Positions 1-64,000 of a DNA stretch of 64,000 nucleotides are shown in pieces; position 1 is the first letter of the stretch; each line of letters opens with the position of its first letter. The position numbers were made by a program, and so were the translations under genes. Origin of the DNA: a virus. The notes beneath the pieces are model-generated. The model was given only the letters and a program-made list of their open reading frames with translations, was not told where the DNA came from and searched no databases. The stretch covers positions 32,001-96,000 of IMG/VR virus record IMGVR_UViG_3300017782_000002. One strand, written 5' to 3'.

Positions 1-3
1 ATA

Positions 4-107
4 CCTACTGCATAATACACAGTAGGATTACAAGTTACCCTGCGATGGGAGTAGTGTCTTGTTAACTACAAACGGCTGTCTAGGGAACCACCCCGCTTAG
101 TAGAGAC
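4..107 (-). other. Cluster of tandem stem-loops (putative structured RNA or ssDNA hairpins)
   Basis: Minus strand reads: TGTCT..GGGG-TGGT-TCCC..AGACA; GTAGT..ACTAC; GCAGG-GTAA-CTTGT (GNRA-type loop); CCTACTGTGT-ATT-ATGCAGTAGG (plus 4-26). No long ORF here. Confidence 0.4.
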
Positions 108-230
108 ATCTAGTATTATTAGGAGAAGTCATCATCTTCATTGCCTCCATTAGTAGCATCAACACTGATTAAGTGGCTAGTTAATTGCGTATAAACAGGG
201 CCCATCTACCACAACTAACGCTTTTATTGT

Positions 231-333
231 AAAAAAAAACAACAACTCTCCACTGATACACCACGTGTGTGAGCATACAATGGTCTTAGCACTGTACTCT
301 TGGTATGCAATAAACGCTTCAAGGAGTTGTTGT
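231..333 (-). ncRNA. Structured ~100-nt element ending in a U-tract (small RNA or elaborate terminator)
   Basis: Minus strand ACAACAACTC pairs with GAGTTGTTGT (10 bp) and encloses an inner GCATAC/GTATGC stem. It is followed by a T-tract (plus-strand A-run 231-238) and lies directly downstream of the 339-623 gene. Confidence 0.45.
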
Positions 334-338
334 ATTAT

Positions 339-623
339 TTAATTATATTTATTATCATAAGCATGTACTTCCAACATTCTTTCTTGTACATTCTTACCTG
401 TTAGCTTACCTTCTGAATCACGAACTTGCATCCTGAGAACCCAGTAATCCATCTTAGTGTAAAGTGTAACATACTCAAGATTGATTAGATCAATACGTTC
501 ATTATTCAACATGAAGTCTAGTGTCCATGATACACCATTATCACATTCTTGACAATACACATCTGTATCATCAACTGTTGTGAATGGTGTTTGGTTTATA
601 CCTGTGTTTATAAATGTTAACAT
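339..623 (-). CDS. Hypothetical protein (~94 aa), putative early gene
   Basis: ORF track gives 339..662. The ATG at 623 follows an A-rich Bacteroidota-type leader (CTTAAAAACAATAATC) and is the more likely start. No recognisable motif. Confidence 0.65.
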   Translation of the reverse strand: MLTFINTGINQTPFTTVDDTDVYCQECDNGVSWTLDFMLNNERIDLINLEYVTLYTKMDYWVLRMQVRDSEGKLTGKNVQERMLEVHAYDNKYN

Positions 624-692
624 GATTATTGTTTTTAAGATTGCGGATACATATATGCTCATTCTACATAGAGAGAGTATACTAACTACAGA

Positions 693-909
693 TAAGAGAA
701 TAGAGTGGTAAGACTATCTCTACCATGAGGAACTTATTACAGGCTGATCAGTGCCAGACCTCTACTCCCATCTCTTACTATAGCTATATCCTTTATATAT
801 TGTACTTGTAGTCAGTTGTGGTAAATAATGGTAAAAAGTGGGTATGTATGCCACTCACACAGAGTTTAACACACACACCACTACATTTTTACCAACTAAT
901 CACACAATT
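693..909. other. Non-coding region with two multi-stem inverted-repeat blocks
   Basis: TAAGAGA (693-699)/TCTCTTA (771-777) encloses the TGGTAAGA/TCTACCA hairpin (706-725). TGGTAAAAA (829-837)/TTTTTACCA (886-894) is a perfect 9-bp inverted repeat with further flanking pairing (814-909). Confidence 0.5.
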
Positions 910-947
910 AACTATTATTCACGTAAGTATACTCTGATGATAGTGAA

Positions 948-982
948 TTAAAAGGAAGAAAGGCACATTAGTGCCAATCTTC
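948..982 (-). terminator. Rho-independent terminator
   Basis: Minus strand GAAGATT-GGCAC-TAAT-GTGCC-TTTCTTCCTTTT, just after the stop codon of 995..1360. Confidence 0.7.
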
Positions 983-994
983 ACTCACATTCTA

Positions 995-1360
995 CTAGCA
1001 GTCAAGCTTGCCAAGGTAACGGAACGTTGACTTGTTGCCAGACTTGTACTCTACAGCGTCACCCTTGAGGATGTTGTGCTTTTTAGCACGCATCTTCTCA
1101 AGTTGTTCATCAGTGAACTCATACTTGCCGTTCAATGGAACAATGACCTGGTCTCCTGAATCAACTTGCTTGAAGGAACCATACGTTTGCACGGCTACAC
1201 CTGCAAACTTAGTGGTGATACTACCACTTCTCACAACCTCGTTGTGTTGTTGTACATCTGTTAACTCATCTTGGTCAACTTGTTTGTCAGAAAAGACTAG
1301 CATAGTCTTGCCTGATCTAGGAGAGTTATAAGTCTCCATGAAAAACATTTTTTTAGACAT
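995..1360 (-). CDS. Hypothetical protein (121 aa), putative early gene
   Basis: Clean ORF with A-rich leader TTAATTAAAAAGTAAAAAA-ATG and a downstream terminator. No recognisable motif. Confidence 0.8.
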   Translation of the reverse strand: MSKKMFFMETYNSPRSGKTMLVFSDKQVDQDELTDVQQHNEVVRSGSITTKFAGVAVQTYGSFKQVDSGDQVIVPLNGKYEFTDEQLEKMRAKKHNILKGDAVEYKSGNKSTFRYLGKLDC

Positions 1361-1391
1361 TTTTTTACTTTTTAATTAATACTTCATTTCT

Positions 1392-1520
1392 TTGGGGGGT
1401 GACCCCAGTCCAAGATTTTGTTGGGGAGTCTAAGTGTAGGACCCTTAGAGAACGCCATGCTCACAACATTTTTCCCTACGGACATGGGGGTAGTTGACTC
1501 AGGTGTACCCCGGTGGGGGC
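1392..1520. other. G/C-run-rich strand-switch region (candidate genome-end/packaging site, origin or early promoter region)
   Basis: G-runs at 1394-1399, 1423-1426, 1486-1490 and 1515-1519. Hairpins TGGGG-GGTGA-CCCCA, CTAAG..CTTAG and CCCC-GGT-GGGG. Lies between divergent gene blocks in an AT-rich genome. Confidence 0.45.
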
Positions 1521-1538
1521 TGGTTTGTTAAAGATTAC

Positions 1539-1569
1539 TTGGCTAAGTTTTGTTTTTTCCGTATATTTA
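1539..1569 (+). promoter_or_regulatory. Putative Bacteroidota-type promoter (TTG-N20-TATATTTA)
   Basis: TTG at 1539-1541, 20-nt spacer, TATATTTA at 1562-1569, just upstream of the ATG at 1574. Confidence 0.5.
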
Positions 1570-1573
1570 TAAT

Positions 1574-3619
1574 ATGGGTATAAAGAAATACATGCACGGG
1601 GGTAATCATCATGAGGCAGCTAATTATGGGCTATCTTCAGTGTATGATAAAAATCGTTATTCTAAAAAGGCACAGAGTTATAGAAGATTTAAAAAAGGCG
1701 GTCAGGTTTTAGACGTGTATTCTTCTAAAGGAGAAAAGAAAGGTAAAGGAGTAAATGGCCGTGAGCTTTACAATGGTCCTTATAAAGATATGACATTAAA
1801 AGATTTCTTTGACTTTTCTAATGGTGTATTTAAAACAAATAGTGAAGGTATCTCTTTTGCTAATGATCCAGAATATAAAAATTGGAGAAGTAAAAAACGT
1901 GGTTATTCAGCTGATGAATTATTAAAATATTATATCCATACTCAAGTATACATAGATGGGGCTGACGTTAATCCAATGGATAGGTCAACATGGGAAGGTA
2001 AAAACTTTGGTTCTCCAAGAAGATATAAAGTAAATAAAGAAACTGGAGAACTAGAGTTTAATAGTAAAGGTCAACCTAAATATATGGGACATGATGAAGA
2101 ATTACATCAAACGTATTTAAATAGAAAAAACGCAGGTGATCCTGAAGCTTCTTGGTATCCATCTTCTCAAAGTGAAGCTTTCGGTATGGCAAAAGATCTA
2201 GGTCTAGGCGTTTTCTTTTATGAAGGTAAACCTGTACTAACGCAAACTGAAGAAGAAAGGGTTAAAGAGCAGAAAAAACATGGTATTTACTGGACAACTA
2301 ATAAATCACCTCAGCTTTTAGAATTAATGAAAGAAAATAAAGAGGTAAATTATAGCGACCTTAACCGTGAATCTTTAATCTATCTTGGTACTGATGAAAA
2401 TAAAAATGAAGCTTTACCGTTTTTACAAAATGTAGTACGTAATTTTAATAGTAATGAAGAAGCTTTAGAATTTGTAAATGAATTTGGAACACAAGGTTTA
2501 AAGAAAATAACAGTAAATGGTAAAAATTTCTTATTAGAACATGGACCTAACAGTGATATTGCTGGGCAGTACTATGATGAGAATAGAAAAGATTATCTTG
2601 ATAAACTACAAAAAGAGTTTGATAATCATCCAAAAACAAAAGCACTTAATAAAAGACTTAATGATATTAACAATGCTAAAGAAAATTATGGTATAGATGC
2701 AATCAGTGGTGCAGGTTTTGAAGGTTGGAGCCCAGAACAATTTTTCTCTGAGTATGATCATTCTCAATATAAATCTAATTTTGTACCTATAACTAAAGAA
2801 AACAGCAAACACGCTTTACTTAGTTATGCTGAAAAATTTCATGCAAACAGTACACGATTGGGTTATGATCTACCAGCCCGTATAGAAGGACCTGGTAAAT
2901 ATGGTTATAAGGTAAACGGTGAATATGTTGAGAATCCTAATGTTACTCATACTGAAAGTGGCCCTACAGGTATGCGTTCTGTTATGGGAGATATTGCACT
3001 GTTTTTTGCATTAGGAGGTCCTAGATTTGTAGGTAGTGGTATAACTAAAACTATTGGTCATTGGGGTAAAAATAGTTTAAGTAAATCAGCATGGTATGGA
3101 GCTAAACCTTTAGCAAATACAATATTTCAACCTCTAAAAGGCGCTGGTGATTATTATAAAAGATCAGCATTTAATAAATTTGTAGGTAGTCCTGCACTTC
3201 CAGGAACATTTGGTCTTGCTAATGTAAACAATGCAGCTAATGCTACTTTTGCAGCTATGGCAGGAGATCAAGCTATAACTGATTTTAGTGAAGGAAACTA
3301 TGGTATGGGTGCTCTAAATCTTGGATTTGCTGGACTTAATGCATATAACCCTTATAGAAAATTTCAAACTAATGCAAAATTGTTTAGTACAAAAAATGTA
3401 ATAGCACCAGCAAACTATGACCTTAAAGGATTAAAATCATTTGTAAATAATCAATTACCAGCACTTTCTTTAAAACAAGGTGTTAATAATATAGCAGGTA
3501 GTAATATATTCAACCCAGTATCTACACAATTAGGAGCTCAAAAATATATGAATAACATGATTAATTCAAATAAATTTACTCCTAATAATTCAGCATATGG
3601 AAAATTTATACTTCAATAA
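1574..3619 (+). CDS. Putative virion cargo/ejection protein (~681 aa)
   Basis: ATG at 1574 preferred over the TTG at 1550. The N-terminus carries YMHGG and FKKGG motifs shared with the cargo proteins. The C-terminal third is Gly/Ala-rich with hydrophobic segments (VMGDIALFFALGG; GNYGMGALNLGFAGL). Confidence 0.55.
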   Translation: MGIKKYMHGGNHHEAANYGLSSVYDKNRYSKKAQSYRRFKKGGQVLDVYSSKGEKKGKGVNGRELYNGPYKDMTLKDFFDFSNGVFKTNSEGISFANDPEYKNWRSKKRGYSADELLKYYIHTQVYIDGADVNPMDRSTWEGKNFGSPRRYKVNKETGELEFNSKGQPKYMGHDEELHQTYLNRKNAGDPEASWYPSSQSEAFGMAKDLGLGVFFYEGKPVLTQTEEERVKEQKKHGIYWTTNKSPQLLELMKENKEVNYSDLNRESLIYLGTDENKNEALPFLQNVVRNFNSNEEALEFVNEFGTQGLKKITVNGKNFLLEHGPNSDIAGQYYDENRKDYLDKLQKEFDNHPKTKALNKRLNDINNAKENYGIDAISGAGFEGWSPEQFFSEYDHSQYKSNFVPITKENSKHALLSYAEKFHANSTRLGYDLPARIEGPGKYGYKVNGEYVENPNVTHTESGPTGMRSVMGDIALFFALGGPRFVGSGITKTIGHWGKNSLSKSAWYGAKPLANTIFQPLKGAGDYYKRSAFNKFVGSPALPGTFGLANVNNAANATFAAMAGDQAITDFSEGNYGMGALNLGFAGLNAYNPYRKFQTNAKLFSTKNVIAPANYDLKGLKSFVNNQLPALSLKQGVNNIAGSNIFNPVSTQLGAQKYMNNMINSNKFTPNNSAYGKFILQ

Positions 3620-3644
3620 TTAGGAACTTATTAATAAAAGTTTA

Positions 3645-3652
3645 TAACTTTG
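3645..3652 (+). promoter_or_regulatory. Bacteroidota sigma-A -7 element TAACTTTG
   Basis: Exact match to TAnnTTTG, 17 nt upstream of the ATG at 3670. Confidence 0.65.
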
Positions 3653-3669
3653 CAACTAAAAAGTAATAC

Positions 3670-4059
3670 ATGGACAATACTGATCCTCTAGATGGTTATG
3701 ATGATTTAAATGAAAGTGAACAGTACATCTTAGAACAAGAGTTACTGAATAGAGCTTTTACTAACTCTTTTAACCTTATAACTAAAAGGAAAAAAATGAA
3801 AGATATAGTTGAAGAGTCAGGTGGATTACTTTTATCACATGACCCTTTTTCTGATTTATTTCCTAATGATTTAATAAACATGTTAGATTTTTTTATAGAA
3901 GAGGAAGATTATGAAAAATGTGCAGAAGTTAGAGATTATATTAATGATTTAAAGCGTAAACATGCTAGAAAACAGAAAGAAGACACCACCAAAGAACTCA
4001 GTGAAGTTCTCAATAACATTATCAGAGGAGCAAAAAGCCGCAAAAAAAGAAATTCTTAG
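3670..4059 (+). CDS. Small protein with UvrB/UvrC (UVR) coiled-coil motif
   Basis: FFIEEEDYEKCAEVRDYI matches the E.E.YE.AA..RD.I UVR motif. Confidence 0.7.
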   Translation: MDNTDPLDGYDDLNESEQYILEQELLNRAFTNSFNLITKRKKMKDIVEESGGLLLSHDPFSDLFPNDLINMLDFFIEEEDYEKCAEVRDYINDLKRKHARKQKEDTTKELSEVLNNIIRGAKSRKKRNS

Positions 4060-4621
4060 TCACCCATTTAATTTTTTAGTTGGAAAAGCAGGTAGTGGTA
4101 AAACATTACTAGCTGTACAAGTTGCTCTTGATCAATTTTTTAAGCGTCAATACAATAAAATTATAATAACTAGACCTACTGTTTCTACGGAAGATAACGG
4201 TTTTTTACCTGGTTCAGAAAAAGAAAAATTAGAACCCTGGTTAGTTCCTATTAAGTCTAACATGAGAAAAGTATATAACAAACCTGAAAAACTTGAAAAA
4301 ATGGAAGATCAGGAAGAGATAGAATTAGTATCTCTAGCTCATTTTAGAGGCCGTACGTTTGATGACAGCATAATAATCATAGATGAGTTCCAAAACCTTA
4401 CTAAATCTCAATTCAGCATGGCTTTAGGTAGGTTAGGTAAAGGATCAATGATGATATTTTGTGGAGATTATCAACAAATAGATATTAAAGATGAAAATTA
4501 TTCAGCTATACATGAAGTTGCTAAAATAAAAGATTCTGACTACGTATACAAGTGTGTATTACAAGATAATCATAGACATAGAGCTATAGGTGACGTTTTA
4601 AAGTTACTAACTGGTTATTAA
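3962..4621 (+). CDS. phoH: PhoH-family ATPase
   Basis: Walker A GKAGSGKT plus ITRPTV, GFLPG, RGRTF, IIIDEFQN and GDYQQID, the full set of PhoH motifs. Confidence 0.95.
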   Translation: MLENRKKTPPKNSVKFSITLSEEQKAAKKEILSHPFNFLVGKAGSGKTLLAVQVALDQFFKRQYNKIIITRPTVSTEDNGFLPGSEKEKLEPWLVPIKSNMRKVYNKPEKLEKMEDQEEIELVSLAHFRGRTFDDSIIIIDEFQNLTKSQFSMALGRLGKGSMMIFCGDYQQIDIKDENYSAIHEVAKIKDSDYVYKCVLQDNHRHRAIGDVLKLLTGY

Positions 4622-4630
4622 TAAATATTT

Positions 4631-4671
4631 AGTTTAAACCTTTTATATTTAAACTTATTTTATTATCTTTG
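4631..4671 (+). promoter_or_regulatory. Promoter TATCTTTG with an upstream 8-bp inverted repeat (operator-like)
   Basis: AGTTTAAA (4631-4638)-N9-TTTAAACT (4648-4655); TATCTTTG at 4664-4671; ATG at 4702. Confidence 0.6.
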
Positions 4672-4701
4672 TACTATATTAATTAATAAAACCAAAGTAA
4701 A

Positions 4702-5082
4702 ATGGCAAAAAAATCTGAAAAGTCTGCTGAAGAATTAGCAGCTGAAGCATCAAAACTTGAGATGCAAGCAAAAAGAGATGAAATTACTGCATACTACAAA
4801 GATAGTATTAAACATCTTAAAGTTCAACAAGAATATGAAGCTCTATTGAAAGACATAGAAACTTCAAGAGCAGAAAGAATTCAAGCTCAAACATTTATAG
4901 CTAATGCAATGGCTCAACAACAAGCAGCACAACAAGCTCCTGCTCCTAATCCTGCTCCTACAGCAGATGCTGGATCTGGTAATGCTGTAGCTGGTACAGA
5001 CTGGGAAGCTTCTAGTGATAAAGCACCTCCAGCTGTAGATCCTGCTTTTGCAAACGCTGCAAGAAAGTTGAAAACCACTTAA
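4702..5082 (+). CDS. Hypothetical protein, coiled-coil N-terminus and Ala/Pro/Gln-rich C-terminus
   Basis: Clean ORF with A-rich leader; low-complexity QQQAAQQAPAPNPAP tail. Confidence 0.8.
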   Translation: MAKKSEKSAEELAAEASKLEMQAKRDEITAYYKDSIKHLKVQQEYEALLKDIETSRAERIQAQTFIANAMAQQQAAQQAPAPNPAPTADAGSGNAVAGTDWEASSDKAPPAVDPAFANAARKLKTT

Positions 5083-5096
5083 TAAATAGCAGTGAA

Positions 5097-5143
5097 CCCC
5101 TGGTGTTGAATCCTAATTAGTTGATGTCTTATAGCACCAGGGG
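5097..5143. other. GC-rich intergenic hairpin
   Basis: CCCCTGGTG (5097-5105)/CACCAGGGG (5135-5143) is a perfect 9-bp stem, extendable by G-U pairs. No U-tract follows. Confidence 0.6.
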
Positions 5144-5165
5144 GGATCTCTATAATAGTATTATT

Positions 5166-5516
5166 ATGGCAATAGTAAATAAAGTAGAAAAAAGAGTAAA
5201 AATCAATAGAGACAATGTAATTAAGTTTCAAATTATTACATATTGTTTTATGAATGATATTCAAATAAGTGCTTCTGATTTAAATTGTCTAACTGAACTT
5301 GCTAAAGAAGAATCTATTGATTTAACAAACTTTTGTGAAAATATATCAGGACAACTAATATTTAAAAGTCCTCAGTCTTGTAGAAATGCTATACAAAAAG
5401 CTAAAAGAAAAGATCTTGTAATAAAAGATGGTAAGAAAGTTATGTTAAATCCAACAATGAAAATTCAAACAACAGGAGACATATTTTTAGATTTTAAAAT
5501 ATTAGGTGTAGATTAA
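5166..5516 (+). CDS. Winged-helix DNA-binding protein
   Basis: ATG at 5166 is the likely start (the track's 5121 start falls inside the hairpin). Helix-turn-helix-wing-like pattern FKSPQSCRNAIQKAKRKDLVIKDG. Confidence 0.5.
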   Translation: MAIVNKVEKRVKINRDNVIKFQIITYCFMNDIQISASDLNCLTELAKEESIDLTNFCENISGQLIFKSPQSCRNAIQKAKRKDLVIKDGKKVMLNPTMKIQTTGDIFLDFKILGVD

Positions 5517-5902
5517 TGAATATTGAAACTAAGGATATGCAATTGAGTCCTAAGAATTACAGAGAATTCTTTAAAGAGATTGCGGAAGAATGTGAAGTAC
5601 ATCCAGATTTAGTAGATGAATTAGTTAGATTTTTCTATAATGAAGTAAGAAAGAATATTGAAAGTCTGGATCACACAAGAATAAGATTACCTAATCTTGG
5701 TACTTTTATAACTAGAAAAGGAAGGTTAGATAGAGCAATTAAAAGGCATAAAGATATGTTAGGTAATTTAGAAAAAAGAACATTCAAAGGTTACAACAAG
5801 CATGTACCTATTAAAGAAAAATTAGAACTAATGGAAAAAGCTGCTGATAGAATTAGTCAAGAAATTACAAATAAGAAAAATTGGAAAAATGAACATAGGT
5901 AA
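5516..5902 (+). CDS. HU/IHF-like DNA-binding protein
   Basis: IAEECEVHPDLVDELVRFF..RIRLPNLGTF resembles the HU/IHF fold. Starts at a TAATG overlap. Confidence 0.7.
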   Translation: MNIETKDMQLSPKNYREFFKEIAEECEVHPDLVDELVRFFYNEVRKNIESLDHTRIRLPNLGTFITRKGRLDRAIKRHKDMLGNLEKRTFKGYNKHVPIKEKLELMEKAADRISQEITNKKNWKNEHR

Positions 5903-6233
5903 ATTATTAAATGGAGTAAAAAATATTACTCAAGTATATGAAGGTGTAAAAAATAAAATCTTTAAAAGAGAATATGTAGAACAGATAGCAGATCATAGAT
6001 GGCAGGTGTGTAAAGAGTGTGAACATTTAGATCTTAAAGGTGATCTATGTGCTGCACCTGGTACTCAACCTTGCTGTGCTGATTGTGGTTGTAGTTTAGC
6101 TTTTAAAACAAGATCTCTTGCATCAGCGTGCCCTAAAAGTAAATGGAAAGAATTAATGTCTGACCAAGAAGAAAAAGCTTTGTTTGAGCAATTAGTAGAA
6201 AATGAAAATAAACAAAGAAATAAAAATTTATAA
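5889..6233 (+). CDS. Small Cys-rich zinc-finger-like protein
   Basis: CKEC..C..CCADCGCSLAFKTRSLASACPKSKW pattern. Confidence 0.7.
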   Translation: MNIGKLLNGVKNITQVYEGVKNKIFKREYVEQIADHRWQVCKECEHLDLKGDLCAAPGTQPCCADCGCSLAFKTRSLASACPKSKWKELMSDQEEKALFEQLVENENKQRNKNL

Positions 6234-7060
6234 TGGCAATCATATTTAAAGAAGAAAACCATATCTATGAAAGCATAGATGAAAACTTAGAAAAGGATAA
6301 TATAACCTGGACTAGTGTTACATCTTTTATAGGTCAATTTAAACCTAAGTTTGATGCTAAAAAACAAGCAAAAAAATCTAGTAAAAATAAAAGATCTAAG
6401 TGGTATGGTATGACTCCTAAAGAAATATTAGATGCTTGGGATGCAGAAACACAAAGAGCTATTAAATTAGGTAATTGGTATCATAACCAAAGAGAAGATG
6501 GTTTATTAGAATTTAGTACAATAGAAAGAGAAGGTATAGAAGTACCTATAATAAAACCAATTATTGATGCAAATGGTATTAAGATAGCACCAGAACAAAA
6601 ATTAAAAGATGGGGTTTATCCTGAACATTTTGCTTATTTAAAATCTGCAGCTATATGTGGTCAAGCTGATTTAGTAACTATTGTAAATGGTAAAGTAAAT
6701 ATTACAGATTATAAAACTAATAAAGAAATTAAGGAAAAAGGATTTACTAATTGGGAAGGTATAACATCAAAAATGTACAAACCTGTATCACACTTAGATG
6801 ACTGTAATATCAATCATTATAACTTACAATTGAGTATTTATATGTATATTATATTAAAGCATAACCCTAAACTTAAACCTGGTAAGTTAGTAATACAGCA
6901 TGTATCATTTAAGAAAGAAGGAGAAAATGCTCATGGTTACCCTATTACTAAATATGATGATCAAGGAGAACCTATAATAAATGAAATTAAAATATATGAT
7001 CTACCTTACATGAAAGAAGAAGTTAGATCATTAATAATGTGGCTAAAAGACAAAAAATAA
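6233..7060 (+). CDS. PD-(D/E)XK (RecB/Cas4-like) nuclease
   Basis: GQADLV..ITDYKT catalytic motifs and the HYNLQLSIY helix. Such nucleases are common near the terminase in crAss-like phages. Confidence 0.85.
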   Translation: MAIIFKEENHIYESIDENLEKDNITWTSVTSFIGQFKPKFDAKKQAKKSSKNKRSKWYGMTPKEILDAWDAETQRAIKLGNWYHNQREDGLLEFSTIEREGIEVPIIKPIIDANGIKIAPEQKLKDGVYPEHFAYLKSAAICGQADLVTIVNGKVNITDYKTNKEIKEKGFTNWEGITSKMYKPVSHLDDCNINHYNLQLSIYMYIILKHNPKLKPGKLVIQHVSFKKEGENAHGYPITKYDDQGEPIINEIKIYDLPYMKEEVRSLIMWLKDKK

Positions 7061-7061
7061 T

Positions 7062-7445
7062 ATGGCAAAATTTAAACAATTAGACGTTCTAAAATTAGCA
7101 GATAATGAAGATCCGGATAATGGTACATGTTTTAACTATGACGGAGAAGTAGTAAATATTGGTTCTAATACAGCAGTTCCAGCAGGTACTTCTGATCCTG
7201 CAAGTGCAATGGGTTATTGTACTAATGCTGGTTACCAATGGGAAGGAGATCAAGCTGTTGACTTAAATGATTCTAGACCTACAACTATAGATTTAGAAAA
7301 AATAGCAAGTTATTCTGCTTTTTTAAATCCTGATACTGGTAATGATGATAATACTAAAACTGAAGTAATGATGGAATCAAATCAAAAATATGTAATCAAT
7401 GAAACATTAGAAAACTTTATGAAACTAATGTCTACAGCTGTATAA
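7062..7445 (+). CDS. Hypothetical protein (C-terminus weakly FlbD-like; contains CTNAGYQW motif)
   Basis: Tightly packed ORF. TIDLEKI..TEVMMESNQKYVINETLENF loosely resembles small FlbD-like domains. Confidence 0.6.
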   Translation: MAKFKQLDVLKLADNEDPDNGTCFNYDGEVVNIGSNTAVPAGTSDPASAMGYCTNAGYQWEGDQAVDLNDSRPTTIDLEKIASYSAFLNPDTGNDDNTKTEVMMESNQKYVINETLENFMKLMSTAV

Positions 7446-7446
7446 T

Positions 7447-7965
7447 ATGCTAGTAAAGTTATTTGACATATCAAACGGAAAAGTAGTACCTTCAGAACAC
7501 TGTTATACTTTAAATTTTTTAAAAGCAATTATGGATAAATATCCTGACACACATTTAGATGTGTACATGTATTTATTTTATATGACATGTCCTGACCCAG
7601 ATCTAAATCCTTTTTTTAATGTACCAGAAGTAGACAAAGAAGAAATTATATTAGATGAAATTAATATGGAAGAATCTTTAGAGTGTTCTAAAATAAGATA
7701 CGCTCTAGATAAATGTGCTGAACTATATGAAACACCTACTTTTAGAGCATACAAAGGTATTAAGTCTATGATAGATAAATTAGCTAAATACATGGAGAGC
7801 ACACAAATTGAACACGGAAGAGATGGTAATATAAATTCATTAGTAAGTGCAGCTAAAAACTTTGACGCTATTAGACAATCATTTAAAGGAGCATATAAAG
7901 ACATGAAGGAAGAACAATCAACTTCCGTGCGTGGAGGTCAAGGACTAGCTTATGATCAATTATAA
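7447..7965 (+). CDS. Conserved hypothetical protein, candidate terminase small subunit
   Basis: Immediately upstream of, and overlapping, TerL; helical protein of suitable size. Function inferred from position only. Confidence 0.5.
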   Translation: MLVKLFDISNGKVVPSEHCYTLNFLKAIMDKYPDTHLDVYMYLFYMTCPDPDLNPFFNVPEVDKEEIILDEINMEESLECSKIRYALDKCAELYETPTFRAYKGIKSMIDKLAKYMESTQIEHGRDGNINSLVSAAKNFDAIRQSFKGAYKDMKEEQSTSVRGGQGLAYDQL

Positions 7966-10147
7966 AACAATTCCTACCTGGAATGAAGGAGTTTGGGAAG
8001 AAACTGTATTTGAGCAGATAGATGACTTTAGACAATTTATAGAAGATATATTTAAAGAACCTGGTCTATATGAATTTGATGAAACAGCATATGTATTTAA
8101 TGAAGAAGCAACTAGATTTAATAAACTAGGATTCTATTGTGATAAACCAATGAGATCAAAAGATTTCATGAAGTATTGGGAAGATCAAAAAAATAAATGT
8201 AGAGAAGGTGTAATATACAAAAATAAAGGTAAGACATGGTATCTCACTAGAGATTACTACATGTGGTTAAATTTTTTACCTATTTTTGATAAAGAAGAAA
8301 AAGCATACGGATTTGCTAAAGTAAGAGATGCTCAGTATCATATGGCTCTATATGAAATAATGGCTGAGATAAACTATAAACATGTTGCTATTCTTAAAAA
8401 AAGACAGATAGCATCTTCTTATTTTCATATGGGTAAACTAATCAATATGTATTGGTTTGAAGAAGGTGCTACATTAAAAATTGGAGCAGCCTTAAAAGAT
8501 TATATAAATGATAAAGGTTCATGGAAGTTTTTAGATGAATATAAAACTTTTCTAAATGAACACACTGCTTGGTATAGACCATCTAACCCTGGTAAAGTAT
8601 TATTATGGGAACAAAAGATTGAAGTAACAATAAATACTAGAAAAACACAAAAAGGTCTAAGATCTAAAATACAAGGTGCCTCTTTTGAAAAAAATGCTAC
8701 TGCAGGGGTAGGGGGTCCATGTACGTACTTCTTTCATGAAGAAGCAGGTATTGCCCCTAAAATGGATCAAACATATGAATACTTACGTCCTGCAATGTCT
8801 TCTGGTATGATGACAACAGGTCAATTTATTGCAGCAGGATCTGTTGGTGATTTAGATCATTGTAAACCATTAAAGATGTTTATTCTAAATCCAGAAGCTA
8901 ATGGTATATTAGGTGTAGAAACAAATTTAATGGATGATAAAGGTACAGTTGGTATAGCAGGTTTATTTATACCAGAACAATGGTCTATGCCTCCATACAT
9001 AGATCAGTATGGTAACTCTAATATTGAAGGTGCACTTAAATCTATAAAACGTGAAAGAGAGCAATGGAAAAGAGATTTAGAAGCAGAAGCATTTCAGTTA
9101 AGAGTATCTCAGAAACCTATAGATATAGCAGAAGCTTTTGCATATAGAAAAGAATCAATATTTCCTCAAGGTTTTTTATCTAGACAAATGAAAAGAATTG
9201 AAGATAAAGAATATTCATATGAGTTACTTGCTTTAGAATTTGATGGTAATAAAATATTACCTAAGAGAACTAAAAAATTACCTATTAATGAATTCCCTGT
9301 AAACAAAAAGAGAGAAGATAAAACAGGAGCTTTAGTAGTTTGGGAAAGACCTATTAATGATCCACCTTTTGGTACATACTATGCATCTATTGACCCTGTG
9401 TCAGAAGGTAAAACTACTACAACAGATTCACTTTGTAGTATTTTTGTATATAAAAATCCTATAGAAGTAACAAAAGAAACACCAGAAGGTTTAGAAACAT
9501 TTGTTGAGGGAGATAAAATTGTAGCATCATGGTGTGGTAGATATGATGATATAAATCAAACACATGAACAGTTATTAAAAATTATAGAATGGTACAATGC
9601 TTGGACACTTGTAGAGAATAACATATCTTTGTTTATACAATACATGATTGCCAAAAGAAAACAAAAATATTTAGTACCTAAATCACAAATTGTATTCCTA
9701 AAAGATTTAGGATCTAACAAAACAGTATACCAAGAATATGGTTGGAAAAATACTGGTACTTTATTTAAAAGTCATTTGGTATCTTATGCTATTGAATTCA
9801 TTAGAGAAGTTATAGATGAAGATACAGATGAAGAAGGTAAAGTTTATAAAAGTAAATATGGTGTTGAACGTATCCCTGACAAAATGTTGATAACTGAAAT
9901 GCTACAATACCATGAAGGACTAAACGTGGATAGATTAGTCTCTTTTTCTGCCTTAGTAGCTTTTGCTAAAATGCAACAAGCAAATAGAGGTTATGTTAAA
10001 CGTAAAGAGAGAGATAAGTCACTAGAAATCTTGGATAAGTCAAAGAAATTTGGTAAATTATCTATGAGTCCGTTTAGGAACATTGGTAGGAATAAAAAGA
10101 CCTCTGCAAAAAAAATGAAGAAAAACCCTTTTAAAAATATAAAATAA
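7952..10147 (+). CDS. terL: Terminase large subunit
   Basis: ILKKRQIASS (Walker A region), FFHEEAG (Walker B), ASIDPVSEG and NVDRLV (RNase H-like nuclease). Followed by the portal gene. Confidence 0.93.
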   Translation: MINYKTIPTWNEGVWEETVFEQIDDFRQFIEDIFKEPGLYEFDETAYVFNEEATRFNKLGFYCDKPMRSKDFMKYWEDQKNKCREGVIYKNKGKTWYLTRDYYMWLNFLPIFDKEEKAYGFAKVRDAQYHMALYEIMAEINYKHVAILKKRQIASSYFHMGKLINMYWFEEGATLKIGAALKDYINDKGSWKFLDEYKTFLNEHTAWYRPSNPGKVLLWEQKIEVTINTRKTQKGLRSKIQGASFEKNATAGVGGPCTYFFHEEAGIAPKMDQTYEYLRPAMSSGMMTTGQFIAAGSVGDLDHCKPLKMFILNPEANGILGVETNLMDDKGTVGIAGLFIPEQWSMPPYIDQYGNSNIEGALKSIKREREQWKRDLEAEAFQLRVSQKPIDIAEAFAYRKESIFPQGFLSRQMKRIEDKEYSYELLALEFDGNKILPKRTKKLPINEFPVNKKREDKTGALVVWERPINDPPFGTYYASIDPVSEGKTTTTDSLCSIFVYKNPIEVTKETPEGLETFVEGDKIVASWCGRYDDINQTHEQLLKIIEWYNAWTLVENNISLFIQYMIAKRKQKYLVPKSQIVFLKDLGSNKTVYQEYGWKNTGTLFKSHLVSYAIEFIREVIDEDTDEEGKVYKSKYGVERIPDKMLITEMLQYHEGLNVDRLVSFSALVAFAKMQQANRGYVKRKERDKSLEILDKSKKFGKLSMSPFRNIGRNKKTSAKKMKKNPFKNIK

Positions 10148-10242
10148 TGTATGAATACGTAACAACCTGTACAGATCCTTATTTATCTTTTGTGTATGTT
10201 TACATAACAGAGTATATAGATTATGTTGAAAAAGACAACTAA
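10147..10242 (+). CDS. Small 31-aa Tyr-rich protein (not in ORF track)
   Basis: TAATG overlap with the TerL stop. Translates MYEYVTTCTDPYLSFVYVYITEYIDYVEKDN and ends 3 nt before the portal ATG. Confidence 0.55.
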   Translation: MYEYVTTCTDPYLSFVYVYITEYIDYVEKDN

Positions 10243-10245
10243 AAT

Positions 10246-12999
10246 ATGAAAGTATATAATGCACTACAATTAAAAAAAGGAGCTAAGGTTAAGAAGGACC
10301 TAAAATTTGCAAACCTAAATCAACCTTTACAATTTATACCATCTAAAGAAAAAGATGATGATTGGGCTGCTTGGAATTTAGATTGGCTAGAAACTAGAGG
10401 TATGGATCAGCTTAAGAAAAACTCTAGAAGACTTTTAAAAAATTATAAACTAGCTAAAGGTATAATTGATAAAACAGACTACATAGTTGAAGAAGAAAAT
10501 GACTATGCAGATTTAATGGATGTTTTAACAAAAGAGGATGAGTCAGCATTAGAGCTTAAATTTTATCCAATAATTCCAAACGTTGTAAATGTATTAACAG
10601 GAGAATTCAGTAAGAGATACACAAAAGTACAGTTTAGAGCTGTAGATGATACATCTTATAATGAGATGTTAGAACAAAAAAGAGCTATGATTGAGGAGAA
10701 TCTTTTAACAGATGCCTACAACAAGCTTATGATAAACATGATCCAGCAAGGAGCTGATCCTAATTCAGAAGAAGTACAACAACAATTATCTACAGAAAAT
10801 TTAAAAACATTACCTGAGATAGAAGATTTTTTTAGCAAAAGTTATAGAAGTTTAATAGAAGAATGGGCATCACATCAATTAAATGTAGATGAAGAAAGAT
10901 TTAAAATGCAAGAACTTGAAGAAAGAGCATTTAAAGATATGCTTATTTGTGATAGAGAGTTTTGGCATTTTAAAATGAATGAGGATGATTATGATGTAGA
11001 ATTATGGAATCCTGTTTTAACATTCTATCAAAAATCTCCTGAGTCAAGATATATATCAGAATCTAATTTTGCTGGTAAATGTGATATGATGACAGTTGCA
11101 GATGTTATTGACAAGTATGGTTACTTAATGGATGAAGAGCAATTAAGATCTATGCAAAATATACATCCTGCTAGAAACTCACAATATTTGTTAAATGGTA
11201 TGCAAAATGATGGTTCATATTATGATGCAAGTAGATCACACAAATGGAATACAGAATCACCTAGTTTAGATTACAGAAAGTTAATGAGTAACTATGGAAG
11301 TAATCCTGGTGTTGAAGGAGACATTGTAAATTGGATATTGCAAGAAGGAAATGACATAAGTCAATGGGGACAAGCAGACATGATGCGTGTTACTACAGTG
11401 TATTGGAAAACTCAAAGAAAAATAGGTCACCTTACAAGAATAGATACTACTGGTGAACTTATACAAAAAATAATTGATGAAGATTATAAAGTAAATGATA
11501 AACCTGTATATAACACAAGATTATTTAAAGATAAAACAAGAGATAATTTAATTGAAGGAGAACATATAGATTGGTTCTGGATCAATGAGGTGTGGGGAGG
11601 CGTTAAAATAGGACCAAATGGACCTCAGCATTGGAGATCAGAAGATAATGACGTAGATCCAATGTATTTAGGTATTAATGCTAAAAAACCAGGTAAAGTA
11701 AAATACCAGTTTAAAGGTGAAGATACTTTATACAATTGTAAACTACCTGTAGAGGGTAGAGTATTCTCAGACAGAAATACAAGATCAACTTCTTTAGTTG
11801 ATTTAATGAAACCATATCAAATTGGATATAATATGGTAAATAATCAAATAGCAGACATACTAGTAGATGAGCTAGGTACTGTTATTATGTTTGATCAAAA
11901 TGCTTTACCACGTCACTCAATGGGAGAAGACTGGGGTAAGAATAATTTAGAAAAAGCTTATGTAGCAATGAAAGATTTTGGTATGATGCCTTTAGACACA
12001 TCTATTACTAATACTGAAAATGCTGTAAACTTTAATCATTACCAAACATTAAACTTAGAACAAACTAATAGATTAATGTCTAGAATTCAATTAGCTAATC
12101 ATTTTAAACAACAGGCATTTGAATCTATAGGAATAAATCAACAACGTATGGGTACACCTATTGCACAACAAACAGCAACAGGAGTTACACAAGCAATGAA
12201 TCAATCATTTTCACAAACAGAACAGTACTTTACACAACACTCTGATCATCTAATGCCAAGAGTACATCAAATGAGAACTGACTTATCACAGTTTTACCAT
12301 AGTACTAAACCATCTGTTAGATTAAGTTATATGACATCAGAAGCAGAAAAGGTAAACTTTACTATTAATGGTCAAAAATTATTGTTAAGAGATTTTAATG
12401 TGTTTGCTACAACTAAAACAAACCATAGAGAAACATTACAACAATTAAAAGAAATGGCTTTACAGAACAATACAACAGGGGCATCTATTTACGACCTTGG
12501 TAATGTACTTAAGTCTAACTCTATTGCTGAAGTATCAGACATACTAAAAGATGCTGAAGCTAAAACACAGCAACAAAAACAAGCAGAAATGCAACAACAA
12601 CAAAAAATGCAAGAGCAACAATTACAAGCTCAGCAACAACAGCAACAAGCTCAACAACAGTTTGAAGCTGAACAAGCTGATGCTGAAAGGCAAAAAGACA
12701 TTACTGTTGCTGAAATAAGATCTGCAGGTTATGGTGCAATGCAAGATATTGATGAAAATAAACAAAGTGACTTCCAAGATGCTATGAAAGACATACGTGA
12801 AAGAGATCAATACAGAGAGCAAATGAACTTCAAAAGAGAACAAGCTACTAATGACAACTCAAATAAAAGAGCAAAAATGGACATTGATAGAGAAAAACTT
12901 GCTACTCAACGTGAAATAGCTGCTAAAAACTTAGAAATTGCACGTGAAAATAAAAACAAATATGATGTAAAACCTAAGAAAAAGGATAAGAAAAAATAA
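10246..12999 (+). CDS. Portal protein
   Basis: Position after TerL; 917 aa; YPIIPNVVNVLTGE motif region; long Gln-rich C-terminal coiled coil as in crAss-like portals. Confidence 0.88.
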   Translation: MKVYNALQLKKGAKVKKDLKFANLNQPLQFIPSKEKDDDWAAWNLDWLETRGMDQLKKNSRRLLKNYKLAKGIIDKTDYIVEEENDYADLMDVLTKEDESALELKFYPIIPNVVNVLTGEFSKRYTKVQFRAVDDTSYNEMLEQKRAMIEENLLTDAYNKLMINMIQQGADPNSEEVQQQLSTENLKTLPEIEDFFSKSYRSLIEEWASHQLNVDEERFKMQELEERAFKDMLICDREFWHFKMNEDDYDVELWNPVLTFYQKSPESRYISESNFAGKCDMMTVADVIDKYGYLMDEEQLRSMQNIHPARNSQYLLNGMQNDGSYYDASRSHKWNTESPSLDYRKLMSNYGSNPGVEGDIVNWILQEGNDISQWGQADMMRVTTVYWKTQRKIGHLTRIDTTGELIQKIIDEDYKVNDKPVYNTRLFKDKTRDNLIEGEHIDWFWINEVWGGVKIGPNGPQHWRSEDNDVDPMYLGINAKKPGKVKYQFKGEDTLYNCKLPVEGRVFSDRNTRSTSLVDLMKPYQIGYNMVNNQIADILVDELGTVIMFDQNALPRHSMGEDWGKNNLEKAYVAMKDFGMMPLDTSITNTENAVNFNHYQTLNLEQTNRLMSRIQLANHFKQQAFESIGINQQRMGTPIAQQTATGVTQAMNQSFSQTEQYFTQHSDHLMPRVHQMRTDLSQFYHSTKPSVRLSYMTSEAEKVNFTINGQKLLLRDFNVFATTKTNHRETLQQLKEMALQNNTTGASIYDLGNVLKSNSIAEVSDILKDAEAKTQQQKQAEMQQQQKMQEQQLQAQQQQQQAQQQFEAEQADAERQKDITVAEIRSAGYGAMQDIDENKQSDFQDAMKDIRERDQYREQMNFKREQATNDNSNKRAKMDIDREKLATQREIAAKNLEIARENKNKYDVKPKKKDKKK

Positions 13000-13068
13000 T
13001 CATAGCTATATACTACAAAAAACTTTACTAGACTTAAGAAATTTCTAAGGTTTATAAAAAAAACTTTA

Positions 13069-13077
13069 GTATATTGT
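13069..13077 (+). promoter_or_regulatory. Putative late promoter element GTATATTGT
   Basis: Member of the repeated GTA(T/A)ATT(A/G/T) motif found upstream of structural operons. Confidence 0.45.
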
Positions 13078-13118
13078 ATATGTAATAAACCAAAACATTA
13101 ACCAAACCAATATATATT

Positions 13119-14462
13119 ATGGAAGAATCCAACATGGAAACAACAAACGTACAGCAAGTAGATGTAGATTTAGATGAAATCTTTAATGGTGCTCCAGGAG
13201 CGTCATCTGTTACGTTACCATCAACTGAAGAAACTAGTGAAAAACCAAAACCAAATGTATTTTCTAGGAACGCAGAAGTAGATTTAGGTTTCTTAGAACC
13301 AAAAGAAAATGAAGATACAAAAGATGAATCCTCTAAAGAAGTTGACGCAGAAGCTAAAACTGAAGAGGGAACTGCAGAAATTGCAGATAAAGGAGTGGAG
13401 ACTAAACCAGCAGATACAAAAACTCAAGAAGGAGATAAAGTCTCTGAGTCAGAAATAGATGAAATTTTAAATGAAGGTTTAGAAGTAGCAGAAGATGAAG
13501 ATGAAAAGTCTACTGCTAAAGGTAGAAAAAGAATTAATGATATGGCTGACGTTTTCAAGAAGATGATTGAAAATGATGAAATCATTCCTTTTGATGATGA
13601 TAAAGACTTAGAAGAATATACAGCTAAAGATTGGAAAGAGCTTATTAAAGCTAACATGGATGAGAGAGCTAACAAAGTTAGAAGAGAAACTCCAAAACAG
13701 TTTTTTGACAGTTTACCACAAGAATTACAAGTTGCAGCAAAATATGTTGCAGATGGTGGTCAAGATTTAAAAGGTTTATTTGCAACTTTATCACAAGTTG
13801 AAGAAACAAGATCTTTAGACATGTCTACTGAAAAGGGACAAGAACATATTGTAAGAGAATACTTAACTGCTACAGGGTATGGTAATGTAGAAGAAGTTAA
13901 TGAAGAAATAGAAATTTGGAAAGATTTAGGAAAGCTTGAAAAACAAGCAACTAAATTTAAACCAAAATTAGATAAGATGTCAGAAGCAGTTGTTGCTAAA
14001 AAATTAGAAGAGCAGGAAATGAAACGTGCACAACAACAAAAAGCTTCAGAAAACTATATGGCTAATGTATATCACACATTAAAAGATGGTAAATTAGGAG
14101 ACATGAAAGTAAATAAGAAGACACAATCAATGTTATATAATGGTTTAGTTTCTCCTTCTTATCCTTCTATCTCTGGTGAGAATACTAATTTGCTAGGACA
14201 TTTATTAGAAAAATACCAATTTGTTGAGCCAAATTACAACTTAGTATCAGAAGCACTATGGTTACTAGCTGATCCAGAAGGATATAAAAGTCAACTAAAA
14301 ACACAAGGTACTAATGCAGCTGTAGAACAAACAGTAAGAAAACTAAAAACAGCACAAGCAAGTAAAAACGCATCTTCTAGTAAAACAGGAGGAGAGAAAT
14401 CTAGCAGTAGAGGACCAAAAAGAACTTTACCTAGAAACAACAACATATTTAAAAGATTTTAA
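13119..14462 (+). CDS. Putative capsid scaffolding protein
   Basis: Highly acidic, helical 447-aa protein between the portal and major capsid genes. Confidence 0.65.
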   Translation: MEESNMETTNVQQVDVDLDEIFNGAPGASSVTLPSTEETSEKPKPNVFSRNAEVDLGFLEPKENEDTKDESSKEVDAEAKTEEGTAEIADKGVETKPADTKTQEGDKVSESEIDEILNEGLEVAEDEDEKSTAKGRKRINDMADVFKKMIENDEIIPFDDDKDLEEYTAKDWKELIKANMDERANKVRRETPKQFFDSLPQELQVAAKYVADGGQDLKGLFATLSQVEETRSLDMSTEKGQEHIVREYLTATGYGNVEEVNEEIEIWKDLGKLEKQATKFKPKLDKMSEAVVAKKLEEQEMKRAQQQKASENYMANVYHTLKDGKLGDMKVNKKTQSMLYNGLVSPSYPSISGENTNLLGHLLEKYQFVEPNYNLVSEALWLLADPEGYKSQLKTQGTNAAVEQTVRKLKTAQASKNASSSKTGGEKSSSRGPKRTLPRNNNIFKRF

Positions 14463-14507
14463 AAATAGACAACAACAATAATTATTAATTAAAAACAATT
14501 TCAAAAA

Positions 14508-16136
14508 ATGGCAACACCAGTTTTAAACAACGGTCTCTTCCTCAGAGACACTAATTACAAAGCTAGTTCCCATATTGATTCTTATCACTTAACGAATATG
14601 TTAGGTAATGCTGAGCCAACTGACATGGGTCCTGTGGACTTATGGGCTATGACGCAGAAGGTAGAAATGCCTTTATACCAAATGGCTTCTTTTGGTGGAA
14701 AGAATACAATCATGGTTGACAACGCTCGTGGGGAGTACAAATGGCAAACACCAGTAGCTCAAGAATTACCTGTTTCTTTAGGGAAAATTGACACTATGGC
14801 TGCCGGAACAAGAGGTATTGATGGACAATCATTCAAAATTAAACTATCTAAAAGAGAGTTTGGTCACGGTGACATCATTACTTATGATAAGTATAATGGA
14901 CTTGAACTTTACATTACTGCAGATGATATTTTGCAAGTAGGTGATGGTTGGATTTATACTTGTGAGTTAGTTAACAGTAACTCAACTACAGGTCTAGCTG
15001 ACAAATATCTTGTAGCTGGAACTAAATTCTTTAGAAAAGGTTCTGCAAGAGGTGAGTATGGAGAAAGATTCTCTGACATCACTACAGGAGCTGGCTTCAG
15101 AGAGTACTACAACTTTGTTGGAGGTGCTGAAGCTCACGTACACTATTCTATTTCTAGCCGTGCTGATCTTATGATCAAAGGTGGTATGAATGCTGATGGT
15201 TCTGTACCAGTAACTGAAATCTGGAGAAACTTTGATAAGTCTGTAGATCCATCATTAAACTCTATTGAAGATATTGCTTCTGCAATGGGTAAAGACTATG
15301 TTAAAAAAGCATTTGATAACGGATCTCTTTCTAGAACTTTCTTAACTTCTATGGAAGGTGCTCACTTATCTAAAATTGCTAATGACATTGAAACTTACTT
15401 AATGTGGGGTCATGGTGGTAGAGTTAAGCAAGACGGTCCGGATGACTTAAGATTATCTGTAGGTCTTTGGAAGCAATTAGACAACTCTTTCAAGAGAGTA
15501 TACAACAAATCAGGATTTGATTTAGATATGTTCAAAAATGAACTATATAACTTCTATGCTGGTAAAGTTGAGTTTGATGGTCCAGATCCAAAACGTCAAC
15601 TAGTTGTTCAAACTGGTATTGGTGGTATGCAACTAATCAACACTGCTATTGCTGCTGAGGCAGGTGGTGCTGCAGGTGCAGGTGTACAAACGTCATTAAC
15701 TGACATTGGTGCAATCACTGGTAAAGGAATGGACTTAGGATACGGATTTGCGTACACTAGCTTCATCATTCCTTTCTTAGCTAATGTTAAGTTTGTATTA
15801 AACCCAGCGTTTGATAACTTACATACTAATGACATTGAGAATCCTTTAGTAGATGGTCGTCCATTATCTTCTTACAGCTACATCATCTTTGATGTTACTG
15901 ATTCAGGAAGTGATAACATCCACTTATTAAAACTATCTTGGGATAACCAATTAAAATGGTTCTACCAAAATGGTACTATGGATTACATGGGAAGAACTCA
16001 AGGGTTTGCTTCTACAGGACACTTTAACGGGTATAGAGTTATGATGACTCAAACAATGCCTGCTATATGGGTAGAAGATCCAACTAAGGTTCTTAAAATT
16101 GTAATGAAGAATCCAATTACTGGAGGATCATTCTAA
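14508..16136 (+). CDS. Major capsid protein
   Basis: 542 aa, strong A-rich leader, followed by a terminator. Synteny portal-scaffold-MCP matches crAss-like phages. Confidence 0.88.
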   Translation: MATPVLNNGLFLRDTNYKASSHIDSYHLTNMLGNAEPTDMGPVDLWAMTQKVEMPLYQMASFGGKNTIMVDNARGEYKWQTPVAQELPVSLGKIDTMAAGTRGIDGQSFKIKLSKREFGHGDIITYDKYNGLELYITADDILQVGDGWIYTCELVNSNSTTGLADKYLVAGTKFFRKGSARGEYGERFSDITTGAGFREYYNFVGGAEAHVHYSISSRADLMIKGGMNADGSVPVTEIWRNFDKSVDPSLNSIEDIASAMGKDYVKKAFDNGSLSRTFLTSMEGAHLSKIANDIETYLMWGHGGRVKQDGPDDLRLSVGLWKQLDNSFKRVYNKSGFDLDMFKNELYNFYAGKVEFDGPDPKRQLVVQTGIGGMQLINTAIAAEAGGAAGAGVQTSLTDIGAITGKGMDLGYGFAYTSFIIPFLANVKFVLNPAFDNLHTNDIENPLVDGRPLSSYSYIIFDVTDSGSDNIHLLKLSWDNQLKWFYQNGTMDYMGRTQGFASTGHFNGYRVMMTQTMPAIWVEDPTKVLKIVMKNPITGGSF

Positions 16137-16151
16137 TAACAACTGAAAGAC

Positions 16152-16180
16152 GGAGGGGTGTTATGCCCCTCCTTATTTCT
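16152..16180 (+). terminator. Rho-independent terminator
   Basis: GGAGGGG-TGTTATG-CCCCTCC followed by TTATTTCT. Confidence 0.85.
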
Positions 16181-16218
16181 TAAACCAATAATTAATAATT
16201 AACCAATAAAAAAGTATT

Positions 16219-17241
16219 ATGAAAGTAAATGATGTAACAATTACTGAAAAGTATCAAGCAACTAAAAACAAACAAGTTGCAATAAAACCTTATTTTAATC
16301 CTGATATATCTAATATGGGATTAGAAAAATATAACCAAACATTATTTGATGGTGTATGGCATCACGAAAGTTTGGCATGTTTAGAAAGAAATGGAATAGC
16401 AAGATATGTAACAGGATTAAATGAATTTGCACCTAGTGTTAAAACATTACCTCCTGCAGAAAAAAAGGCTAAAATAAAAGAAATTAGAGAAGTGGTTTCA
16501 CAATTAGAAAAAGAACTAGCAGCAAATGTTATTGATCCAGAAGATAAAGACTTTTGGAACAAAGTTCAAGTTTTGAGACCTGATAATCATAAGTTTTGGG
16601 ATAAAATTGAACTAAAGGTAGGTAATGAACCATTATTTCTTGATCCTTCTGTTGATCCTTATGATTTAATAAAAATATATGCAATAGAAGCTGGAGGTTT
16701 TTCTATAGTATCTCCTAACTTACGTCAAGCAAAGATAGACGGAACTAGGTTTTATTTAAATAGAACAAAAGATTCAGCTAGCACTAGAACATCTGTATCT
16801 AAAACTAAAAACAGAGCTCTAGCAGCATTGCAAAATTTATATGATACTGACACAACCAAGTTATTATATGTAGCAAAAGTTGTTGACTCAAACAGTACAC
16901 AGTATATAAAAGGAACTCCTATTGATGTATTATATGAGAATATGGATGCATACATAAATGGACAAGGAGCTGAAAGACGTACAAAAGAAGCAGCTGAAAA
17001 TTTTGTTAAAACAGCTAATTCTAATATGGAAGATCTTAAAATTAGAGCTGTCATAAAAGATGCAATAACATATAACTTAATGACTAGTAAGTCAGACGGT
17101 CATATTTATGATAAGTATTCTGGTTCTAAGTTAGGTGCAAGACCTTCAGAAGTACTTGAGTTTCTTAAGAACCCAAAAAATGATGATGTACTACAACGTT
17201 TCTTAGATGAAGTAGAAGAGTTGTGGGATAACGAAAACTAG
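16219..17241 (+). CDS. Virion structural protein (crAss-like post-MCP, possibly portal-auxiliary)
   Basis: Conserved position directly after the MCP; helical C-terminus. Inferred from synteny. Confidence 0.55.
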   Translation: MKVNDVTITEKYQATKNKQVAIKPYFNPDISNMGLEKYNQTLFDGVWHHESLACLERNGIARYVTGLNEFAPSVKTLPPAEKKAKIKEIREVVSQLEKELAANVIDPEDKDFWNKVQVLRPDNHKFWDKIELKVGNEPLFLDPSVDPYDLIKIYAIEAGGFSIVSPNLRQAKIDGTRFYLNRTKDSASTRTSVSKTKNRALAALQNLYDTDTTKLLYVAKVVDSNSTQYIKGTPIDVLYENMDAYINGQGAERRTKEAAENFVKTANSNMEDLKIRAVIKDAITYNLMTSKSDGHIYDKYSGSKLGARPSEVLEFLKNPKNDDVLQRFLDEVEELWDNEN

Positions 17242-17244
17242 AAC

Positions 17245-17952
17245 ATGGCAATTAACAACACTACATTACAAATAAAGTTTAAACAAAGACTTAACAAGCT
17301 AGCTAGTAATGACTATGATAATATAGAGTGTTGGCAGATTGTAGAAGCTTTTAATAAAGCTCAAATAGAGTGGTGTAGAAGAAACTTACATGGTAATAAT
17401 ATGTTTAAAGAAGGGGATGAGGCATCTAAACGTAGGATAGATGACCTCCAACCTCTTTTAAATAGATTAGTTTTAACAGGAGTTAACAATGCTGATCATT
17501 TTGAAGGTAATAACTTTCCTGCAGATTATCTAGAATATAAGAGAGTTAGTATTAATGCTACTAATGATTGTTGTACAACAGAAAGATCTATGACTGTATA
17601 TTTAGCTGAAGAAGCTAATGTTGATCTTATAATGAGAGATCCTTTAAAAAGACCAGATTTTGAGTGGGGTGAAACTTTTTGTACAATGCAACAAAATACA
17701 GTAAGGATATATCATAGAGACTTTAATATTGTTAGTCCTGTATTAACTTATTATAGAAGACCTAGAATGATAGAAATAATGAATTGTACAGATCCATATA
17801 CTCAAGCAGCATCAGCAGCGGATGTTACTTGTGAATTTAAAGATGACGTTGTAGAATTATTAATTGATGAAGCTGTAGCAATCATAGCAGGAGACATAGA
17901 TTATGTACAACAGCAAATGAGAGGAACACAATCATCAGAAAGAAACAATTAA
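17245..17952 (+). CDS. Putative tail ring/adaptor protein
   Basis: Size and position match crAss-like ring proteins; pattern FNKAQIEW..YYRRPR..EAVAIIAGDI. Confidence 0.6.
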   Translation: MAINNTTLQIKFKQRLNKLASNDYDNIECWQIVEAFNKAQIEWCRRNLHGNNMFKEGDEASKRRIDDLQPLLNRLVLTGVNNADHFEGNNFPADYLEYKRVSINATNDCCTTERSMTVYLAEEANVDLIMRDPLKRPDFEWGETFCTMQQNTVRIYHRDFNIVSPVLTYYRRPRMIEIMNCTDPYTQAASAADVTCEFKDDVVELLIDEAVAIIAGDIDYVQQQMRGTQSSERNN

Positions 17953-17954
17953 AT

Positions 17955-18062
17955 ATGCCAGCAAAAAAGAAACAAGCAAGTTTAGGAAAAACAAAAAATA
18001 CAACTACTTATAAGAAAGGTGGAGAGAAAAAAAGTAAAAGAAAAGCTTACAAAAGAAAATAA
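17955..18062 (+). CDS. 35-aa highly basic protein carrying the YKKGGE cargo motif (not in ORF track)
   Basis: Translates MPAKKKQASLGKTKNTTTYKKGGEKKSKRKAYKRK. ATG is 2 nt after the upstream stop. Confidence 0.65.
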   Translation: MPAKKKQASLGKTKNTTTYKKGGEKKSKRKAYKRK

Positions 18063-18066
18063 AGTA

Positions 18067-18168
18067 GTATATTATAGTATACAATAGTAAAGGTTAAGAT
18101 TCGGCTACCTTTATTATGGTGATATAAAGCCGTTCTTTTTATTATAAATAAAGACCTGCTAAAACAGG
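18067..18168 (+). promoter_or_regulatory. Promoter GTATATTAT plus structured 5' leader (possible pseudoknot)
   Basis: GTATATTAT at 18067-18075. Stem ATAGTAAAGGT/ACCTTTATTAT (18084-18117); loop CGGCT is complementary to AGCCG (18128-18132). Further hairpins at 18138-18152 and 18155-18168. Confidence 0.5.
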
Positions 18169-18178
18169 CATTTTAAAA

Positions 18179-19357
18179 ATGAGTTATTTCAATCACGCTT
18201 ACAAAAAAACTTTGTTAGCAAACACAGTGAGCACTACAACTGCACACAAAGCGCATACTCTTGCGCCTGCTGCTGTTGCAATGTGTTCTTCAAGCACGTA
18301 TGGTGTAATTAATTACGCTACTACACCAGATGAATTCCTTTTAGTGCAAGGAAACTTAAATAAGACTACGGCTGCAGGTACTGCTGCTACTGTTGCTAAT
18401 GACACTTTAGGTGGAAATAAGCATCACGGTGGTTACGCACACTCAATCAAGTCTAAAGTAATCAAAACTAAATACATTAATAAATTGTGGAAAGAAGCTT
18501 CTGTAGATAATTCAGAACAAACAATTACATTAAGAGTTACAGATGACTGCTATACTTGTACAAAGCATGCTCAATTACGTATTGACCTTAAAGGTGAAGA
18601 GGTACAAAGAGCATTTAACAGAAACTACTACACTGTAGTATCTTCTGAAGGATGTTGTACAATGACTGGTGATTCTGCATCTCTTACTTCTAAAAACATT
18701 GTTGACGGTTGGGCTGCAGCAATTAATGAAGATGAAATGTTATCAGAATTTGTTTCTGCTGCAACTGCTGATCCAGGTGGTCAAACATACTCAACTATAA
18801 CACTTACGTTAAAAGCTGACCGTATGACTAAATTTGATGACTGTTCTTTTGATACAAGAGACTGGTACAATACTGAGCCATTAAAATTAATCTTATCTGA
18901 GATTGATGATGAAGGTGATGCATGTTCTACAGGATGTATTAAAGATAATTCAGGAGTTGATATGCCAGTTGAAGGTTTAAATATTCTTGATTTAGCTGAT
19001 GCAACAAGTGGTGAAACAATCCTTAGAGATCTTATCATGGACGGAAGATACAGAAATGATGGTGGATTTAATCAAGGTAACAGAGATTCTGCACGTTTCA
19101 GAGAAATTGAAAAGTCTGGAAAAGCTGTTATTGGTGCAATTGATAGAAACAGTAGATTTGATGTATTCTATTTACAACACAGTGTGCCACGTTTCAATAA
19201 CCCAACAGGTGTATTTGACAATGATCAGTACGTAATTCAAGTTGCTGCTGACAAAGTTAACAATGCTGCTGCGGTTACTGCATTAGGTAATATGTGGACT
19301 GCAATTGCTGCTAATGCTAAAACTAGTGTTGGTGTTGATACGTACCCTGTAGTATAA
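18179..19357 (+). CDS. Putative auxiliary capsid/decoration protein
   Basis: 392-aa Ala/Thr-rich protein with its own promoter and terminator, suggesting high expression. Position matches the crAss-like auxiliary capsid gene. Confidence 0.55.
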   Translation: MSYFNHAYKKTLLANTVSTTTAHKAHTLAPAAVAMCSSSTYGVINYATTPDEFLLVQGNLNKTTAAGTAATVANDTLGGNKHHGGYAHSIKSKVIKTKYINKLWKEASVDNSEQTITLRVTDDCYTCTKHAQLRIDLKGEEVQRAFNRNYYTVVSSEGCCTMTGDSASLTSKNIVDGWAAAINEDEMLSEFVSAATADPGGQTYSTITLTLKADRMTKFDDCSFDTRDWYNTEPLKLILSEIDDEGDACSTGCIKDNSGVDMPVEGLNILDLADATSGETILRDLIMDGRYRNDGGFNQGNRDSARFREIEKSGKAVIGAIDRNSRFDVFYLQHSVPRFNNPTGVFDNDQYVIQVAADKVNNAAAVTALGNMWTAIAANAKTSVGVDTYPVV

Positions 19358-19384
19358 TACTATAGAGTTAGTTAATATTCTTAG

Positions 19385-19414
19385 AAGGGTGGGATTAAGT
19401 TCTCACCCTTTTTT
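19385..19414 (+). terminator. Rho-independent terminator
   Basis: AAGGGTGGGA-TTAAGT-TCTCACCCTT followed by TTTT. Confidence 0.85.
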
Positions 19415-19437
19415 GTTTTATAATTGAGTGTTTTTTT

Positions 19438-19446
19438 GTATATTAT
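19438..19446 (+). promoter_or_regulatory. Putative late promoter element GTATATTAT
   Basis: Same motif as at 18067, 25122 and 41726; lies directly after a terminator. Confidence 0.5.
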
Positions 19447-19484
19447 TAATAGATACTAAATGCATTTTAATTAACTATACATAA

Positions 19485-20069
19485 ATGGCTGCCAAACACA
19501 TACTAAGTTTAGAAGTTCTTGATGTCTCAAATACTAAATATTTATCTATTAGAGATACTAGTAAGTACGCAAAAGGTCTTGGTACTGACTGTGCAGAACT
19601 ACTAATAACTCCGCCACCTGCTACAGGTACAACAAATAAAAAAACATCTATAATAGAAGTCAAGCCTGGATTTGATTTAAACATTACTGCATGTGCTATG
19701 AATTTACAGCTTATGAGTTGTAATGAAATTAGAACAGATATACCTGACGGAGTGTATGTTATTAAATACCAATTATCACCTCATGATAAAACTTATGTAG
19801 AATATAACTACTTAAGAACCACAGGTTTAATGAAGATGTATTATGAAAAATTATGTAAATTAGAATTAGCTGCATGTGAACCTGACTCTACTAGAAAGAA
19901 ATTAATGTCAGAAATGAATGTTATAAGAATGTTAATAGATGGAGCTAAATCAAAAGTTGAATATTGTTCACAACCTGATGCGGGTATGGAACTATTTAAC
20001 TATGCAAAGAAAAAATTAGAAAGAATAGTCTGCAAACAATGTGAAGGACTAAGTAAAGTAAATAGATAA
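19485..20069 (+). CDS. Putative tail-associated structural protein
   Basis: Beta-rich N-terminus (IPDGVYVIKY) and helical C-terminus; precedes the fibre-like genes. Confidence 0.5.
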   Translation: MAAKHILSLEVLDVSNTKYLSIRDTSKYAKGLGTDCAELLITPPPATGTTNKKTSIIEVKPGFDLNITACAMNLQLMSCNEIRTDIPDGVYVIKYQLSPHDKTYVEYNYLRTTGLMKMYYEKLCKLELAACEPDSTRKKLMSEMNVIRMLIDGAKSKVEYCSQPDAGMELFNYAKKKLERIVCKQCEGLSKVNR

Positions 20070-20088
20070 TAACCAAAACCAATAAGTA

Positions 20089-20250
20089 ATGCCAGGAGTA
20101 GTAAACGGAGTCAATTGCAATCATTGTCACAAACCATTTAGTTGTGGATGTCAAAAAACAACAGATGACAACGGAAATACAGTTCACAAAGGATGCGTAA
20201 ACCAAGCAAATGCAATAATAAGAACACAAAATGCTAATCAAAACGCATAG
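20089..20250 (+). CDS. 53-aa Cys/His-rich protein (not in ORF track)
   Basis: Translates MPGVVNGVNCNHCHKPFSCGCQKTTDDNGNTVHKGCVNQANAIIRTQNANQNA, with an AACCAA-rich leader. Confidence 0.75.
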   Translation: MPGVVNGVNCNHCHKPFSCGCQKTTDDNGNTVHKGCVNQANAIIRTQNANQNA

Positions 20251-20261
20251 AAAATTAAAAG

Positions 20262-23200
20262 ATGACCTTAAATAACACTCTTTATTACAATTGGAAAAAG
20301 CATGACGGAAGCTGTGGATCAGGAGCAATTACAGGTTCAATAACTAGTGCATCTGCAGTTGATACATTATATACAAAAAGATTAGGTTCTTGGTATTTTT
20401 ATCAGGGTATGGGTCAACCTTCTATTGGTACATTTGTATGTTATAATGGTATTTGTTATGAATACATGGGTACTACGCAAGATGCTGCAGGCGGTGGAGT
20501 AGAATATGATGCTATAATACCATCACCTGCATTAACATCATCAAATCATTTTCCTAATTGTTTTGGATGTTTGTCTGGATGTGCTGCACAACAAACATAC
20601 CATGCTTTTGAAATGTGTAACAATTTAGGTGCTGTAGGTATAGGACTAGAAAATACTAGTACAATAACTGTAGGATCAAATGCTAATGTTTATGCAGGAT
20701 TAGGTTCTCCAGCATTAAACAAAACAGCTACATATAACGGAATATGCATTATATATAAAGGAATGTATATGAGTAATGATGCTGTAATAACAAGCAGTCC
20801 ATTTATATTTAATGTAAACACAACACCTTATACAACTCCTCATGTACATAATGATAATTGTGCTGCATGTCAAGGTACAGGTGTAGATACATTCCATGAA
20901 TGGAAAGTGTGTGGTGGTACTGAAGTCATAAATTTATTAGCCGTGGGTGATGCTAATAGTGCTGCTAATAATGAAACATTTTATTTAAGTGCAGGATCAC
21001 CTAGTGTAGGAACTGTTACTAATTTAAACCCTGCTGTTTCAAGTAGAGCTGGTAATTGTTGGGAGTATGTGGGAACAAATGCTGCACCTGCTGCTTCAGG
21101 AATGCAAAATATTGCGGTAGTATCACCAGCATCATATGCTGATTGCACAACATGTTTAAACCCAGGCACAGGAGGTTGTACTGACATTACAGCAACAAAC
21201 TATAATCCTTCAGCTACTTTTGATGATGGTTCATGTTTATATTCTGCAGGTTGTACGGATCCAACAGCTTCTAATTATAATGCTGCAGCTACTGTAGATG
21301 ATGGTAGTTGTTATTATTGTGTATATGGTTGTATGGACCAAAGTGCTAACAACTATAATGCTGCTGCTACATGTGATGATTCAACTTGTAGGTATACTGT
21401 AGGAGGTGGAGCAGGTACATGTGATATATCTTTTTCAGAACTTTGTGCTGCAGATGGAACTTCTACAGTAACAGTAGATCTATCAGCAGGAACAGGAATA
21501 AAAAATATAACAGCAAAACTTCAAGGTACAACAGTAAGTTCACAAACATGTGGAACACCTACTGATATTAATATTACAGGGGTATTACAAAATCAAACAA
21601 TAAATGTTACTGGAGAATGCTCATATGAAAAAGAAGATTATGATGCAGCTAGTGCAGCACCACAACCAGGATGGGCTGGTGCAGAATGTGGTCAAGTTAC
21701 TGTAAGTTCTAATACAAAAGTATATGCATTTTATGATGGTACATCTTTAGGTGCAACACCAGCTAAAAATGCTTATAAAGCATTAATGGGATGGTTAAAA
21801 GGTGTTGCAAATTTTACTGTAGATACAGTACATGGTTCTCCTACACAAAATGTATTTCATACTACAGTAGCAGGAGAAAGATGGTTAGATTGGGGAACAT
21901 CAGTATTAACAGGTAAATTTAACAATGATAATTTACCTCAACAAATTTCATTAAATGGTGGAGCTTTAAGCACTATATATAACTGTACTGCAGGATCAGA
22001 TTGTGCAACAAAAAAGAATGCTACAGCAGATGAATTTATAGGTGCTGCCTTTGAATCACCTGTTAGCGGCTCTAAAGCAATAGCAATAGCTAACTGGGCT
22101 TATGATACAGCTACTGAAAGTGCTAACGGATATACTTGGACTGTAGATGAATTTTATGATACTGCTGAAGGTACTTTAATAGGTCAACCAATGCTTGATT
22201 ATAATACTTCTAATAATAACGGTGCACAAACTTGGAATGGTTATCCACCACAAGCATCAAATACAGATGATGTATTAGTAGTTATTTTTGCAGATGAGTC
22301 TATGTGGGCTTATCATGTAGGTCAACAAAATGAATTTACAAATTCTACTAATCCTTATACACATTCTTCTGGTGGAAATAGTTACGCAAATATTGATCCT
22401 CAACAACCTACTCCCCAATATAAAGCTGATTATGATAAGTTTAAAGCAATTTATACAGGACACGGAGGATCATACAGAGCTTTCTTATACCCTTCTAGAC
22501 CTACTAGCGTATCTACATCTGGTGGACATAAAATGTTCCCACTACACGCTCTAGCGTCAATTCATAGTGGTAATAATGTTCCTGCAGATGGTATGTGGCA
22601 AACAGGTACTTCTCCTACTAATGCTTATAGTACTATAGATATAATAGAAACTGAAAATCCTTATTGGACAGGTTTATCACCAACTTATGGTGGATTAGAT
22701 CAATCTGGATGGGGAGTTAATGTAGCAGGTGTCTCTTTTGATGCAACTACTTTTCAAAATGACTTAGAAGTATTTCTTGGTTTAAATGCACAAACTTGTG
22801 ATGGATCACAATGTACAGTTATACAAGTATTAGATGAAAACGGTGTTCCTGTTTCAAGTTACCCAATAGACGTAAACGGTACAAACATTGGCTCAACGGA
22901 TGCTGCTGGACAAATTACAACAACTATTAATGCATCTGGCTCAGTAGTTATAAACGGTTGTTATACATTTAATGCTACTGGTAATTGTTTACAATCTCTA
23001 ATTACAATAAATACAATAAGTGCAAATTATACTTCTAATTTAAATTGTATTACGGGTTGTACAGATCCTCTATCTTGGAATTATAACGCTCTTGCAGGTA
23101 TAGATGACGGTTCTTGTATGTACCCTTTAACAGAAGAAGAAGAACTTTCAAGATGTGAAAAAGTTAAATTAGATACAGAGTGTCAATTTGCTACTGATGT

Positions 23201-25091
23201 ATTTAACTTATACAAATATGAAAGATATGGTTTAGATAAGGGATGCTTATATAACTTTGATGGACATATTAGCAAAAAATATTCAATGGATTGGGATGAT
23301 AAATTATTACCAGACTTTGGAACAGAATCATATACTAAGACATTACACACAAAAGGTGCAACACCAAAACCACTTTGGGTAGATTCTGCATGCGGAGGCT
23401 CTTCTTGTGACGGATCAGAATGTGTATACTTTTATGTAAAAGATAAAAATGATAAAGCTGTTGAAGACTATGAAATAGTATTAGATGGTATAGTTATAGG
23501 TAAAACAGATGAAAATGGTGAGCTAAGACATTCTATACCAAATGCAGCAGAAGATACAGAACATAAAGTTAATTTCTGCCACTGTTTTACAACAACAGGA
23601 GGTTGCAATTCACAAAGAATAAAAATAACAGTAGAAGGTATAACTGAATGTAATACTTGCGGTTTAGAATCAGTAGCATGCACATGTATACCTACAGAAA
23701 CAGCAGCTGGAGACATAGCTTTAGAAGTATTAGGTTGTACAGATTCTACTGCTACTAATTACAATGCTCTTGCAAATTGTGACGATGGAAGTTGTATAGA
23801 AACAATAGTAGGATGTATGGACCCTACTTCTTTAAATTATAATCCTTGTGCTAATGTTGCATGTAGTAGCTGCTGTTGTTCAGTAGCAGGATGTATGGAT
23901 GCAACAGCTGATAATTATAATGCTTCAGCTTGTTTAGATGATGGTTCTTGTGAATACACAGGATGTATGGATACTGCTGCTAGTAATTACAACTCTAGTG
24001 CAAACGTAGCATGTAGTAGTTGTTGTACATACCCTGGTTGTACAAATGCAACAGCGTTAAACTATGATCCAAATGCTAATGTAGATGACGGATCATGTAT
24101 ATTACCTGTGTATGGTTGTATGGATTCAACTGCTTTAAACTATAATGCAGCTGCAAACGTAGATGATGGTTCATGTACTTACTGTGTGTATGGATGTATG
24201 GATGCTACAGCGTCTAACTACAACTCTTTAGCTACATGTACTGACGGAAGCTGTACTTATCCAATTCAAGGATGTACTGACGCTAGTGCTTGTAATTATG
24301 ATCCTCTTGCAACACAAGATGACGGTTCTTGTTTAACAGTTCCTACAATGGATCTTGGTTCTACAAACTTTGGTATTAATACTCCTAACTTATTACAACA
24401 AGATGGTAGTGGTGTTAGTGGTCTTGGTTGTGCAACTTACTATATGCAAGCTTATCCTTATGAAGTAGGTGAGCCATTCTATGGTGGACACGTTACAAAA
24501 AATATTTCTGGTAGTTTTGTTTTAGGTGGTACAGGTAATCATGTAGGAAATGTATGGACAGAATCTTATTTCTTTGAATTAGGTACTGATGCTGCAAATG
24601 GTAATCCTCCATTAACTATAGGTAATCAATATTGTATAACATGGGCTGAGATTGTAATGGCTTTAAGATCTAGTGGTCAATGTTCTGATTGTTTAATGGG
24701 AGGTTGGGGTGTTAGAATAGATCAAGGTACAGGTACTCCTACTACAGCTGATCTTAATAGTGCAACTAATTTATATGATCCTGTAGCTCTTGGTACTTTA
24801 AGTACAGCTAATGCTTTAATTCATAACTCTGCATGTCAAACAAACGATGTTGGAAATGCTAATGGTGTTAACTCACCAGGTGCTCCAAATGGAAGTCACT
24901 CTAATTGGGTTGACAAATGTATTACGTTTACAGCTACTGCATCACAACACAGAATACACATGTATGTAATTACTGATTATAACCAATGTACTTCTTGTAC
25001 TTCACATTCTGGATCTAGTGTCCACGGATCATACATGGGTATATCAAAAGTACAGATAAGTACAAGCTGTAGTGGTAGTTGTAATTGCTAG
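20262..25091 (+). CDS. Large Cys-rich repeat fibre/adhesin-like virion protein (1609 aa)
   Basis: Three N-terminal Cys-bounded repeats, 12 GC(T/M)D..A.NY...A..DDGSC-type repeats, a degenerate vWA-like region, two Ig/Cna-B-like segments and a beta-rich C-terminal domain. Confidence 0.7.
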   Translation: MTLNNTLYYNWKKHDGSCGSGAITGSITSASAVDTLYTKRLGSWYFYQGMGQPSIGTFVCYNGICYEYMGTTQDAAGGGVEYDAIIPSPALTSSNHFPNCFGCLSGCAAQQTYHAFEMCNNLGAVGIGLENTSTITVGSNANVYAGLGSPALNKTATYNGICIIYKGMYMSNDAVITSSPFIFNVNTTPYTTPHVHNDNCAACQGTGVDTFHEWKVCGGTEVINLLAVGDANSAANNETFYLSAGSPSVGTVTNLNPAVSSRAGNCWEYVGTNAAPAASGMQNIAVVSPASYADCTTCLNPGTGGCTDITATNYNPSATFDDGSCLYSAGCTDPTASNYNAAATVDDGSCYYCVYGCMDQSANNYNAAATCDDSTCRYTVGGGAGTCDISFSELCAADGTSTVTVDLSAGTGIKNITAKLQGTTVSSQTCGTPTDINITGVLQNQTINVTGECSYEKEDYDAASAAPQPGWAGAECGQVTVSSNTKVYAFYDGTSLGATPAKNAYKALMGWLKGVANFTVDTVHGSPTQNVFHTTVAGERWLDWGTSVLTGKFNNDNLPQQISLNGGALSTIYNCTAGSDCATKKNATADEFIGAAFESPVSGSKAIAIANWAYDTATESANGYTWTVDEFYDTAEGTLIGQPMLDYNTSNNNGAQTWNGYPPQASNTDDVLVVIFADESMWAYHVGQQNEFTNSTNPYTHSSGGNSYANIDPQQPTPQYKADYDKFKAIYTGHGGSYRAFLYPSRPTSVSTSGGHKMFPLHALASIHSGNNVPADGMWQTGTSPTNAYSTIDIIETENPYWTGLSPTYGGLDQSGWGVNVAGVSFDATTFQNDLEVFLGLNAQTCDGSQCTVIQVLDENGVPVSSYPIDVNGTNIGSTDAAGQITTTINASGSVVINGCYTFNATGNCLQSLITINTISANYTSNLNCITGCTDPLSWNYNALAGIDDGSCMYPLTEEEELSRCEKVKLDTECQFATDVFNLYKYERYGLDKGCLYNFDGHISKKYSMDWDDKLLPDFGTESYTKTLHTKGATPKPLWVDSACGGSSCDGSECVYFYVKDKNDKAVEDYEIVLDGIVIGKTDENGELRHSIPNAAEDTEHKVNFCHCFTTTGGCNSQRIKITVEGITECNTCGLESVACTCIPTETAAGDIALEVLGCTDSTATNYNALANCDDGSCIETIVGCMDPTSLNYNPCANVACSSCCCSVAGCMDATADNYNASACLDDGSCEYTGCMDTAASNYNSSANVACSSCCTYPGCTNATALNYDPNANVDDGSCILPVYGCMDSTALNYNAAANVDDGSCTYCVYGCMDATASNYNSLATCTDGSCTYPIQGCTDASACNYDPLATQDDGSCLTVPTMDLGSTNFGINTPNLLQQDGSGVSGLGCATYYMQAYPYEVGEPFYGGHVTKNISGSFVLGGTGNHVGNVWTESYFFELGTDAANGNPPLTIGNQYCITWAEIVMALRSSGQCSDCLMGGWGVRIDQGTGTPTTADLNSATNLYDPVALGTLSTANALIHNSACQTNDVGNANGVNSPGAPNGSHSNWVDKCITFTATASQHRIHMYVITDYNQCTSCTSHSGSSVHGSYMGISKVQISTSCSGSCNC
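21174..21389 (+). repeat. GCxDxxAxNY..DDGSC repeat cluster 1 (3 units)
   Basis: GCTDITATNYNPSATFDDGSC, GCTDPTASNYNAAATVDDGSC, GCMDQSANNYNAAATCDDSTC. Confidence 0.9.
23733..24332 (+). repeat. GCxDxxAxNY..DDGSC repeat cluster 2 (8 units; one more unit at 23055-23117)
   Basis: Eight tandem ~25-aa units, two of them with an ANVACSSCC variant ending. Confidence 0.9.
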
Positions 25092-25098
25092 GTAAATG

Positions 25099-25130
25099 TT
25101 TGCTTATAAGATGAATAATTTGTATATTAT
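25099..25130 (+). promoter_or_regulatory. Putative promoter TTTG-N20-TATATTAT
   Basis: TTTG at 25099-25102 and TATATTAT at 25123-25130, with spacing typical of Bacteroidota -33/-7 elements. Confidence 0.55.
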
Positions 25131-25155
25131 TATATACTAGTAAAGAAAATTAACT

Positions 25156-26202
25156 ATGGCTTTTGAAAGTTCAGATAAATCAGGTTTAAATAACGGGCGT
25201 ACAGCACGTTTAGATATTAGCAATATTAACCAAGGTGGTCTTAAAGGTGAAAGAGCTGCTACTGATGAACAGTTATTGCAATTGATTATTGATAATCTTG
25301 CAGGAGCACAAGTACCAGCAGGAACACAAGACTTAAATAATGATGGTAAAATTGATGTTAATGATTTGATATTCAGTGTTTCAGAAGCTTACAAAAGATA
25401 TGCAAAAACACAATCTGATAAAGTTACATTACCTAACTTAATAGATTCTCTTACAAAAGGTATAGCTGTTTTACATACAGATTTAAGCATACAGAAAAAA
25501 ATATCACAAGGTTTAGAAGCACAATTATTAGAGCAAAAGAAAAAAGCTGTTGGTGAAGCTAATCCAAGAATATACTCTAGTGGTACAGTAGAACAAAATA
25601 AACTGCATCCTATAGAAAAAATAGTACAAGCTACTGAAGCAAAGGTTGTAAGTACTGAAAAATTAGTAGGAACAACTACAGATATAGCAAAAAGTATTAG
25701 TGCACAAATAACAGATTTACATAAACCATTAACAGAATATGCAGGACCTGTAGTTCATGGTGCTAACAATTTAGCAGATACTATAAAAAATATGTGGACA
25801 GTTATTGGTGATCTTAGAAACACAGTTACTATATTACTAGAAGAAACAAGTAACACACTTAAAGTTGGAAGAATGGGAGATATATATACTTTCTTTTTAA
25901 GTAGAAATACTTGTGAAAATCTAATAGCAAATGCACAATCAATAGATGGTGCAGGAGGAAATGCAAGAGATTTATGGAATGAAACTGGAGCTTTATATGA
26001 TCCTAGTGTACCGGCATTCACAAGTAACGTACCTTCAGTTTCATCTGAATGTTTAAATGGAGCTTGGTATTGTGTAACGGGAAGTAAAGGTGGAAACACT
26101 CTAGCTCAATATAGCAGGACTGCACCATTTTGGAAAAATATTGGTTCAGTTTGTCCAGCACCTAAGAAAACATACAGTGACCCAAGTAGTTTAGAAGTAT
26201 AA
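25156..26202 (+). CDS. Hypothetical virion protein with EF-hand/dockerin-like loop and coiled coil
   Basis: DLNNDGKIDVNDL Ca-binding-type loop, central coiled coil, Cys-containing C-terminus. Confidence 0.55.
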   Translation: MAFESSDKSGLNNGRTARLDISNINQGGLKGERAATDEQLLQLIIDNLAGAQVPAGTQDLNNDGKIDVNDLIFSVSEAYKRYAKTQSDKVTLPNLIDSLTKGIAVLHTDLSIQKKISQGLEAQLLEQKKKAVGEANPRIYSSGTVEQNKLHPIEKIVQATEAKVVSTEKLVGTTTDIAKSISAQITDLHKPLTEYAGPVVHGANNLADTIKNMWTVIGDLRNTVTILLEETSNTLKVGRMGDIYTFFLSRNTCENLIANAQSIDGAGGNARDLWNETGALYDPSVPAFTSNVPSVSSECLNGAWYCVTGSKGGNTLAQYSRTAPFWKNIGSVCPAPKKTYSDPSSLEV

Positions 26203-26215
26203 AAAAATAAAAAAA

Positions 26216-26752
26216 ATGAGCAATTGTACAGACAATCCATGTGATAAATTACCTTGCGGGTGTGATCAAACAGCTTACACACATACGTGTGAGTTATCAA
26301 ACTGTAACACACCTATTGAAAGATGTGAAGAATTACTATGCTCAAATTGTGTTTCTCATTGTTATGATAAATTTAGCTATACTGTAAATGGTGCTAATGA
26401 TATTATAGTAGAAAATGGAGAAAGATTATTATCAACACTACAAAGAATGATTATATCAACTGCAGGTGGAGATTGTTTTACAAAAGCAGCAGTTGGTGTA
26501 AGAACTTCTGGTATAACTGCTACAAGTATATTTGTTACATGGACTGCACCGCAAACACCAGCAGCTCCTACTTATACTGTTCAGTATAGAGTAGCAGGTA
26601 CTGCAACATGGACAGATGCTGTTACAGGTTTATCTGCAACAACATTTAGTTATAACATAGCTTGTTTAACTGCAGCAACTGCTTATGAATTAAGAATAAT
26701 AGCATCAGATGCAAATTGTCCTTCTGTGACTATTTATGCATCAACATTATAA
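26216..26752 (+). CDS. Cys-rich protein with C-terminal fibronectin type III domain
   Basis: ITATSIFVTWTAP..YTVQYR..W..LTAATAYELRI is a canonical FN3 pattern. Confidence 0.85.
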   Translation: MSNCTDNPCDKLPCGCDQTAYTHTCELSNCNTPIERCEELLCSNCVSHCYDKFSYTVNGANDIIVENGERLLSTLQRMIISTAGGDCFTKAAVGVRTSGITATSIFVTWTAPQTPAAPTYTVQYRVAGTATWTDAVTGLSATTFSYNIACLTAATAYELRIIASDANCPSVTIYASTL

Positions 26753-26800
26753 AGAGACAAGAAAGTGAAGGTTTATTGGTTTTCCAACACTTAATTGTAT

Positions 26801-26836
26801 GAGGCCTGGGGTTAACACCGGGCCTCTTTCTTTTTT
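26801..26836 (+). terminator. Rho-independent terminator
   Basis: GAGGCCTGG-GGTTAACA-CCGGGCCTC followed by TTTCTTTTTT. Confidence 0.85.
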
Positions 26837-26853
26837 GTGAATAAATTTTTTTG

Positions 26854-26861
26854 TATCTTTG
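26854..26861 (+). promoter_or_regulatory. Bacteroidota sigma-A -7 element TATCTTTG
   Basis: Exact TAnnTTTG match, 27 nt before the ATG at 26889. Confidence 0.65.
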
Positions 26862-26888
26862 CTTCATATTAACTAAATAAAATTATAA

Positions 26889-28070
26889 ATGGATTCATTA
26901 TTTGACAAGATTAAGGCATCATTCAAATGGAAAAAAACATCAGACTATTGTGCAGAAAAATTAGATTTAACAATAGAAGACTATGACAAACTAAAAGACA
27001 TAGTAAAAGGACAAGATCTCCTAGAAAACTCATCAACATCATATGAGTATAATTTAGAAAAAGGTGAAGCAAAAATGGAAACAATAAGTGCTTCAGAACC
27101 TAAATCACCAGAAGAAATAATTGATATATTAAACATTGATACAACACAATGGAAACTATCTAGTTATTGGAATAAACAAATGGGAGATCATTGGAGAGTT
27201 TCTGCAATGGTTACAAGGCTAAAAGATAATGAGGTAGATAATGTAGCTGAGTTATTAAAAGGTTTTAAACCAAAAAAACATAATCTAGTTAAAAGAATAA
27301 AAACTCCAGGTAAAGTAAAGACAGCTGGAGTTTTGTCATTACAAGACATACACTTTGGTAAAGAAGGTAATGAAACTATAGACCAAGATTTTGAAGAAAC
27401 AATAATTGATTTAGCAAATAGAGCTACAAGAGCTCATCATCTTGAAAAGCTGTATTACGTCATAGGAGGAGATCTAATCAACATGGATACCTGGAATGGT
27501 AGTACCACTAGTGGAACACCTTTAGACAACTGCTCAACAGCTACAGAAGCTTATATGCAAGCTTTTGATGCTATACAATGGAGTATAAATTATTTAAAAC
27601 AATTCTGTGATGAATTACAAATTGTATATATACCAGGCAATCATGATAGGTTATCTTCTTTTCATTTAGCACATGCTTTATCTAAATGTTTTAAAGACAA
27701 AAAGATTATATGGGATGTAGTATATCTAGAAAGAAAAGTATATACCTATAAAGATAACTTTTTTGCATTTGAACATGGAGATGTAAATACTAAAAACTCA
27801 TTGTTATTATATTCTATGGAATACCCAAAACAATGGGGTAAGACTTTATATAGAACATTATATACAGGACATTACCATCACAAGAAAAAAATAGAATATA
27901 TTACTGAGCATGAGCGTACTGGCTTTATGCTAAAGATATTACCAAGTTTATCACGTACAGATTATTATCATTACCATAATAAATTTGTAGGATCAAGAAG
28001 ATCTGGTGTATTGTCTATACATGATCCAAACAAAGGTGAAATTTGTGAACTAACATATTCACCCAATTAA
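26889..28070 (+). CDS. Calcineurin-like metallophosphoesterase with N-terminal extension
   Basis: QDIHFG, GGDLINMD, PGNHD, EHGD and TGHYHH are the five metallophosphoesterase motifs. Confidence 0.9.
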   Translation: MDSLFDKIKASFKWKKTSDYCAEKLDLTIEDYDKLKDIVKGQDLLENSSTSYEYNLEKGEAKMETISASEPKSPEEIIDILNIDTTQWKLSSYWNKQMGDHWRVSAMVTRLKDNEVDNVAELLKGFKPKKHNLVKRIKTPGKVKTAGVLSLQDIHFGKEGNETIDQDFEETIIDLANRATRAHHLEKLYYVIGGDLINMDTWNGSTTSGTPLDNCSTATEAYMQAFDAIQWSINYLKQFCDELQIVYIPGNHDRLSSFHLAHALSKCFKDKKIIWDVVYLERKVYTYKDNFFAFEHGDVNTKNSLLLYSMEYPKQWGKTLYRTLYTGHYHHKKKIEYITEHERTGFMLKILPSLSRTDYYHYHNKFVGSRRSGVLSIHDPNKGEICELTYSPN

Positions 28071-28071
28071 C

Positions 28072-28102
28072 TTGAATAACTCCTCTTTTTTTTGTAAATT
28101 AT
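28072..28102 (+). promoter_or_regulatory. Putative promoter TTG-N20-TAAATTAT
   Basis: TTG at 28072-28074; TAAATTAT at 28095-28102; ATG at 28115. Confidence 0.45.
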
Positions 28103-28114
28103 AATGTATGTAAT

Positions 28115-28639
28115 ATGATAAGTAACTTTAAAGGACCAGATTTAAATAAACCTAGATATAAAGAAAAGGTTTTGAATCTATTAAACACAGATACATTAAC
28201 AAGATTTAAAGATAAAAACCCAATGTATTCAAGTGTAGATAATGTTAAACTAAAAAAAGTTATACAAAAGTTTAACTCTAAAATTTGGGAAACTGTTATA
28301 AACAACAGAAACGGAGTTGAATTACCTGAATCTTTAGGTTACTTATTTATAGGAAGTTGTCCTGCTGCAAAGAAAATAAATGTTGACTATGCCCTATCTA
28401 AACAATATGGAAAGTTAATACAAAACAAAAACTGGGATACAGATGGTAATGTAGGAAAAATATTCTACACAAATTATTCTCCCAAGTATAAGTTTAAGAC
28501 TAGAGAGTTATGGCAGTTTACAGCAGTAAGACAATTTAAAAGAGCAGTAGCAAAGTTTTATCCAAAAAATTGGAAAAAGTTTGTTACTATGAAAACAAAG
28601 ATCAGGGTTACTGATATGTATAAAAACAAAAAGAAGTAA
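28115..28639 (+). CDS. IHF/HU-like protein (crAss-like tail-region type)
   Basis: KKVIQKFNSKIWETV..GVELPESLGYLFIG pattern; position before the ring and muzzle genes. Confidence 0.6.
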   Translation: MISNFKGPDLNKPRYKEKVLNLLNTDTLTRFKDKNPMYSSVDNVKLKKVIQKFNSKIWETVINNRNGVELPESLGYLFIGSCPAAKKINVDYALSKQYGKLIQNKNWDTDGNVGKIFYTNYSPKYKFKTRELWQFTAVRQFKRAVAKFYPKNWKKFVTMKTKIRVTDMYKNKKK

Positions 28640-28640
28640 T

Positions 28641-29315
28641 ATGACAACAATAGGTGAAGCAATATCAAGACTCAGAGGAGCTCTTAAAGCAACCTCACAA
28701 GATGCGTTTGTTACAGATAGATACCTTTATAGTCTTATATTGAAATACGCTCAGCTATTAATGAGAAGGCAAGATCACTCTAACAAACTTATGAAGTTTA
28801 GCGCAGTATGGCAAACTTTACCTCATGTAGAATTAGTAGAAGTAGATAAGTTAGAAGCAGGTTGTGTAGGTATTTCTTCAGGACAAACTATAAAAAAGAG
28901 CAAGCATAAGTTACCAACATTCATGCAAGGTTATTGGGGCCCTTTAGTTAGAACTGTATCATCATTAGATGGTTCTACTGAAATACAACCAACAACTCCT
29001 GGCTCATACGTTTCTATGTCTAAAACAACTACATTTAAATATAATAACACTAAGTACTATTGGTTTTTAGATGGTTATTTGTATTTTCCAAATATAGAGT
29101 GGGATGCTGTTAAATTAGAAGGTGTGTTTGAAGCAGACATATCTTCTTGGACATGTGATACAGAAGATGACTGTACTCCAAGGTATTTACAAAATATGTA
29201 TATACCAGAATTTTTATTTGCAGAAATAGAAAATCAAATTTTAAACATACAGTTTAATACATTAAAAGTTACACCAGAAGACTCTCATAATAAAATAAAT
29301 ATAAATAGACAATAA
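28641..29315 (+). CDS. Putative tail ring (tubular) protein
   Basis: Synteny with crAss-like tail modules; YYWFLDGYLYF beta motif. Confidence 0.6.
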   Translation: MTTIGEAISRLRGALKATSQDAFVTDRYLYSLILKYAQLLMRRQDHSNKLMKFSAVWQTLPHVELVEVDKLEAGCVGISSGQTIKKSKHKLPTFMQGYWGPLVRTVSSLDGSTEIQPTTPGSYVSMSKTTTFKYNNTKYYWFLDGYLYFPNIEWDAVKLEGVFEADISSWTCDTEDDCTPRYLQNMYIPEFLFAEIENQILNIQFNTLKVTPEDSHNKININRQ

Positions 29316-30202
29316 TGGCAGTATCACACAAATATAGAACCTTTAATCAGTTGCTAGAAGATGTTACTGTTGATTTTAGAACTTACGCATTAGAAGGTAT
29401 GATAGAACCTCAACAGTTAATTAAAGTTGCTGTAAGGGTTAATTATGATTTAGGTCTTAGAATACAAAGAACAAAAAATGCAATAATTGATATAGAAAAC
29501 AGTAAAGGTAAATTACCTTCTGATTTTAATGTATTAAATTATGGATCACTTTGTGGTACATATCAAGTAAAGACAACACAACCTAGCGGTACAAACACTG
29601 AAGAAGTTATAAAAGGAACATACAAGCCAGAACCAGGATACAGTGGTCCATGTGATGATCCTGCTGCTAATTGTACTAACGTTTGTGTAGTTAAAAAGGA
29701 TTGCGATGACAATGAACTAATGTTAGTACAAAAGATTAGCCCAGATAGTTATAGAGAATATAGTTATATGATACCTATAAATATTGTGGATAATCAAGGA
29801 GATAGTTGTAATGAATGTCCTATATATAAAGGAGCAGATGATGTTGAAATTAGAGATGGTTTTTTTATAACTAATTTTAAATCTGGTAAAATATATATAA
29901 GTTATCAAGGGGCAATGGAAGATGACAATGGAGAACTTCTAGTTTTAGATCATCCTTATTGTAATGAGTATTATGAATATGCATTAAAAGAAAGGATATT
30001 AGAAAACATGATGTTTGCTGGAGAGAATGTAGTGAATCAATTATCATTTATGCAACAAAAACTTAGAGCTGCTAGAAACAATGCTTTGACGTTTGTAAAC
30101 ACTCCAGACTTTGCACAATTAAAGAAATTATGGGAAAAGAACAGAAAAGCTCAATACCATAATTACTATAACATGTTTAAGAGTGTAGCTACAAACGGAT
30201 AG
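29315..30202 (+). CDS. Putative tail ring (tubular) protein
   Basis: TAATG-coupled, immediately upstream of the muzzle gene; KSGKIYISYQG..DDNGELLVLDHP pattern. Confidence 0.6.
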   Translation: MAVSHKYRTFNQLLEDVTVDFRTYALEGMIEPQQLIKVAVRVNYDLGLRIQRTKNAIIDIENSKGKLPSDFNVLNYGSLCGTYQVKTTQPSGTNTEEVIKGTYKPEPGYSGPCDDPAANCTNVCVVKKDCDDNELMLVQKISPDSYREYSYMIPINIVDNQGDSCNECPIYKGADDVEIRDGFFITNFKSGKIYISYQGAMEDDNGELLVLDHPYCNEYYEYALKERILENMMFAGENVVNQLSFMQQKLRAARNNALTFVNTPDFAQLKKLWEKNRKAQYHNYYNMFKSVATNG

Positions 30203-30205
30203 AAA

Positions 30206-33200
30206 ATGGCAAAGAAGAAAAAACAACAGCAACAACCAAAACCTAAAAGTACTTCTAGTGTTTTTACAAATACTCCTATGAAGGGTATGATTAAAGACAC
30301 ACATGATGGCTACCTTAATAAAGATAATTGGTCACATGCTAGAAATGCTATAAATAATTCTGTTGATGGTGATACTGGAGTTATAGGTAATGAGCCTGCA
30401 AACATACTGTGTGCTAACATACCTTATACTGTTATAGGTGGAATACATCTTTATGGTGATAAATGGATAATTTACTCAACAGATAATGAAGGTACATTAA
30501 ATGATAAGTCTTCTGAGATAGGAGAGTTTGATGACAGCACATGTACATATAATACATTAATAAATGATTCTTGTTTAAACTTTCACAAAGACCATTTAGT
30601 TATAGGTGTTGCAAAAGAAAATTTTGATTGTTCATGGCAAGTATATTGGGATGATGGTAACAATCCTTCAAGAACTATTAATTTAAGTGATATACCTTTT
30701 AAGAAAGAAATAGCACCATCAAGTACACCTGCATGTACTATATATCAAAATATTACACCATTACAACTTGACTGTGAAAAAATTAGATTAGCTCCATTAT
30801 TAGATACACCAAATTTAGAACTAACAAAAGCTAGTGAGGGAGGACAACTACCTAACGGTATGTATCAAGTTTTTATTGCATACTCAATCAATGATCAAAT
30901 AATAGGTGATTACTTGGGTGCATCTAACATGCAATCATTATGGTCTCATGAAAATAATCAGGGTTCTTTAAATCTAAAAATATCTGGAGTAGATAAAGAG
31001 TTTGAATGGATGCAAGTTGTAGTTAGAACAAGAGTACACAACGGTTTTACATCATATGTTTTAGGTTATTATAGTACTGAAACTACAAATCTTAACATTG
31101 ATTATTTAGATCCTGATCTTACAAAAGTCAAATCATCAAGATTACTTTTAAGAAATCCTGCATATGAAAAATCATCAGGAATGTTTGAAGTAAATGATTA
31201 TTTAATTAGAGCACAACCTACAGAACAATTTGATTTTAATTATCAACCTCTTGCAAATAATATAAAAACAGAATGGGTTTCTGCTACTTACCCAGCAGAA
31301 TACTATAGAGAAGGAGGAAACAAGCCTACATTTCTAAGAGATGAAGTATACACATTCTTTATAAGATTTATATACAACACAGGAGAAAAATCAAAATCAT
31401 ACCATATACCAGGAAGATCTGCAACAGGAAATGAAGTTTCTTTAGATTTAACAGCTAACTCATGGGATGGTGTAGCTCTTCAATACAAAACACAAAACAC
31501 TGCAACATTTACAGCAACTACAAATGTAGTTTTACCTGACGGAGGAATTATACAATCCTACGGTGATATGGCATATTGGGAATCTGGTGAAAAATATCCA
31601 GCTACTGATCCTATAAGGTACAATAATGGAAGTATGGATTTATGTGGTATGCCTATTAGACATCACAAGATGCCTGATGAAAATACACACGTTACAACTA
31701 GACTGTCAACAAATGGTGCAGGAGGTACAGGTTCTACACATATACAAATAATAGGTGCTCAATTTTCTAATATTGCTGCACCGTTAGATAATAGTGGAAA
31801 TGTAATACCTAATATTGTAGGATATGAAGTATTAGTTGGTAATAGAGACGGTAACAAATCTATTATTGCAAAAGGTATTATAAGGAATATGATGTCATAC
31901 GAAAGGTATGAACATAAAAGAAGTTTACAAGCAGGGGCAGGTACAAACTATTACAGTCCTCTTGGTGATATACAAAATAGCCCAACATCATTTAATGGTG
32001 GTGGACCAATTGCTGCTGCAAATGCAGATATTGCTGCAGCTACTCCTAATGCTTTAGGTGAAACAGATATACAATATGGATTGATGGCAAACTATCCATA
32101 TAATGATATGGGTATTGACCCTTATCTAATATACAGAGGTAATGGTGACGTGCGTGTAGAAGAAGCTCCTTGGTTAAGTGGTATATTTGGAACAGAACCT
32201 ATAGAGAGTAATTGGATAACAGGAACAGGATCTTTATTAAAGCCTACACAAGATAACAGTATACACATGACTCAAGATAACAGAGGTATGGCTGAGTTTA
32301 CTTTTGATCATCACACATTCCATTCTCCAGATCTTAACTTTACACACATGTATCTTGCTCCATCTGAGATGGTAGTATATAAAACTTTAATTGGAAAAGC
32401 AGAAGGTAACTTTAGAAAATCTGAAAAACATCCAGGAGCAAAACTATTAAAAAACAAAGCTGTATTAATAGCAGCTATTATTGGAGTTGGTTATGCACTT
32501 AACCACATGAGAGGTAAAAGGAATGTTAAAATAAATACAGCTAGATCACAATCAACAGGGGAAACAATGGCAGTAGGGTCAGGTATGACACCTATGCCAG
32601 GTACCGGTACAGCTGCAGCAGCAGTAAACGTATTATTAAATTTACCAGGAGTTGTTGTTGGTGCTGTAGCAGATATGGCATTTAATACTGTTGTGGATGT
32701 AGCTTCTGTATTTGGTGCTGGTAAATTAGCAAGACAGATTGGTACTCCTATATACCAAATGATTGAGACTGGTACAACAGGACTTATGGCTGGTCATATT
32801 GGTCCTAATAAAACTATTGAATATGTAGGTAGTGATTTTACAAGTGTGCCTACATTATTTTCAATGATCACGGGTGTACTAACATTCCTTAACTATGTAG
32901 CTATAGGAGGAGATAAGATTATAGATCTTATTCTTAAAATGGTGAACTATCAAGACTATGCTTATAAATATAATAGTCATGGTTTTTATAGTACTTATGT
33001 ACCTTTTGCAGAAGGTAACTGTAACAACGCTTGGACAGGGTCAACATGTACAGCTGTATATAGACATCAAATGAAATCTGCAAGATACATAAAACCAGGT
33101 CTTCAATTTATGGGAGGAACTGCAATAAACAATCTTCACAGACCTTCTACAGTTGTTTTAAATACTAACACTAAAGTTGATTCACCTGGTCATTACGGTT

Positions 33201-36200
33201 TACAAGATGATTCAAAATTTGTTATTGGTGGTGGTCAATGTGCAGGAGATGGTAATCACTCATTAAGTTGGTGGACACCTACTGGTTTAGCAACATCTAA
33301 TATTTCTGCACATTACGTTGGATTAAAAGTAGACAATGATTCACAGTATGGTCAATTAGACAGTATTCTATTTACACCAATGTCACAACCGTTTAAATTT
33401 TCTGACTCAGCGGCTGATATAGATGCTAATACTAGATTTAGCACAGGACCTTTATTTGGTGGTGACACATACATATCAAGATATACAGAAAAAGTTACAA
33501 TGCCTTTTTGGTATGACTTTATGAAAGACTTACCTGACGGAAGTCCTTTTGATTATAGATATTATTCTAATGTACCTTTCCCAAGATATTGGATGAATAC
33601 GGAAAAATACCGTATGGATGAATTTGTAAGACCTTTAACAAATCTTACATTTAATTTTGATGAAGCTTTTCCATCTGACATGTATCACTTAGATCAACCT
33701 ACTGAAATTGATTGTGATGCTGGACTAATTGGTACACAAGATGCAAGTGGGGGTACGGTTGCAAATTATTATGAACCTGGTAACTTCCATTTACAAGTAA
33801 TAAAAGTTCCAACATCAGATAACATAATTGCTACTTTAAGTAATAGAATTAAAAGTCCAACGTGGGAAATAGCTGGGGTTGGTAAATCACAATTCATTAA
33901 TCATCCAGGTGAACAATGTTCTTGGTATCTTGCTGCTGGTGTAGACTGTCCTTCTAATCAAGTACCACAACAACCAGTTGAACCACCAAGAAGAAGAGAA
34001 GTAGCAATAGGTATTCAAGGTAGACATAGAAGTCATAACCACTCTACACCATTAATTGATTGGGGTGGAGGTAGTTGTATATCATCTGGTAAAGATGATT
34101 GGTATGACTTTGCTAATCCTGGAGATGATGTTTCACCACCAAGAACTACAGATATAGATGGTCAAGTAAGAACGTTTAAAGCTTTATATAATTGGAATGA
34201 AGGTAAATTTATGTATCCTGTAAGTAATGGATTACAAGATAATACTTATGCACATGGTGGTATTATAGGTAATCCTGCTTATAATGCTACATGTCATCAT
34301 AATGGATATTGTACAATGGGTGGAACTTGTACTGCTGCAAACGGTGATCTTACTTCTTTTGCTACTGCGGCAACTTGTACAGCTAACGGAACATGTAGCA
34401 ATCCAGTATATAATCTTGGATCTTGTAGTGTTTCAGGTTATACTACATCATCAGGTTGTACTAACGCAGGTGGTGTATGGACTACTGCTCAAGCACTTTG
34501 TACAGCTGCAGGTGAAACATGGACAGTTAATACATGGTCAGGTGGTTCATTTATTAGTGAATCAGCAAAAACACTTAGAGATTGTAACTTAGCTGGAGGT
34601 GCATGGACAGACAGTTGTATTCCTGAAGATAATCCACAAGATTTTATATTCTATAGTAAAAAACAAAAGAAAAAAGAAAAAGGGTGGTTTTCAGGAACTA
34701 TCGTACTTGATACAGGATCATTCAATATTAACGGTAATGCTACGGATGCTGGTGGTTCAAATAGTGGTAGTTGGACAGACTGTGATGGAGCTGGTGCAAA
34801 ATTTTGCAAACCGGGTGATGAAAATAGACTTGCAGGATTAGATCCACAAGATTGTCATAGAAATGTTCACACGTTAGTTACTAAAGGTGGAGCGCCTCCT
34901 AAGACTTCAGATATTGGTGATGATCAAGATAACTATAGTGCAACAATGAATGACAATAGTAATAATCCTGTTAAGAAAACAGGAGGACTTTTTGTTGAAA
35001 GCACAGGTTATATGTATACACATGTTAGTGGTATACAAGATTTCTTTGTTGAATCAGACATGAATCTTTCATTTAGAGATTGGGAAGACCAACCAAGAAA
35101 AAAACATTATGATTATTTAGAATATACAGACATACATGAATTATTCCACGTAGATCATATTAAGGGTGATAACTATTATAAGTATGATAAATCTCTTAAT
35201 ACAAGAAGATTCTGGACTGCATCTTTTGGTAACATACAAGAAAGATATTATGATCCTTACGTATCTGAAACATGTTTTACTAAATATCCAAAAAGATTAT
35301 TATACTCTTTACCCTCTGTTGGAGCACATACAAAAGAATTACAACAGTTTAAAAGAGATGAGAAAGCAGATCATTGGAGAACATTCCTACCAGAAAATTT
35401 TAGAGACTTTAAATCTAAAGTAAATACAATTGTACCAACAGGTAAAACAGGAGCAATAATATTATTTCCTACATTGTCTCCACAATTATTCCAAGGAGTA
35501 GACCAATTAAAAATGGAAAGTTCTGGTAATAAATTAACAATAGGAGACGGTGGTTTATTTAGTCAAGCTTTTCAAAGCATAACAAATTCTAATGTATCTC
35601 ATGAATATGGATCATGTGAAAGCGCTAGAAGTGCTGTACAAACACCTGCTGGTTTATTTTATGTATCACAAGCACAAGGTAAAATATTCCAATATGCAGG
35701 TAAAGGTTTACAAGCTATATCTGATATGGGAATGAAATGGTGGTTTAACAAATACTTACCATCTCAATTATTAAAAGCATTCCCTGGTATAGAAGATTCA
35801 CCTAGAGCAGTAGATAACCCTGTAGTAGCTGCAGGTGTACAATCTATATATGATCCAATGAATGATATTGTATACTTTGCAAAAAGAGATTATAAGCCTC
35901 TTGCAGATAAACTTCCTGATTTATCTTATTTACCTGATGGAAGATTTATGTACTCAGATGCTAGTACACAACAAAGTGTTGAAGTGCATCTTACAGATAC
36001 AGATTATTTTGAAGATACATCTTGGACAGTTAGTTATGACCCTAAAGCTAAAGCTTGGATTTCATTCCATGACTGGCATCCTGAATTAGCTTTTAATAGC
36101 ATAAATCATTTCTTAACAACTAAGAAAGGCGTTTCTGCTACACCTATATGTCCTCCTGGATATACATACAGTGCAACAAACAATCAATGTGAAATAGCAT

Positions 36201-37756
36201 CAACTGGTAGTCAAGCTGCAGCAGTTCTTGTAGATAACATACTTTCAACAATGACATCTTCAGGAAGTAATTGTAAACTTGATGTAGTTGTAGCTGTAGA
36301 TGTATCAGGTAGTGTTGGATATGGTAATAGTGTAAATGCTAACCACAGTGCATTAGGTTTAGCGCAAAATCAATTCGTTGCAGATTTAATAACAAACTTT
36401 ACACCAGCTATGAACGCAGGTGAATTACAATTTGGTATAAGCAAATGGTCTTCAACTTATGAGCTTATTCAATCTGGTGGTAAATGGATGACAAACAATC
36501 CTGCTGATGCTACTGCTGCAACTGATAACATATTTGCTTGTTGTGGAGGTGGTACAACGTTTGAGCAAGGATTAGATGGAGGTTTAGACTTATTAAGTAA
36601 AGCTCAGTCAGATACTGCAAATTGTAGTTTAGGTGATAGAACAGGACAATCCGGATATAAAAAAGTATTATTATTTATTACAGATGCAGGAGGTTCATGG
36701 TCTAGTACAGCTTTAACAACAGCTGAAGCAGCATGGCCAACTACAGATATATACGGTATACGTACAGTTGCTGGATCAGGTGCTCTAAGTGGAGCAAATG
36801 AACTAAGTTATAGAACTACTTTACAACCTGGCTGTGGAACTAGTACTACAACAACAGGGGGAGATTACAACTATACAGCAGCTGGAAATGTTGCATCTTT
36901 ATCTACTGTAGCGACTACAATCACTAGTCAAGTATGTTCTCCACCACCAGTTTGTACATGTCCAACAGGTTACACTTTAGTAGGAGCATGTGACGGTGTA
37001 ACTACACCTAACTGCACACAGACAACATGTAGTTGTTCAGGTTTTCCAGGATATGGTACAGCAAGTCTTGTTGAATCAGGAACGTGCGGATCACCAACAG
37101 ATCCATTAATGTGTACTTGGAATTATGCTGACACAGTAACAGCAAACTATAATGTAGGAGGATTATGGAGACATAACTCAAGAACAGACAAGTTTGCTAA
37201 TTTCTATGGTATTGATTATCCTTGGGAAATAGATCTTATTGAAACATCTGGACAACAAGTAACTACTCTTAGAAGTGTTGAGTATATGTTAGAATCATAT
37301 GTATATAAAAATGACGGTAGAGATAGATTCCATGTTTTAGATTTTAACTTTGATGAGGCTGAAATTTACAACTCTGAACAAACATCAGGTTTACTTAAAT
37401 TAGATCTTTCACCTAAAAACAATGTGCCTTTAATAACAACTTATCCTATTATAAATGCAAATGATATAAGTATACTTTATAGTAAGGAAGAACAAAAATA
37501 TAGATTTAATCAGTTCTGGGATGTTACAAATGACAGAGGAGAATTTTCTGGTGCACAAAACTCTATATATATAACAAAACTAAATGGTTATATAAGAGAT
37601 TTAAATATAGCTAATATCAACCTTTTAAAATCATCTTTTGAAAGAAAGAAATTTAGACACTATTATAATCATGTAGTGCTAAGAAGACTAGTATCTGGTG
37701 ACAAGAAAATGTTACTTAGATTGGAAAACACAAAACTTAACGCATCACAAAGATAA
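30206..37756 (+). CDS. Tail muzzle/stabilisation protein (P22 gp10-like) with large insertions including a vWA domain
   Basis: Beta-propeller-like N-terminus. C-terminal patterns FVESDMN, GLFYVSQAQGKIFQY..ISDMGMKWWF and WTVSYDPKAKAWISFHDW. vWA MIDAS motifs DVSGS/GGT/ITD. Confidence 0.8.
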   Translation: MAKKKKQQQQPKPKSTSSVFTNTPMKGMIKDTHDGYLNKDNWSHARNAINNSVDGDTGVIGNEPANILCANIPYTVIGGIHLYGDKWIIYSTDNEGTLNDKSSEIGEFDDSTCTYNTLINDSCLNFHKDHLVIGVAKENFDCSWQVYWDDGNNPSRTINLSDIPFKKEIAPSSTPACTIYQNITPLQLDCEKIRLAPLLDTPNLELTKASEGGQLPNGMYQVFIAYSINDQIIGDYLGASNMQSLWSHENNQGSLNLKISGVDKEFEWMQVVVRTRVHNGFTSYVLGYYSTETTNLNIDYLDPDLTKVKSSRLLLRNPAYEKSSGMFEVNDYLIRAQPTEQFDFNYQPLANNIKTEWVSATYPAEYYREGGNKPTFLRDEVYTFFIRFIYNTGEKSKSYHIPGRSATGNEVSLDLTANSWDGVALQYKTQNTATFTATTNVVLPDGGIIQSYGDMAYWESGEKYPATDPIRYNNGSMDLCGMPIRHHKMPDENTHVTTRLSTNGAGGTGSTHIQIIGAQFSNIAAPLDNSGNVIPNIVGYEVLVGNRDGNKSIIAKGIIRNMMSYERYEHKRSLQAGAGTNYYSPLGDIQNSPTSFNGGGPIAAANADIAAATPNALGETDIQYGLMANYPYNDMGIDPYLIYRGNGDVRVEEAPWLSGIFGTEPIESNWITGTGSLLKPTQDNSIHMTQDNRGMAEFTFDHHTFHSPDLNFTHMYLAPSEMVVYKTLIGKAEGNFRKSEKHPGAKLLKNKAVLIAAIIGVGYALNHMRGKRNVKINTARSQSTGETMAVGSGMTPMPGTGTAAAAVNVLLNLPGVVVGAVADMAFNTVVDVASVFGAGKLARQIGTPIYQMIETGTTGLMAGHIGPNKTIEYVGSDFTSVPTLFSMITGVLTFLNYVAIGGDKIIDLILKMVNYQDYAYKYNSHGFYSTYVPFAEGNCNNAWTGSTCTAVYRHQMKSARYIKPGLQFMGGTAINNLHRPSTVVLNTNTKVDSPGHYGLQDDSKFVIGGGQCAGDGNHSLSWWTPTGLATSNISAHYVGLKVDNDSQYGQLDSILFTPMSQPFKFSDSAADIDANTRFSTGPLFGGDTYISRYTEKVTMPFWYDFMKDLPDGSPFDYRYYSNVPFPRYWMNTEKYRMDEFVRPLTNLTFNFDEAFPSDMYHLDQPTEIDCDAGLIGTQDASGGTVANYYEPGNFHLQVIKVPTSDNIIATLSNRIKSPTWEIAGVGKSQFINHPGEQCSWYLAAGVDCPSNQVPQQPVEPPRRREVAIGIQGRHRSHNHSTPLIDWGGGSCISSGKDDWYDFANPGDDVSPPRTTDIDGQVRTFKALYNWNEGKFMYPVSNGLQDNTYAHGGIIGNPAYNATCHHNGYCTMGGTCTAANGDLTSFATAATCTANGTCSNPVYNLGSCSVSGYTTSSGCTNAGGVWTTAQALCTAAGETWTVNTWSGGSFISESAKTLRDCNLAGGAWTDSCIPEDNPQDFIFYSKKQKKKEKGWFSGTIVLDTGSFNINGNATDAGGSNSGSWTDCDGAGAKFCKPGDENRLAGLDPQDCHRNVHTLVTKGGAPPKTSDIGDDQDNYSATMNDNSNNPVKKTGGLFVESTGYMYTHVSGIQDFFVESDMNLSFRDWEDQPRKKHYDYLEYTDIHELFHVDHIKGDNYYKYDKSLNTRRFWTASFGNIQERYYDPYVSETCFTKYPKRLLYSLPSVGAHTKELQQFKRDEKADHWRTFLPENFRDFKSKVNTIVPTGKTGAIILFPTLSPQLFQGVDQLKMESSGNKLTIGDGGLFSQAFQSITNSNVSHEYGSCESARSAVQTPAGLFYVSQAQGKIFQYAGKGLQAISDMGMKWWFNKYLPSQLLKAFPGIEDSPRAVDNPVVAAGVQSIYDPMNDIVYFAKRDYKPLADKLPDLSYLPDGRFMYSDASTQQSVEVHLTDTDYFEDTSWTVSYDPKAKAWISFHDWHPELAFNSINHFLTTKKGVSATPICPPGYTYSATNNQCEIASTGSQAAAVLVDNILSTMTSSGSNCKLDVVVAVDVSGSVGYGNSVNANHSALGLAQNQFVADLITNFTPAMNAGELQFGISKWSSTYELIQSGGKWMTNNPADATAATDNIFACCGGGTTFEQGLDGGLDLLSKAQSDTANCSLGDRTGQSGYKKVLLFITDAGGSWSSTALTTAEAAWPTTDIYGIRTVAGSGALSGANELSYRTTLQPGCGTSTTTTGGDYNYTAAGNVASLSTVATTITSQVCSPPPVCTCPTGYTLVGACDGVTTPNCTQTTCSCSGFPGYGTASLVESGTCGSPTDPLMCTWNYADTVTANYNVGGLWRHNSRTDKFANFYGIDYPWEIDLIETSGQQVTTLRSVEYMLESYVYKNDGRDRFHVLDFNFDEAEIYNSEQTSGLLKLDLSPKNNVPLITTYPIINANDISILYSKEEQKYRFNQFWDVTNDRGEFSGAQNSIYITKLNGYIRDLNIANINLLKSSFERKKFRHYYNHVVLRRLVSGDKKMLLRLENTKLNASQR

Positions 37757-40700
37757 TGAATAATAAAGATATATTAGGATATAGTGATGGTTCTCCTTAC
37801 AGCAGTGAGCCTTTTATAGATATTAATACACCTAACGGACTTATAGATATGTCAAACACAGGAAGACCAATATTAGCAAACGGTGTAGAGCTTGCTCCTT
37901 ATTCTGGTTTACATAATATGGGCACAACTAATGTAAGAGAAATACCATTAGATAAATTTCAAGGTCCTTTAAGATTAGGTGAAGTTGGTAGAAAATTAAC
38001 AAACTTTTTTAAACCTAGAAATATTTTTAACTTCAGTAAAACTCCTATGACTCCTATGCTTACTAATAAGAGCTTTACTAAATTTGGAGATCCAGGTGAT
38101 GTAAGACAATATAACTTAGGTGATTGGACAAACTATATAAATGATGTAAATAATTTACAAAGACCTGCATTACCTTATAGTCCTGTACAAACTAGAAGTC
38201 TTTCTATAGGTAATGCTTTAGTTAACAATACAGATAAAGCAGGTAATATAAAATTATCTACACTACAAAATTTTACAAATAACTTAGATAGTAAAGTTAC
38301 AGGAGCACAAGTACAAGCAGACAAACTATTGTTACAAAGTACAATAGATGATTTAAAAATAACTAACCCAAGTCTTACGGATAAAAGCAAGATACCTTAT
38401 TCATTATTTGAATCAGAAGTAAATAAAAATATAATACAGTTTCAACCTAAATTAGTAAATACACATGCTCATGTAGGGATGGATGCATTAGGTTACAAAA
38501 TAAGAAAAAGTGAAGGAATTGGAGCTGTTACAAACAAAACAATACTTTGGCAAAATAATCAAATAGGTAATCCTATTAGTGATTCTCATTTTCCTACAAA
38601 TGAAAAGGGACCAACTTACGGACATACAAGATTTTTTAGTACAGACAAAAAACTTTTTAACATATTAGAATTACAATCAGATGAATTTCAAAGACCTTTA
38701 CTAGCTAAACTTAAAAAAGCTGATATACGTATTATTAGTGCTCAAAACAAAAAGAAGGAAAAACAAAACTTAATAGATAATTGGTCTCCAAATGAAAATA
38801 GCATAATGCCTCCAAACCAACAGTGGGCAAATTATAAGTCACAAGCAAATGAAGAAATAAAAAGATATGATGATCAAATTAAAAATGCAGAATATGATAG
38901 AGATCAAATTGGAGGTTTAATATCAACTAGATCAGCTAATACAAATAAACAAATAAATGCATTAGAAAAAAATCACATGTCAAGGATGTTTGCAGAAACA
39001 GTTAAGTATGCAGCAGACAATGGTTTTCAAACTGTAAGGTACCCTCACCAAAAAACAGTAGCTGTTATTGAAGGTTTTACACCAAGTATTGAAGATAAAG
39101 ATGTATTAGTAAATCCTTGGACACGAAGTAATACAGCTGATTTTGATGTGGCTATTAATGAGTTAAGTACAGGTAATACTTATGGTCATACTACAGTAGC
39201 TAAAAAACACGGACCTTTTGTAAATATACCTGATGAAGTAAATTCAGTATACTCTATGGGTAGCAACCCAAGAATAACACATGAAGAAAAAGGTTGGGCT
39301 CCAAAAAAAGATAGAAAGCCTAGAATGAATGCTTATGCAGATGATGAAAGTTATAGACAATCATTGTATGATGATGGATGGACTGATGCAGAAATTGCTG
39401 ATTATAACAGAAATATAGGTCACTGGAAAAATCAACATATATCTTTAGATAATAATGGTAAATACACTATGACTGTAAGAAATGCAGATGGTGATCAATA
39501 TAATACTGCTCCAGGTTGGGCTTCTCCAAGCATTGAAATACCAGAAGAAACTGCAAAGAATTTACAAGGAGGTTTATATCATATACAAGAGAATGGTTCT
39601 TGGCTTTATGTTGGTAAAGACAAAGATGCTGTTACTAAATATACACAGGATATAAGAGAAATAAATCATAAAAAAATAGAGCAGCCAGAAAGGCCGGTAT
39701 TTAACATAGATGACTACGGGGGTGTAAAATATAAAAAAGACAAAAATAAATTTCTTAAAGATGGTGTTACAGAAAATCCTAATTATAATAAACGTGCAAA
39801 AAATAGCAAAGGTGAACTTACTATGGAAAGAAAATGGTCTGATCAACAAACTATTCTAAGAAAATATAATGAAAAGGATTTTAAAAAATATTTAAAATCT
39901 ACTTTTGGTAAAGATGCAACTTACAAAGTAGTCTATGATGAAAAAGGATATGCTTGGTATGAGTTTGATTTACCTGTTAATTGGAAAGCAGGTGAAGCTC
40001 AAATTAAAGCTTATAAGCAAGGTGGTGAAATAGGAGGATATAGATTATCTAAGTTTAATGATGGAGGTGGAGTAGATTATTCTGACGCAGAAGAAGTTAC
40101 TATTAACGGACAAACTTATTACAGACATAAAGTAAAACCTACTCAAGGTAAAGGTGAAATAAGTTCAAAGTATGGTATATGGAATCAAGAAGCTGTCTTA
40201 AATTCAATTAATAGTAAATTTACTAATATAAAAGATCAACCTGATTATTCTAAAATGGTTAATAGAATGTGGGAAGGTGATTACGTATTAGTAGGAGGTC
40301 CTGAATTTGAACCACATGTACAGTATACAGAAGACAGAGGATCATATGCTAATTCATTTGAAAGCATTCCGCAAGAAGAACTATGGTCTGCAATAACTGC
40401 TATTGGACATATTGAAACAGGCAGCAAAGTAAAATATAAAAGACCAGAAGGTAGAAAATATAAAAACACAACTGATGACCCACAATACTTAGCAGACAAT
40501 CATCCATTTACAGGTATATATGAAAGTGGTATGGATAATGCATATGGCTTTGTAAGTAGTGCTAATGCTTTAGGTAGATTTGGCATTAAAGAAGTTCTTG
40601 TAGACAAATATGCTAAAGACATATTAGGATATAAAGAAGGAGAAGATTGGAGAGGTCAGTATCTTAAGAATAAAGAAGACCAACGTAAATTAATGAAACA

Positions 40701-41706
40701 TTTAATTACGCAAGTTTATCCTGATGAGCTTGTCCAAATAAGACACTTTCATCCAGAGACTTCTGCACAGTATTCAGATTTTGAATTATTAGCAGCTATA
40801 CACAAAGGTGGTCAAGGTAACGTTAAAAAACAATTGTCAGAGGGTCAATTTTCAGAACAAGCAGTTGTAGGTGATATATCAATGGGAGGATATACAAAAA
40901 GAATTATGAACTATCTAGATCCTGATTTAGATATATCTAACTCATCTTTCTTTATGAAAAATAATCCTGCACACAATTTCTTTAAAAACAAACCTAAATA
41001 TAAGTTTGGAGGTTCTACAAATAAAGAAGAAGTTAGAAATGAAATTATAGCTGACATGCTAGACAATGGAGCTTTCTTACCAAAGTTTAAACAAGGATCA
41101 GAAAAAAATATAGAAGGTGTTTTAGGTAACTATAGAATTAATAAGTCTTATGATAATAAAAGACAATTACCTTTTATAGAATATAATAGTAACTCTGAGT
41201 CTTTAGAAAACAATAGAATTTATTATGATAAAGATGATGCTGGTTATGATAACTTTAATATTATTGATGTATATACACAAGAAAATGATCAAAAGAAAAG
41301 ACACAATAGAATAAAAAATATAATTTATAAATATGATCAAGGGTTACAATTAAATCCTATTGAGTTAGAAACAATGAGAGAATTAGGATTATTAAACAAT
41401 CAACCTAGAAGACAAAAAACAACAGAACAAGTAGTTGTTAAACCTGTTAACAATGGTGTTGATATTCCTTTAGAAGATATTAATGCTTCAAAAGATCTTT
41501 ACAATAAAAAAGACGGTAACAATAAAGGTATATCACTAAAACATCAAATATCTATTTATTCTAAATTAATAAATGGTATCTTTGACAAAGATGAAAAACT
41601 AAAAAAAGTTAAAAGGGTATATGATAGACTAAACAGTCTATATTATAATGATGCAAAGGCTAGTAAGATGACTGTGTTAGACTACATGAAGTCATTAAAT
41701 AATTAG
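37756..41706 (+). CDS. Multidomain virion cargo protein (ELQSD-type domain, LysM-like, lytic-transglycosylase-like)
   Basis: HF..GHTR..LELQSDEFQ..AADNG; YYRHKVK..ISSKYGI; IAIGHIETG..ALGRFGI..LLAAIHKGGQGNVKK; several GG motifs. Confidence 0.65.
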   Translation: MNNKDILGYSDGSPYSSEPFIDINTPNGLIDMSNTGRPILANGVELAPYSGLHNMGTTNVREIPLDKFQGPLRLGEVGRKLTNFFKPRNIFNFSKTPMTPMLTNKSFTKFGDPGDVRQYNLGDWTNYINDVNNLQRPALPYSPVQTRSLSIGNALVNNTDKAGNIKLSTLQNFTNNLDSKVTGAQVQADKLLLQSTIDDLKITNPSLTDKSKIPYSLFESEVNKNIIQFQPKLVNTHAHVGMDALGYKIRKSEGIGAVTNKTILWQNNQIGNPISDSHFPTNEKGPTYGHTRFFSTDKKLFNILELQSDEFQRPLLAKLKKADIRIISAQNKKKEKQNLIDNWSPNENSIMPPNQQWANYKSQANEEIKRYDDQIKNAEYDRDQIGGLISTRSANTNKQINALEKNHMSRMFAETVKYAADNGFQTVRYPHQKTVAVIEGFTPSIEDKDVLVNPWTRSNTADFDVAINELSTGNTYGHTTVAKKHGPFVNIPDEVNSVYSMGSNPRITHEEKGWAPKKDRKPRMNAYADDESYRQSLYDDGWTDAEIADYNRNIGHWKNQHISLDNNGKYTMTVRNADGDQYNTAPGWASPSIEIPEETAKNLQGGLYHIQENGSWLYVGKDKDAVTKYTQDIREINHKKIEQPERPVFNIDDYGGVKYKKDKNKFLKDGVTENPNYNKRAKNSKGELTMERKWSDQQTILRKYNEKDFKKYLKSTFGKDATYKVVYDEKGYAWYEFDLPVNWKAGEAQIKAYKQGGEIGGYRLSKFNDGGGVDYSDAEEVTINGQTYYRHKVKPTQGKGEISSKYGIWNQEAVLNSINSKFTNIKDQPDYSKMVNRMWEGDYVLVGGPEFEPHVQYTEDRGSYANSFESIPQEELWSAITAIGHIETGSKVKYKRPEGRKYKNTTDDPQYLADNHPFTGIYESGMDNAYGFVSSANALGRFGIKEVLVDKYAKDILGYKEGEDWRGQYLKNKEDQRKLMKHLITQVYPDELVQIRHFHPETSAQYSDFELLAAIHKGGQGNVKKQLSEGQFSEQAVVGDISMGGYTKRIMNYLDPDLDISNSSFFMKNNPAHNFFKNKPKYKFGGSTNKEEVRNEIIADMLDNGAFLPKFKQGSEKNIEGVLGNYRINKSYDNKRQLPFIEYNSNSESLENNRIYYDKDDAGYDNFNIIDVYTQENDQKKRHNRIKNIIYKYDQGLQLNPIELETMRELGLLNNQPRRQKTTEQVVVKPVNNGVDIPLEDINASKDLYNKKDGNNKGISLKHQISIYSKLINGIFDKDEKLKKVKRVYDRLNSLYYNDAKASKMTVLDYMKSLNN

Positions 41707-41725
41707 ATAATGTGCTTGATTTTTA

Positions 41726-41734
41726 GTATATTAT
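41726..41734 (+). promoter_or_regulatory. Putative late promoter element GTATATTAT
   Basis: Identical to the elements at 18067, 19438 and 25122; 29 nt upstream of the ATG at 41764. Confidence 0.5.
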
Positions 41735-41763
41735 AAATGTGACAGTATAACTGTGTAAGAACT

Positions 41764-44700
41764 ATGGCAAGAAAATCAAAAAATAAAAAACAACAAACTT
41801 TTAATGTTTACCCATACCTAGGTGGGTATCAACACTTTATGAGGAATGGCGGTGCTTTACCTAAATTTGAAGAACAAGGTGAAACAGAAGAAACTCAGCA
41901 ACAAAAAATGAAAAGGTTGTATAAAGAACAATTTGGTGATAGAGATAAGTTTAGTTATCTTGGAGGATTAGGTAGAGTAGGCTTGTTTGGCAACATGATA
42001 CAAGGAGTAGGAAAGTTAGGTAATACTATAGGTGGGGCTTTCAAAAAAGAAAGTTATGACCCAGGAGGAAAATATTCAAAATTTGACCAACAAGGAAATT
42101 TAAGATTTGGTAGATCTAGTTTTACAAACACTACTGATGAAAACGCAATGCTACATGGAGATAACTTAAAAAAGTATCTCAGCATGTCAAAAAAAGAAAA
42201 AGAAGAATGGGTTAATAGTGGTGGACGTAATTCTGATTTATGGTGGTCATTAGATGATATGACTTATGGTAAACGTAACTTCATGGAAAGAAATGAAGAC
42301 GGTTTAGCAAAATGGGATGGTAGTAACTATAGAGTTGCTAAAGCAAGAAACGAAATGTTTAAAGATCCTGACACAGATGAAAGTTTGTTTAGTGTAAAAC
42401 AAAAAAACAAAGATGGCACGTTTACTTATTTTAATGAAGATGGTACTGTAAACTATAATAAAGACGGGCAAACTCAATATGATGTAATAGAAGAAAGCAC
42501 TGGTCCAGGAGGTTTAGCTGATGTCAATGCTGGTATAATGAATTTTGATTTTGATGTAGAAGGAGATAATAAATTAGTAAGCTTTGATCAAAATACAAAT
42601 CAAAAAATTACTACAACAGATCCTGAAGGTAATGTGACTGAAACAGAAAATAAAGTAAGTGGAACAACTCCTTATGATCCAAATAAAATTTATGGACCTT
42701 ACACAAAAGAATCTGAAACAGTAGAATCAAGACAAGAAAGAATAAATAGAGAATTAGAAGAAAACAGTGGGAATGATGAAACTTTAAGATACGGTAAAGA
42801 GCTTAGAGGCATGCTTACAAGATATGATGCAGGTGGTGATGCTGCTGATAATATGAATGACAGCACTGCATACTTTGATCATGATAGAACTGACGTACCA
42901 TTCTATGAGCATGGTGGACCACATGAAGAAGGTGAAACAAATTATCCTGGTCAAGTACAGCTACCTGGAGACATGGTTGATCCTGCAGCTAATTTTACAC
43001 CTCCTACTAGTGATCCTTTTGCACCATTACCAGGGTTTAACGGACCTGTAAATCTAGAAGCAGAATCAGAAGAGATTGCTAATTTTGAAAGACCAAACTT
43101 TGGTACAAGAATAAAAAACTTTCTACAAGGTAACAATGATTTAAACAAACCACCTACTCAAGCTGATGTTATGACAGATGACATGGTGGAAAACATAGAT
43201 AAACAAGTAGATCCAAATGCTCCAAGAGTATTAGACCCTACTAGTCAGAATGATATGCAGGGTGTAGCTACTGAAGAAGAAAAAGACATGGGTATTGATG
43301 TTAACTATGGTGATACTAAAGGTCAACAGATACTTAATAAAGCAAAAGAAATTAGTAAGACAGGTGCTATTGGTGCTGGCTTAGATATAATTGGTGGAGT
43401 ATCAGAATTTGCTGTAGATAAATTAACACCAGTTCTATCAAGTTTTGCAGAAGGTCAAGATAGACATGAGAATAAATTAAAATCTAGATCTAGAAGTGTA
43501 GAAGATTTTGCACCTATGATGGAAGAAACTGCAGGTACAGGTAACAGAGGTTTTTATGATGTAAATAAAGGAGGCTATGGAGATGACCTATATGGTACAG
43601 GAGAAATATATGGGCAAGCACAACAAGGTAAAGAATTAATGAATGAACAACCTGCTCCAGTAAGTATAAATGATTACATGAAAACAAACATGGATGTGTT
43701 AAGATTTAATAAAGAGCATTTAGATAAACAGAAATCTTTCTTAGGTGATTACAAAAATGGTGGAGCTTTACCAAAGTACCAAGCTCTTGGTCAAGTAAGT
43801 AATACTAGAAAATTATTTAATTATATAAATCCATTTAAATTTAAACTTGCTGATAATGTATTGTTTAGTGCAGGATCAAAAACAGAACCTTTTACTAAAA
43901 TAAACATGTTGCAGACAGGGGCAAATAAAGAAAACAACATAGGATTTTTAAATTTAAAATATGACAATCCATTAGGTGTTAGTTCTGAAATGAATAGTGT
44001 ACGTGAAGAGTTTAGAAAAATGGGTATTGCTACTGCGCTTTATGACGAAGGAGTAAAACAATCTATTAAGCAAGGTTATCCTGGTCTTATAAGTGGTGAG
44101 ACTTTAGATAGTCCAGAAGCTACAATAAACATATGGAAAAATTTTGATCTTGAAATAATGAATCCTGATAGAACTAGAATGGATAAGATTAAAGGGAGAA
44201 ATCAATTTGTAGATGCTGGTGATACTGATTTTAGTTCTCTTATAGTAGATGGAAAATATACAGGTAGTCCAGTAAGATTAAAAGGACTAAATAAAAAAGG
44301 TAAAACAAAATTAAGTGAGTTTAGAAGTTTCTTTGATGAATTAAGTGCTGAAGATAAAATGATATATCAAATGAATGCACAAAAAGTAGGTGGATTTAAA
44401 TGGGACATGCATTCACCTCTTGGTAGAAGTATATTAAATGGTTTTAGAACTAAAAAAGTTATAGGTGATGGTAAAACATTTACAGAATATAACAGACAGC
44501 CAATATACATAGCAGGAGGTTTAGGTGCTTACAGTCTAATGTCTGGTGACGGATTAGATTCAGAATTACAAGAAAAAGAAAAACAAATATATTTAGAGAA
44601 GAGAGCTAAAGAAGAAGGAATGACTGTAGAAGAATTTAAAAAATCTATAGATGATACTTCACGTATAATGAAAACTGATCCTAAACTATATGAATATTAT

Positions 44701-45813
44701 AAAGATTCTGCAGATGATTTGTATAAAGCAGGAGGTCAACCTGGGTTTTGGGCAAACGTTCATGCAAAAAGAAAAAGAGGAGAATCTCCTGATAAAAGTA
44801 AAGTCTCTTCAGAAACAGCAAAAAGATTTAATTTAAAATACGGAGCTGAGATACCTGAGTTTTTAAGAGGTGGAGGAACAGCAGCTGAAGGAGCAGTTTT
44901 ATGTGATGCTTATGATAAACCTGTAGATCCTGAAAAAGCTTGGGCTGCTGATACTGTAAATAATTATAAAGGACCTGGTATGAAATATGGTGGAACTTTA
45001 CCTAAATTCCAGGGACTAAAAAGAAGTGAGGTTAAAAATTACTCTAAAGCTTGGAATACAAATAAAAGAGACACTAAAGATATTATAAGTACATTAATGC
45101 AAGACGGATATAACTCAGAAACAGATACAATTATATCAAGTTATCATCCTTCTATGCCTATAGAAGATCAGCGTCATGGTCAAAGAATGCATAACCTTGC
45201 TACAAATGTTAATTCATCAGGTCTTTTACCTTTTATGCATTCATCAAGTGCTAATTTTGCAGGTGAACTAGGTGCTACGTATCCATTTGTTGATGCAACA
45301 GGTTATGGTTCATACTTAGCAGTACCAAAAATGAATGAAGGTGGAAACTGGTTTAGTAAAGCAGTAGACTATGGACAAACAGCATTGGGAGCTGCAGGAC
45401 TTACTCCTGGTCCAGTTGGTTTAGGTGCAGATGCTATTAATACAGGTATATCAGGAATTAGAGCTGGTTATAATAAATTTATTGGAGATGATGAATCAGC
45501 TAAAAAGCATACAGAAAACATGGCATTAAACGCTACGTCAATGATACCAGGGCCTGCAGGATGGGCAGCAGGTGCATCAGGTTTGGCAAAAGATATGGCA
45601 GGTTATGCTGGAGCAATAGATGATAACAAGAGTATAACTACACAAGTAGCAGATTCTATGCAAACAAAACCTTCTCAACCAACTATGGCTGTAAAAGGAA
45701 CTGGTGCAATAGACAATACTGCTAAACTTGGAGGAGAACAAGAAGCTGAAATAGATATGGATTTATATTATGAGTTAATGAAAGCGGGAGCTGATATTAA
45801 AATTTTAGGATAA
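41764..45813 (+). CDS. Multidomain virion cargo protein with GNAT acetyltransferase and PT-TG-like modules
   Basis: SVREEFRKMGIATALYD (GNAT motif A); LGAAGLTPGPVGLGADAIN (PT-TG-like); 11 GG/GxE motif copies. Confidence 0.65.
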   Translation: MARKSKNKKQQTFNVYPYLGGYQHFMRNGGALPKFEEQGETEETQQQKMKRLYKEQFGDRDKFSYLGGLGRVGLFGNMIQGVGKLGNTIGGAFKKESYDPGGKYSKFDQQGNLRFGRSSFTNTTDENAMLHGDNLKKYLSMSKKEKEEWVNSGGRNSDLWWSLDDMTYGKRNFMERNEDGLAKWDGSNYRVAKARNEMFKDPDTDESLFSVKQKNKDGTFTYFNEDGTVNYNKDGQTQYDVIEESTGPGGLADVNAGIMNFDFDVEGDNKLVSFDQNTNQKITTTDPEGNVTETENKVSGTTPYDPNKIYGPYTKESETVESRQERINRELEENSGNDETLRYGKELRGMLTRYDAGGDAADNMNDSTAYFDHDRTDVPFYEHGGPHEEGETNYPGQVQLPGDMVDPAANFTPPTSDPFAPLPGFNGPVNLEAESEEIANFERPNFGTRIKNFLQGNNDLNKPPTQADVMTDDMVENIDKQVDPNAPRVLDPTSQNDMQGVATEEEKDMGIDVNYGDTKGQQILNKAKEISKTGAIGAGLDIIGGVSEFAVDKLTPVLSSFAEGQDRHENKLKSRSRSVEDFAPMMEETAGTGNRGFYDVNKGGYGDDLYGTGEIYGQAQQGKELMNEQPAPVSINDYMKTNMDVLRFNKEHLDKQKSFLGDYKNGGALPKYQALGQVSNTRKLFNYINPFKFKLADNVLFSAGSKTEPFTKINMLQTGANKENNIGFLNLKYDNPLGVSSEMNSVREEFRKMGIATALYDEGVKQSIKQGYPGLISGETLDSPEATINIWKNFDLEIMNPDRTRMDKIKGRNQFVDAGDTDFSSLIVDGKYTGSPVRLKGLNKKGKTKLSEFRSFFDELSAEDKMIYQMNAQKVGGFKWDMHSPLGRSILNGFRTKKVIGDGKTFTEYNRQPIYIAGGLGAYSLMSGDGLDSELQEKEKQIYLEKRAKEEGMTVEEFKKSIDDTSRIMKTDPKLYEYYKDSADDLYKAGGQPGFWANVHAKRKRGESPDKSKVSSETAKRFNLKYGAEIPEFLRGGGTAAEGAVLCDAYDKPVDPEKAWAADTVNNYKGPGMKYGGTLPKFQGLKRSEVKNYSKAWNTNKRDTKDIISTLMQDGYNSETDTIISSYHPSMPIEDQRHGQRMHNLATNVNSSGLLPFMHSSSANFAGELGATYPFVDATGYGSYLAVPKMNEGGNWFSKAVDYGQTALGAAGLTPGPVGLGADAINTGISGIRAGYNKFIGDDESAKKHTENMALNATSMIPGPAGWAAGASGLAKDMAGYAGAIDDNKSITTQVADSMQTKPSQPTMAVKGTGAIDNTAKLGGEQEAEIDMDLYYELMKAGADIKILG

Positions 45814-45817
45814 AATT

Positions 45818-48703
45818 ATGAAAGTAAAAATAGGAAATTTACCAGAAGGTTTTAAAATTGTTAATGGCAAAGTTGTAAGAACAATGAAAGCAGGTGGTAC
45901 TGTTAACAATACTTTAGGACCAATGAACAGAGAAGATGCTAACCTTGAAGCAGAAAAAGGTGAAACAGCTTTGACAGACCTTACTAATGATGGTTCTTTT
46001 GAACTATATAATATAGGAGGTAAAAGACATTATGATGGTGGTACTCCATTAAATCTACCAGAACAAAGTTTTGTGTTTTCTGACACACGCAAAATGAAAT
46101 TTACAACAGAAGAATTAAAACAATTAGGTATTGATTCTAAAAAGAAAATGACTCCTGCAAAAGTATCTAAAAGATTTCCTTTAAATAAATACATTGAAAT
46201 TTTAGAAAATCCTGATTCAGATAAAATAGCTGTAGAAACTGCAGAGGATATGTTAAACAAAAACAAAGTAAAATTATCTCAAATAGCTTTCTTACAAGAA
46301 CAAAAAAAGAAATTTGCTGACGGAGTACCTTTAGCTGCATATCCTTATATGATAGAAAACGGAATAAACCCACAAGAGTTTGAAGCAAAACTACAACAAG
46401 GGCAACAGCAAATGGCAATGGGTCCTGATATGAACGCATTACAACAATTTACAGGAGGCCCACAAATGAGTGTAGGTGGAGGTACAGATAACCCTGGCTT
46501 TAGAGCATTACCTGATTTTGTACAATCTAAAATATTAAAGAATGCTGGTATGGGTGGAGAAGAAACACATACAATGCCAGATGGTACAGTACACCCTGGA
46601 GCAACACATGAAGAGTACATGGCTATGATGCAACAAGGGCAAAGTAATATGTACAAAATGGGAGGATCAGCTATATGCCCTACGTGTGGTAAAAAATTAC
46701 CATGCGGGTGTAAATATAAAATGGGGGGATCCCCTTTTGAAGAAAACCCTCTTAAAAGATTTACTGAAGGTGGTGCACCTGAAGAAATGTTAGGAATGCC
46801 ATCAAGACAAGGTAGGTTATCTGATAGTCAAATTGCTTTGCAGAACATCATGATGTATAGACAAAAGCTTATGGATGAGTATGAATCTACTGCAGCATAC
46901 GTAAATGATAATCCTAATGTCTTAGCAGATCCTGAAAAAGCTAATGAATTAAAAGCATCTATACAAACAATGGAGACTCAGTTGCGTGAAATAGATATAC
47001 AAACACAATCTATACAACAGAGTATGATGCAACAAAGCTTGCAAGTAAATCCTTTTGAAGGTATGCGTGGTGTAGAGCCGCAACAACAAATGGCTCAATT
47101 TGGTAAAGAATTAACTGGATCAGATGCTTGGGGTTATGGTGGAGATGATGCAGATGGTAATCCTATTATTGGTAGTAGTGAACCTGTACAAGAAACATAT
47201 AATCCAAAGCAAACTGGTTATGAATCTCATGCAAAAGCATTTGATATTATGTCTAGTAAAGATTTTGATCCAGTTAGAAAACTTTGGTTAGATAAATATA
47301 AAGAAGAAGCTGCTAAGAATACTACAGGAAAAAATAGATGGGTTTCAAAAAAATCAGATGGAACAGCATATACGGACGCTGAATTATTTCATATATTTAA
47401 TAGAATGAATCAATACCTTTCTGCTGTAAATGCTGGAGAAGGTAGAAACCCAGGTGAAGTTTTTGGAAAAAATGCAGCAGGTAATACAGATGAACTAGCT
47501 ATTAAATATGGATATGGTAATGCAAAACCTACACAAGAAGAGATTAGAATCTTTCAAGGTATGTATAAATCTTTAGATAATGCAAAAATTGAAGATGAAA
47601 CAGGTTTATTAGATCAAATTAATACTACACCTATAGGACAAGAACAAGAAGGAATGAAGAATGCCCTTGGTGAAAATGTATCTGATGTAGATGGTGCATT
47701 AGGTCACACAACAGGAGGCCAGTTTTATAGAGCAGAAAATCCAGATGAAACCAGTACTACTAATACTGAAGTGACAAATGAATGTGATGCAGAAACTAGG
47801 GCTAAAATCATGCAAGAATGTAAAGAGTTAAAATTAAATTTTGATCAAAAAACATGTAGTTGTGTACCTAAGCCTGATGATTTTGAAACACCTAAAACTC
47901 CTTTGTATGAAACATTCCCACAGGATGATCTTATTGTAGCAACTAAGTCAGCACAGTTAGCAGGATTAAAACAAATAAACCCTGTACTAGAACCTAGTGT
48001 TGATCCAACATTAATGAACCCTATGTATGTAGATCCTAGACAACAGCTGTCTGTTATAGAGGCTACTGCAGCAGAAGCTATTAGACAAAACCCAGATCAA
48101 GCTACAGCTATTATGAGTAAAATGCAAGATGCGTCTGAAGGAATTATTAATAAACATGAAAATCTAAATACAAAGATTTATAATAATGCACAAGCAATAA
48201 ACGTACCTTTGATTAATGATGCTGCTGAAGCTAATGCTTCAAAATTTAAAACCTTTATGGATGAAAGTAATGCTTCTGCAGAAAATTTCCAAGTTGCAAA
48301 TATGGAAATGACAGACAACTTAGTAAATGCTGTTAATGATCAAATGAGTAATGCGGATCAACAGTACATGGAAAATTTAAAAAATCCACAATTCTGGTAT
48401 AGTCCGCAAGCACATAATATTGAATACTATAATCCAAAAGGTTTTGACGGTAACACTGGGCAACCTACAACTGATAGCATGTTAGCTTATGAGGAGTATA
48501 AAGCTTTAGCTGATAAAGATCCAGTTTTTGCTGAGAAGTATTTTGATAAAATATATAAACCTAAGAAAAATCCTGCAGATGAAGTTAATATAACTAGAAA
48601 CAATGCGCAAGAAACAGTAAAGTATGGAAAAGAAACTTCACGTAAAAGAGACTTACTTAGAAGCAAGAGAGAATTAAGAAAATGGATTTTAGGATACAAA
48701 TAA
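45818..48703 (+). CDS. Virion cargo protein, crAss-like cargo-1 type
   Basis: ANLEAEKGE..IGGKRHYDGGTPLNLPEQSFVFSD resembles, from recall, the conserved N-terminal domain of the crAss-like post-muzzle cargo protein. Position fits. Confidence 0.6.
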   Translation: MKVKIGNLPEGFKIVNGKVVRTMKAGGTVNNTLGPMNREDANLEAEKGETALTDLTNDGSFELYNIGGKRHYDGGTPLNLPEQSFVFSDTRKMKFTTEELKQLGIDSKKKMTPAKVSKRFPLNKYIEILENPDSDKIAVETAEDMLNKNKVKLSQIAFLQEQKKKFADGVPLAAYPYMIENGINPQEFEAKLQQGQQQMAMGPDMNALQQFTGGPQMSVGGGTDNPGFRALPDFVQSKILKNAGMGGEETHTMPDGTVHPGATHEEYMAMMQQGQSNMYKMGGSAICPTCGKKLPCGCKYKMGGSPFEENPLKRFTEGGAPEEMLGMPSRQGRLSDSQIALQNIMMYRQKLMDEYESTAAYVNDNPNVLADPEKANELKASIQTMETQLREIDIQTQSIQQSMMQQSLQVNPFEGMRGVEPQQQMAQFGKELTGSDAWGYGGDDADGNPIIGSSEPVQETYNPKQTGYESHAKAFDIMSSKDFDPVRKLWLDKYKEEAAKNTTGKNRWVSKKSDGTAYTDAELFHIFNRMNQYLSAVNAGEGRNPGEVFGKNAAGNTDELAIKYGYGNAKPTQEEIRIFQGMYKSLDNAKIEDETGLLDQINTTPIGQEQEGMKNALGENVSDVDGALGHTTGGQFYRAENPDETSTTNTEVTNECDAETRAKIMQECKELKLNFDQKTCSCVPKPDDFETPKTPLYETFPQDDLIVATKSAQLAGLKQINPVLEPSVDPTLMNPMYVDPRQQLSVIEATAAEAIRQNPDQATAIMSKMQDASEGIINKHENLNTKIYNNAQAINVPLINDAAEANASKFKTFMDESNASAENFQVANMEMTDNLVNAVNDQMSNADQQYMENLKNPQFWYSPQAHNIEYYNPKGFDGNTGQPTTDSMLAYEEYKALADKDPVFAEKYFDKIYKPKKNPADEVNITRNNAQETVKYGKETSRKRDLLRSKRELRKWILGYK

Positions 48704-48750
48704 ATATTAAAAGTTTATAAATATGAATCCTATACATCATAAAAATTTAG

Positions 48751-48758
48751 TAATTTTG
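48751..48758 (+). promoter_or_regulatory. Bacteroidota sigma-A -7 element TAATTTTG
   Basis: Exact TAnnTTTG match, 4 nt upstream of the ATG at 48763, which would give a near-leaderless transcript if used. Confidence 0.45.
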
Positions 48759-48762
48759 TAAT

Positions 48763-51700
48763 ATGGCAACTTACCTACCAAATGTAAATAAATACGTATC
48801 TAAGACGGAGTCTTTTACTCCTAATTTTAAATTCATTTCTGACGCATTAGCACAGAGACAAGACAGATATGATACTAACTATAGAAAGATGAATAATCTT
48901 TATGGTAGTGTTGTTCATGCTGATCTTACTAGACAGGATAATAAAGACATTAGAGATAACTATGCAAAAGAACTTGCACCTAAACTACAACAAATATCAG
49001 GAGTAGATTTTTCTTTGCAACAAAATGTAGATGCAGCTAAAGCATTATTTACACCATTCTTTAATGATGATAAAATGGTTAGAGATATTGTATTTACAAA
49101 AAGACATCAATCAGAAATACAAAAATTTCAAAATTGGAGACAAAGTAATGATGAAGAAACAAGAAAGAAATACTGGGATGAAGGTGTACAAAACCTTAAT
49201 TACAGTTTAGCTGATTTCCAAAAAGGTTCTAGAGATGATTCTATGAACGTACAATTACCAGAAGCTGTAGAAAACATTAACCTTATTGAGATGGGTATAA
49301 ATGCTCTTAAAGAATTAGGTATAAGTGATGAACAAGTTAGCTTTGATGCAACTGGTAATTATATGATTACACAAAAAAATGGTTCAGCTTTAACTAAAAG
49401 AGCTATAGGTAAAAATGAAAAAGGTGATATGGTTTATACAAACCCTGCTCAAGAGTTAATTTTACAAATGACTATGGATGATCCTAGAGTACAAAGATAT
49501 TACCAAACAAAATTTTATGTAAAAGCTAGACAGTTCTATGAAGCTAATGCTGAAAAGTATGGTGGTGAAGAAGCTGCTAAAAAAGTATTTGCTGATGATA
49601 TGTTATCACAATACTTTCAAGATTATGAAAAACAAAAAATTGGAAAAGAAACAGAAGTAAAGACTGCTACTGAAGCCAAGAATGATTGGGAAGCATATAG
49701 AAAAAAACATGGAAATTTTGTTCCAGGATCACAAGAAGAATTAGATTATAGTAGAGCTAAAGAAGAATACATACTTATAAAAAATGGCAGAAAGTTAGAA
49801 GATAAGCACCATGGTTTAGTATCTGGTGAATCTGAAAATATAGATGACATGTTTAAAAAAGCTGGTCAAGCTTATATGATGCATAACATAAACACTGATA
49901 CAAGAGAAGCTGCTAAGTTTTATTCAATGATTGATGCAAAACAAACTATAAAAGCTGACGAGTTTGCTTTAAAAAACCATCAGCATAAATTAAACATGAT
50001 AGAAAAAGAATTTCAAAATGCTTTAAACATTATGAAAGATAAAGGTTGGCAGCAAGATCAAAATGGTAATTGGGTGCCATTACCTTGGGCTGACTTAGGG
50101 GGTAACAATAGTAATAATACAGAAGGTCAGGATGTTGGAGTTAATTATTTTATGGGAGGTCAAGGCACTGATGTTGTAGCAGGAGATGCTGAAGAAACAA
50201 TGCCGGTTGCTGATGGTGAATCAGATCCTATAGCAGATAATGCTGTTGCAATTAATAATAAAATTCAAGGTATTAATGAAACAAGATGGAGCTCTATAGA
50301 ACAGTATTATTCTAGAAAGTCTGCTGACATAAGTGATGATGATAACACTATGATGGCAGAAGGTATGAAAGTAGATGGTCAACTTTTATCATGGAAAGAA
50401 GCAAGAGAATATTATTTAGATCCTGCAAATAAGGATAAATTAAAAGAACTATATAATTCTGTAGAAAATGTTTTAGATGGTAATACTACAGGACCTGGTT
50501 TACAAAAAAGTGATCCACAACTTTATTATCAATTAAAAAAGAATAAAGGTAAAATTGAATCTGATGCTGTAGCAGTGTTTGTAACTAGAGATAAACAAAA
50601 TGAAATTACACAAAATGTAATTGATTTATTAGTTGCTAACAATGAGATTACTCCTGCACAAGCAAATTTATTAAATGCTTATCCTTTATTTAATAGACAA
50701 GGGGAAATGCAAGAGCCAGAAGAAGTAGTAGGTAAAATGCAATCAGATTTTACAAACTGGTATAAGGAAATAGAACCTAATTTACCATTCTATAGACCTA
50801 GTCAATTATCTAATCAAGAAACAGAAGCATATGAACAAGTTGCTAGACAATTTGGTTTTCAAGGTGTAGATGCTTTATTAGATGCTTTATATCCTTATAA
50901 CGTCCGTACAGGAGATAATATAAAAGTAAACGGTAACCAAGGTTCATCTGGAGTTGTTAGCATTGATTTTGCTGCTGGTAAACACTTTAAAAACATGTAT
51001 GATGAAGTATTTGGTAGAGACAGTGCAGTAGATCTTTTTAATGATATAAAAACTAAAGTTAATAAAAGGATGACTAATGCTAATGCAATACCAGGAGTTA
51101 CCTCTTTTAACGCTGCATCAATGCTAACTAATCAAGAACAAGGGGGAATAGGAGGTACTATATATAATAAATACAAATCAGAATATATTAATGGTCAAGT
51201 TAATCCTGCAGCTAACACACAGTTCCGTTTATTAAATGAGTTGCTTAAACAACCAAAACAAAACTATAGTGTAACTATAGGAGATGCAAGTGGAGAATAT
51301 ACAGCGGAAAATAATCCAGAAGCATTAACTATATTAGATCAAATAATTAAAGATACAAAAAGAAAACCTGGTGATTTTACTAAAGGTAAAGGACCTAATG
51401 TAACTTTAACTTGGTCTGAAGTACTAGGAGGTCCAGAAGGTAAAGGTAATCATAGTGGTTGGGTTTTAACTTTAGGAAACGATTATGCAGATCATTTAGA
51501 AACTACACTAGGACCTATATTTGATGTAAAAGATAATAAGATTACTGTATTTGCTAGTAAAGAATTTGGTCAAAATAATCCTAACGCTGTAAAAAATACT
51601 TATGTATCAGCTACAGAATTTATGGTTGATTTAAACAAATCTAGAATTATAGAAAGTGATGGAGGTTCAGTAATGTTTTATAGAAACAGCAATGGTCAAA

Positions 51701-51906
51701 TGATGCACAAGTATCGTTTAGCAACTTATAATAAAGAATTAGGGCAACTAGAATTATCAGATTATAGTGAACCTCAAGTTATTCCTGCTGGTGGATATGC
51801 TGTTGATCAAGTGTATGAACTCTATGATCAAAGATTAGATCAACAAGAAATGACCAATCAAAGTGCAATTAATGCACACAAAAAAGAAAACCAACAAAGC
51901 AAATAA
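48763..51906 (+). CDS. Virion cargo/ejection protein (1047 aa)
   Basis: Helical protein directly upstream of the RNA polymerase gene; position matches crAss-like cargo proteins. Confidence 0.6.
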   Translation: MATYLPNVNKYVSKTESFTPNFKFISDALAQRQDRYDTNYRKMNNLYGSVVHADLTRQDNKDIRDNYAKELAPKLQQISGVDFSLQQNVDAAKALFTPFFNDDKMVRDIVFTKRHQSEIQKFQNWRQSNDEETRKKYWDEGVQNLNYSLADFQKGSRDDSMNVQLPEAVENINLIEMGINALKELGISDEQVSFDATGNYMITQKNGSALTKRAIGKNEKGDMVYTNPAQELILQMTMDDPRVQRYYQTKFYVKARQFYEANAEKYGGEEAAKKVFADDMLSQYFQDYEKQKIGKETEVKTATEAKNDWEAYRKKHGNFVPGSQEELDYSRAKEEYILIKNGRKLEDKHHGLVSGESENIDDMFKKAGQAYMMHNINTDTREAAKFYSMIDAKQTIKADEFALKNHQHKLNMIEKEFQNALNIMKDKGWQQDQNGNWVPLPWADLGGNNSNNTEGQDVGVNYFMGGQGTDVVAGDAEETMPVADGESDPIADNAVAINNKIQGINETRWSSIEQYYSRKSADISDDDNTMMAEGMKVDGQLLSWKEAREYYLDPANKDKLKELYNSVENVLDGNTTGPGLQKSDPQLYYQLKKNKGKIESDAVAVFVTRDKQNEITQNVIDLLVANNEITPAQANLLNAYPLFNRQGEMQEPEEVVGKMQSDFTNWYKEIEPNLPFYRPSQLSNQETEAYEQVARQFGFQGVDALLDALYPYNVRTGDNIKVNGNQGSSGVVSIDFAAGKHFKNMYDEVFGRDSAVDLFNDIKTKVNKRMTNANAIPGVTSFNAASMLTNQEQGGIGGTIYNKYKSEYINGQVNPAANTQFRLLNELLKQPKQNYSVTIGDASGEYTAENNPEALTILDQIIKDTKRKPGDFTKGKGPNVTLTWSEVLGGPEGKGNHSGWVLTLGNDYADHLETTLGPIFDVKDNKITVFASKEFGQNNPNAVKNTYVSATEFMVDLNKSRIIESDGGSVMFYRNSNGQMMHKYRLATYNKELGQLELSDYSEPQVIPAGGYAVDQVYELYDQRLDQQEMTNQSAINAHKKENQQSK

Positions 51907-51914
51907 ATAAGAGC

Positions 51915-54900
51915 ATGGCAGAAGAAAATCAAAATCTGAATCAACCAATGCCTAATGATGTTATGACGGGAACTCCTGACGTAAGCATAGGTACAAACAA
52001 CTGGGAAGATATTAAAGATTCTTTAGTGACAGGTTCAGAACCTGTAGATAGTTATGAGATAGAAGGTTTAGAAAATGCTGTAAAATTGCATAACATGGTT
52101 TCAAAATTTCCTGTTATACAGTCTACAGTTGCAGATGAACCAACTGCTGAAAGCGCAAGAGATGAAATTCTTGGTGGCGTTGTAAATCAGGTTATGGGTA
52201 ATATTGCAAGAACAGGTTCTCCTAATGAAGTTCAACCAGTGCGTTTTGGTTTAAAAAGTTCTAATTTTGATAGGTATTATAATCATCCAAAATTTAATGA
52301 ACTAGGATTTCATCCTTATGCTGATAATGAATTAAAATATAATGAAACATCTTCATGGTGGGATGAAAACAAAAGAGCAAGAGGTCAATTCTTAAACGTA
52401 TTTTCTACAGGCTTCTTAAGTACTTATAAATCTTTAGGTGATCTTATGGCAGGTAATTATTTATCTGGAGACCAAGAGTCAGCAGAAAATTTTGCTGATG
52501 CAATGAGAATAGGTAATTCAACTCAAGAAGGTGCTGGTGCTTTCTTTAACAATCTATTAGTAAACTCTGGTTATACATTTGGTATAATGGCTAACATAGC
52601 TGTAGAAGAACTTGCATTAGCTGGTTTAGAGTTAGCAACTTTTGGTGGTGCTACACCTTTAGTAGCTAGTAGAACTGCATACAATGCTGTTAGAGGTGGT
52701 AAAGCTATAGATAAAATGTTTGATGTTGGTGACTATTCTAATAAAAGTAGGAAGATGTTAAACCAAATGAAAAGTCTTGATTGGACAAAAGATTTTTGGC
52801 AAAGGGGTGGAAAATGGGCATCTAATGCTTTAACACCTAATACATATAAAGCATTAAAAAATATTAATAGTGTACAAAATGGAGCAACTTTACTTTCTAA
52901 CTCAGCTAAAGTAGCTAAAACATCAGGAGCATTATATAGAGATTTTAGAGCTGTTAACCTTGCTATGGCTGAATCTAAGTTAGAAGCAGGTATGGTTACA
53001 AATGATTTGATAGATGAATTATATCTTGAGTTTGTTAATAAACATGGTCGTGCTCCTGTAGGTGATGAGTTAATGAAAATAGTAAACAAAGGTGATGAAG
53101 CATCTTTTGTAACTACAATGTTAAATGCACCTGTTATATATTTCTCTAATGCAATTGTATTTGATACTATGCTAAGAGGTTTTAGAGGTACAGGTTCTTT
53201 ATTAGCTGCAGCACAAAAAGGTATAGGTAGTAGAGTATTAAAAAGCTCTGCTAAACAGATGGGTAAGAATGGTAGCAAGGCTTTTTATGATGGAGGTAAA
53301 ACTGCTTATAGAAGATTTATAAACAAAGGTCTTTCTGGTAATTTAAAAACATTTGCAGGAGCAGCATTAAATTATGGTCAAGCAAACATTGTAGAAGGTT
53401 TTCAAGAACTTACACAAGAAGGTATTGCTGTAGGTGCAAAAGATTATTACCGTAATTTATATAAAGACCCAATGGCTGCAGGTTTAGATGCTATAGCTGC
53501 TTCAACATATGCGGGAGCCAAATCACAAATGTCTGGACAAGGTTTTGAAGTATTTATGTCAGGTTTCTTAATGGGCGGTCTAGTAAGAGGACCACAAAAA
53601 TTAGTTTTTGAAAAAGGACCTGAATGGTATCAAAAGAAAACAGATCCTGAAGGATATGCAGAATATCAAAAAGCTAAAGAAGATTACATAAAAGAAACAG
53701 TAGATGTTCTTAATGAAGTATATGAAAACCCAGAAGAGTATTTCCACCCAGATAAAATTAATGCGTTAACACAAAAAGAGGTTAATGAGTCTTTGTTTTC
53801 TTCAACTTTTGCAGAAGACGCATTATCTTTTATGGATAAAAAAGATTCTGGAGTATTTAAACATTTATACACAGTTGTTGCTGCAGGTAAAATGCATGAG
53901 TTTAAAGGTCAAATGAAAGATTATCTGCAACTTGATGAAAAAGGATTAGCTGAAGCTTTTCCACATGCTACAAGTGAGGAAATAAAATCTGGAAAGACAA
54001 GAGAAAGAATTGAAACTATGTTAGATAGAATGGATAACATAGAAAAAAATTATTCTGAACTTAATGATAAAATAATAAATCCTTTTAACCCTAAGAAACA
54101 TAAGAAAGGAACTAAAGAACACTTTGAAGAAGCAATAAAAGCACAAGCATTTAATCATGCAAAAATGCTAGCAATGTTCACTAGAAATAGTTTTGAAAGA
54201 GCTTTAGAAAGATCAAATGAAATATACACAGAGTTGTCTAACAATCCTGTATTAGCTAAGATGGATGCTAATGATATTTCTGTGCTTGCTGACACAGCAC
54301 AGCTTATTCAAGAAATAAGAATATTAAAATTAGATATTAAAAATACAACTACACCAATTGAAGGTGAAGGTAAAATAACATTATCTGGAGAACAAAAAAC
54401 ATTACTTGAAAAGAAGAAAAAGAAATTAGAACTATTACAAAATTATTTTGGTACATTATCTGATCCTGAAAATATAGAAAAGTATGAAGCACCTGTAGGT
54501 AAAGCAGAAGAAAGCGAACAAGATGCTGAGTTTAATAGACTGTCAAATATAATAACAGGAGATGCAATTAAAAAAGTTAGAGAAGATGTACTAAGTACAA
54601 AAGTTATTACTGATGAAGTTTCTGAAAGATTAGTAAAGTATCAAGCTGGTACTGCAAATCCATTTGGTGTTTTTGATATAAACAATCAAGACAAATTAGA
54701 AGAGGTTGTTATGCCTTATCTAAATGAAATTGCTGGTACTACTAAAGATAATTTTATAAAGTATGATGATGTTAAAGATACTATTATAAAACTTATAGAT
54801 CACAAAGCATTAAAAGGTAGAGCAGAAGACTATAACAGAATAGTTAAAACAATACTAAACCCTGAGAATCTTGAAAATGTTTCTGAAAAAATTGCAATAG

Positions 54901-57900
54901 TATTTAAAGAACTATTCTTAGAGAACAAACGTGACGTTAAAGAAAGAATGAAAGCTCACGTAGCTCAAGAAGAAAAAATATCATTCTTAAAAAACTTGGC
55001 AGAATACGGAATATATCCAGATGCAGAACAAGCAGAAACTTTCTTAAAAGGAGGAGAAGCTCCCTTTGAATATTTAACAGAAGAAGGTGTACTAACACCA
55101 GACAGCAACTTAGAACTATCTGAGAAAAAAGATGAAATATTAGGTCATTACTTAAATCTTAGTGGCAATAAGATGCAAGGTGATAAGAAAAAAGAAAAGA
55201 AAGAAGAAGAAAAATCTGAAGAAAGTGATCCTTATAACTTTGAAAACACACACTTTGAAGAGAGTGAAGATGCAGAAGAAATTTCTGAAGGCTCTTTAGG
55301 TAAATATTTAGGTAACCGTTATGGAGACGCATACTTAGTTAAGAAGCACAAAGAATACTTAATTAGTAGAGAAGGAAAAAAAGGTAAAACATTAACAGAT
55401 CATGCTGAATGGTTAGCAGATCCAGTATCACTTAAAGCAAGAAAAGTAGAAAGTGGAATTAATAAAATACACGATAACATTTTTGTTGAAGAAAAACTTG
55501 TAGGTACATCTGATAAAACTTTTTATGGATGGTTAGCTACTATGCAAGGAGATCAAAGAGTATTAGACATTTTAAGAAGCGTTGATATTAGCATGTCAGA
55601 TATTCTAGAAGAAGTTGAAGACAGATCAGAAACTAAACAAAAAGTAGCTCCTTCTAAAGTTGAGTATAAAGTTGTAGAACAAACATACACAGATAAAGAT
55701 ACAGGTGAAAGATTTAAAACTTTTAATGTAGAAGATGATAAAGGTAATGTTGTAAACAAAAAACCTTTTAATAGTAAAAAAGAAGCTAGCTCTGAAAAAA
55801 GAACTATAGAGAAAAATAAAAAAACAAAAAAAGCTGAAAGTGCTGCTTTTACTTTTGCAGGAGTAGAATATAAAAAAGGTGATATACTTGTAGATCAAAA
55901 TGGAGACAAGTATATGGTATTCTCTACACCTAAGATGGTAGAAGATAATGATAACATATACATTAAGAAGTTAGATAAAATTTCTAGCAAGCTTAAAAAA
56001 GATAAAATGTTTTTAGATGAAACTTCTTTTAAAGAAATGAACCTAGAAACTGTGTCAGAAGAAAGCTTAGACTATAGAAACAGAGCTAGTAAAATTAAAC
56101 CACATGAACCGTTAACTATATTCCCTATATATAATAGAGATATAGTAAACAGAGATGATCAAATAGAAGAAGGTGTAACAAGATTACAAAATACATTAAG
56201 AAATTTAACTCCAGAGCAATCTAAAAAAATAACTTTTAGAGTTAGTCCTGGACCTAACTGGTTCCGTGCAGAAACAGAAGAGGCAAAACAAAACTTTAAA
56301 GAAGCTGTAGATGCTGTAGAAAATGAATTAATTAAAAGACATGGTCAAAAATGGCAAGTTGAAATTCAATTAAATGGAGAAACAATTGGTTTCTTTCAAG
56401 GACCTACCACACTAAAGCTAGTAAATAGAAAAGGGCAAAACATAAACCCTATGGAGATTACTGAATCTCAAGTACAAGATATATTTAAAGTATATAAAAA
56501 TCAAAAAATAGAAGATGTTACAAAACAAGTAAGAGATAATTATGTACAAGCTTATGGTATCTATGATAAGATAGATAAGTTAATGGAAGGTGTAGAGGGT
56601 GCTGAAGTCTTCTCACAAAAAGATTTATCTGTTAATGTAAACATAACTGATGGTGCAATGTCTATATCAGAACCAGGAGAAGGAGTAAGCTTTAAAGACT
56701 TAGATCATAATTCATTAGCTTTTGTAAATAAAGAAGATCTAATAGATCCTAATGAAAAGCCTTATTATATATTAGATTACAATAGACAATATAAAGAAGA
56801 CGGGAGTTTACCTACAAGTAAAGTAGAATTTAATGTTATAACTAATGTTAAAATAAATACACCATCAAGACAAAGACTTAAAGAAGAGACTAGAAAATAT
56901 GAAAATAAATTTAGTCCTAGAAAAAGATTTGGTAAATATATTGCTCTTGTAAATTTACCTAATGGTAGATCTGCTTATGTTAATCTTATTCCGTCAGCAA
57001 TGACTGAACAACAAGTTACAGGCTTGTTTACAGAAATGCAAAACAAATCTATAGATACTACTGAAAATAATATTGAAAATGGTGAAGTAAAAGCAGTAGG
57101 ATATAATAGAGCTTATAACAAAGACTTACAAACTAAAGTGTTTATAGGTGCTACACCAGGAGTTTATCTTGAAATGAAATTATCACAAGATGGTTCTTTT
57201 AGAATAGACTATTCTGATCTGACTATAAAGAAAGGAGCACCCTTACAAAAAGGTACTTTTCTAATTAAGGCTAAAGCATTCCAAGAGTTAAATGACATAC
57301 AAGAAGTATTAGACTCATTAAACAAAGAATTGTTTGGTAGTGAAAGTCCAGTAGAAGGTAAAGCACACATTACATTTGAAAGTTTTAGAAATGCTGTACC
57401 AAAAAATCCTACTATTGCAGACATACAAAATATGTCTACACAACTTAATAAAGAAGTTAAAAAAGATATAAACTTTTCTTTGTCATCTACAGACAACATT
57501 CATGTAACAAAGAGAAAGTTAGCTAAATCAGCACCAAAAGAAATAGCTAAAGATGCTGAGTCAATGACTACAGAAGAAAAAATGGAGTCATATAGAAGTG
57601 ATCATCAAAACATTGATCCAAAGATATTAGAAGACATTGCAAAAAAACAAAATGCAAACAAAGAACTTACAGATTTAGAGCAAGCTATAGTTGCTCAAAA
57701 CTTAGATGTACTTGCTGGTTTAAGACTAAAGTTTGCTACAAAACCTGTTTCTCAATCTAATACGGTAAGTGAAGCTACAAATCAAAACGCAGTTAGTGAG
57801 ATTAGAGATTTAACTGAAAAGATAAAAACAAGGAAAAGACAAATAAGAACAGAAAATAGAGAAAACCCTGAGAATGCAGAAAAATCTAACAGAGATATAA

Positions 57901-60900
57901 ACAATATAGCTGCAGCACTTATAGCTGCTGATCCTGAATTACAACTTCTAGAAGCTCAATTAAGATTAGCAAAAAGTAAAGCTAATAAAATAATAAAAGG
58001 TTTTGATGGGCATGATATAGAAGACATAGAAACATTTACAAGATGGGTGCAAGATAACCTGCCTGCAGAAATAAGAATTAATGTTGAAGACTTAACAACA
58101 AAACTTAAAGACGGTTATATTACTGTAGGTCAGTTCTATATGCAAATGAAAGATATTTCTAAGGGTATAATGGGACTTGAAGGAGTTATAACAGTAACTA
58201 AAAATTCACCATTTAAATATCATGAAGCATTTCATTCTGTATTTAGATTATTACTTACAGATGCAGAGATTAAAAAATATTTAGGAATTGCTAAAAAAGA
58301 AGTAAAAGCAAAACTTAAAACAGAAGGAACTACTTTAGATGCAGCTCTTGAAAACATGAGAAAGCAACATGTAATGTATGCTGAGATGTCTAAAAAAGCA
58401 TTAGAAGAAAGATACTATGAAGAGTATCTTGCTGATGAGTTTGAAAAATTCAAAATGGATCCAAAAAGTACAAAGACTGATTCTGAGAATAAATCAATGT
58501 TCCAAAAAATAATAGACTTTATAGTTGAGTTACTTACTGAGTATAGACCTAGACAACTTAATTCTTTATTTAGTGATATAGATTCAGGTAAATATAAGAA
58601 TGCTTCTATAAAAGAAAATAGGTTTACAGATTCTTATGAAGGAGATGTAGCTTTTAAACTTGAATTATATGATCCTAAGTTTATTGAAAGAAAATCAACA
58701 GACGGTGAATCTAAACTAAAGCAAGTAAAAAACTACATGCCTTCTGATCAACTGCATGAAATAGTTTCTGGTATTTCTAATTTATATACAGGTAGATTAG
58801 ATAAAGCAGAAGCACCTATTGATGCTAAAATACTTCTTGATGAAACTATTAATGATTGGATTGAAATGTATAATCCAGAAAGAGACTTTTATCATGATAG
58901 AGGTGTATGGTATGATGACAATGTAGATGAGCTTACTCTTTTATATGAATCTCTTTTAGATCAGATTGGTGATTTAAGAGAACTTGTTAAAAGAAATATA
59001 TCTGAGTTTGCTGGAATAAATATTGAAGATGCTGATTATACAGAAGTTAATGAAAAAGAAACAGGAGATTATGATAAGTCTGCTGATATGTTTGGTGGTT
59101 ACTCAGGATTACCTAAACGTTTAAGACATTTAATATCACAAACTACTTTAGAAGAAGAAGATAGATACGGTAATAAATATGTAAATACTGAAACAAAAGA
59201 ACCACTTATTGTAGGAGTTAATCCAGAGTACGTGTACAATGGACTATTAAAGGTTCTTGCTAATACGCCTAATGACCTTAAGATGTTTCAGAAAGCTTGG
59301 TCATTTTCACAAAACAATCACCATACTAAAGAGGTTATAAAAAACTTATTTAGAGAAATAGGCATATTAGAATTTGCACAAAGCGGTGAAATGTTTAAAG
59401 AAGATGCTGAAATACCATCACAAGTAAATAACTCAGCATTATATCTTTCATTTATAAAAGGATTTAGAAAATATAGAGTTGACAATATATTTGCACATAC
59501 TGATACAGATACTGGTGTTACACATTTATATGCAGCAAATAAAAAAGATGATGCTCATGTTACTGTTCAACAATGGGCTGCAGACTTTAACAGACAATAT
59601 CCTAAATTAAAGCTAGAAAACTCATTAGAAAGAGAAGAAGCAAAAGATGCCTTAAGTGAATTAACTTCAATGTTAAAGCTTACATCAATACCTGAGACTT
59701 ATAATTTAGCAGTAGAAGTACAAGCTGTAGCAGAAATATTAAAAAATGTTGCTGGTATGAACATACACCAAAATTATATATTATACAGTATATATGATGG
59801 TCTAACTACTTTAACAGAAGATCAACAGGTTTTATATGATGCATACTCTTTTGTTGATCCTATGCAAGTTGAAGAAATATCATACATTAGACAATCTTTA
59901 GTTTCTGGTGAAAATTTATATTTAGATAACCAAACTGTATATGAATCTGAAGAAGCAGACGCAAAACCAGAATTTGCAAAAGGTGGTGTAAAAGGAAGAC
60001 TTAGAAAACTAGCATTAAATAATTCACAATTTGATGAAGCAGTTGGTGCCTCAACGTTTATAGATTCAGAAGGAAACAGAAGATATGCTCACCAAGATCC
60101 AACACTACACTTAGAAAAAATTGCTGAGATGGAAGGTGCAGAATATATAAACGACAAATTAACAGAAGATGTGTTTTTTGAAAAGAACATGTTATTAAAA
60201 GATCCTAAGTTTCAAGCAATGGTTGCTGCAGGTCAAGTTAGAGCTTTACGTATTGTTGGAAGCAAAGAGGGTGCTTTAAGATTAACTGAGTCAGGATTGT
60301 CATCAGAGCGTGGAAGAATGGTTGGAGATACAGGTGTAAGTTATGGTAAATCAAAACCAAGAGAATTTGCATTAGACATGATACATGCTTACCTTTTTAA
60401 CTATAACAGACAATCTCCAGGCAAGACACAAATTGGTACAGATGATAAAGGTTTAGAATTTGCAATAGCTCCTACAAACATAAGAGTTATAGAAGCAAGT
60501 AATACTGGAGATTTTGTAGCAGTACCTGTACATAAGATGCTAAACAAAAGTAAACAAGGTATAGAGATTAATGATAACGCTCTAAACATGTTTATAAATG
60601 AATTAAAAATTGAATTTGATAGAGCAAGAAAGTTTCACATTGATGAGCAAGAAGGTGTAGAAAATCTAATAGATAAAAAAGAAAGATTAGGTAAGTTACA
60701 TACTACTTATACCCTGTTGTCTAAATTAGTTACAGAAAACCGTAATATTAAAACAGAACTTCCTGGTATAGGTAAAGACCAAAGAGCTGCAATCACAGAC
60801 GGAAAACAAAACATATATTTATCTACAGTTGCAAAAGCAGTAACCTCTAATTTATCTCAAGACCAAGAAGGTGTAGTTGATATAGATGGTGAAATGTTTG

Positions 60901-63900
60901 TAATGAAACATAAAGGTAAATTAAATTTTAATGAGCTTTCAGATGAAGAACAAACAAACTTAATAGATAACTACCGCCCTAGCATTACAGCTATAAAAGA
61001 TACAAAAGGAGCAAAACAATATAAAGTAACAATAGACGGAATTGATAATTATACATATAGTTCTGATACACAAAGATTCTTTAAAGGTTATAAGGACATG
61101 GTTATCTTTGAATTTGAAAGACTTGAAGATTCTGAAACAGTTGAAACTAAACTTGTTGAGTCAGAAGAGACAGGTGAAATAATTGCTGATGCTGTACAAA
61201 AAGATTTAACTGCTGTACAAAGAGTAGAGCAAGTAGCTGAATTTGGTATAGAAGGTGTAGAAGAAAAAGATTTATTTGATACTGTATTTGCAGAAATAGG
61301 AGGTAGAGAAATTGTAAAAGACAGATTAATGGATGAAGTAAATGAGTTTATCCTTACTCTAAAAGAAATAAAAGCATACCAAAAAGTATCTAAGGAAATA
61401 AGAGAAGGTCTTGGTGTATATAAAACAATAAGAAAAGGTACAGACACTGCATACGATAGTTCAGATAATGAATACTATATGGATCTATACAACCTTAGAC
61501 CAGGTGATCCTGATTTTAACCTTGCACAAATATATCTTAATAACTATATAAACACAAAGTCTTTTAATCAACTTATATTAGGAGATCAAGCATTATCTCT
61601 CAAAGATTTTATTGATGCAGTAAAAAGAGCTAAGATGCAAAACGGTGCTGGACCGTCAGCAGCAACAGAAATCTATGATGAAGATCTTGGTGTTATGCAT
61701 AAGGTAGACCGTATGAGTGCGGTTGTTCATGAAGATTTTGAGTATGAACAAATGTTTAATGAAATATATAAGTCTGATAAAGATAGAGCTAGAGCAAAGG
61801 GAGACTTAGCTGATGGTCAGATATACATAACTGAAAAAACATTAAGATATATGTTATTTGGTTTTGGTAAATTAAACAAGGCACAGTCACAAGTTTTAGA
61901 TGACATTAAAGAAGGTAACATAGCAAAAATAAATGAAGAGTTTTTTGGTACTGGTAATAAACTAAGCCATAAAAAATTAGATATGATTGCTAACTCTTTA
62001 AAGATTGTTTACGGAGATGGTAAAACTTTCTTAAAAATGTCTGCTACACTGTTATCTAAAAATGCATATTCTGTACAGGACGTAGATGGTAATTGGGTTG
62101 CGAGAGAAGGAAGAGAAGATTTACACAACTTAAGAGTTAAATTAGAACAATTTGAAGAAAAAGAATGGGCAGAAGGTAGAGGTACTCTTAGTATGTCAGT
62201 ACCTAAATCTGCTTCTAAGATGTTTAATGAAAACATTGTACCTGACAAAATTGATATAATAAACCAAACTCCTATTGATCCTAAATATACAATGGATTTA
62301 TCTGCAGAATACATGAGACTGCAAATGATTAATCCTTCTAATAAAATAGAAATTGTAGATGCTAGACAAATTAAAAATCTTATTACAAGTGAACAAAGTT
62401 TAGATGAGACTGTTATACTTAACGGTCAGGAAGTTTCTGTTAGAGATTTAGTTATTAAATATCACAAATTAGCAGGTGATAAACTTATGAATGAGTTTTT
62501 TGCACAAAGAAATTTAACCTTTACTTGGTCTAATGCAATAAGAACATTAGATAAAGTAAAAGAGAATAATAAATTTATACCAGAAAATTCAAAAATAGAC
62601 GGTGACTTAAGAGCATTTGTTAAATATGCAATAGCAGGTTTAGAAGCTTCACAAGCTAAAACACAAATGTTATCATATTTTGAAGTAGATGAGTTTGGTA
62701 ATCCAAAGTATAATTTAAATGGACCAATGACTCATGATAAATTTGAAGAACTATTCTTAGCATATTTTTCTAAAGGAATTTTAGCAGGAAAACAACCAGG
62801 TATATCTGCAGCTTTAGTATCAGACTTTGGTGTATACACAGTAAAGCAAGTAGAAAAAATAGATGAATTTGGTACACCAATAAAATGGAAAGTTATTAGA
62901 AGTAACGATTGGGAAAATCTTAAAAGACAAAATCCAAACAAGTACAAAGCTGTAAAACAAAGAGAAAACTTAGGAGAACACGTATTAAAAGTTGGTGACT
63001 TTTATCTTGATAGATTAAGAAGTAACGTTCAAGAATATAATGATAAAGGTGAGTTAACAGGATTAACTTATACTGAATTTATGATGCCTCCTCATTTTAA
63101 ATCACAGTTAGATAATAATATAGCTTGGAATAAACCATTGCCAGATTCTATTGCTAAGATGTTTGGTATAAGAATTCCTTCACAAGATAAACACTCTGCA
63201 GTTAATTTAAAAATGGTAGATTATCTTCCTGTATTTATGGGATCATCTGCAATGTATGCAAGAGAACTTATAGAATTATCTGGAGCTGACTTTGATATTG
63301 ACAAACTTTACATGCAAATGAAAGAGTTTTATTATAACGGTAAAGACTTTGTTGAGTATGGTAAAGCTAAAGATGACAAAAGTGGTTATAAAGAATATGT
63401 AAGATGGGTATTAGAAAACGCTACTAAAAGCTCAGCTATTAGACAAGCCTTAACAAGATGGAATGATTCTCAAAAAACAACACAACCTCTTGGAATAAGC
63501 GCTGAACAATATCTTACATTAACACCAGAAGAGCAACTTGCAGCAAGAAAAGAAATAACAAAATCTTCTAATAAAATTGTTATGGATATGCTAGATGCTG
63601 TTATGCACAGTAATGTAGCTCTTGATTCTGTTATGATTAACAAAATGTTTGACAGAGCAGAAGGTTTACCTGAAGCATTAGAGTCTATTGGTTTACCAGT
63701 TACTCTTGCTGACTATAAAGCATTTAAAGAAGCTAACAACAGAGAACCTTATACAGCTGCAATTAATAACGAGTTGTTAGATGTTAAGTTTGCTTTGTTA
63801 GGTAACAAAGGTATTACACAACCAAAAGAAGGAAGACATATTGGTTTATATTTTGAGCCTGCTGTTACTACACCTTTGTCTGACACAGAAAAACAAGGTG

Positions 63901-64000
63901 GTTTAGAATGGTTAAGAGAAACAATAGGAGATGTTCTTAAAGTCACTGGAGAAAATCAGCTAGATGTTGATAGTTTACTGGGACAAATAGAAGCATGGAC
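51915..64000 (+). CDS. Giant virion polyprotein: ejection-like N-terminus, zincin motif and crAss-like virion RNA polymerase (partial, >4028 aa, runs off the window)
   Basis: ATG at 51915. Manually translated motifs all lie in this frame: EGFQELTQEG (53394), HEAFH (58221-58235), EEYLADEF (58419), VKRAKMQNGAG (61620), DGQ (61812), GIRIPSQD, and SGADFDIDKLY (DFDID at 63288-63302, the phi14:2 gp66-type catalytic motif). I did not check every codon; its absence from the ORF track is consistent with no in-frame stop before 64000. Confidence 0.93.
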   Translation, partial: MAEENQNLNQPMPNDVMTGTPDVSIGTNNWEDIKDSLVTGSEPVDSYEIEGLENAVKLHNMVSKFPVIQSTVADEPTAESARDEILGGVVNQVMGNIARTGSPNEVQPVRFGLKSSNFDRYYNHPKFNELGFHPYADNELKYNETSSWWDENKRARGQFLNVFSTGFLSTYKSLGDLMAGNYLSGDQESAENFADAMRIGNSTQEGAGAFFNNLLVNSGYTFGIMANIAVEELALAGLELATFGGATPLVASRTAYNAVRGGKAIDKMFDVGDYSNKSRKMLNQMKSLDWTKDFWQRGGKWASNALTPNTYKALKNINSVQNGATLLSNSAKVAKTSGALYRDFRAVNLAMAESKLEAGMVTNDLIDELYLEFVNKHGRAPVGDELMKIVNKGDEASFVTTMLNAPVIYFSNAIVFDTMLRGFRGTGSLLAAAQKGIGSRVLKSSAKQMGKNGSKAFYDGGKTAYRRFINKGLSGNLKTFAGAALNYGQANIVEGFQELTQEGIAVGAKDYYRNLYKDPMAAGLDAIAASTYAGAKSQMSGQGFEVFMSGFLMGGLVRGPQKLVFEKGPEWYQKKTDPEGYAEYQKAKEDYIKETVDVLNEVYENPEEYFHPDKINALTQKEVNESLFSSTFAEDALSFMDKKDSGVFKHLYTVVAAGKMHEFKGQMKDYLQLDEKGLAEAFPHATSEEIKSGKTRERIETMLDRMDNIEKNYSELNDKIINPFNPKKHKKGTKEHFEEAIKAQAFNHAKMLAMFTRNSFERALERSNEIYTELSNNPVLAKMDANDISVLADTAQLIQEIRILKLDIKNTTTPIEGEGKITLSGEQKTLLEKKKKKLELLQNYFGTLSDPENIEKYEAPVGKAEESEQDAEFNRLSNIITGDAIKKVREDVLSTKVITDEVSERLVKYQAGTANPFGVFDINNQDKLEEVVMPYLNEIAGTTKDNFIKYDDVKDTIIKLIDHKALKGRAEDYNRIVKTILNPENLENVSEKIAIVFKELFLENKRDVKERMKAHVAQEEKISFLKNLAEYGIYPDAEQAETFLKGGEAPFEYLTEEGVLTPDSNLELSEKKDEILGHYLNLSGNKMQGDKKKEKKEEEKSEESDPYNFENTHFEESEDAEEISEGSLGKYLGNRYGDAYLVKKHKEYLISREGKKGKTLTDHAEWLADPVSLKARKVESGINKIHDNIFVEEKLVGTSDKTFYGWLATMQGDQRVLDILRSVDISMSDILEEVEDRSETKQKVAPSKVEYKVVEQTYTDKDTGERFKTFNVEDDKGNVVNKKPFNSKKEASSEKRTIEKNKKTKKAESAAFTFAGVEYKKGDILVDQNGDKYMVFSTPKMVEDNDNIYIKKLDKISSKLKKDKMFLDETSFKEMNLETVSEESLDYRNRASKIKPHEPLTIFPIYNRDIVNRDDQIEEGVTRLQNTLRNLTPEQSKKITFRVSPGPNWFRAETEEAKQNFKEAVDAVENELIKRHGQKWQVEIQLNGETIGFFQGPTTLKLVNRKGQNINPMEITESQVQDIFKVYKNQKIEDVTKQVRDNYVQAYGIYDKIDKLMEGVEGAEVFSQKDLSVNVNITDGAMSISEPGEGVSFKDLDHNSLAFVNKEDLIDPNEKPYYILDYNRQYKEDGSLPTSKVEFNVITNVKINTPSRQRLKEETRKYENKFSPRKRFGKYIALVNLPNGRSAYVNLIPSAMTEQQVTGLFTEMQNKSIDTTENNIENGEVKAVGYNRAYNKDLQTKVFIGATPGVYLEMKLSQDGSFRIDYSDLTIKKGAPLQKGTFLIKAKAFQELNDIQEVLDSLNKELFGSESPVEGKAHITFESFRNAVPKNPTIADIQNMSTQLNKEVKKDINFSLSSTDNIHVTKRKLAKSAPKEIAKDAESMTTEEKMESYRSDHQNIDPKILEDIAKKQNANKELTDLEQAIVAQNLDVLAGLRLKFATKPVSQSNTVSEATNQNAVSEIRDLTEKIKTRKRQIRTENRENPENAEKSNRDINNIAAALIAADPELQLLEAQLRLAKSKANKIIKGFDGHDIEDIETFTRWVQDNLPAEIRINVEDLTTKLKDGYITVGQFYMQMKDISKGIMGLEGVITVTKNSPFKYHEAFHSVFRLLLTDAEIKKYLGIAKKEVKAKLKTEGTTLDAALENMRKQHVMYAEMSKKALEERYYEEYLADEFEKFKMDPKSTKTDSENKSMFQKIIDFIVELLTEYRPRQLNSLFSDIDSGKYKNASIKENRFTDSYEGDVAFKLELYDPKFIERKSTDGESKLKQVKNYMPSDQLHEIVSGISNLYTGRLDKAEAPIDAKILLDETINDWIEMYNPERDFYHDRGVWYDDNVDELTLLYESLLDQIGDLRELVKRNISEFAGINIEDADYTEVNEKETGDYDKSADMFGGYSGLPKRLRHLISQTTLEEEDRYGNKYVNTETKEPLIVGVNPEYVYNGLLKVLANTPNDLKMFQKAWSFSQNNHHTKEVIKNLFREIGILEFAQSGEMFKEDAEIPSQVNNSALYLSFIKGFRKYRVDNIFAHTDTDTGVTHLYAANKKDDAHVTVQQWAADFNRQYPKLKLENSLEREEAKDALSELTSMLKLTSIPETYNLAVEVQAVAEILKNVAGMNIHQNYILYSIYDGLTTLTEDQQVLYDAYSFVDPMQVEEISYIRQSLVSGENLYLDNQTVYESEEADAKPEFAKGGVKGRLRKLALNNSQFDEAVGASTFIDSEGNRRYAHQDPTLHLEKIAEMEGAEYINDKLTEDVFFEKNMLLKDPKFQAMVAAGQVRALRIVGSKEGALRLTESGLSSERGRMVGDTGVSYGKSKPREFALDMIHAYLFNYNRQSPGKTQIGTDDKGLEFAIAPTNIRVIEASNTGDFVAVPVHKMLNKSKQGIEINDNALNMFINELKIEFDRARKFHIDEQEGVENLIDKKERLGKLHTTYTLLSKLVTENRNIKTELPGIGKDQRAAITDGKQNIYLSTVAKAVTSNLSQDQEGVVDIDGEMFVMKHKGKLNFNELSDEEQTNLIDNYRPSITAIKDTKGAKQYKVTIDGIDNYTYSSDTQRFFKGYKDMVIFEFERLEDSETVETKLVESEETGEIIADAVQKDLTAVQRVEQVAEFGIEGVEEKDLFDTVFAEIGGREIVKDRLMDEVNEFILTLKEIKAYQKVSKEIREGLGVYKTIRKGTDTAYDSSDNEYYMDLYNLRPGDPDFNLAQIYLNNYINTKSFNQLILGDQALSLKDFIDAVKRAKMQNGAGPSAATEIYDEDLGVMHKVDRMSAVVHEDFEYEQMFNEIYKSDKDRARAKGDLADGQIYITEKTLRYMLFGFGKLNKAQSQVLDDIKEGNIAKINEEFFGTGNKLSHKKLDMIANSLKIVYGDGKTFLKMSATLLSKNAYSVQDVDGNWVAREGREDLHNLRVKLEQFEEKEWAEGRGTLSMSVPKSASKMFNENIVPDKIDIINQTPIDPKYTMDLSAEYMRLQMINPSNKIEIVDARQIKNLITSEQSLDETVILNGQEVSVRDLVIKYHKLAGDKLMNEFFAQRNLTFTWSNAIRTLDKVKENNKFIPENSKIDGDLRAFVKYAIAGLEASQAKTQMLSYFEVDEFGNPKYNLNGPMTHDKFEELFLAYFSKGILAGKQPGISAALVSDFGVYTVKQVEKIDEFGTPIKWKVIRSNDWENLKRQNPNKYKAVKQRENLGEHVLKVGDFYLDRLRSNVQEYNDKGELTGLTYTEFMMPPHFKSQLDNNIAWNKPLPDSIAKMFGIRIPSQDKHSAVNLKMVDYLPVFMGSSAMYARELIELSGADFDIDKLYMQMKEFYYNGKDFVEYGKAKDDKSGYKEYVRWVLENATKSSAIRQALTRWNDSQKTTQPLGISAEQYLTLTPEEQLAARKEITKSSNKIVMDMLDAVMHSNVALDSVMINKMFDRAEGLPEALESIGLPVTLADYKAFKEANNREPYTAAINNELLDVKFALLGNKGITQPKEGRHIGLYFEPAVTTPLSDTEKQGGLEWLRETIGDVLKVTGENQLDVDSLLGQIEAW

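Follow-up and report, generated by a model that had tools for sequence, protein, structure and literature searches.

A short Gly-Gly peptide as a probable seam between exchangeable modules of crassvirus cargo proteins

Cargo genes downstream of the muzzle gene

The window analysed here, a 64,000-nucleotide stretch in which all nucleotide positions below are counted, belongs to a marine crAss-like phage that is uncultured and has a complete genome of 119.8 kb with 99 ORFs. Its muzzle gene (30206-37756, a match to PF25731) is directly followed by three genes, which like the seams and modules mapped below lie on the plus strand: cargo gene A (P0001, 37756..41706, 1316 aa), starting directly 3' of the muzzle gene, cargo gene B (P0002, 41764..45813, 1349 aa, 36 homologues), and cargo gene C (P0003, 45818..48703, 961 aa, 183 homologues). 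A 1047-aa ORF and a 4887-aa virion RNA polymerase fusion come next. The order is identical in crAss001 and in the phages L002-L008, with the cargo genes between the muzzle and virion RNA polymerase genes; synteny around P0001 is kept in L002-L005, and six phages have in common the synteny of cargo B and its enrichment in the motif described below. The products of P0001-P0003 are probably carried inside the phage particle. The slot that they occupy is also that of crAss001 C1 (gp45) and C2 (gp46), which are largely unstructured like the marine proteins (PMC10172136).

Pfam and PHROGs searches with P0001-P0003 gave nothing significant, and Pfam searches with 21 members of the P0003 family returned a single LysM only. 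Among GenBank phages (50,697 records) no relative was found for P0002, P0003, the motif-dense protein P0163 or the capsid region, and the first 2000 aa of the 4887-aa fusion are without a Pfam match. The portal-bound domain of gp45 (PF25725, crAss_CARG1) gave no hmmscan match at E<=5, and none at E<=1 over the whole genome. An hhalign comparison of the P0003 and gp45 families aligned P0003 residues 46-121 to gp45 residues 438-512 with an E of 0.12 and a probability under 1%.

A motif enriched in three cargo proteins

BLASTP among P0001-P0003 detected no similarity beyond a short motif (E > 0.2), in agreement with an earlier note on this DNA, which had described motif-bearing proteins without other mutual similarity. 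The motif is [Y/F/M]-x-x-G-G; the long form is G-[GA]-x-[LI]-P-[KE]-[FY], and a GKE form also occurs. All motif coordinates quoted in that note are exact wherever they were checked (YKQGG 40012, YKFGG 40999, MRNGGALPKF 41839, RYGKEL 42787, YKNGGALPKYQ 43750, YKAGG 44722, KYGAEIPEFLRGG 44836, MKYGGTLPKFQ 44980). No description of the motif was found in the published literature. Two known types of site were rejected as counterparts. Adenain-type sites read (M/I/L)-x-G-G and sortase sites LPxTG; here the bulky residue stands one position further from GG, and LPK[FY]Q does not match the sortase pattern.

The proposed enrichment of the motif in cargo was borne out when the three cargo proteins (3,626 aa) were compared with the remaining 34,582 aa of the whole genome of 99 ORFs. 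The pattern [YFM][KR]xGG occurs 9 times in cargo and twice in the rest (shuffle mean 0.44; 9 copies reached in 0/2000 shuffles; Fisher 3e-8), and GG dipeptides have Y/F/M at position -3 in 19/43 cases in cargo vs 23/167 elsewhere (p 3e-5), p-values that are optimistic because the regular expressions were written after the sites had been seen. Counts for [YFM]xxGG are 19 vs 23 (shuffle mean 3.3), for the long form G[GA]x[LIVM]P[KE][FY] 5 vs 0, and for the GKE form 4 vs 0. Two further observations lend independent support: in the phage L013, a non-homologous protein at the cargo position contains 12 copies within 645 aa, and F-A-x-G-G is retained in the gut gp45 family. Five proteins had been listed as motif-bearing, and three of them, P0001-P0003, are indeed enriched, whereas a 1609-aa protein (20262-25091) is at background density and a 35-aa peptide (17955-18062) has a single copy, YKKGG. 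P0001 taken alone is weakly enriched (3 copies), yet its copies are conserved and stand at module borders.

The suggestion that the motif is a capsid-targeting tag does not hold in its general form, although it may serve in the docking of P0001-P0003 in particular. The other packaged proteins are at background, with 1.0 motif per 1000 aa in the 1047-aa protein and 0.8 in the 4887-aa fusion, as compared with 7.4 in cargo B. The cargo of phi14:2 (g068-g070) shows no enrichment, and the motif is therefore not universal in Crassvirales; nor is it a universal packaging tag. We also considered the motif as a marker of fusion joints in the 4887-aa protein, and rejected this, its copies there (residues 295, 457, 551, 1043, and 2687) being at background density.

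A very improbable alternative is that aromatic/Met-Lys-Gly-Gly units act as a multivalent sticker, binding cargo proteins to one another or to DNA, so that the protein zone observed in crassvirus capsids forms and the cargo is co-packaged. Many copies do lie in predicted disorder, the density is extreme in P0163 and L013 (12 copies within ~310 aa), and separate cargo proteins of a lineage have a common flavour of the motif, M-Q-x-GG in L004/L005 and Y/M-K-x-GG here. This flavour pattern, however, could stem from cassette exchange alone, and the motif is absent, beyond background, from the other packaged proteins.

Motif positions and module borders

In cargo A the seam YKQGG ... FNDGG (40012..40068), conserved in homologues, stands before a LysM/lysozyme-like cassette (40066..40998, residues 771-1081). 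The assignment as LysM + SLT-like comes from ESM Atlas look-alikes (LysM 0.86, SLT 0.83, LysM+SLT 0.81) and is a weak lead, Pfam and PDB sequence searches with the cassette having been negative. The cassette is missing or replaced in ~10 homologues, and in P0164 and P0184 a different N-terminal part is joined just past FNDGG, at residue 775. The seam YKFGG with the long-form remnant GAFLPKF (40999..41088) opens a conserved C-terminal module, the match to which begins at residues 1078-1083 in 10/13 partial homologues; five of these 10 (P0191, P0192, P0193, P0195, and P0197) have Y/F-K/N-x-GG at or near the start of the match.

Cargo B was examined in an alignment (A1) of 12 sequences of the P0002 family, with identities down to 45%. 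It opens with a basic N-terminal leader, residues 11-26 of which are invariant, followed by MRNGGALPKF (41764..41868); Q11-M26, G29, L32, and P33 are invariant in A1. The sites RYGKEL, YDAGG, and YEHGG (42787..42918) are represented by the full long form in divergent homologues (KYGGSLQKF and similar), and the GKE form QQGKEL (43621..43638) lies among the invariant residues G617, Q618, Q620, G622, and E624. A GNAT-like cassette (43750..44736, residues 663-991) extends between YKNGGALPKYQ and YKAGG; its GNAT signal is weak (PF00583 E 0.15; PDB profile E 0.09), and the region was modelled as an alpha/beta block with pLDDT 50-70. It is followed by a basic module (QPGFWANVHAKRKRG...) ending in KYGAEIPEFLRGG (44737..44874), which is variably present among homologues, the indel falling between two motif halves, and which is found again, at 62-69% identity, in three unrelated proteins dense in the motif (P0161, P0163, and P0160). 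The long-form seam MKYGGTLPKFQ (44980..45012) is equivalent to the junction MKFGG/DPF... of P0066. Towards the end of the protein, KLGGE and then a conserved C-terminal helix (...AGADIKILG) are invariant in A1 (45724..45810), and in cargo B of L004, L005, L007, and L008 a matching C-terminal tail is preceded by M-x-x-GG. A further copy, YDPGG at residue 98, is within a strongly conserved block and may be domain-internal. The AlphaFold model of residues 150-1349 has a pLDDT of 37, too poor for placing linkers.

The signals for distinct effector domains in P0001-P0003 are thus weak (GNAT at the E-values above, LysM/SLT look-alikes at 0.81-0.86); the modularity itself is clear.

For cargo C, with a mean pLDDT of 70, the AlphaFold model could be compared with the motif positions directly. 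The N-terminal seam MKAGG (45884..45898), whose G26/G27 are >=90% conserved among 119 sequences, coincides with an isolated pLDDT dip at residues 23-28. The succession YKMGG, Cys knuckle, YKMGG, FTEGG (46652..46774) is an insertion hot spot of the family, where relatives have foreign blocks inserted between residues 279 and 304, and its linkers are modelled with pLDDT below 50. QFGKEL (47096..47113, GKE form) is found in a low-pLDDT linker (408-441), and KYGKET (48620..48637) in a low-pLDDT segment (914-941) before the C-terminal helix (941-958). Altogether 8/9 sites fall in segments with pLDDT<50, which cover 25% of the protein (binomial 1e-4); the exception, YNIGG at 46007, belongs to a domain that is modelled with confidence. 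With this exception, the motif sites of the model are in predicted flexible linkers between modules. A Foldseek search with the model gave no match at E<=0.001, and VIA-align found only generic helical hairpins at residues 331-415.

Module exchange at the motif

The GNAT-like block of cargo B is also found within the cargo-C homologues P0065, P0063, P0066, P0036, and P0062, where it is joined motif to motif, with junctions such as YKMGG/DLPKAQ in P0065 and MKFGG/DPFSPLRKFTDGG in P0066. A 317-nt cassette of gene B (45028..45344) matches cargo B of L007, an otherwise unrelated phage, with 303/317 identities (96%, blastn), and is the sole DNA match between both genes; its 3' end is exactly AAATGAATGAAGGTGG (MNEGG), and its 5' end lies 5-6 codons past a motif in both phages. 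Breakpoint clusters of P0002 fall <=10 aa from a motif in 32% of cases vs 17% expected (permutation, p 0.008), and the same permutation for P0003 gave no significant excess; the breakpoints were taken from BLAST ends, which are fuzzy in divergent homologues.

The comparison of homologous cargo genes accordingly agrees with the earlier proposal of a motif that punctuates modular cargo proteins: in alignments, junctions, and the cargo C model, the modules between motifs vary, being swapped or absent, while the motifs persist. As read from these sequences, modules are exchanged in frame at the motif. In related phages the exchange is between the neighbouring genes B and C, and it also takes place across distant phages. 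We conclude with good confidence that the motif is a conserved junction peptide, or seam, and a module exchange point of crassvirus cargo proteins.

A third suggestion, that the motif is a DNA micro-homology for the swapping of cassettes, was right in that crossovers fall in the motif, and failed in that the codons differ and the longest exact DNA run common to motif copies is 13 nt; the conserved entity is therefore the peptide and not the DNA. The Gly codons (GGT, GGA, GGC, GGG) vary freely between copies and orthologues while the amino acids are kept, and since codons drift while the motif persists in homologues, selection appears to act on the protein. The conservation score in A1 is 0.80 for the core (bulky residue, G, G) vs 0.63 for the flanks. 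Judged from such sequence comparisons, the motif is kept by selection on the peptide rather than on its DNA. A pure recombination signal, in which the motif DNA serves as microhomology and the peptide is a linker that is merely tolerated, has a precedent in the glycine-rich motifs of T-even gp38 (PMC3157838) and would account for crossovers inside the motif. We regard it as improbable: besides the codon variation and the short exact runs, the bulky Y, F, and M alternate without codon similarity, and the N-terminal copy is conserved though nothing is exchanged before it.

Cut or uncut seams

The seam occurs after a short basic N-terminal leader, between modules, and before the C-terminal helix of cargo B. 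The G-G pair may form a hinge, with the bulky and basic residues in front of it serving as a small handle. The two would allow storage, unfolding, and passage through the tail to proceed module by module, like beads on one uncut chain, the seams probably docking on a common partner in the particle. With a common seam on all modules, any seam-to-seam recombinant would remain functional, which would explain the free movement of cassettes. That the seam works uncut, as hinge or handle, has in our view slightly under or just about an even chance, and the combined account of a seam, an exchange point, and an uncut joint, which is the best overall explanation, stands at even odds.

The cultured crAss001 provides hints in favour of an uncut chain. 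A mass fingerprint of published MALDI lists places gp47, gp49, and gp50 at ~270 and 150 kDa and matches peptides at either end of these proteins, and one matched mass fits a gp47 peptide across a YLQGG site; these gel masses and end peptides hint at intact chains. The protein gp45 itself was not detectable in crAss001 gel bands 1-10 in the MALDI re-analysis.

The polyprotein-like layout, the N-terminal leader-plus-motif, and the co-packaged zincin fit cleavage equally well. The cargo could consist of polyproteins that a protease packaged in the virion cleaves at the motif or next to it, the zincin of the RNA polymerase fusion being the most plausible candidate, a reading that we hold to be rather unlikely. 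The HEAFH motif announced in the earlier note is present at nt 58221 (58221..58235, residue 2103 of the 4887-aa fusion), which makes the fusion a candidate protease; HExxH is not found in P0001-P0003, HEAFH being confined to the neighbouring giant protein. Such zincins have been proposed, without test, to process crAss polyproteins (10.1101/2020.03.07.982082; PMC5512222). Cutting would take place in the capsid or after ejection, and its products would be the leader, the C-terminal docking helix, and individual effectors. A wall-cutting module, for instance, might come free in the periplasm, and the GNAT-like module might be set free in the cytoplasm, although this too we think doubtful. Several features fit processing: modules can move from one to the other of genes B and C, as if the gene address were irrelevant, each cargo protein has a short leader with a motif within ~25 residues, and the conserved C-terminal helix has a motif immediately in front of it. 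The gp45 protein of crAss001 adds to this, since its segments occupy two compartments and have a conserved FAEGG in between. Against processing, the crAss001 literature is without any report of cleavage, the mass fingerprint hints that gp47, gp49, and gp50 are full-length in virions, the residues after G-G are variable, and the 4887-aa fusion, the one protein supposedly cut, shows no enrichment in the motif.

Cleavage specificity of the phiKZ type, (S/A/G)-x-E, which had been put forward earlier, is not borne out: E follows GG in only 3/43 cargo cases, and in 1,293 contexts from the family it does not rank with the most frequent residues at that place. No S78 protease (PF04586) was detected in the genome, and S77 (PF03420) was also without a match, but the S77 control matched in no genome. 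Pfam searches of the structural block gave no protease; C39 (PF03412) is absent from the phage genome, with a control positive in 7/14 genomes, and no C48 peptidase was detected in the genome. A seam recognised by the virion-packaged zincin, with the cargo genes as effector polyproteins and the cassettes flanked by identical cut sites, is marginally less probable still than cutting in general.

Comparison with known systems

We read P0001-P0003 as modular cargo ("polyvalent") proteins with a junction peptide that is absent from the published descriptions found. Like the polyvalent proteins of Iyer et al. 2017 (PMC5512222), they are large, multi-module, encoded beside virion genes, and presumed to be delivered with the DNA. 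Polyvalent proteins often contain lysozyme and acetyltransferase-type modules and shuffle domains rapidly, and a zincin (MPTase) domain is frequent in them and not obligatory (PMC5512222). P0001-P0003 differ in having no zincin of their own and in modules that are almost all unknown to Pfam; PMC5512222 describes no junction peptide for polyvalent proteins, the words "linker" and "glycine" having 0 occurrences.

In the gp45 family of crAss001, F-A-x-G-G follows the basic leader and the resolved tail-barrel and portal-bound segments. The F-x-x-GG sites of gp45 are at residues 17, 260, and 559, the second 15 residues past the cryo-EM-resolved stretch 214-245 and the third 7 past 425-552. Compared with C1/C2, the marine proteins are larger, have more copies, and possess in addition the long LPK[FY] form; PMC10172136 does not describe the motif.

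The glycine-rich motifs of T-even gp38 (PMC3157838) are likewise short, lie between variable segments, and have exchange within or near them. The gp38 motifs make up the folded core within a single domain; the marine motif, by contrast, is in predicted linkers between whole modules, and it lacks conservation of its DNA. A short N-terminal leader combined with repeated short sites is also found in the internal proteins of T4 and phiKZ and in the P1 Dar proteins; in P1, according to work cited in PMC5512222, DdrB and DarA undergo processing ahead of head packaging. In comparison with the prohead-protease sites of T4 and phiKZ, the marine motif departs from the x-x-E consensus, and no homologous protease was detected, with the limit on the S77 search given above.

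Significance

The question at stake is how megadaltons of protein are loaded and injected. If the cassettes were packed as one chain and, as injection proceeds, freed individually, each in its proper host compartment, the cargo genes would form a plug-and-play delivery system spanning marine phages and the crAss001 family of the gut. The cultured crAss001, through its gp45, makes the cutting and anchoring of cargo directly testable. Should the seam accept inserts of any kind, it would lend itself naturally to the engineering of phage particles that carry protein payloads. One peptide at module borders provides a simple grammar for giant genes that are otherwise unannotatable, and the seam, very probably also an exchange point, accounts for the movement of payload modules from gene to gene and from phage to phage.

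Cargo genes and motif enrichment

The window spans bases 32001-96000 of a complete 119.8-kb virus record of a crAss-like phage and encodes a P22-type portal (10246-12999), the major capsid protein (PF23898, 14508-16136), tail ring proteins 2 and 1 (28641-30202) and a muzzle protein (PF25731, 30206-37756). Downstream of the muzzle gene lie three cargo genes, P0001 (cargo A, 37756-41706, 1316 aa), P0002 (cargo B, 41764-45813, 1349 aa) and P0003 (cargo C, 45818-48703, 961 aa), followed 3' by a 1047-aa ORF and then a 4887-aa ORF with the virion RNA polymerase. In Bacteroides phage crAss001 the equivalent slot is occupied by gp45 and gp46, two cargo proteins whose genes precede those of the RNA-polymerase proteins, and all are present in virions (PMC10172136). 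As P0001-P0003 sit in this gp45/gp46 slot, they can be regarded as positional equivalents of crassvirus cargo proteins; we infer that they are carried in the phage particle. Homologues were found in marine and other metagenomes alone, and none among 50,697 GenBank phage records. The muzzle protein, at 2516 aa nearly double the length of crAss001 gp44, has a HELFH motif at 35135 (residue 1644) and a weak VWA_2 match at residues 2027-2161 (E 2e-4, under the Pfam cut-off).

The seam motif was counted in all 99 ORFs of the genome (38,208 aa), and all motif coordinates quoted in an earlier note proved exact. The pattern [YFM]xxGG occurs 19 times in P0001-P0003 versus 23 in the rest of the genome, [YFM][KR]xGG nine times versus two, the long form G[GA]x[LIVM]P[KE][FY] five times versus none, and the GKE form four times versus none; Y, F or M stands at -3 in 44% of GG dipeptides in the cargo proteins versus 14% elsewhere. 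None of 2000 shuffles of P0001-P0003 reaches the observed count for any pattern, a result that weighs less than independent data since the patterns were set post hoc, after the sites had been viewed. Phage L013, of a different lineage, has 12 copies in a 645-aa protein at the same gene position that is non-homologous to P0001-P0003. Cargo B carries 2.3-7.4 copies per 1000 aa in every one of six related phages, versus 0-2 in their muzzle and 1047-aa proteins. The GKE form seems to be a long form that has diverged; the motif-bearing protein P0167 contains KYGKELASYLKGG, which aligns position by position with KYGGALPKYQxGG.

Of five motif-bearing proteins claimed previously, enrichment holds only for P0001-P0003; in the 1609-aa protein the motif does not exceed background, and the 35-aa peptide has one YKKGG. 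With 13 K and 2 R this peptide is strongly basic; it is encoded at 17955-18062 (+) directly after the stop of a 235-aa gene and may be a chance ORF or else a small virion peptide, internal or DNA-binding.

Module exchange and selection

Several cargo-C homologues contain a block of P0002 (residues 663-991 or 663-1083, with weak GNAT likeness), inserted at the position flanked by the two YKMGG in P0003. In homologue P0065 the junction is NM-YKMGG followed by DLPKAQ, in P0066 it is GPG-MKFGG followed by DPFSPLRKFTDGG, and at both the overlap of the two flanking alignments is the motif alone; the block lies ≤4 residues from a motif at 4/7 starts and 7/7 ends. A Cys knuckle (C-P-T-C ... C-G-C) is found between the two YKMGG (46667-46714), and this segment is the insertion point of large foreign blocks in relatives.

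A 317-nt stretch (45028-45344) with 96% DNA identity to cargo B of phage L007, whose genes otherwise lack DNA similarity to the window phage, points to a recent transfer. Identity ends exactly at AAATGAATGAAGGTGG, which encodes MNEGG, and starts 5-6 codons 3' of a motif in both phages; among P0002 homologues the cassette is present or absent, the gap spanning LPK to MN[DE]GG. The conserved C-terminal module of P0001 begins at YKFGG in 10/13 partial homologues, where the LysM/SLT-like cassette N-terminal to YKFGG is absent or replaced. The basic module of P0002 (residues 992-1023) is 62-69% identical in unrelated motif-dense proteins and motif-flanked there too. This module, QPGFWANVHAKRKRG...RFNL (44737-44832), recurs near the N-termini of P0161, P0163 and P0160, proteins of the L013 lineage, which has 12 seam motifs packed into ~310 aa of its cargo-position protein.

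A crude permutation on BLAST alignment ends placed 32% versus 17% within 10 aa of a motif for P0002 (p 0.008) and gave no significant excess for P0003, so that the specific junctions carry the weight. By these comparisons, modules are very probably exchanged at the motif; in the cargo genes of relatives, a comparison that the earlier note had suggested, modules vary and motifs persist (the B-to-C block, the L007 cassette, the P0001 C-terminal module). In a 72%-identical relative (L002:10001-13455) the cargo-B gene is broken into two ORFs (579 and 572 aa), probably a frameshift or assembly error because the break is away from any motif.

Conservation of the bulky residue and two glycines is 0.80, versus 0.63 for the flanks, among 12 P0002 homologues that reach down to 45% identity, and P0003 G26/G27 are ≥90% conserved (119 sequences). 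The glycine codons differ freely among copies and among orthologues; selection acts on the seam peptide, without selection on its DNA. The proposal of DNA micro-homology for cassette swaps stands as to exchange at the motif and is weakened by the varying codons and by a longest exact run common to two copies of 13 nt, and a pure recombination signal is unlikely. The ends of cargo B are its most conserved parts (first 25 residues, 41764-41838; last ~25, 45736-45810). Q11-M26 is invariant, and the C-terminal helix, ending AGADIKILG, is common to otherwise unrelated cargo-B proteins of phages L004, L005, L007 and L008; leader and helix look like docking or packaging elements.

Structural context

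The AlphaFold model of P0003, built with 79 homologues, is usable (mean pLDDT 70), while that of P0002 is too poor for use (pLDDT 37). Confident blocks (29-199, 334-407, 461-640, 655-874) and a terminal helix (941-958) are separated by low-confidence stretches, and these account for 25% of the protein and hold 8/9 motif sites (binomial 1e-4); MKAGG is an isolated confidence dip at residues 23-28. YNIGG (residue 64) is predicted to be domain-internal and structural. The model thus places the motif at module borders.

The gp45 family of gut crassviruses retains F-A-x-G-G at three places (residues 17, 260 and 559 in crAss001), the first following a basic N-terminal leader. Cryo-EM resolved two segments of gp45, residues 214-245 within the tail barrel and residues 425-552 inside the capsid, where they sit on the portal (PMC10172136); two motifs lie shortly C-terminal to these segments (15 and 7 residues after), one of them between both compartments. 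The same paper mentions neither the motif nor any cleavage. The sole profile-profile match of P0003 to gp45 families (residues 46-121 versus 438-512) is non-significant (E 0.12), and gp45 438-512, aligned with the P0003 N-terminal domain, is the portal-bound domain. A G-x-[KR]-H-x-x-G-G element is found in P0003, P0163, p-crAssphage gp47 and crAss002 gp30. The cargo of Cellulophaga phage phi14:2 showed no motif enrichment, so the seam motif is widespread, though not universal.

Function of the seam

The motif had also been proposed as a capsid-targeting tag or a phiKZ-type protease site. Since the motif is not enriched in other proteins that have to enter the particle, it is unlikely to be a universal packaging tag. 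The protease site is unsupported: E rarely directly follows GG, and searches for S78, C39 and C48 peptidases found none (S77 gave no match, its control being silent as well).

Cleavage of the cargo proteins by a co-packaged zincin (a candidate protease, HEAFH at nt 58221) is the less likely reading, second to an uncut joint. Such cleavage has been suggested in a general way for the polyproteins of crAss phages and for polyvalent proteins (10.1101/2020.03.07.982082, PMC5512222), and it would account for module portability, for a leader plus motif at every N-terminus and for the motif ahead of the C-terminal helix. However, published crAss001 MALDI peak lists (supplement of PMC6235969), matched to phage proteins by mass fingerprinting, speak against it. 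Gel bands 1-2 are gp44 (the muzzle protein, migrating far above its size), band 3 is gp47 (z 9.5) with gp50 (z 8.4), and band 4 is gp49 (z 13) with gp44 (z 7); gp45 and gp46 were not detectable in bands 1-10. Matches span near-N-terminus to C-terminus for gp47, gp50, gp49 and gp44, and one mass fits a gp47 peptide across a YLQGG, which indicates that the large cargo proteins gp47, gp49 and gp50 are unprocessed in the crAss001 virion and that the bare motif is insufficient for cutting.

Modular cargo and polyvalent proteins are already known (PMC10172136, PMC5512222), as are conserved glycine-rich motifs guiding exchange in T-even gp38 (PMC3157838); the literature searched held no description of a shared seam peptide punctuating crassvirus cargo proteins. 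That the seam is a multivalent sticker seems to us quite improbable. The reading we favour, giving it nearly an even chance, is an uncut hinge or handle, which would let modules be stored and threaded separately.

Follow-up and report, generated by a model that had tools for sequence, protein, structure and literature searches.

A crAss-like phage encodes a protein of 4,887 residues that combines a conserved N-terminal module, a zinc-protease motif and a virion-type RNA polymerase module

Does an open reading frame of more than 4,000 codons in a phage genome encode a single protein, which functions are joined in it, and is such a fusion unusual? The window analysed here is a stretch of 64,000 nucleotides that corresponds to bases 32001–96000 within one virus contig of 119,816 base pairs. 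The giant frame starts at window position 51915 on the plus strand and is listed as extending to 63998, which amounts to 4,028 amino acids with the 3' end still open. No second long frame lies alongside it on either strand of the window. When the downstream sequence of the contig is added, the open reading frame comprises 4,887 codons with zero stops and ends at the window-equivalent position 66578, which bears out the original prediction of a single chain of more than 4,000 residues. The local G+C content is approximately 31%, and a stop-free run of 4,887 codons in DNA of this composition is not a product of chance.

The phage is crAss-like, as shown by the crAss-type large terminase (TerL), portal and major capsid protein encoded beside the block of giant "transcription" proteins. 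The genes of the large terminase, portal and major head protein were recognized by PHROG matches upstream of the giant gene, and the terminase is approximately 25% identical to those of Crassvirales and of Flavobacterium and Cellulophaga phages. Five large genes, encoding proteins of 2,516, 1,316, 1,349, 961 and 1,047 residues, are positioned immediately upstream of the giant, and PHROG searches returned no match for four of them or for the gene downstream. The downstream gene was first listed as encoding 1,801 residues, and the product is 1,797 residues long when translated from its MARC start. It is the counterpart of crAss001 gp49 (blastp E 1e-24; profile score 156 bits). The two genes overlap by one nucleotide in the junction KKCYI-TAAtg-MARC. 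The tag "GG.LPK" is absent from both the giant and the gp49-like protein that follows it, and no terminal repeat was found on the contig.

Searches of Pfam and PHROGs with the whole giant protein returned nothing usable, and a tblastn search of GenBank phages with its first 2,400 residues gave no match. The organization of the protein has been described from the conservation of the chain among its homologues, from profiles and from motifs. Conservation is high in residues from about 100 to 830, low in residues 831–2000 and high again in residues 2000–2250. It dips in residues 2251–2300, is of the polymerase type with a peak at 3751–3800 in residues 2300–4550, and gives way to a variable acidic tail in residues from about 4550 to 4887. 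The features of the giant within the window, in the order of the chain, are as follows.

51915–64000, plus strand: part of the giant open reading frame inside the window, residues 1–4028 of 4,887 codons
51915–52214, plus strand: N-terminal leader, residues 1–100, poorly conserved
52215–54404, plus strand: N-module, residues about 101–830, the best-conserved part outside the polymerase core
52611–52667, plus strand: most hydrophobic 19-residue window, residues 233–251, LALAGLELATFGGATPLVA, with a Kyte-Doolittle mean of 1.44
53394–53420, plus strand: EGFQELTQE, residues 494–502
53553–53579, plus strand: FMSGFLMGG, residues 547–555, an invariant or nearly invariant Gly/Phe motif
54405–57881, plus strand: middle region, residues 831–1989, weakly conserved, with Lys/Glu-rich linkers, for example, residues 1086–1125 and 1269–1308
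57882–58814, plus strand: zincin-like block, residues 1990–2300, homologous to residues 2154–2295 of crAss001 gp47
58221–58235, plus strand: HEAFH, residues 2103–2107, an HExxH motif
58419–58442, plus strand: EEYLADEF, residues 2169–2176, an EE..A..F motif located approximately 62 residues past HExxH that holds a candidate third zinc ligand
58815–64000, plus strand: polymerase module of the crAss virion RNA polymerase type, from residue ~2300 and continuing past the window to residue ~4600
63288–63302, plus strand: DFDID, residues 3792–3796, the catalytic, metal-binding motif

It is scarcely credible that an assembly or sequencing error joined two or three genes to give this frame. The source contig is a metagenome assembly, and the frame has been judged by sequence comparison. 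A counterpart of 4,899 residues from a separate assembly is 96.6% identical to the giant from end to end, and the frame, the continuity of which had been singled out for checking, contains no in-frame stop over its 4,887 codons of AT-rich DNA. The giant aligns with 30 full-length homologues collinearly throughout its length. The motif of the N-module, YHExxH and GxDFDxD occur together on one chain of 4,390–6,270 residues in 94 of the best 120 homologues of the polymerase core. Among the best 150 representatives of the N-module, all 36 giants of at least 4,000 residues contain DFDxD. The separate assembly together with the occurrence of the same three motifs in the 94 homologues makes an assembly artefact very unlikely. 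The giant is a real gene of a marine-type crAss-like phage, and it contains a conserved cargo part, a zinc-protease motif and a virion-type RNA polymerase.

Profile comparisons indicate that residues from ~2300 to ~4600 are homologous to the virion RNA polymerases gp66 of phage phi14:2 and gp50 of crAss001, and a fold with two double-psi beta-barrels in the one chain is predicted for this module purely by homology to the structure 6VR4. Profiles constructed from the clade of the giant score 45 bits against phi14:2 gp077, the GenBank entry of gp66, and 69 bits against crAss001 gp50, whereas shuffled controls reach at most 11 bits. A tblastn search with the giant identified "putative RNA polymerase" genes of the crAss001 type with an E value of 2e-13. 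In the PDB, a profile of five sequences matched gp66 (6vr4_A; E 1.3e-27, 99.6 bits) in two collinear stretches, gp66 residues 921–1140 and 1300–1709. The match spans the DFDID motif (1361–1365) and, in the numbering of Drobysheva et al. (10.1101/2020.03.07.982082), the positions of the bridge helix and trigger loop. Single-sequence phmmer searches of the PDB, with the whole protein or with its 501-residue core, did not reach gp66, and profiles alone do. The gp66 family was the sole polymerase match in the profile search of the PDB, and there was no match to Pfam families of the T7/N4 type. The GADFDID sequence is nearly invariant in the clade. The original prediction had assigned the polymerase to the gp66 type, placed DFDID at residue ~3792 and given gp66 a length of ~2180 residues; the profile match agrees with the assignment, the position of the motif (window 63288–63302) is exact, and gp66 is 2,180 residues long. 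The chain beyond the polymerase module is variable and acidic and ends with KKCYI.

The N-module is a separate and very well conserved unit that, in the sequences compared, always heads its chain. Its family comprises 935 representatives (clustered at 50% identity, with E values up to 1e-3), and the module is invariably located at residues about 80–870 of the host protein, at the N-terminus. A profile of 68 sequences establishes homology of the N-module to residues 423–676 of crAss001 gp47 (E 1e-7) and matches the 2,110-residue gp47 counterpart of IAS virus with an E value of 7e-11. With shallower profiles of residues 1–2000 built from members of the clade, crAss001 gp47 and gp49 and phi14:2 gp076 and gp078–082 scored no higher than shuffled controls. 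The N-module profile had no match in phi14:2 or in the gut lineages p-crAssphage, crAss002, cr3_1 and cr60_1. The sequence EGFQELTQEG was originally considered typical of ejection or channel cargo. It can be traced to no described family; the corresponding motif, EGxQE[LI]xQE, is invariant across the 68 aligned relatives, that is, within its own family.

The same module is the subject of the proposal that the N-terminal half of the giant forms a channel spanning the cell envelope, through which the polymerase is threaded while still tethered. In favor of this proposal, the N-module invariably heads its protein, and a cysteine among the first ten residues occurs in 0 of 127 family members. Between fused and split clades, it retains 29–31% identity over approximately 700 residues, whereas in the polymerase only about 55–95 residues can be aligned. 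It also holds the most hydrophobic segments of the giant. The hydrophobic segments of the original prediction are indeed among the most hydrophobic windows (residues 233–251 and 547–555); however, on the crude Kyte-Doolittle scale, the highest 19-residue mean in the whole giant is 1.44, which is below transmembrane grade. The usual threshold for a transmembrane segment is a mean of ~1.6. On this scale, a classical transmembrane helix is therefore not predicted for the giant. AlphaFold models the N-module as all-helical with a pLDDT of 58, which is low confidence, and a Foldseek search of the PDB with this model found no match. Furthermore, the channel formers proposed for crAss001 are gp45 and gp46, with gp47 listed as RNAP-associated (PMC10172136), and the five large genes just upstream of the giant could supply channel proteins. 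A channel formed by the N-terminal half is a hypothesis founded on position and conservation, which we regard as unlikely.

The weakly conserved middle region (residues 831–1989) gave no family match. In relatives with split genes the break corresponds, by arithmetic, to about residues 1330–1400 of the giant. The block that follows is a putative zincin (gluzincin) metallopeptidase, for which the motif evidence is good. It matches residues 2154–2295 of crAss001 gp47 with a blastp E value of 2.7e-7 and a profile score of 41 bits, and crAss001 gp47 also contains both HExxH and EE..A..F. Residues H2103, E2104, H2107 and E2169/E2170 do not vary among 62 relatives, some of them distant and of the split form. 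A profile of the block produced a single weak match in the PDB (E 0.02), to the Pro-Pro endopeptidase 6fpc_A, in which both motifs are aligned. The AlphaFold model of the block has a pLDDT of 55, which is low confidence. A protease part had been anticipated without a position; the zinc-protease motif block is present, with HEAFH at residue 2103. Because both the N-module and the zincin block match gp47, which is 2,341 residues long, residues 1 to ~2290 of the giant constitute the counterpart of gp47.

The location of the zincin block raises the possibility that the giant is a polyprotein that processes itself, in which cleavage by the block, during maturation or once inside the cell, would free the polymerase from a gp47-like protein. 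The zincin block is positioned approximately 185 residues before the gp47/RNAP junction, and both HExxH and the downstream EE..A..F are invariant. The poorly conserved residues 2251–2300, which form the junction with the polymerase part, come just after the block. Separate proteins, if they are linked by disulfides, would part in the reducing cytoplasm; therefore, the fused form may need another route of separation. However, a cleavage-site motif was not found, and the zincin fold is putative. The virion RNA polymerase of phage N4 works as one chain despite its HExxH subdomain (PMC13434306). In phi14:2, the neighbors of the polymerase are giant virion proteins, and HExxH is present in one of them; the motif is near the N-terminus of the downstream gp076 (residue 245), whereas that of the giant is upstream of the polymerase. 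Since the zincin motif of phi14:2 belongs to a separate protein encoded downstream of the polymerase, a fixed role in cleavage in cis is not obvious. Self-processing is conceivable on this evidence, with the doubts slightly outweighing the arguments in its favor.

The reading that we favor is that the giant is a single protein of 4,887 residues from a crAss-like phage, most likely virion cargo by homology, in which the counterparts of gp47 and of gp50/gp66 are fused head to tail; we hold this with considerable confidence. These counterparts are separate in crAss001, and the N-terminal part is a separate gene both there (gp47) and in the split-form relatives, as expected from the original prediction that functions divided elsewhere are fused here. 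crAss001 gp47, gp49 and gp50 have been identified as virion proteins by mass spectrometry (PMC10172136), and MS/MS underlies the annotation of their phi14:2 counterparts as structural proteins. Carriage in the virion and transcription of early genes are known for the phi14:2 polymerase. By homology to phi14:2 and crAss001, the giant would be packed in the capsid, may leave through the tail ahead of the DNA or together with it, and would refold in the cell and then transcribe early genes.

The fusion itself is ordinary for the clade of the giant and was already known in kind for crAss-like phages. The polymerase core matches at least 478 protein clusters, with lengths of 2,687–8,553 residues. 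The 94 fused chains among the best 120 homologues, together with the fused protein of cr60_1 and the annotations of p-crAssphage, show that the fusion is not novel, and the suggestion that it is unusual does not hold because it is standard for the nearest clade. Papers on crAss-like phages refer to fused polyproteins and genes encoding up to ~6,000 residues. Among the best 150 N-module representatives, the 36 giants are the closer relatives, and 91 are stand-alone proteins of 1,150–2,399 residues, mostly 31–36% identical. A larger sister group thus keeps the N-module as its own protein of 1,150–2,400 residues. In three split-form genomes, an N-module gene encoding 1,326–1,559 residues is followed by a gene encoding 3,152–4,289 residues that contains both HExxH and DFDxD. 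Some relatives carry inserts of ART-PolyVal (PF18760), NADAR (PF08719), AlkB, and PolyA_pol+HD or AAA_33 domains. A Pfam search of the giant found no LPD, MPTase-PolyVal or effector domains, and by this measure it is not of the polyvalent-protein class. In the Atlas, a weak LPD22 lead is present on 12% of one cluster. With the giant, a known class gains one more representative, which belongs to a large environmental clade.

The ends of the giant and of the protein that follows it share a rule in the placement of cysteines. The sole cysteine of the 4,887-residue giant is residue 4885, and the sole cysteine of the next protein is residue 4; the average cysteine content of the open reading frames of at least 100 residues in this genome is 1.3%. 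The pairing of a C-terminal cysteine with an N-terminal cysteine of the next protein occurs in all ten relatives examined, and the rule is also kept in phi14:2, crAss001, the split forms, p-crAssphage, cr3_1 and cr60_1. It fits IAS virus when the split RNAP frame is treated as a single protein, and also crAss002, provided that an internal MSC is the translation start; for MT835547, the C-terminal cysteine alone is clear. Of the 91 stand-alone N-module proteins, 83 have a cysteine among their last six residues. Fused junctions lack cysteines, including the gp47/gp50 junction of the giant. In crAss001, the cysteines predict the chain order gp47–gp50–gp49. An origin of Cys4885 as a by-product of the overlapping ATG has been ruled out by the retention of the cysteine across varied junctions, as relatives with gaps or different gene overlaps keep both residues.

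Inter-subunit disulfides are present in crAss001 virions. In the present phage, a disulfide tether that links the giant, through Cys4885, to Cys4 of the gp49-like protein is probable, judging from the conserved placement of the residues, and would give one thread of ~6,680 residues headed by the N-module. In the clade of the giant, a peptide bond appears to stand in place of the gp47–RNAP tether seen elsewhere. In general terms, crAss-like phages may link their giant cargo proteins in series by disulfides, from a C-terminal cysteine to a cysteine at position 3–8 of the next protein. The proteins would then exit the capsid as one thread with the N-module first and separate in the reducing cytoplasm, and fusions would represent the same link made as a peptide bond. 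We see this general proposal as evenly balanced. It would explain why there is no cysteine at the internal junction of the giant and why Cys4885 alone is kept, facing Cys4; however, a disulfide tether needs an oxidizing step and the meeting of the termini inside the capsid. No description of the end-to-end disulfide linking of crAss cargo proteins was found in the literature searched. If the cysteines form real disulfides, the rule would make it easy to test in what order ~0.75 MDa of protein is arranged for ejection.

The systems with which the giant can be compared differ in how the same parts are divided among genes. The phi14:2 polymerase gp66 (GenBank gp077, PDB 6VR4) shares DFDID and a collinear catalytic core with the giant; however, it is a stand-alone protein of 2,180 residues with DFDID at position 1361, whereas the giant is a fused chain of 4,887 residues, and their pairwise similarity is confined to ~60 residues around DFDID. 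The giant is collinear with crAss001 gp47 followed by gp50, and its DFDxD matches that of gp50. In crAss001, gp47, gp50 and gp49 are the products of three genes, with gp47 on the opposite strand, whereas the giant has gp47 and gp50 in one chain. The same type of fusion is represented by gp27 of cr60_1 (NC_055891, Suoliviridae), which has HExxH at residue 2047 and DFDxD at residue 3568 of a single chain of 4,494 residues. It is followed by a 1,473-residue protein starting with MTC, so that the pair has the same cysteines as the giant and its neighbor. cr60_1 reads TAG as a sense codon, whereas the genetic code of the present phage is standard. In p-crAssphage (BK010471), the 4,070-residue gp44 is annotated as "RNAP catalytic subunit fused to unknown RNAP subunit", and gp45 as "RNAP associated protein fused to zincin protease". 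We infer that the additional RNAP subunit in gp44 is the counterpart of gp49. The RNAP proteins crAss002 gp33 and cr3_1 gp24 are 4,245 residues long each. Unlike the giant, p-crAssphage, crAss002 and cr3_1 have a separate zincin protein and an RNAP protein of about 4,070–4,245 residues. The arrangements are listed below, with a slash separating individual proteins.

crAss001: gp47 / gp50 / gp49, all separate
Present phage and cr60_1: gp47+gp50 / gp49
p-crAssphage: zincin protein / RNAP protein of ~4,070–4,245 residues, read as a probable gp50+gp49
Sister group: N-module / rest+RNAP / gp49

The boundaries of the modules in the crAss cargo block can thus be read from lineage-specific fusions and splits of genes.

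Two other phages provide likenesses from outside the family. In cyanopodophage A4 of Anabaena, a disulfide between Cys1715 and Cys5 of the ejection proteins gp27 and gp26 has been solved (PMC12002296), with the same geometry as the pair of Cys4885 and Cys4 in the present phage. A4 is a T7-like podophage without a virion RNA polymerase, and it is the geometry of the cysteines in which it resembles the giant. The virion RNA polymerase gp50 of coliphage N4 (~3,500 residues, Schitoviridae) is ejected as one chain that contains an N-terminal domain that is likely membrane-active and may span the membrane, the polymerase and a subdomain carrying a conserved HExxH, and it is thought to cross the tail as flexibly linked subdomains (PMC13434306). 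The order of its parts is N-terminal domain, polymerase and HExxH, whereas that of the giant is N-module, HExxH and polymerase. The N4 polymerase is T7-like with a single barrel, whereas that of the giant is a homologue of gp66. Because the polymerases are of different fold classes, the likeness to N4 is one of analogy and not of membership: the N4 polymerase is the closest functional analogue of the giant outside the family, and the giant is not a member of the N4 family. The map of fusions is relevant to a problem posed in the 2026 paper on N4, namely how the three RNAP-associated proteins of crassviruses compare with the N-terminal domain, core and C-terminal domain of a polymerase ejected as a single chain.

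The giant protein of the phage, 4,887 residues long, contains a single cysteine, residue 4885, in the C-terminal sequence KKCYI. The protein encoded by the next gene is 1,797 residues long, starts with MARC, and has its only cysteine at position 4. The two residues, Cys4885 and Cys4, lie opposite each other on either side of the TAAtg junction between the genes, just past the end of the window:

G000:C1 98567-98590 (L002 2567-2590; window-equivalent 66567-66590): facing cysteines across the gene junction.

In the crAss lineages checked, the cysteine pairing recurs at the breaks between genes of the giant-gene block, and junctions at which two genes are fused are without it. Upstream of the giant gene is a further set of large genes:

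Window 30206-51906, (+): five large genes in a row.

The upstream proteins of 2,516 and 1,349 residues contain 45 cysteines and one cysteine, respectively, and those of 1,316 and 1,047 residues contain none. The 1,349-residue protein includes three copies of the motif GG[AT]LPK[FY]. Among the five proteins, only the 2,516-residue one has a PHROG match, to a virion structural protein.

The N-module of the giant protein (window 52215-54404) shares 29–31% sequence identity over approximately 700 residues with its counterparts L090, L091, and L092 from the split clade, in which the module is encoded by a separate gene. By contrast, the part of the polymerase that can be aligned by BLAST between the fused and split clades is limited to approximately 55–95 residues around DFDxD. 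Judged from these alignments, the N-module is evolving more slowly than the polymerase enzyme.

Relatives of the giant protein carry additional enzyme domains at fixed sites:

Query residues ~815, 3090, 4596, and 4822: insert sites in homologues P0101, P0012, P0018, P0047, P0050, and P0094.

The inserted domains are an AlkB-type dioxygenase, ART-PolyVal, NADAR/YbiA, PolyA polymerase with HD, AAA_33 kinase, and DUF7831, none of which is present in the giant protein of the window. The inserts look like variable effector cargo that is injected.

An internal methionine of crAss002 gp33 (L187 8612-8730) would give the N-terminus MSC, matching p-crAssphage gp44 and cr3_1 gp24; the true start is probably downstream of that annotated. 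In the reading frame of the RefSeq gene of cr60_1 gp27 (L189 2567-16051), TAG is the only stop codon present and occurs 55 times, consistent with reassignment of TAG in this phage. The protein has both HExxH and DFDxD, yet its sole annotation is "nuclear pore complex protein-like protein". In p-crAssphage, gp39 and gp37 (L183 24204-25471) are annotated as a thioredoxin and a truncated thioredoxin; roughly 2 kb separates them from the RNAP block, and they may be relevant if the cargo proteins are disulfide-linked.
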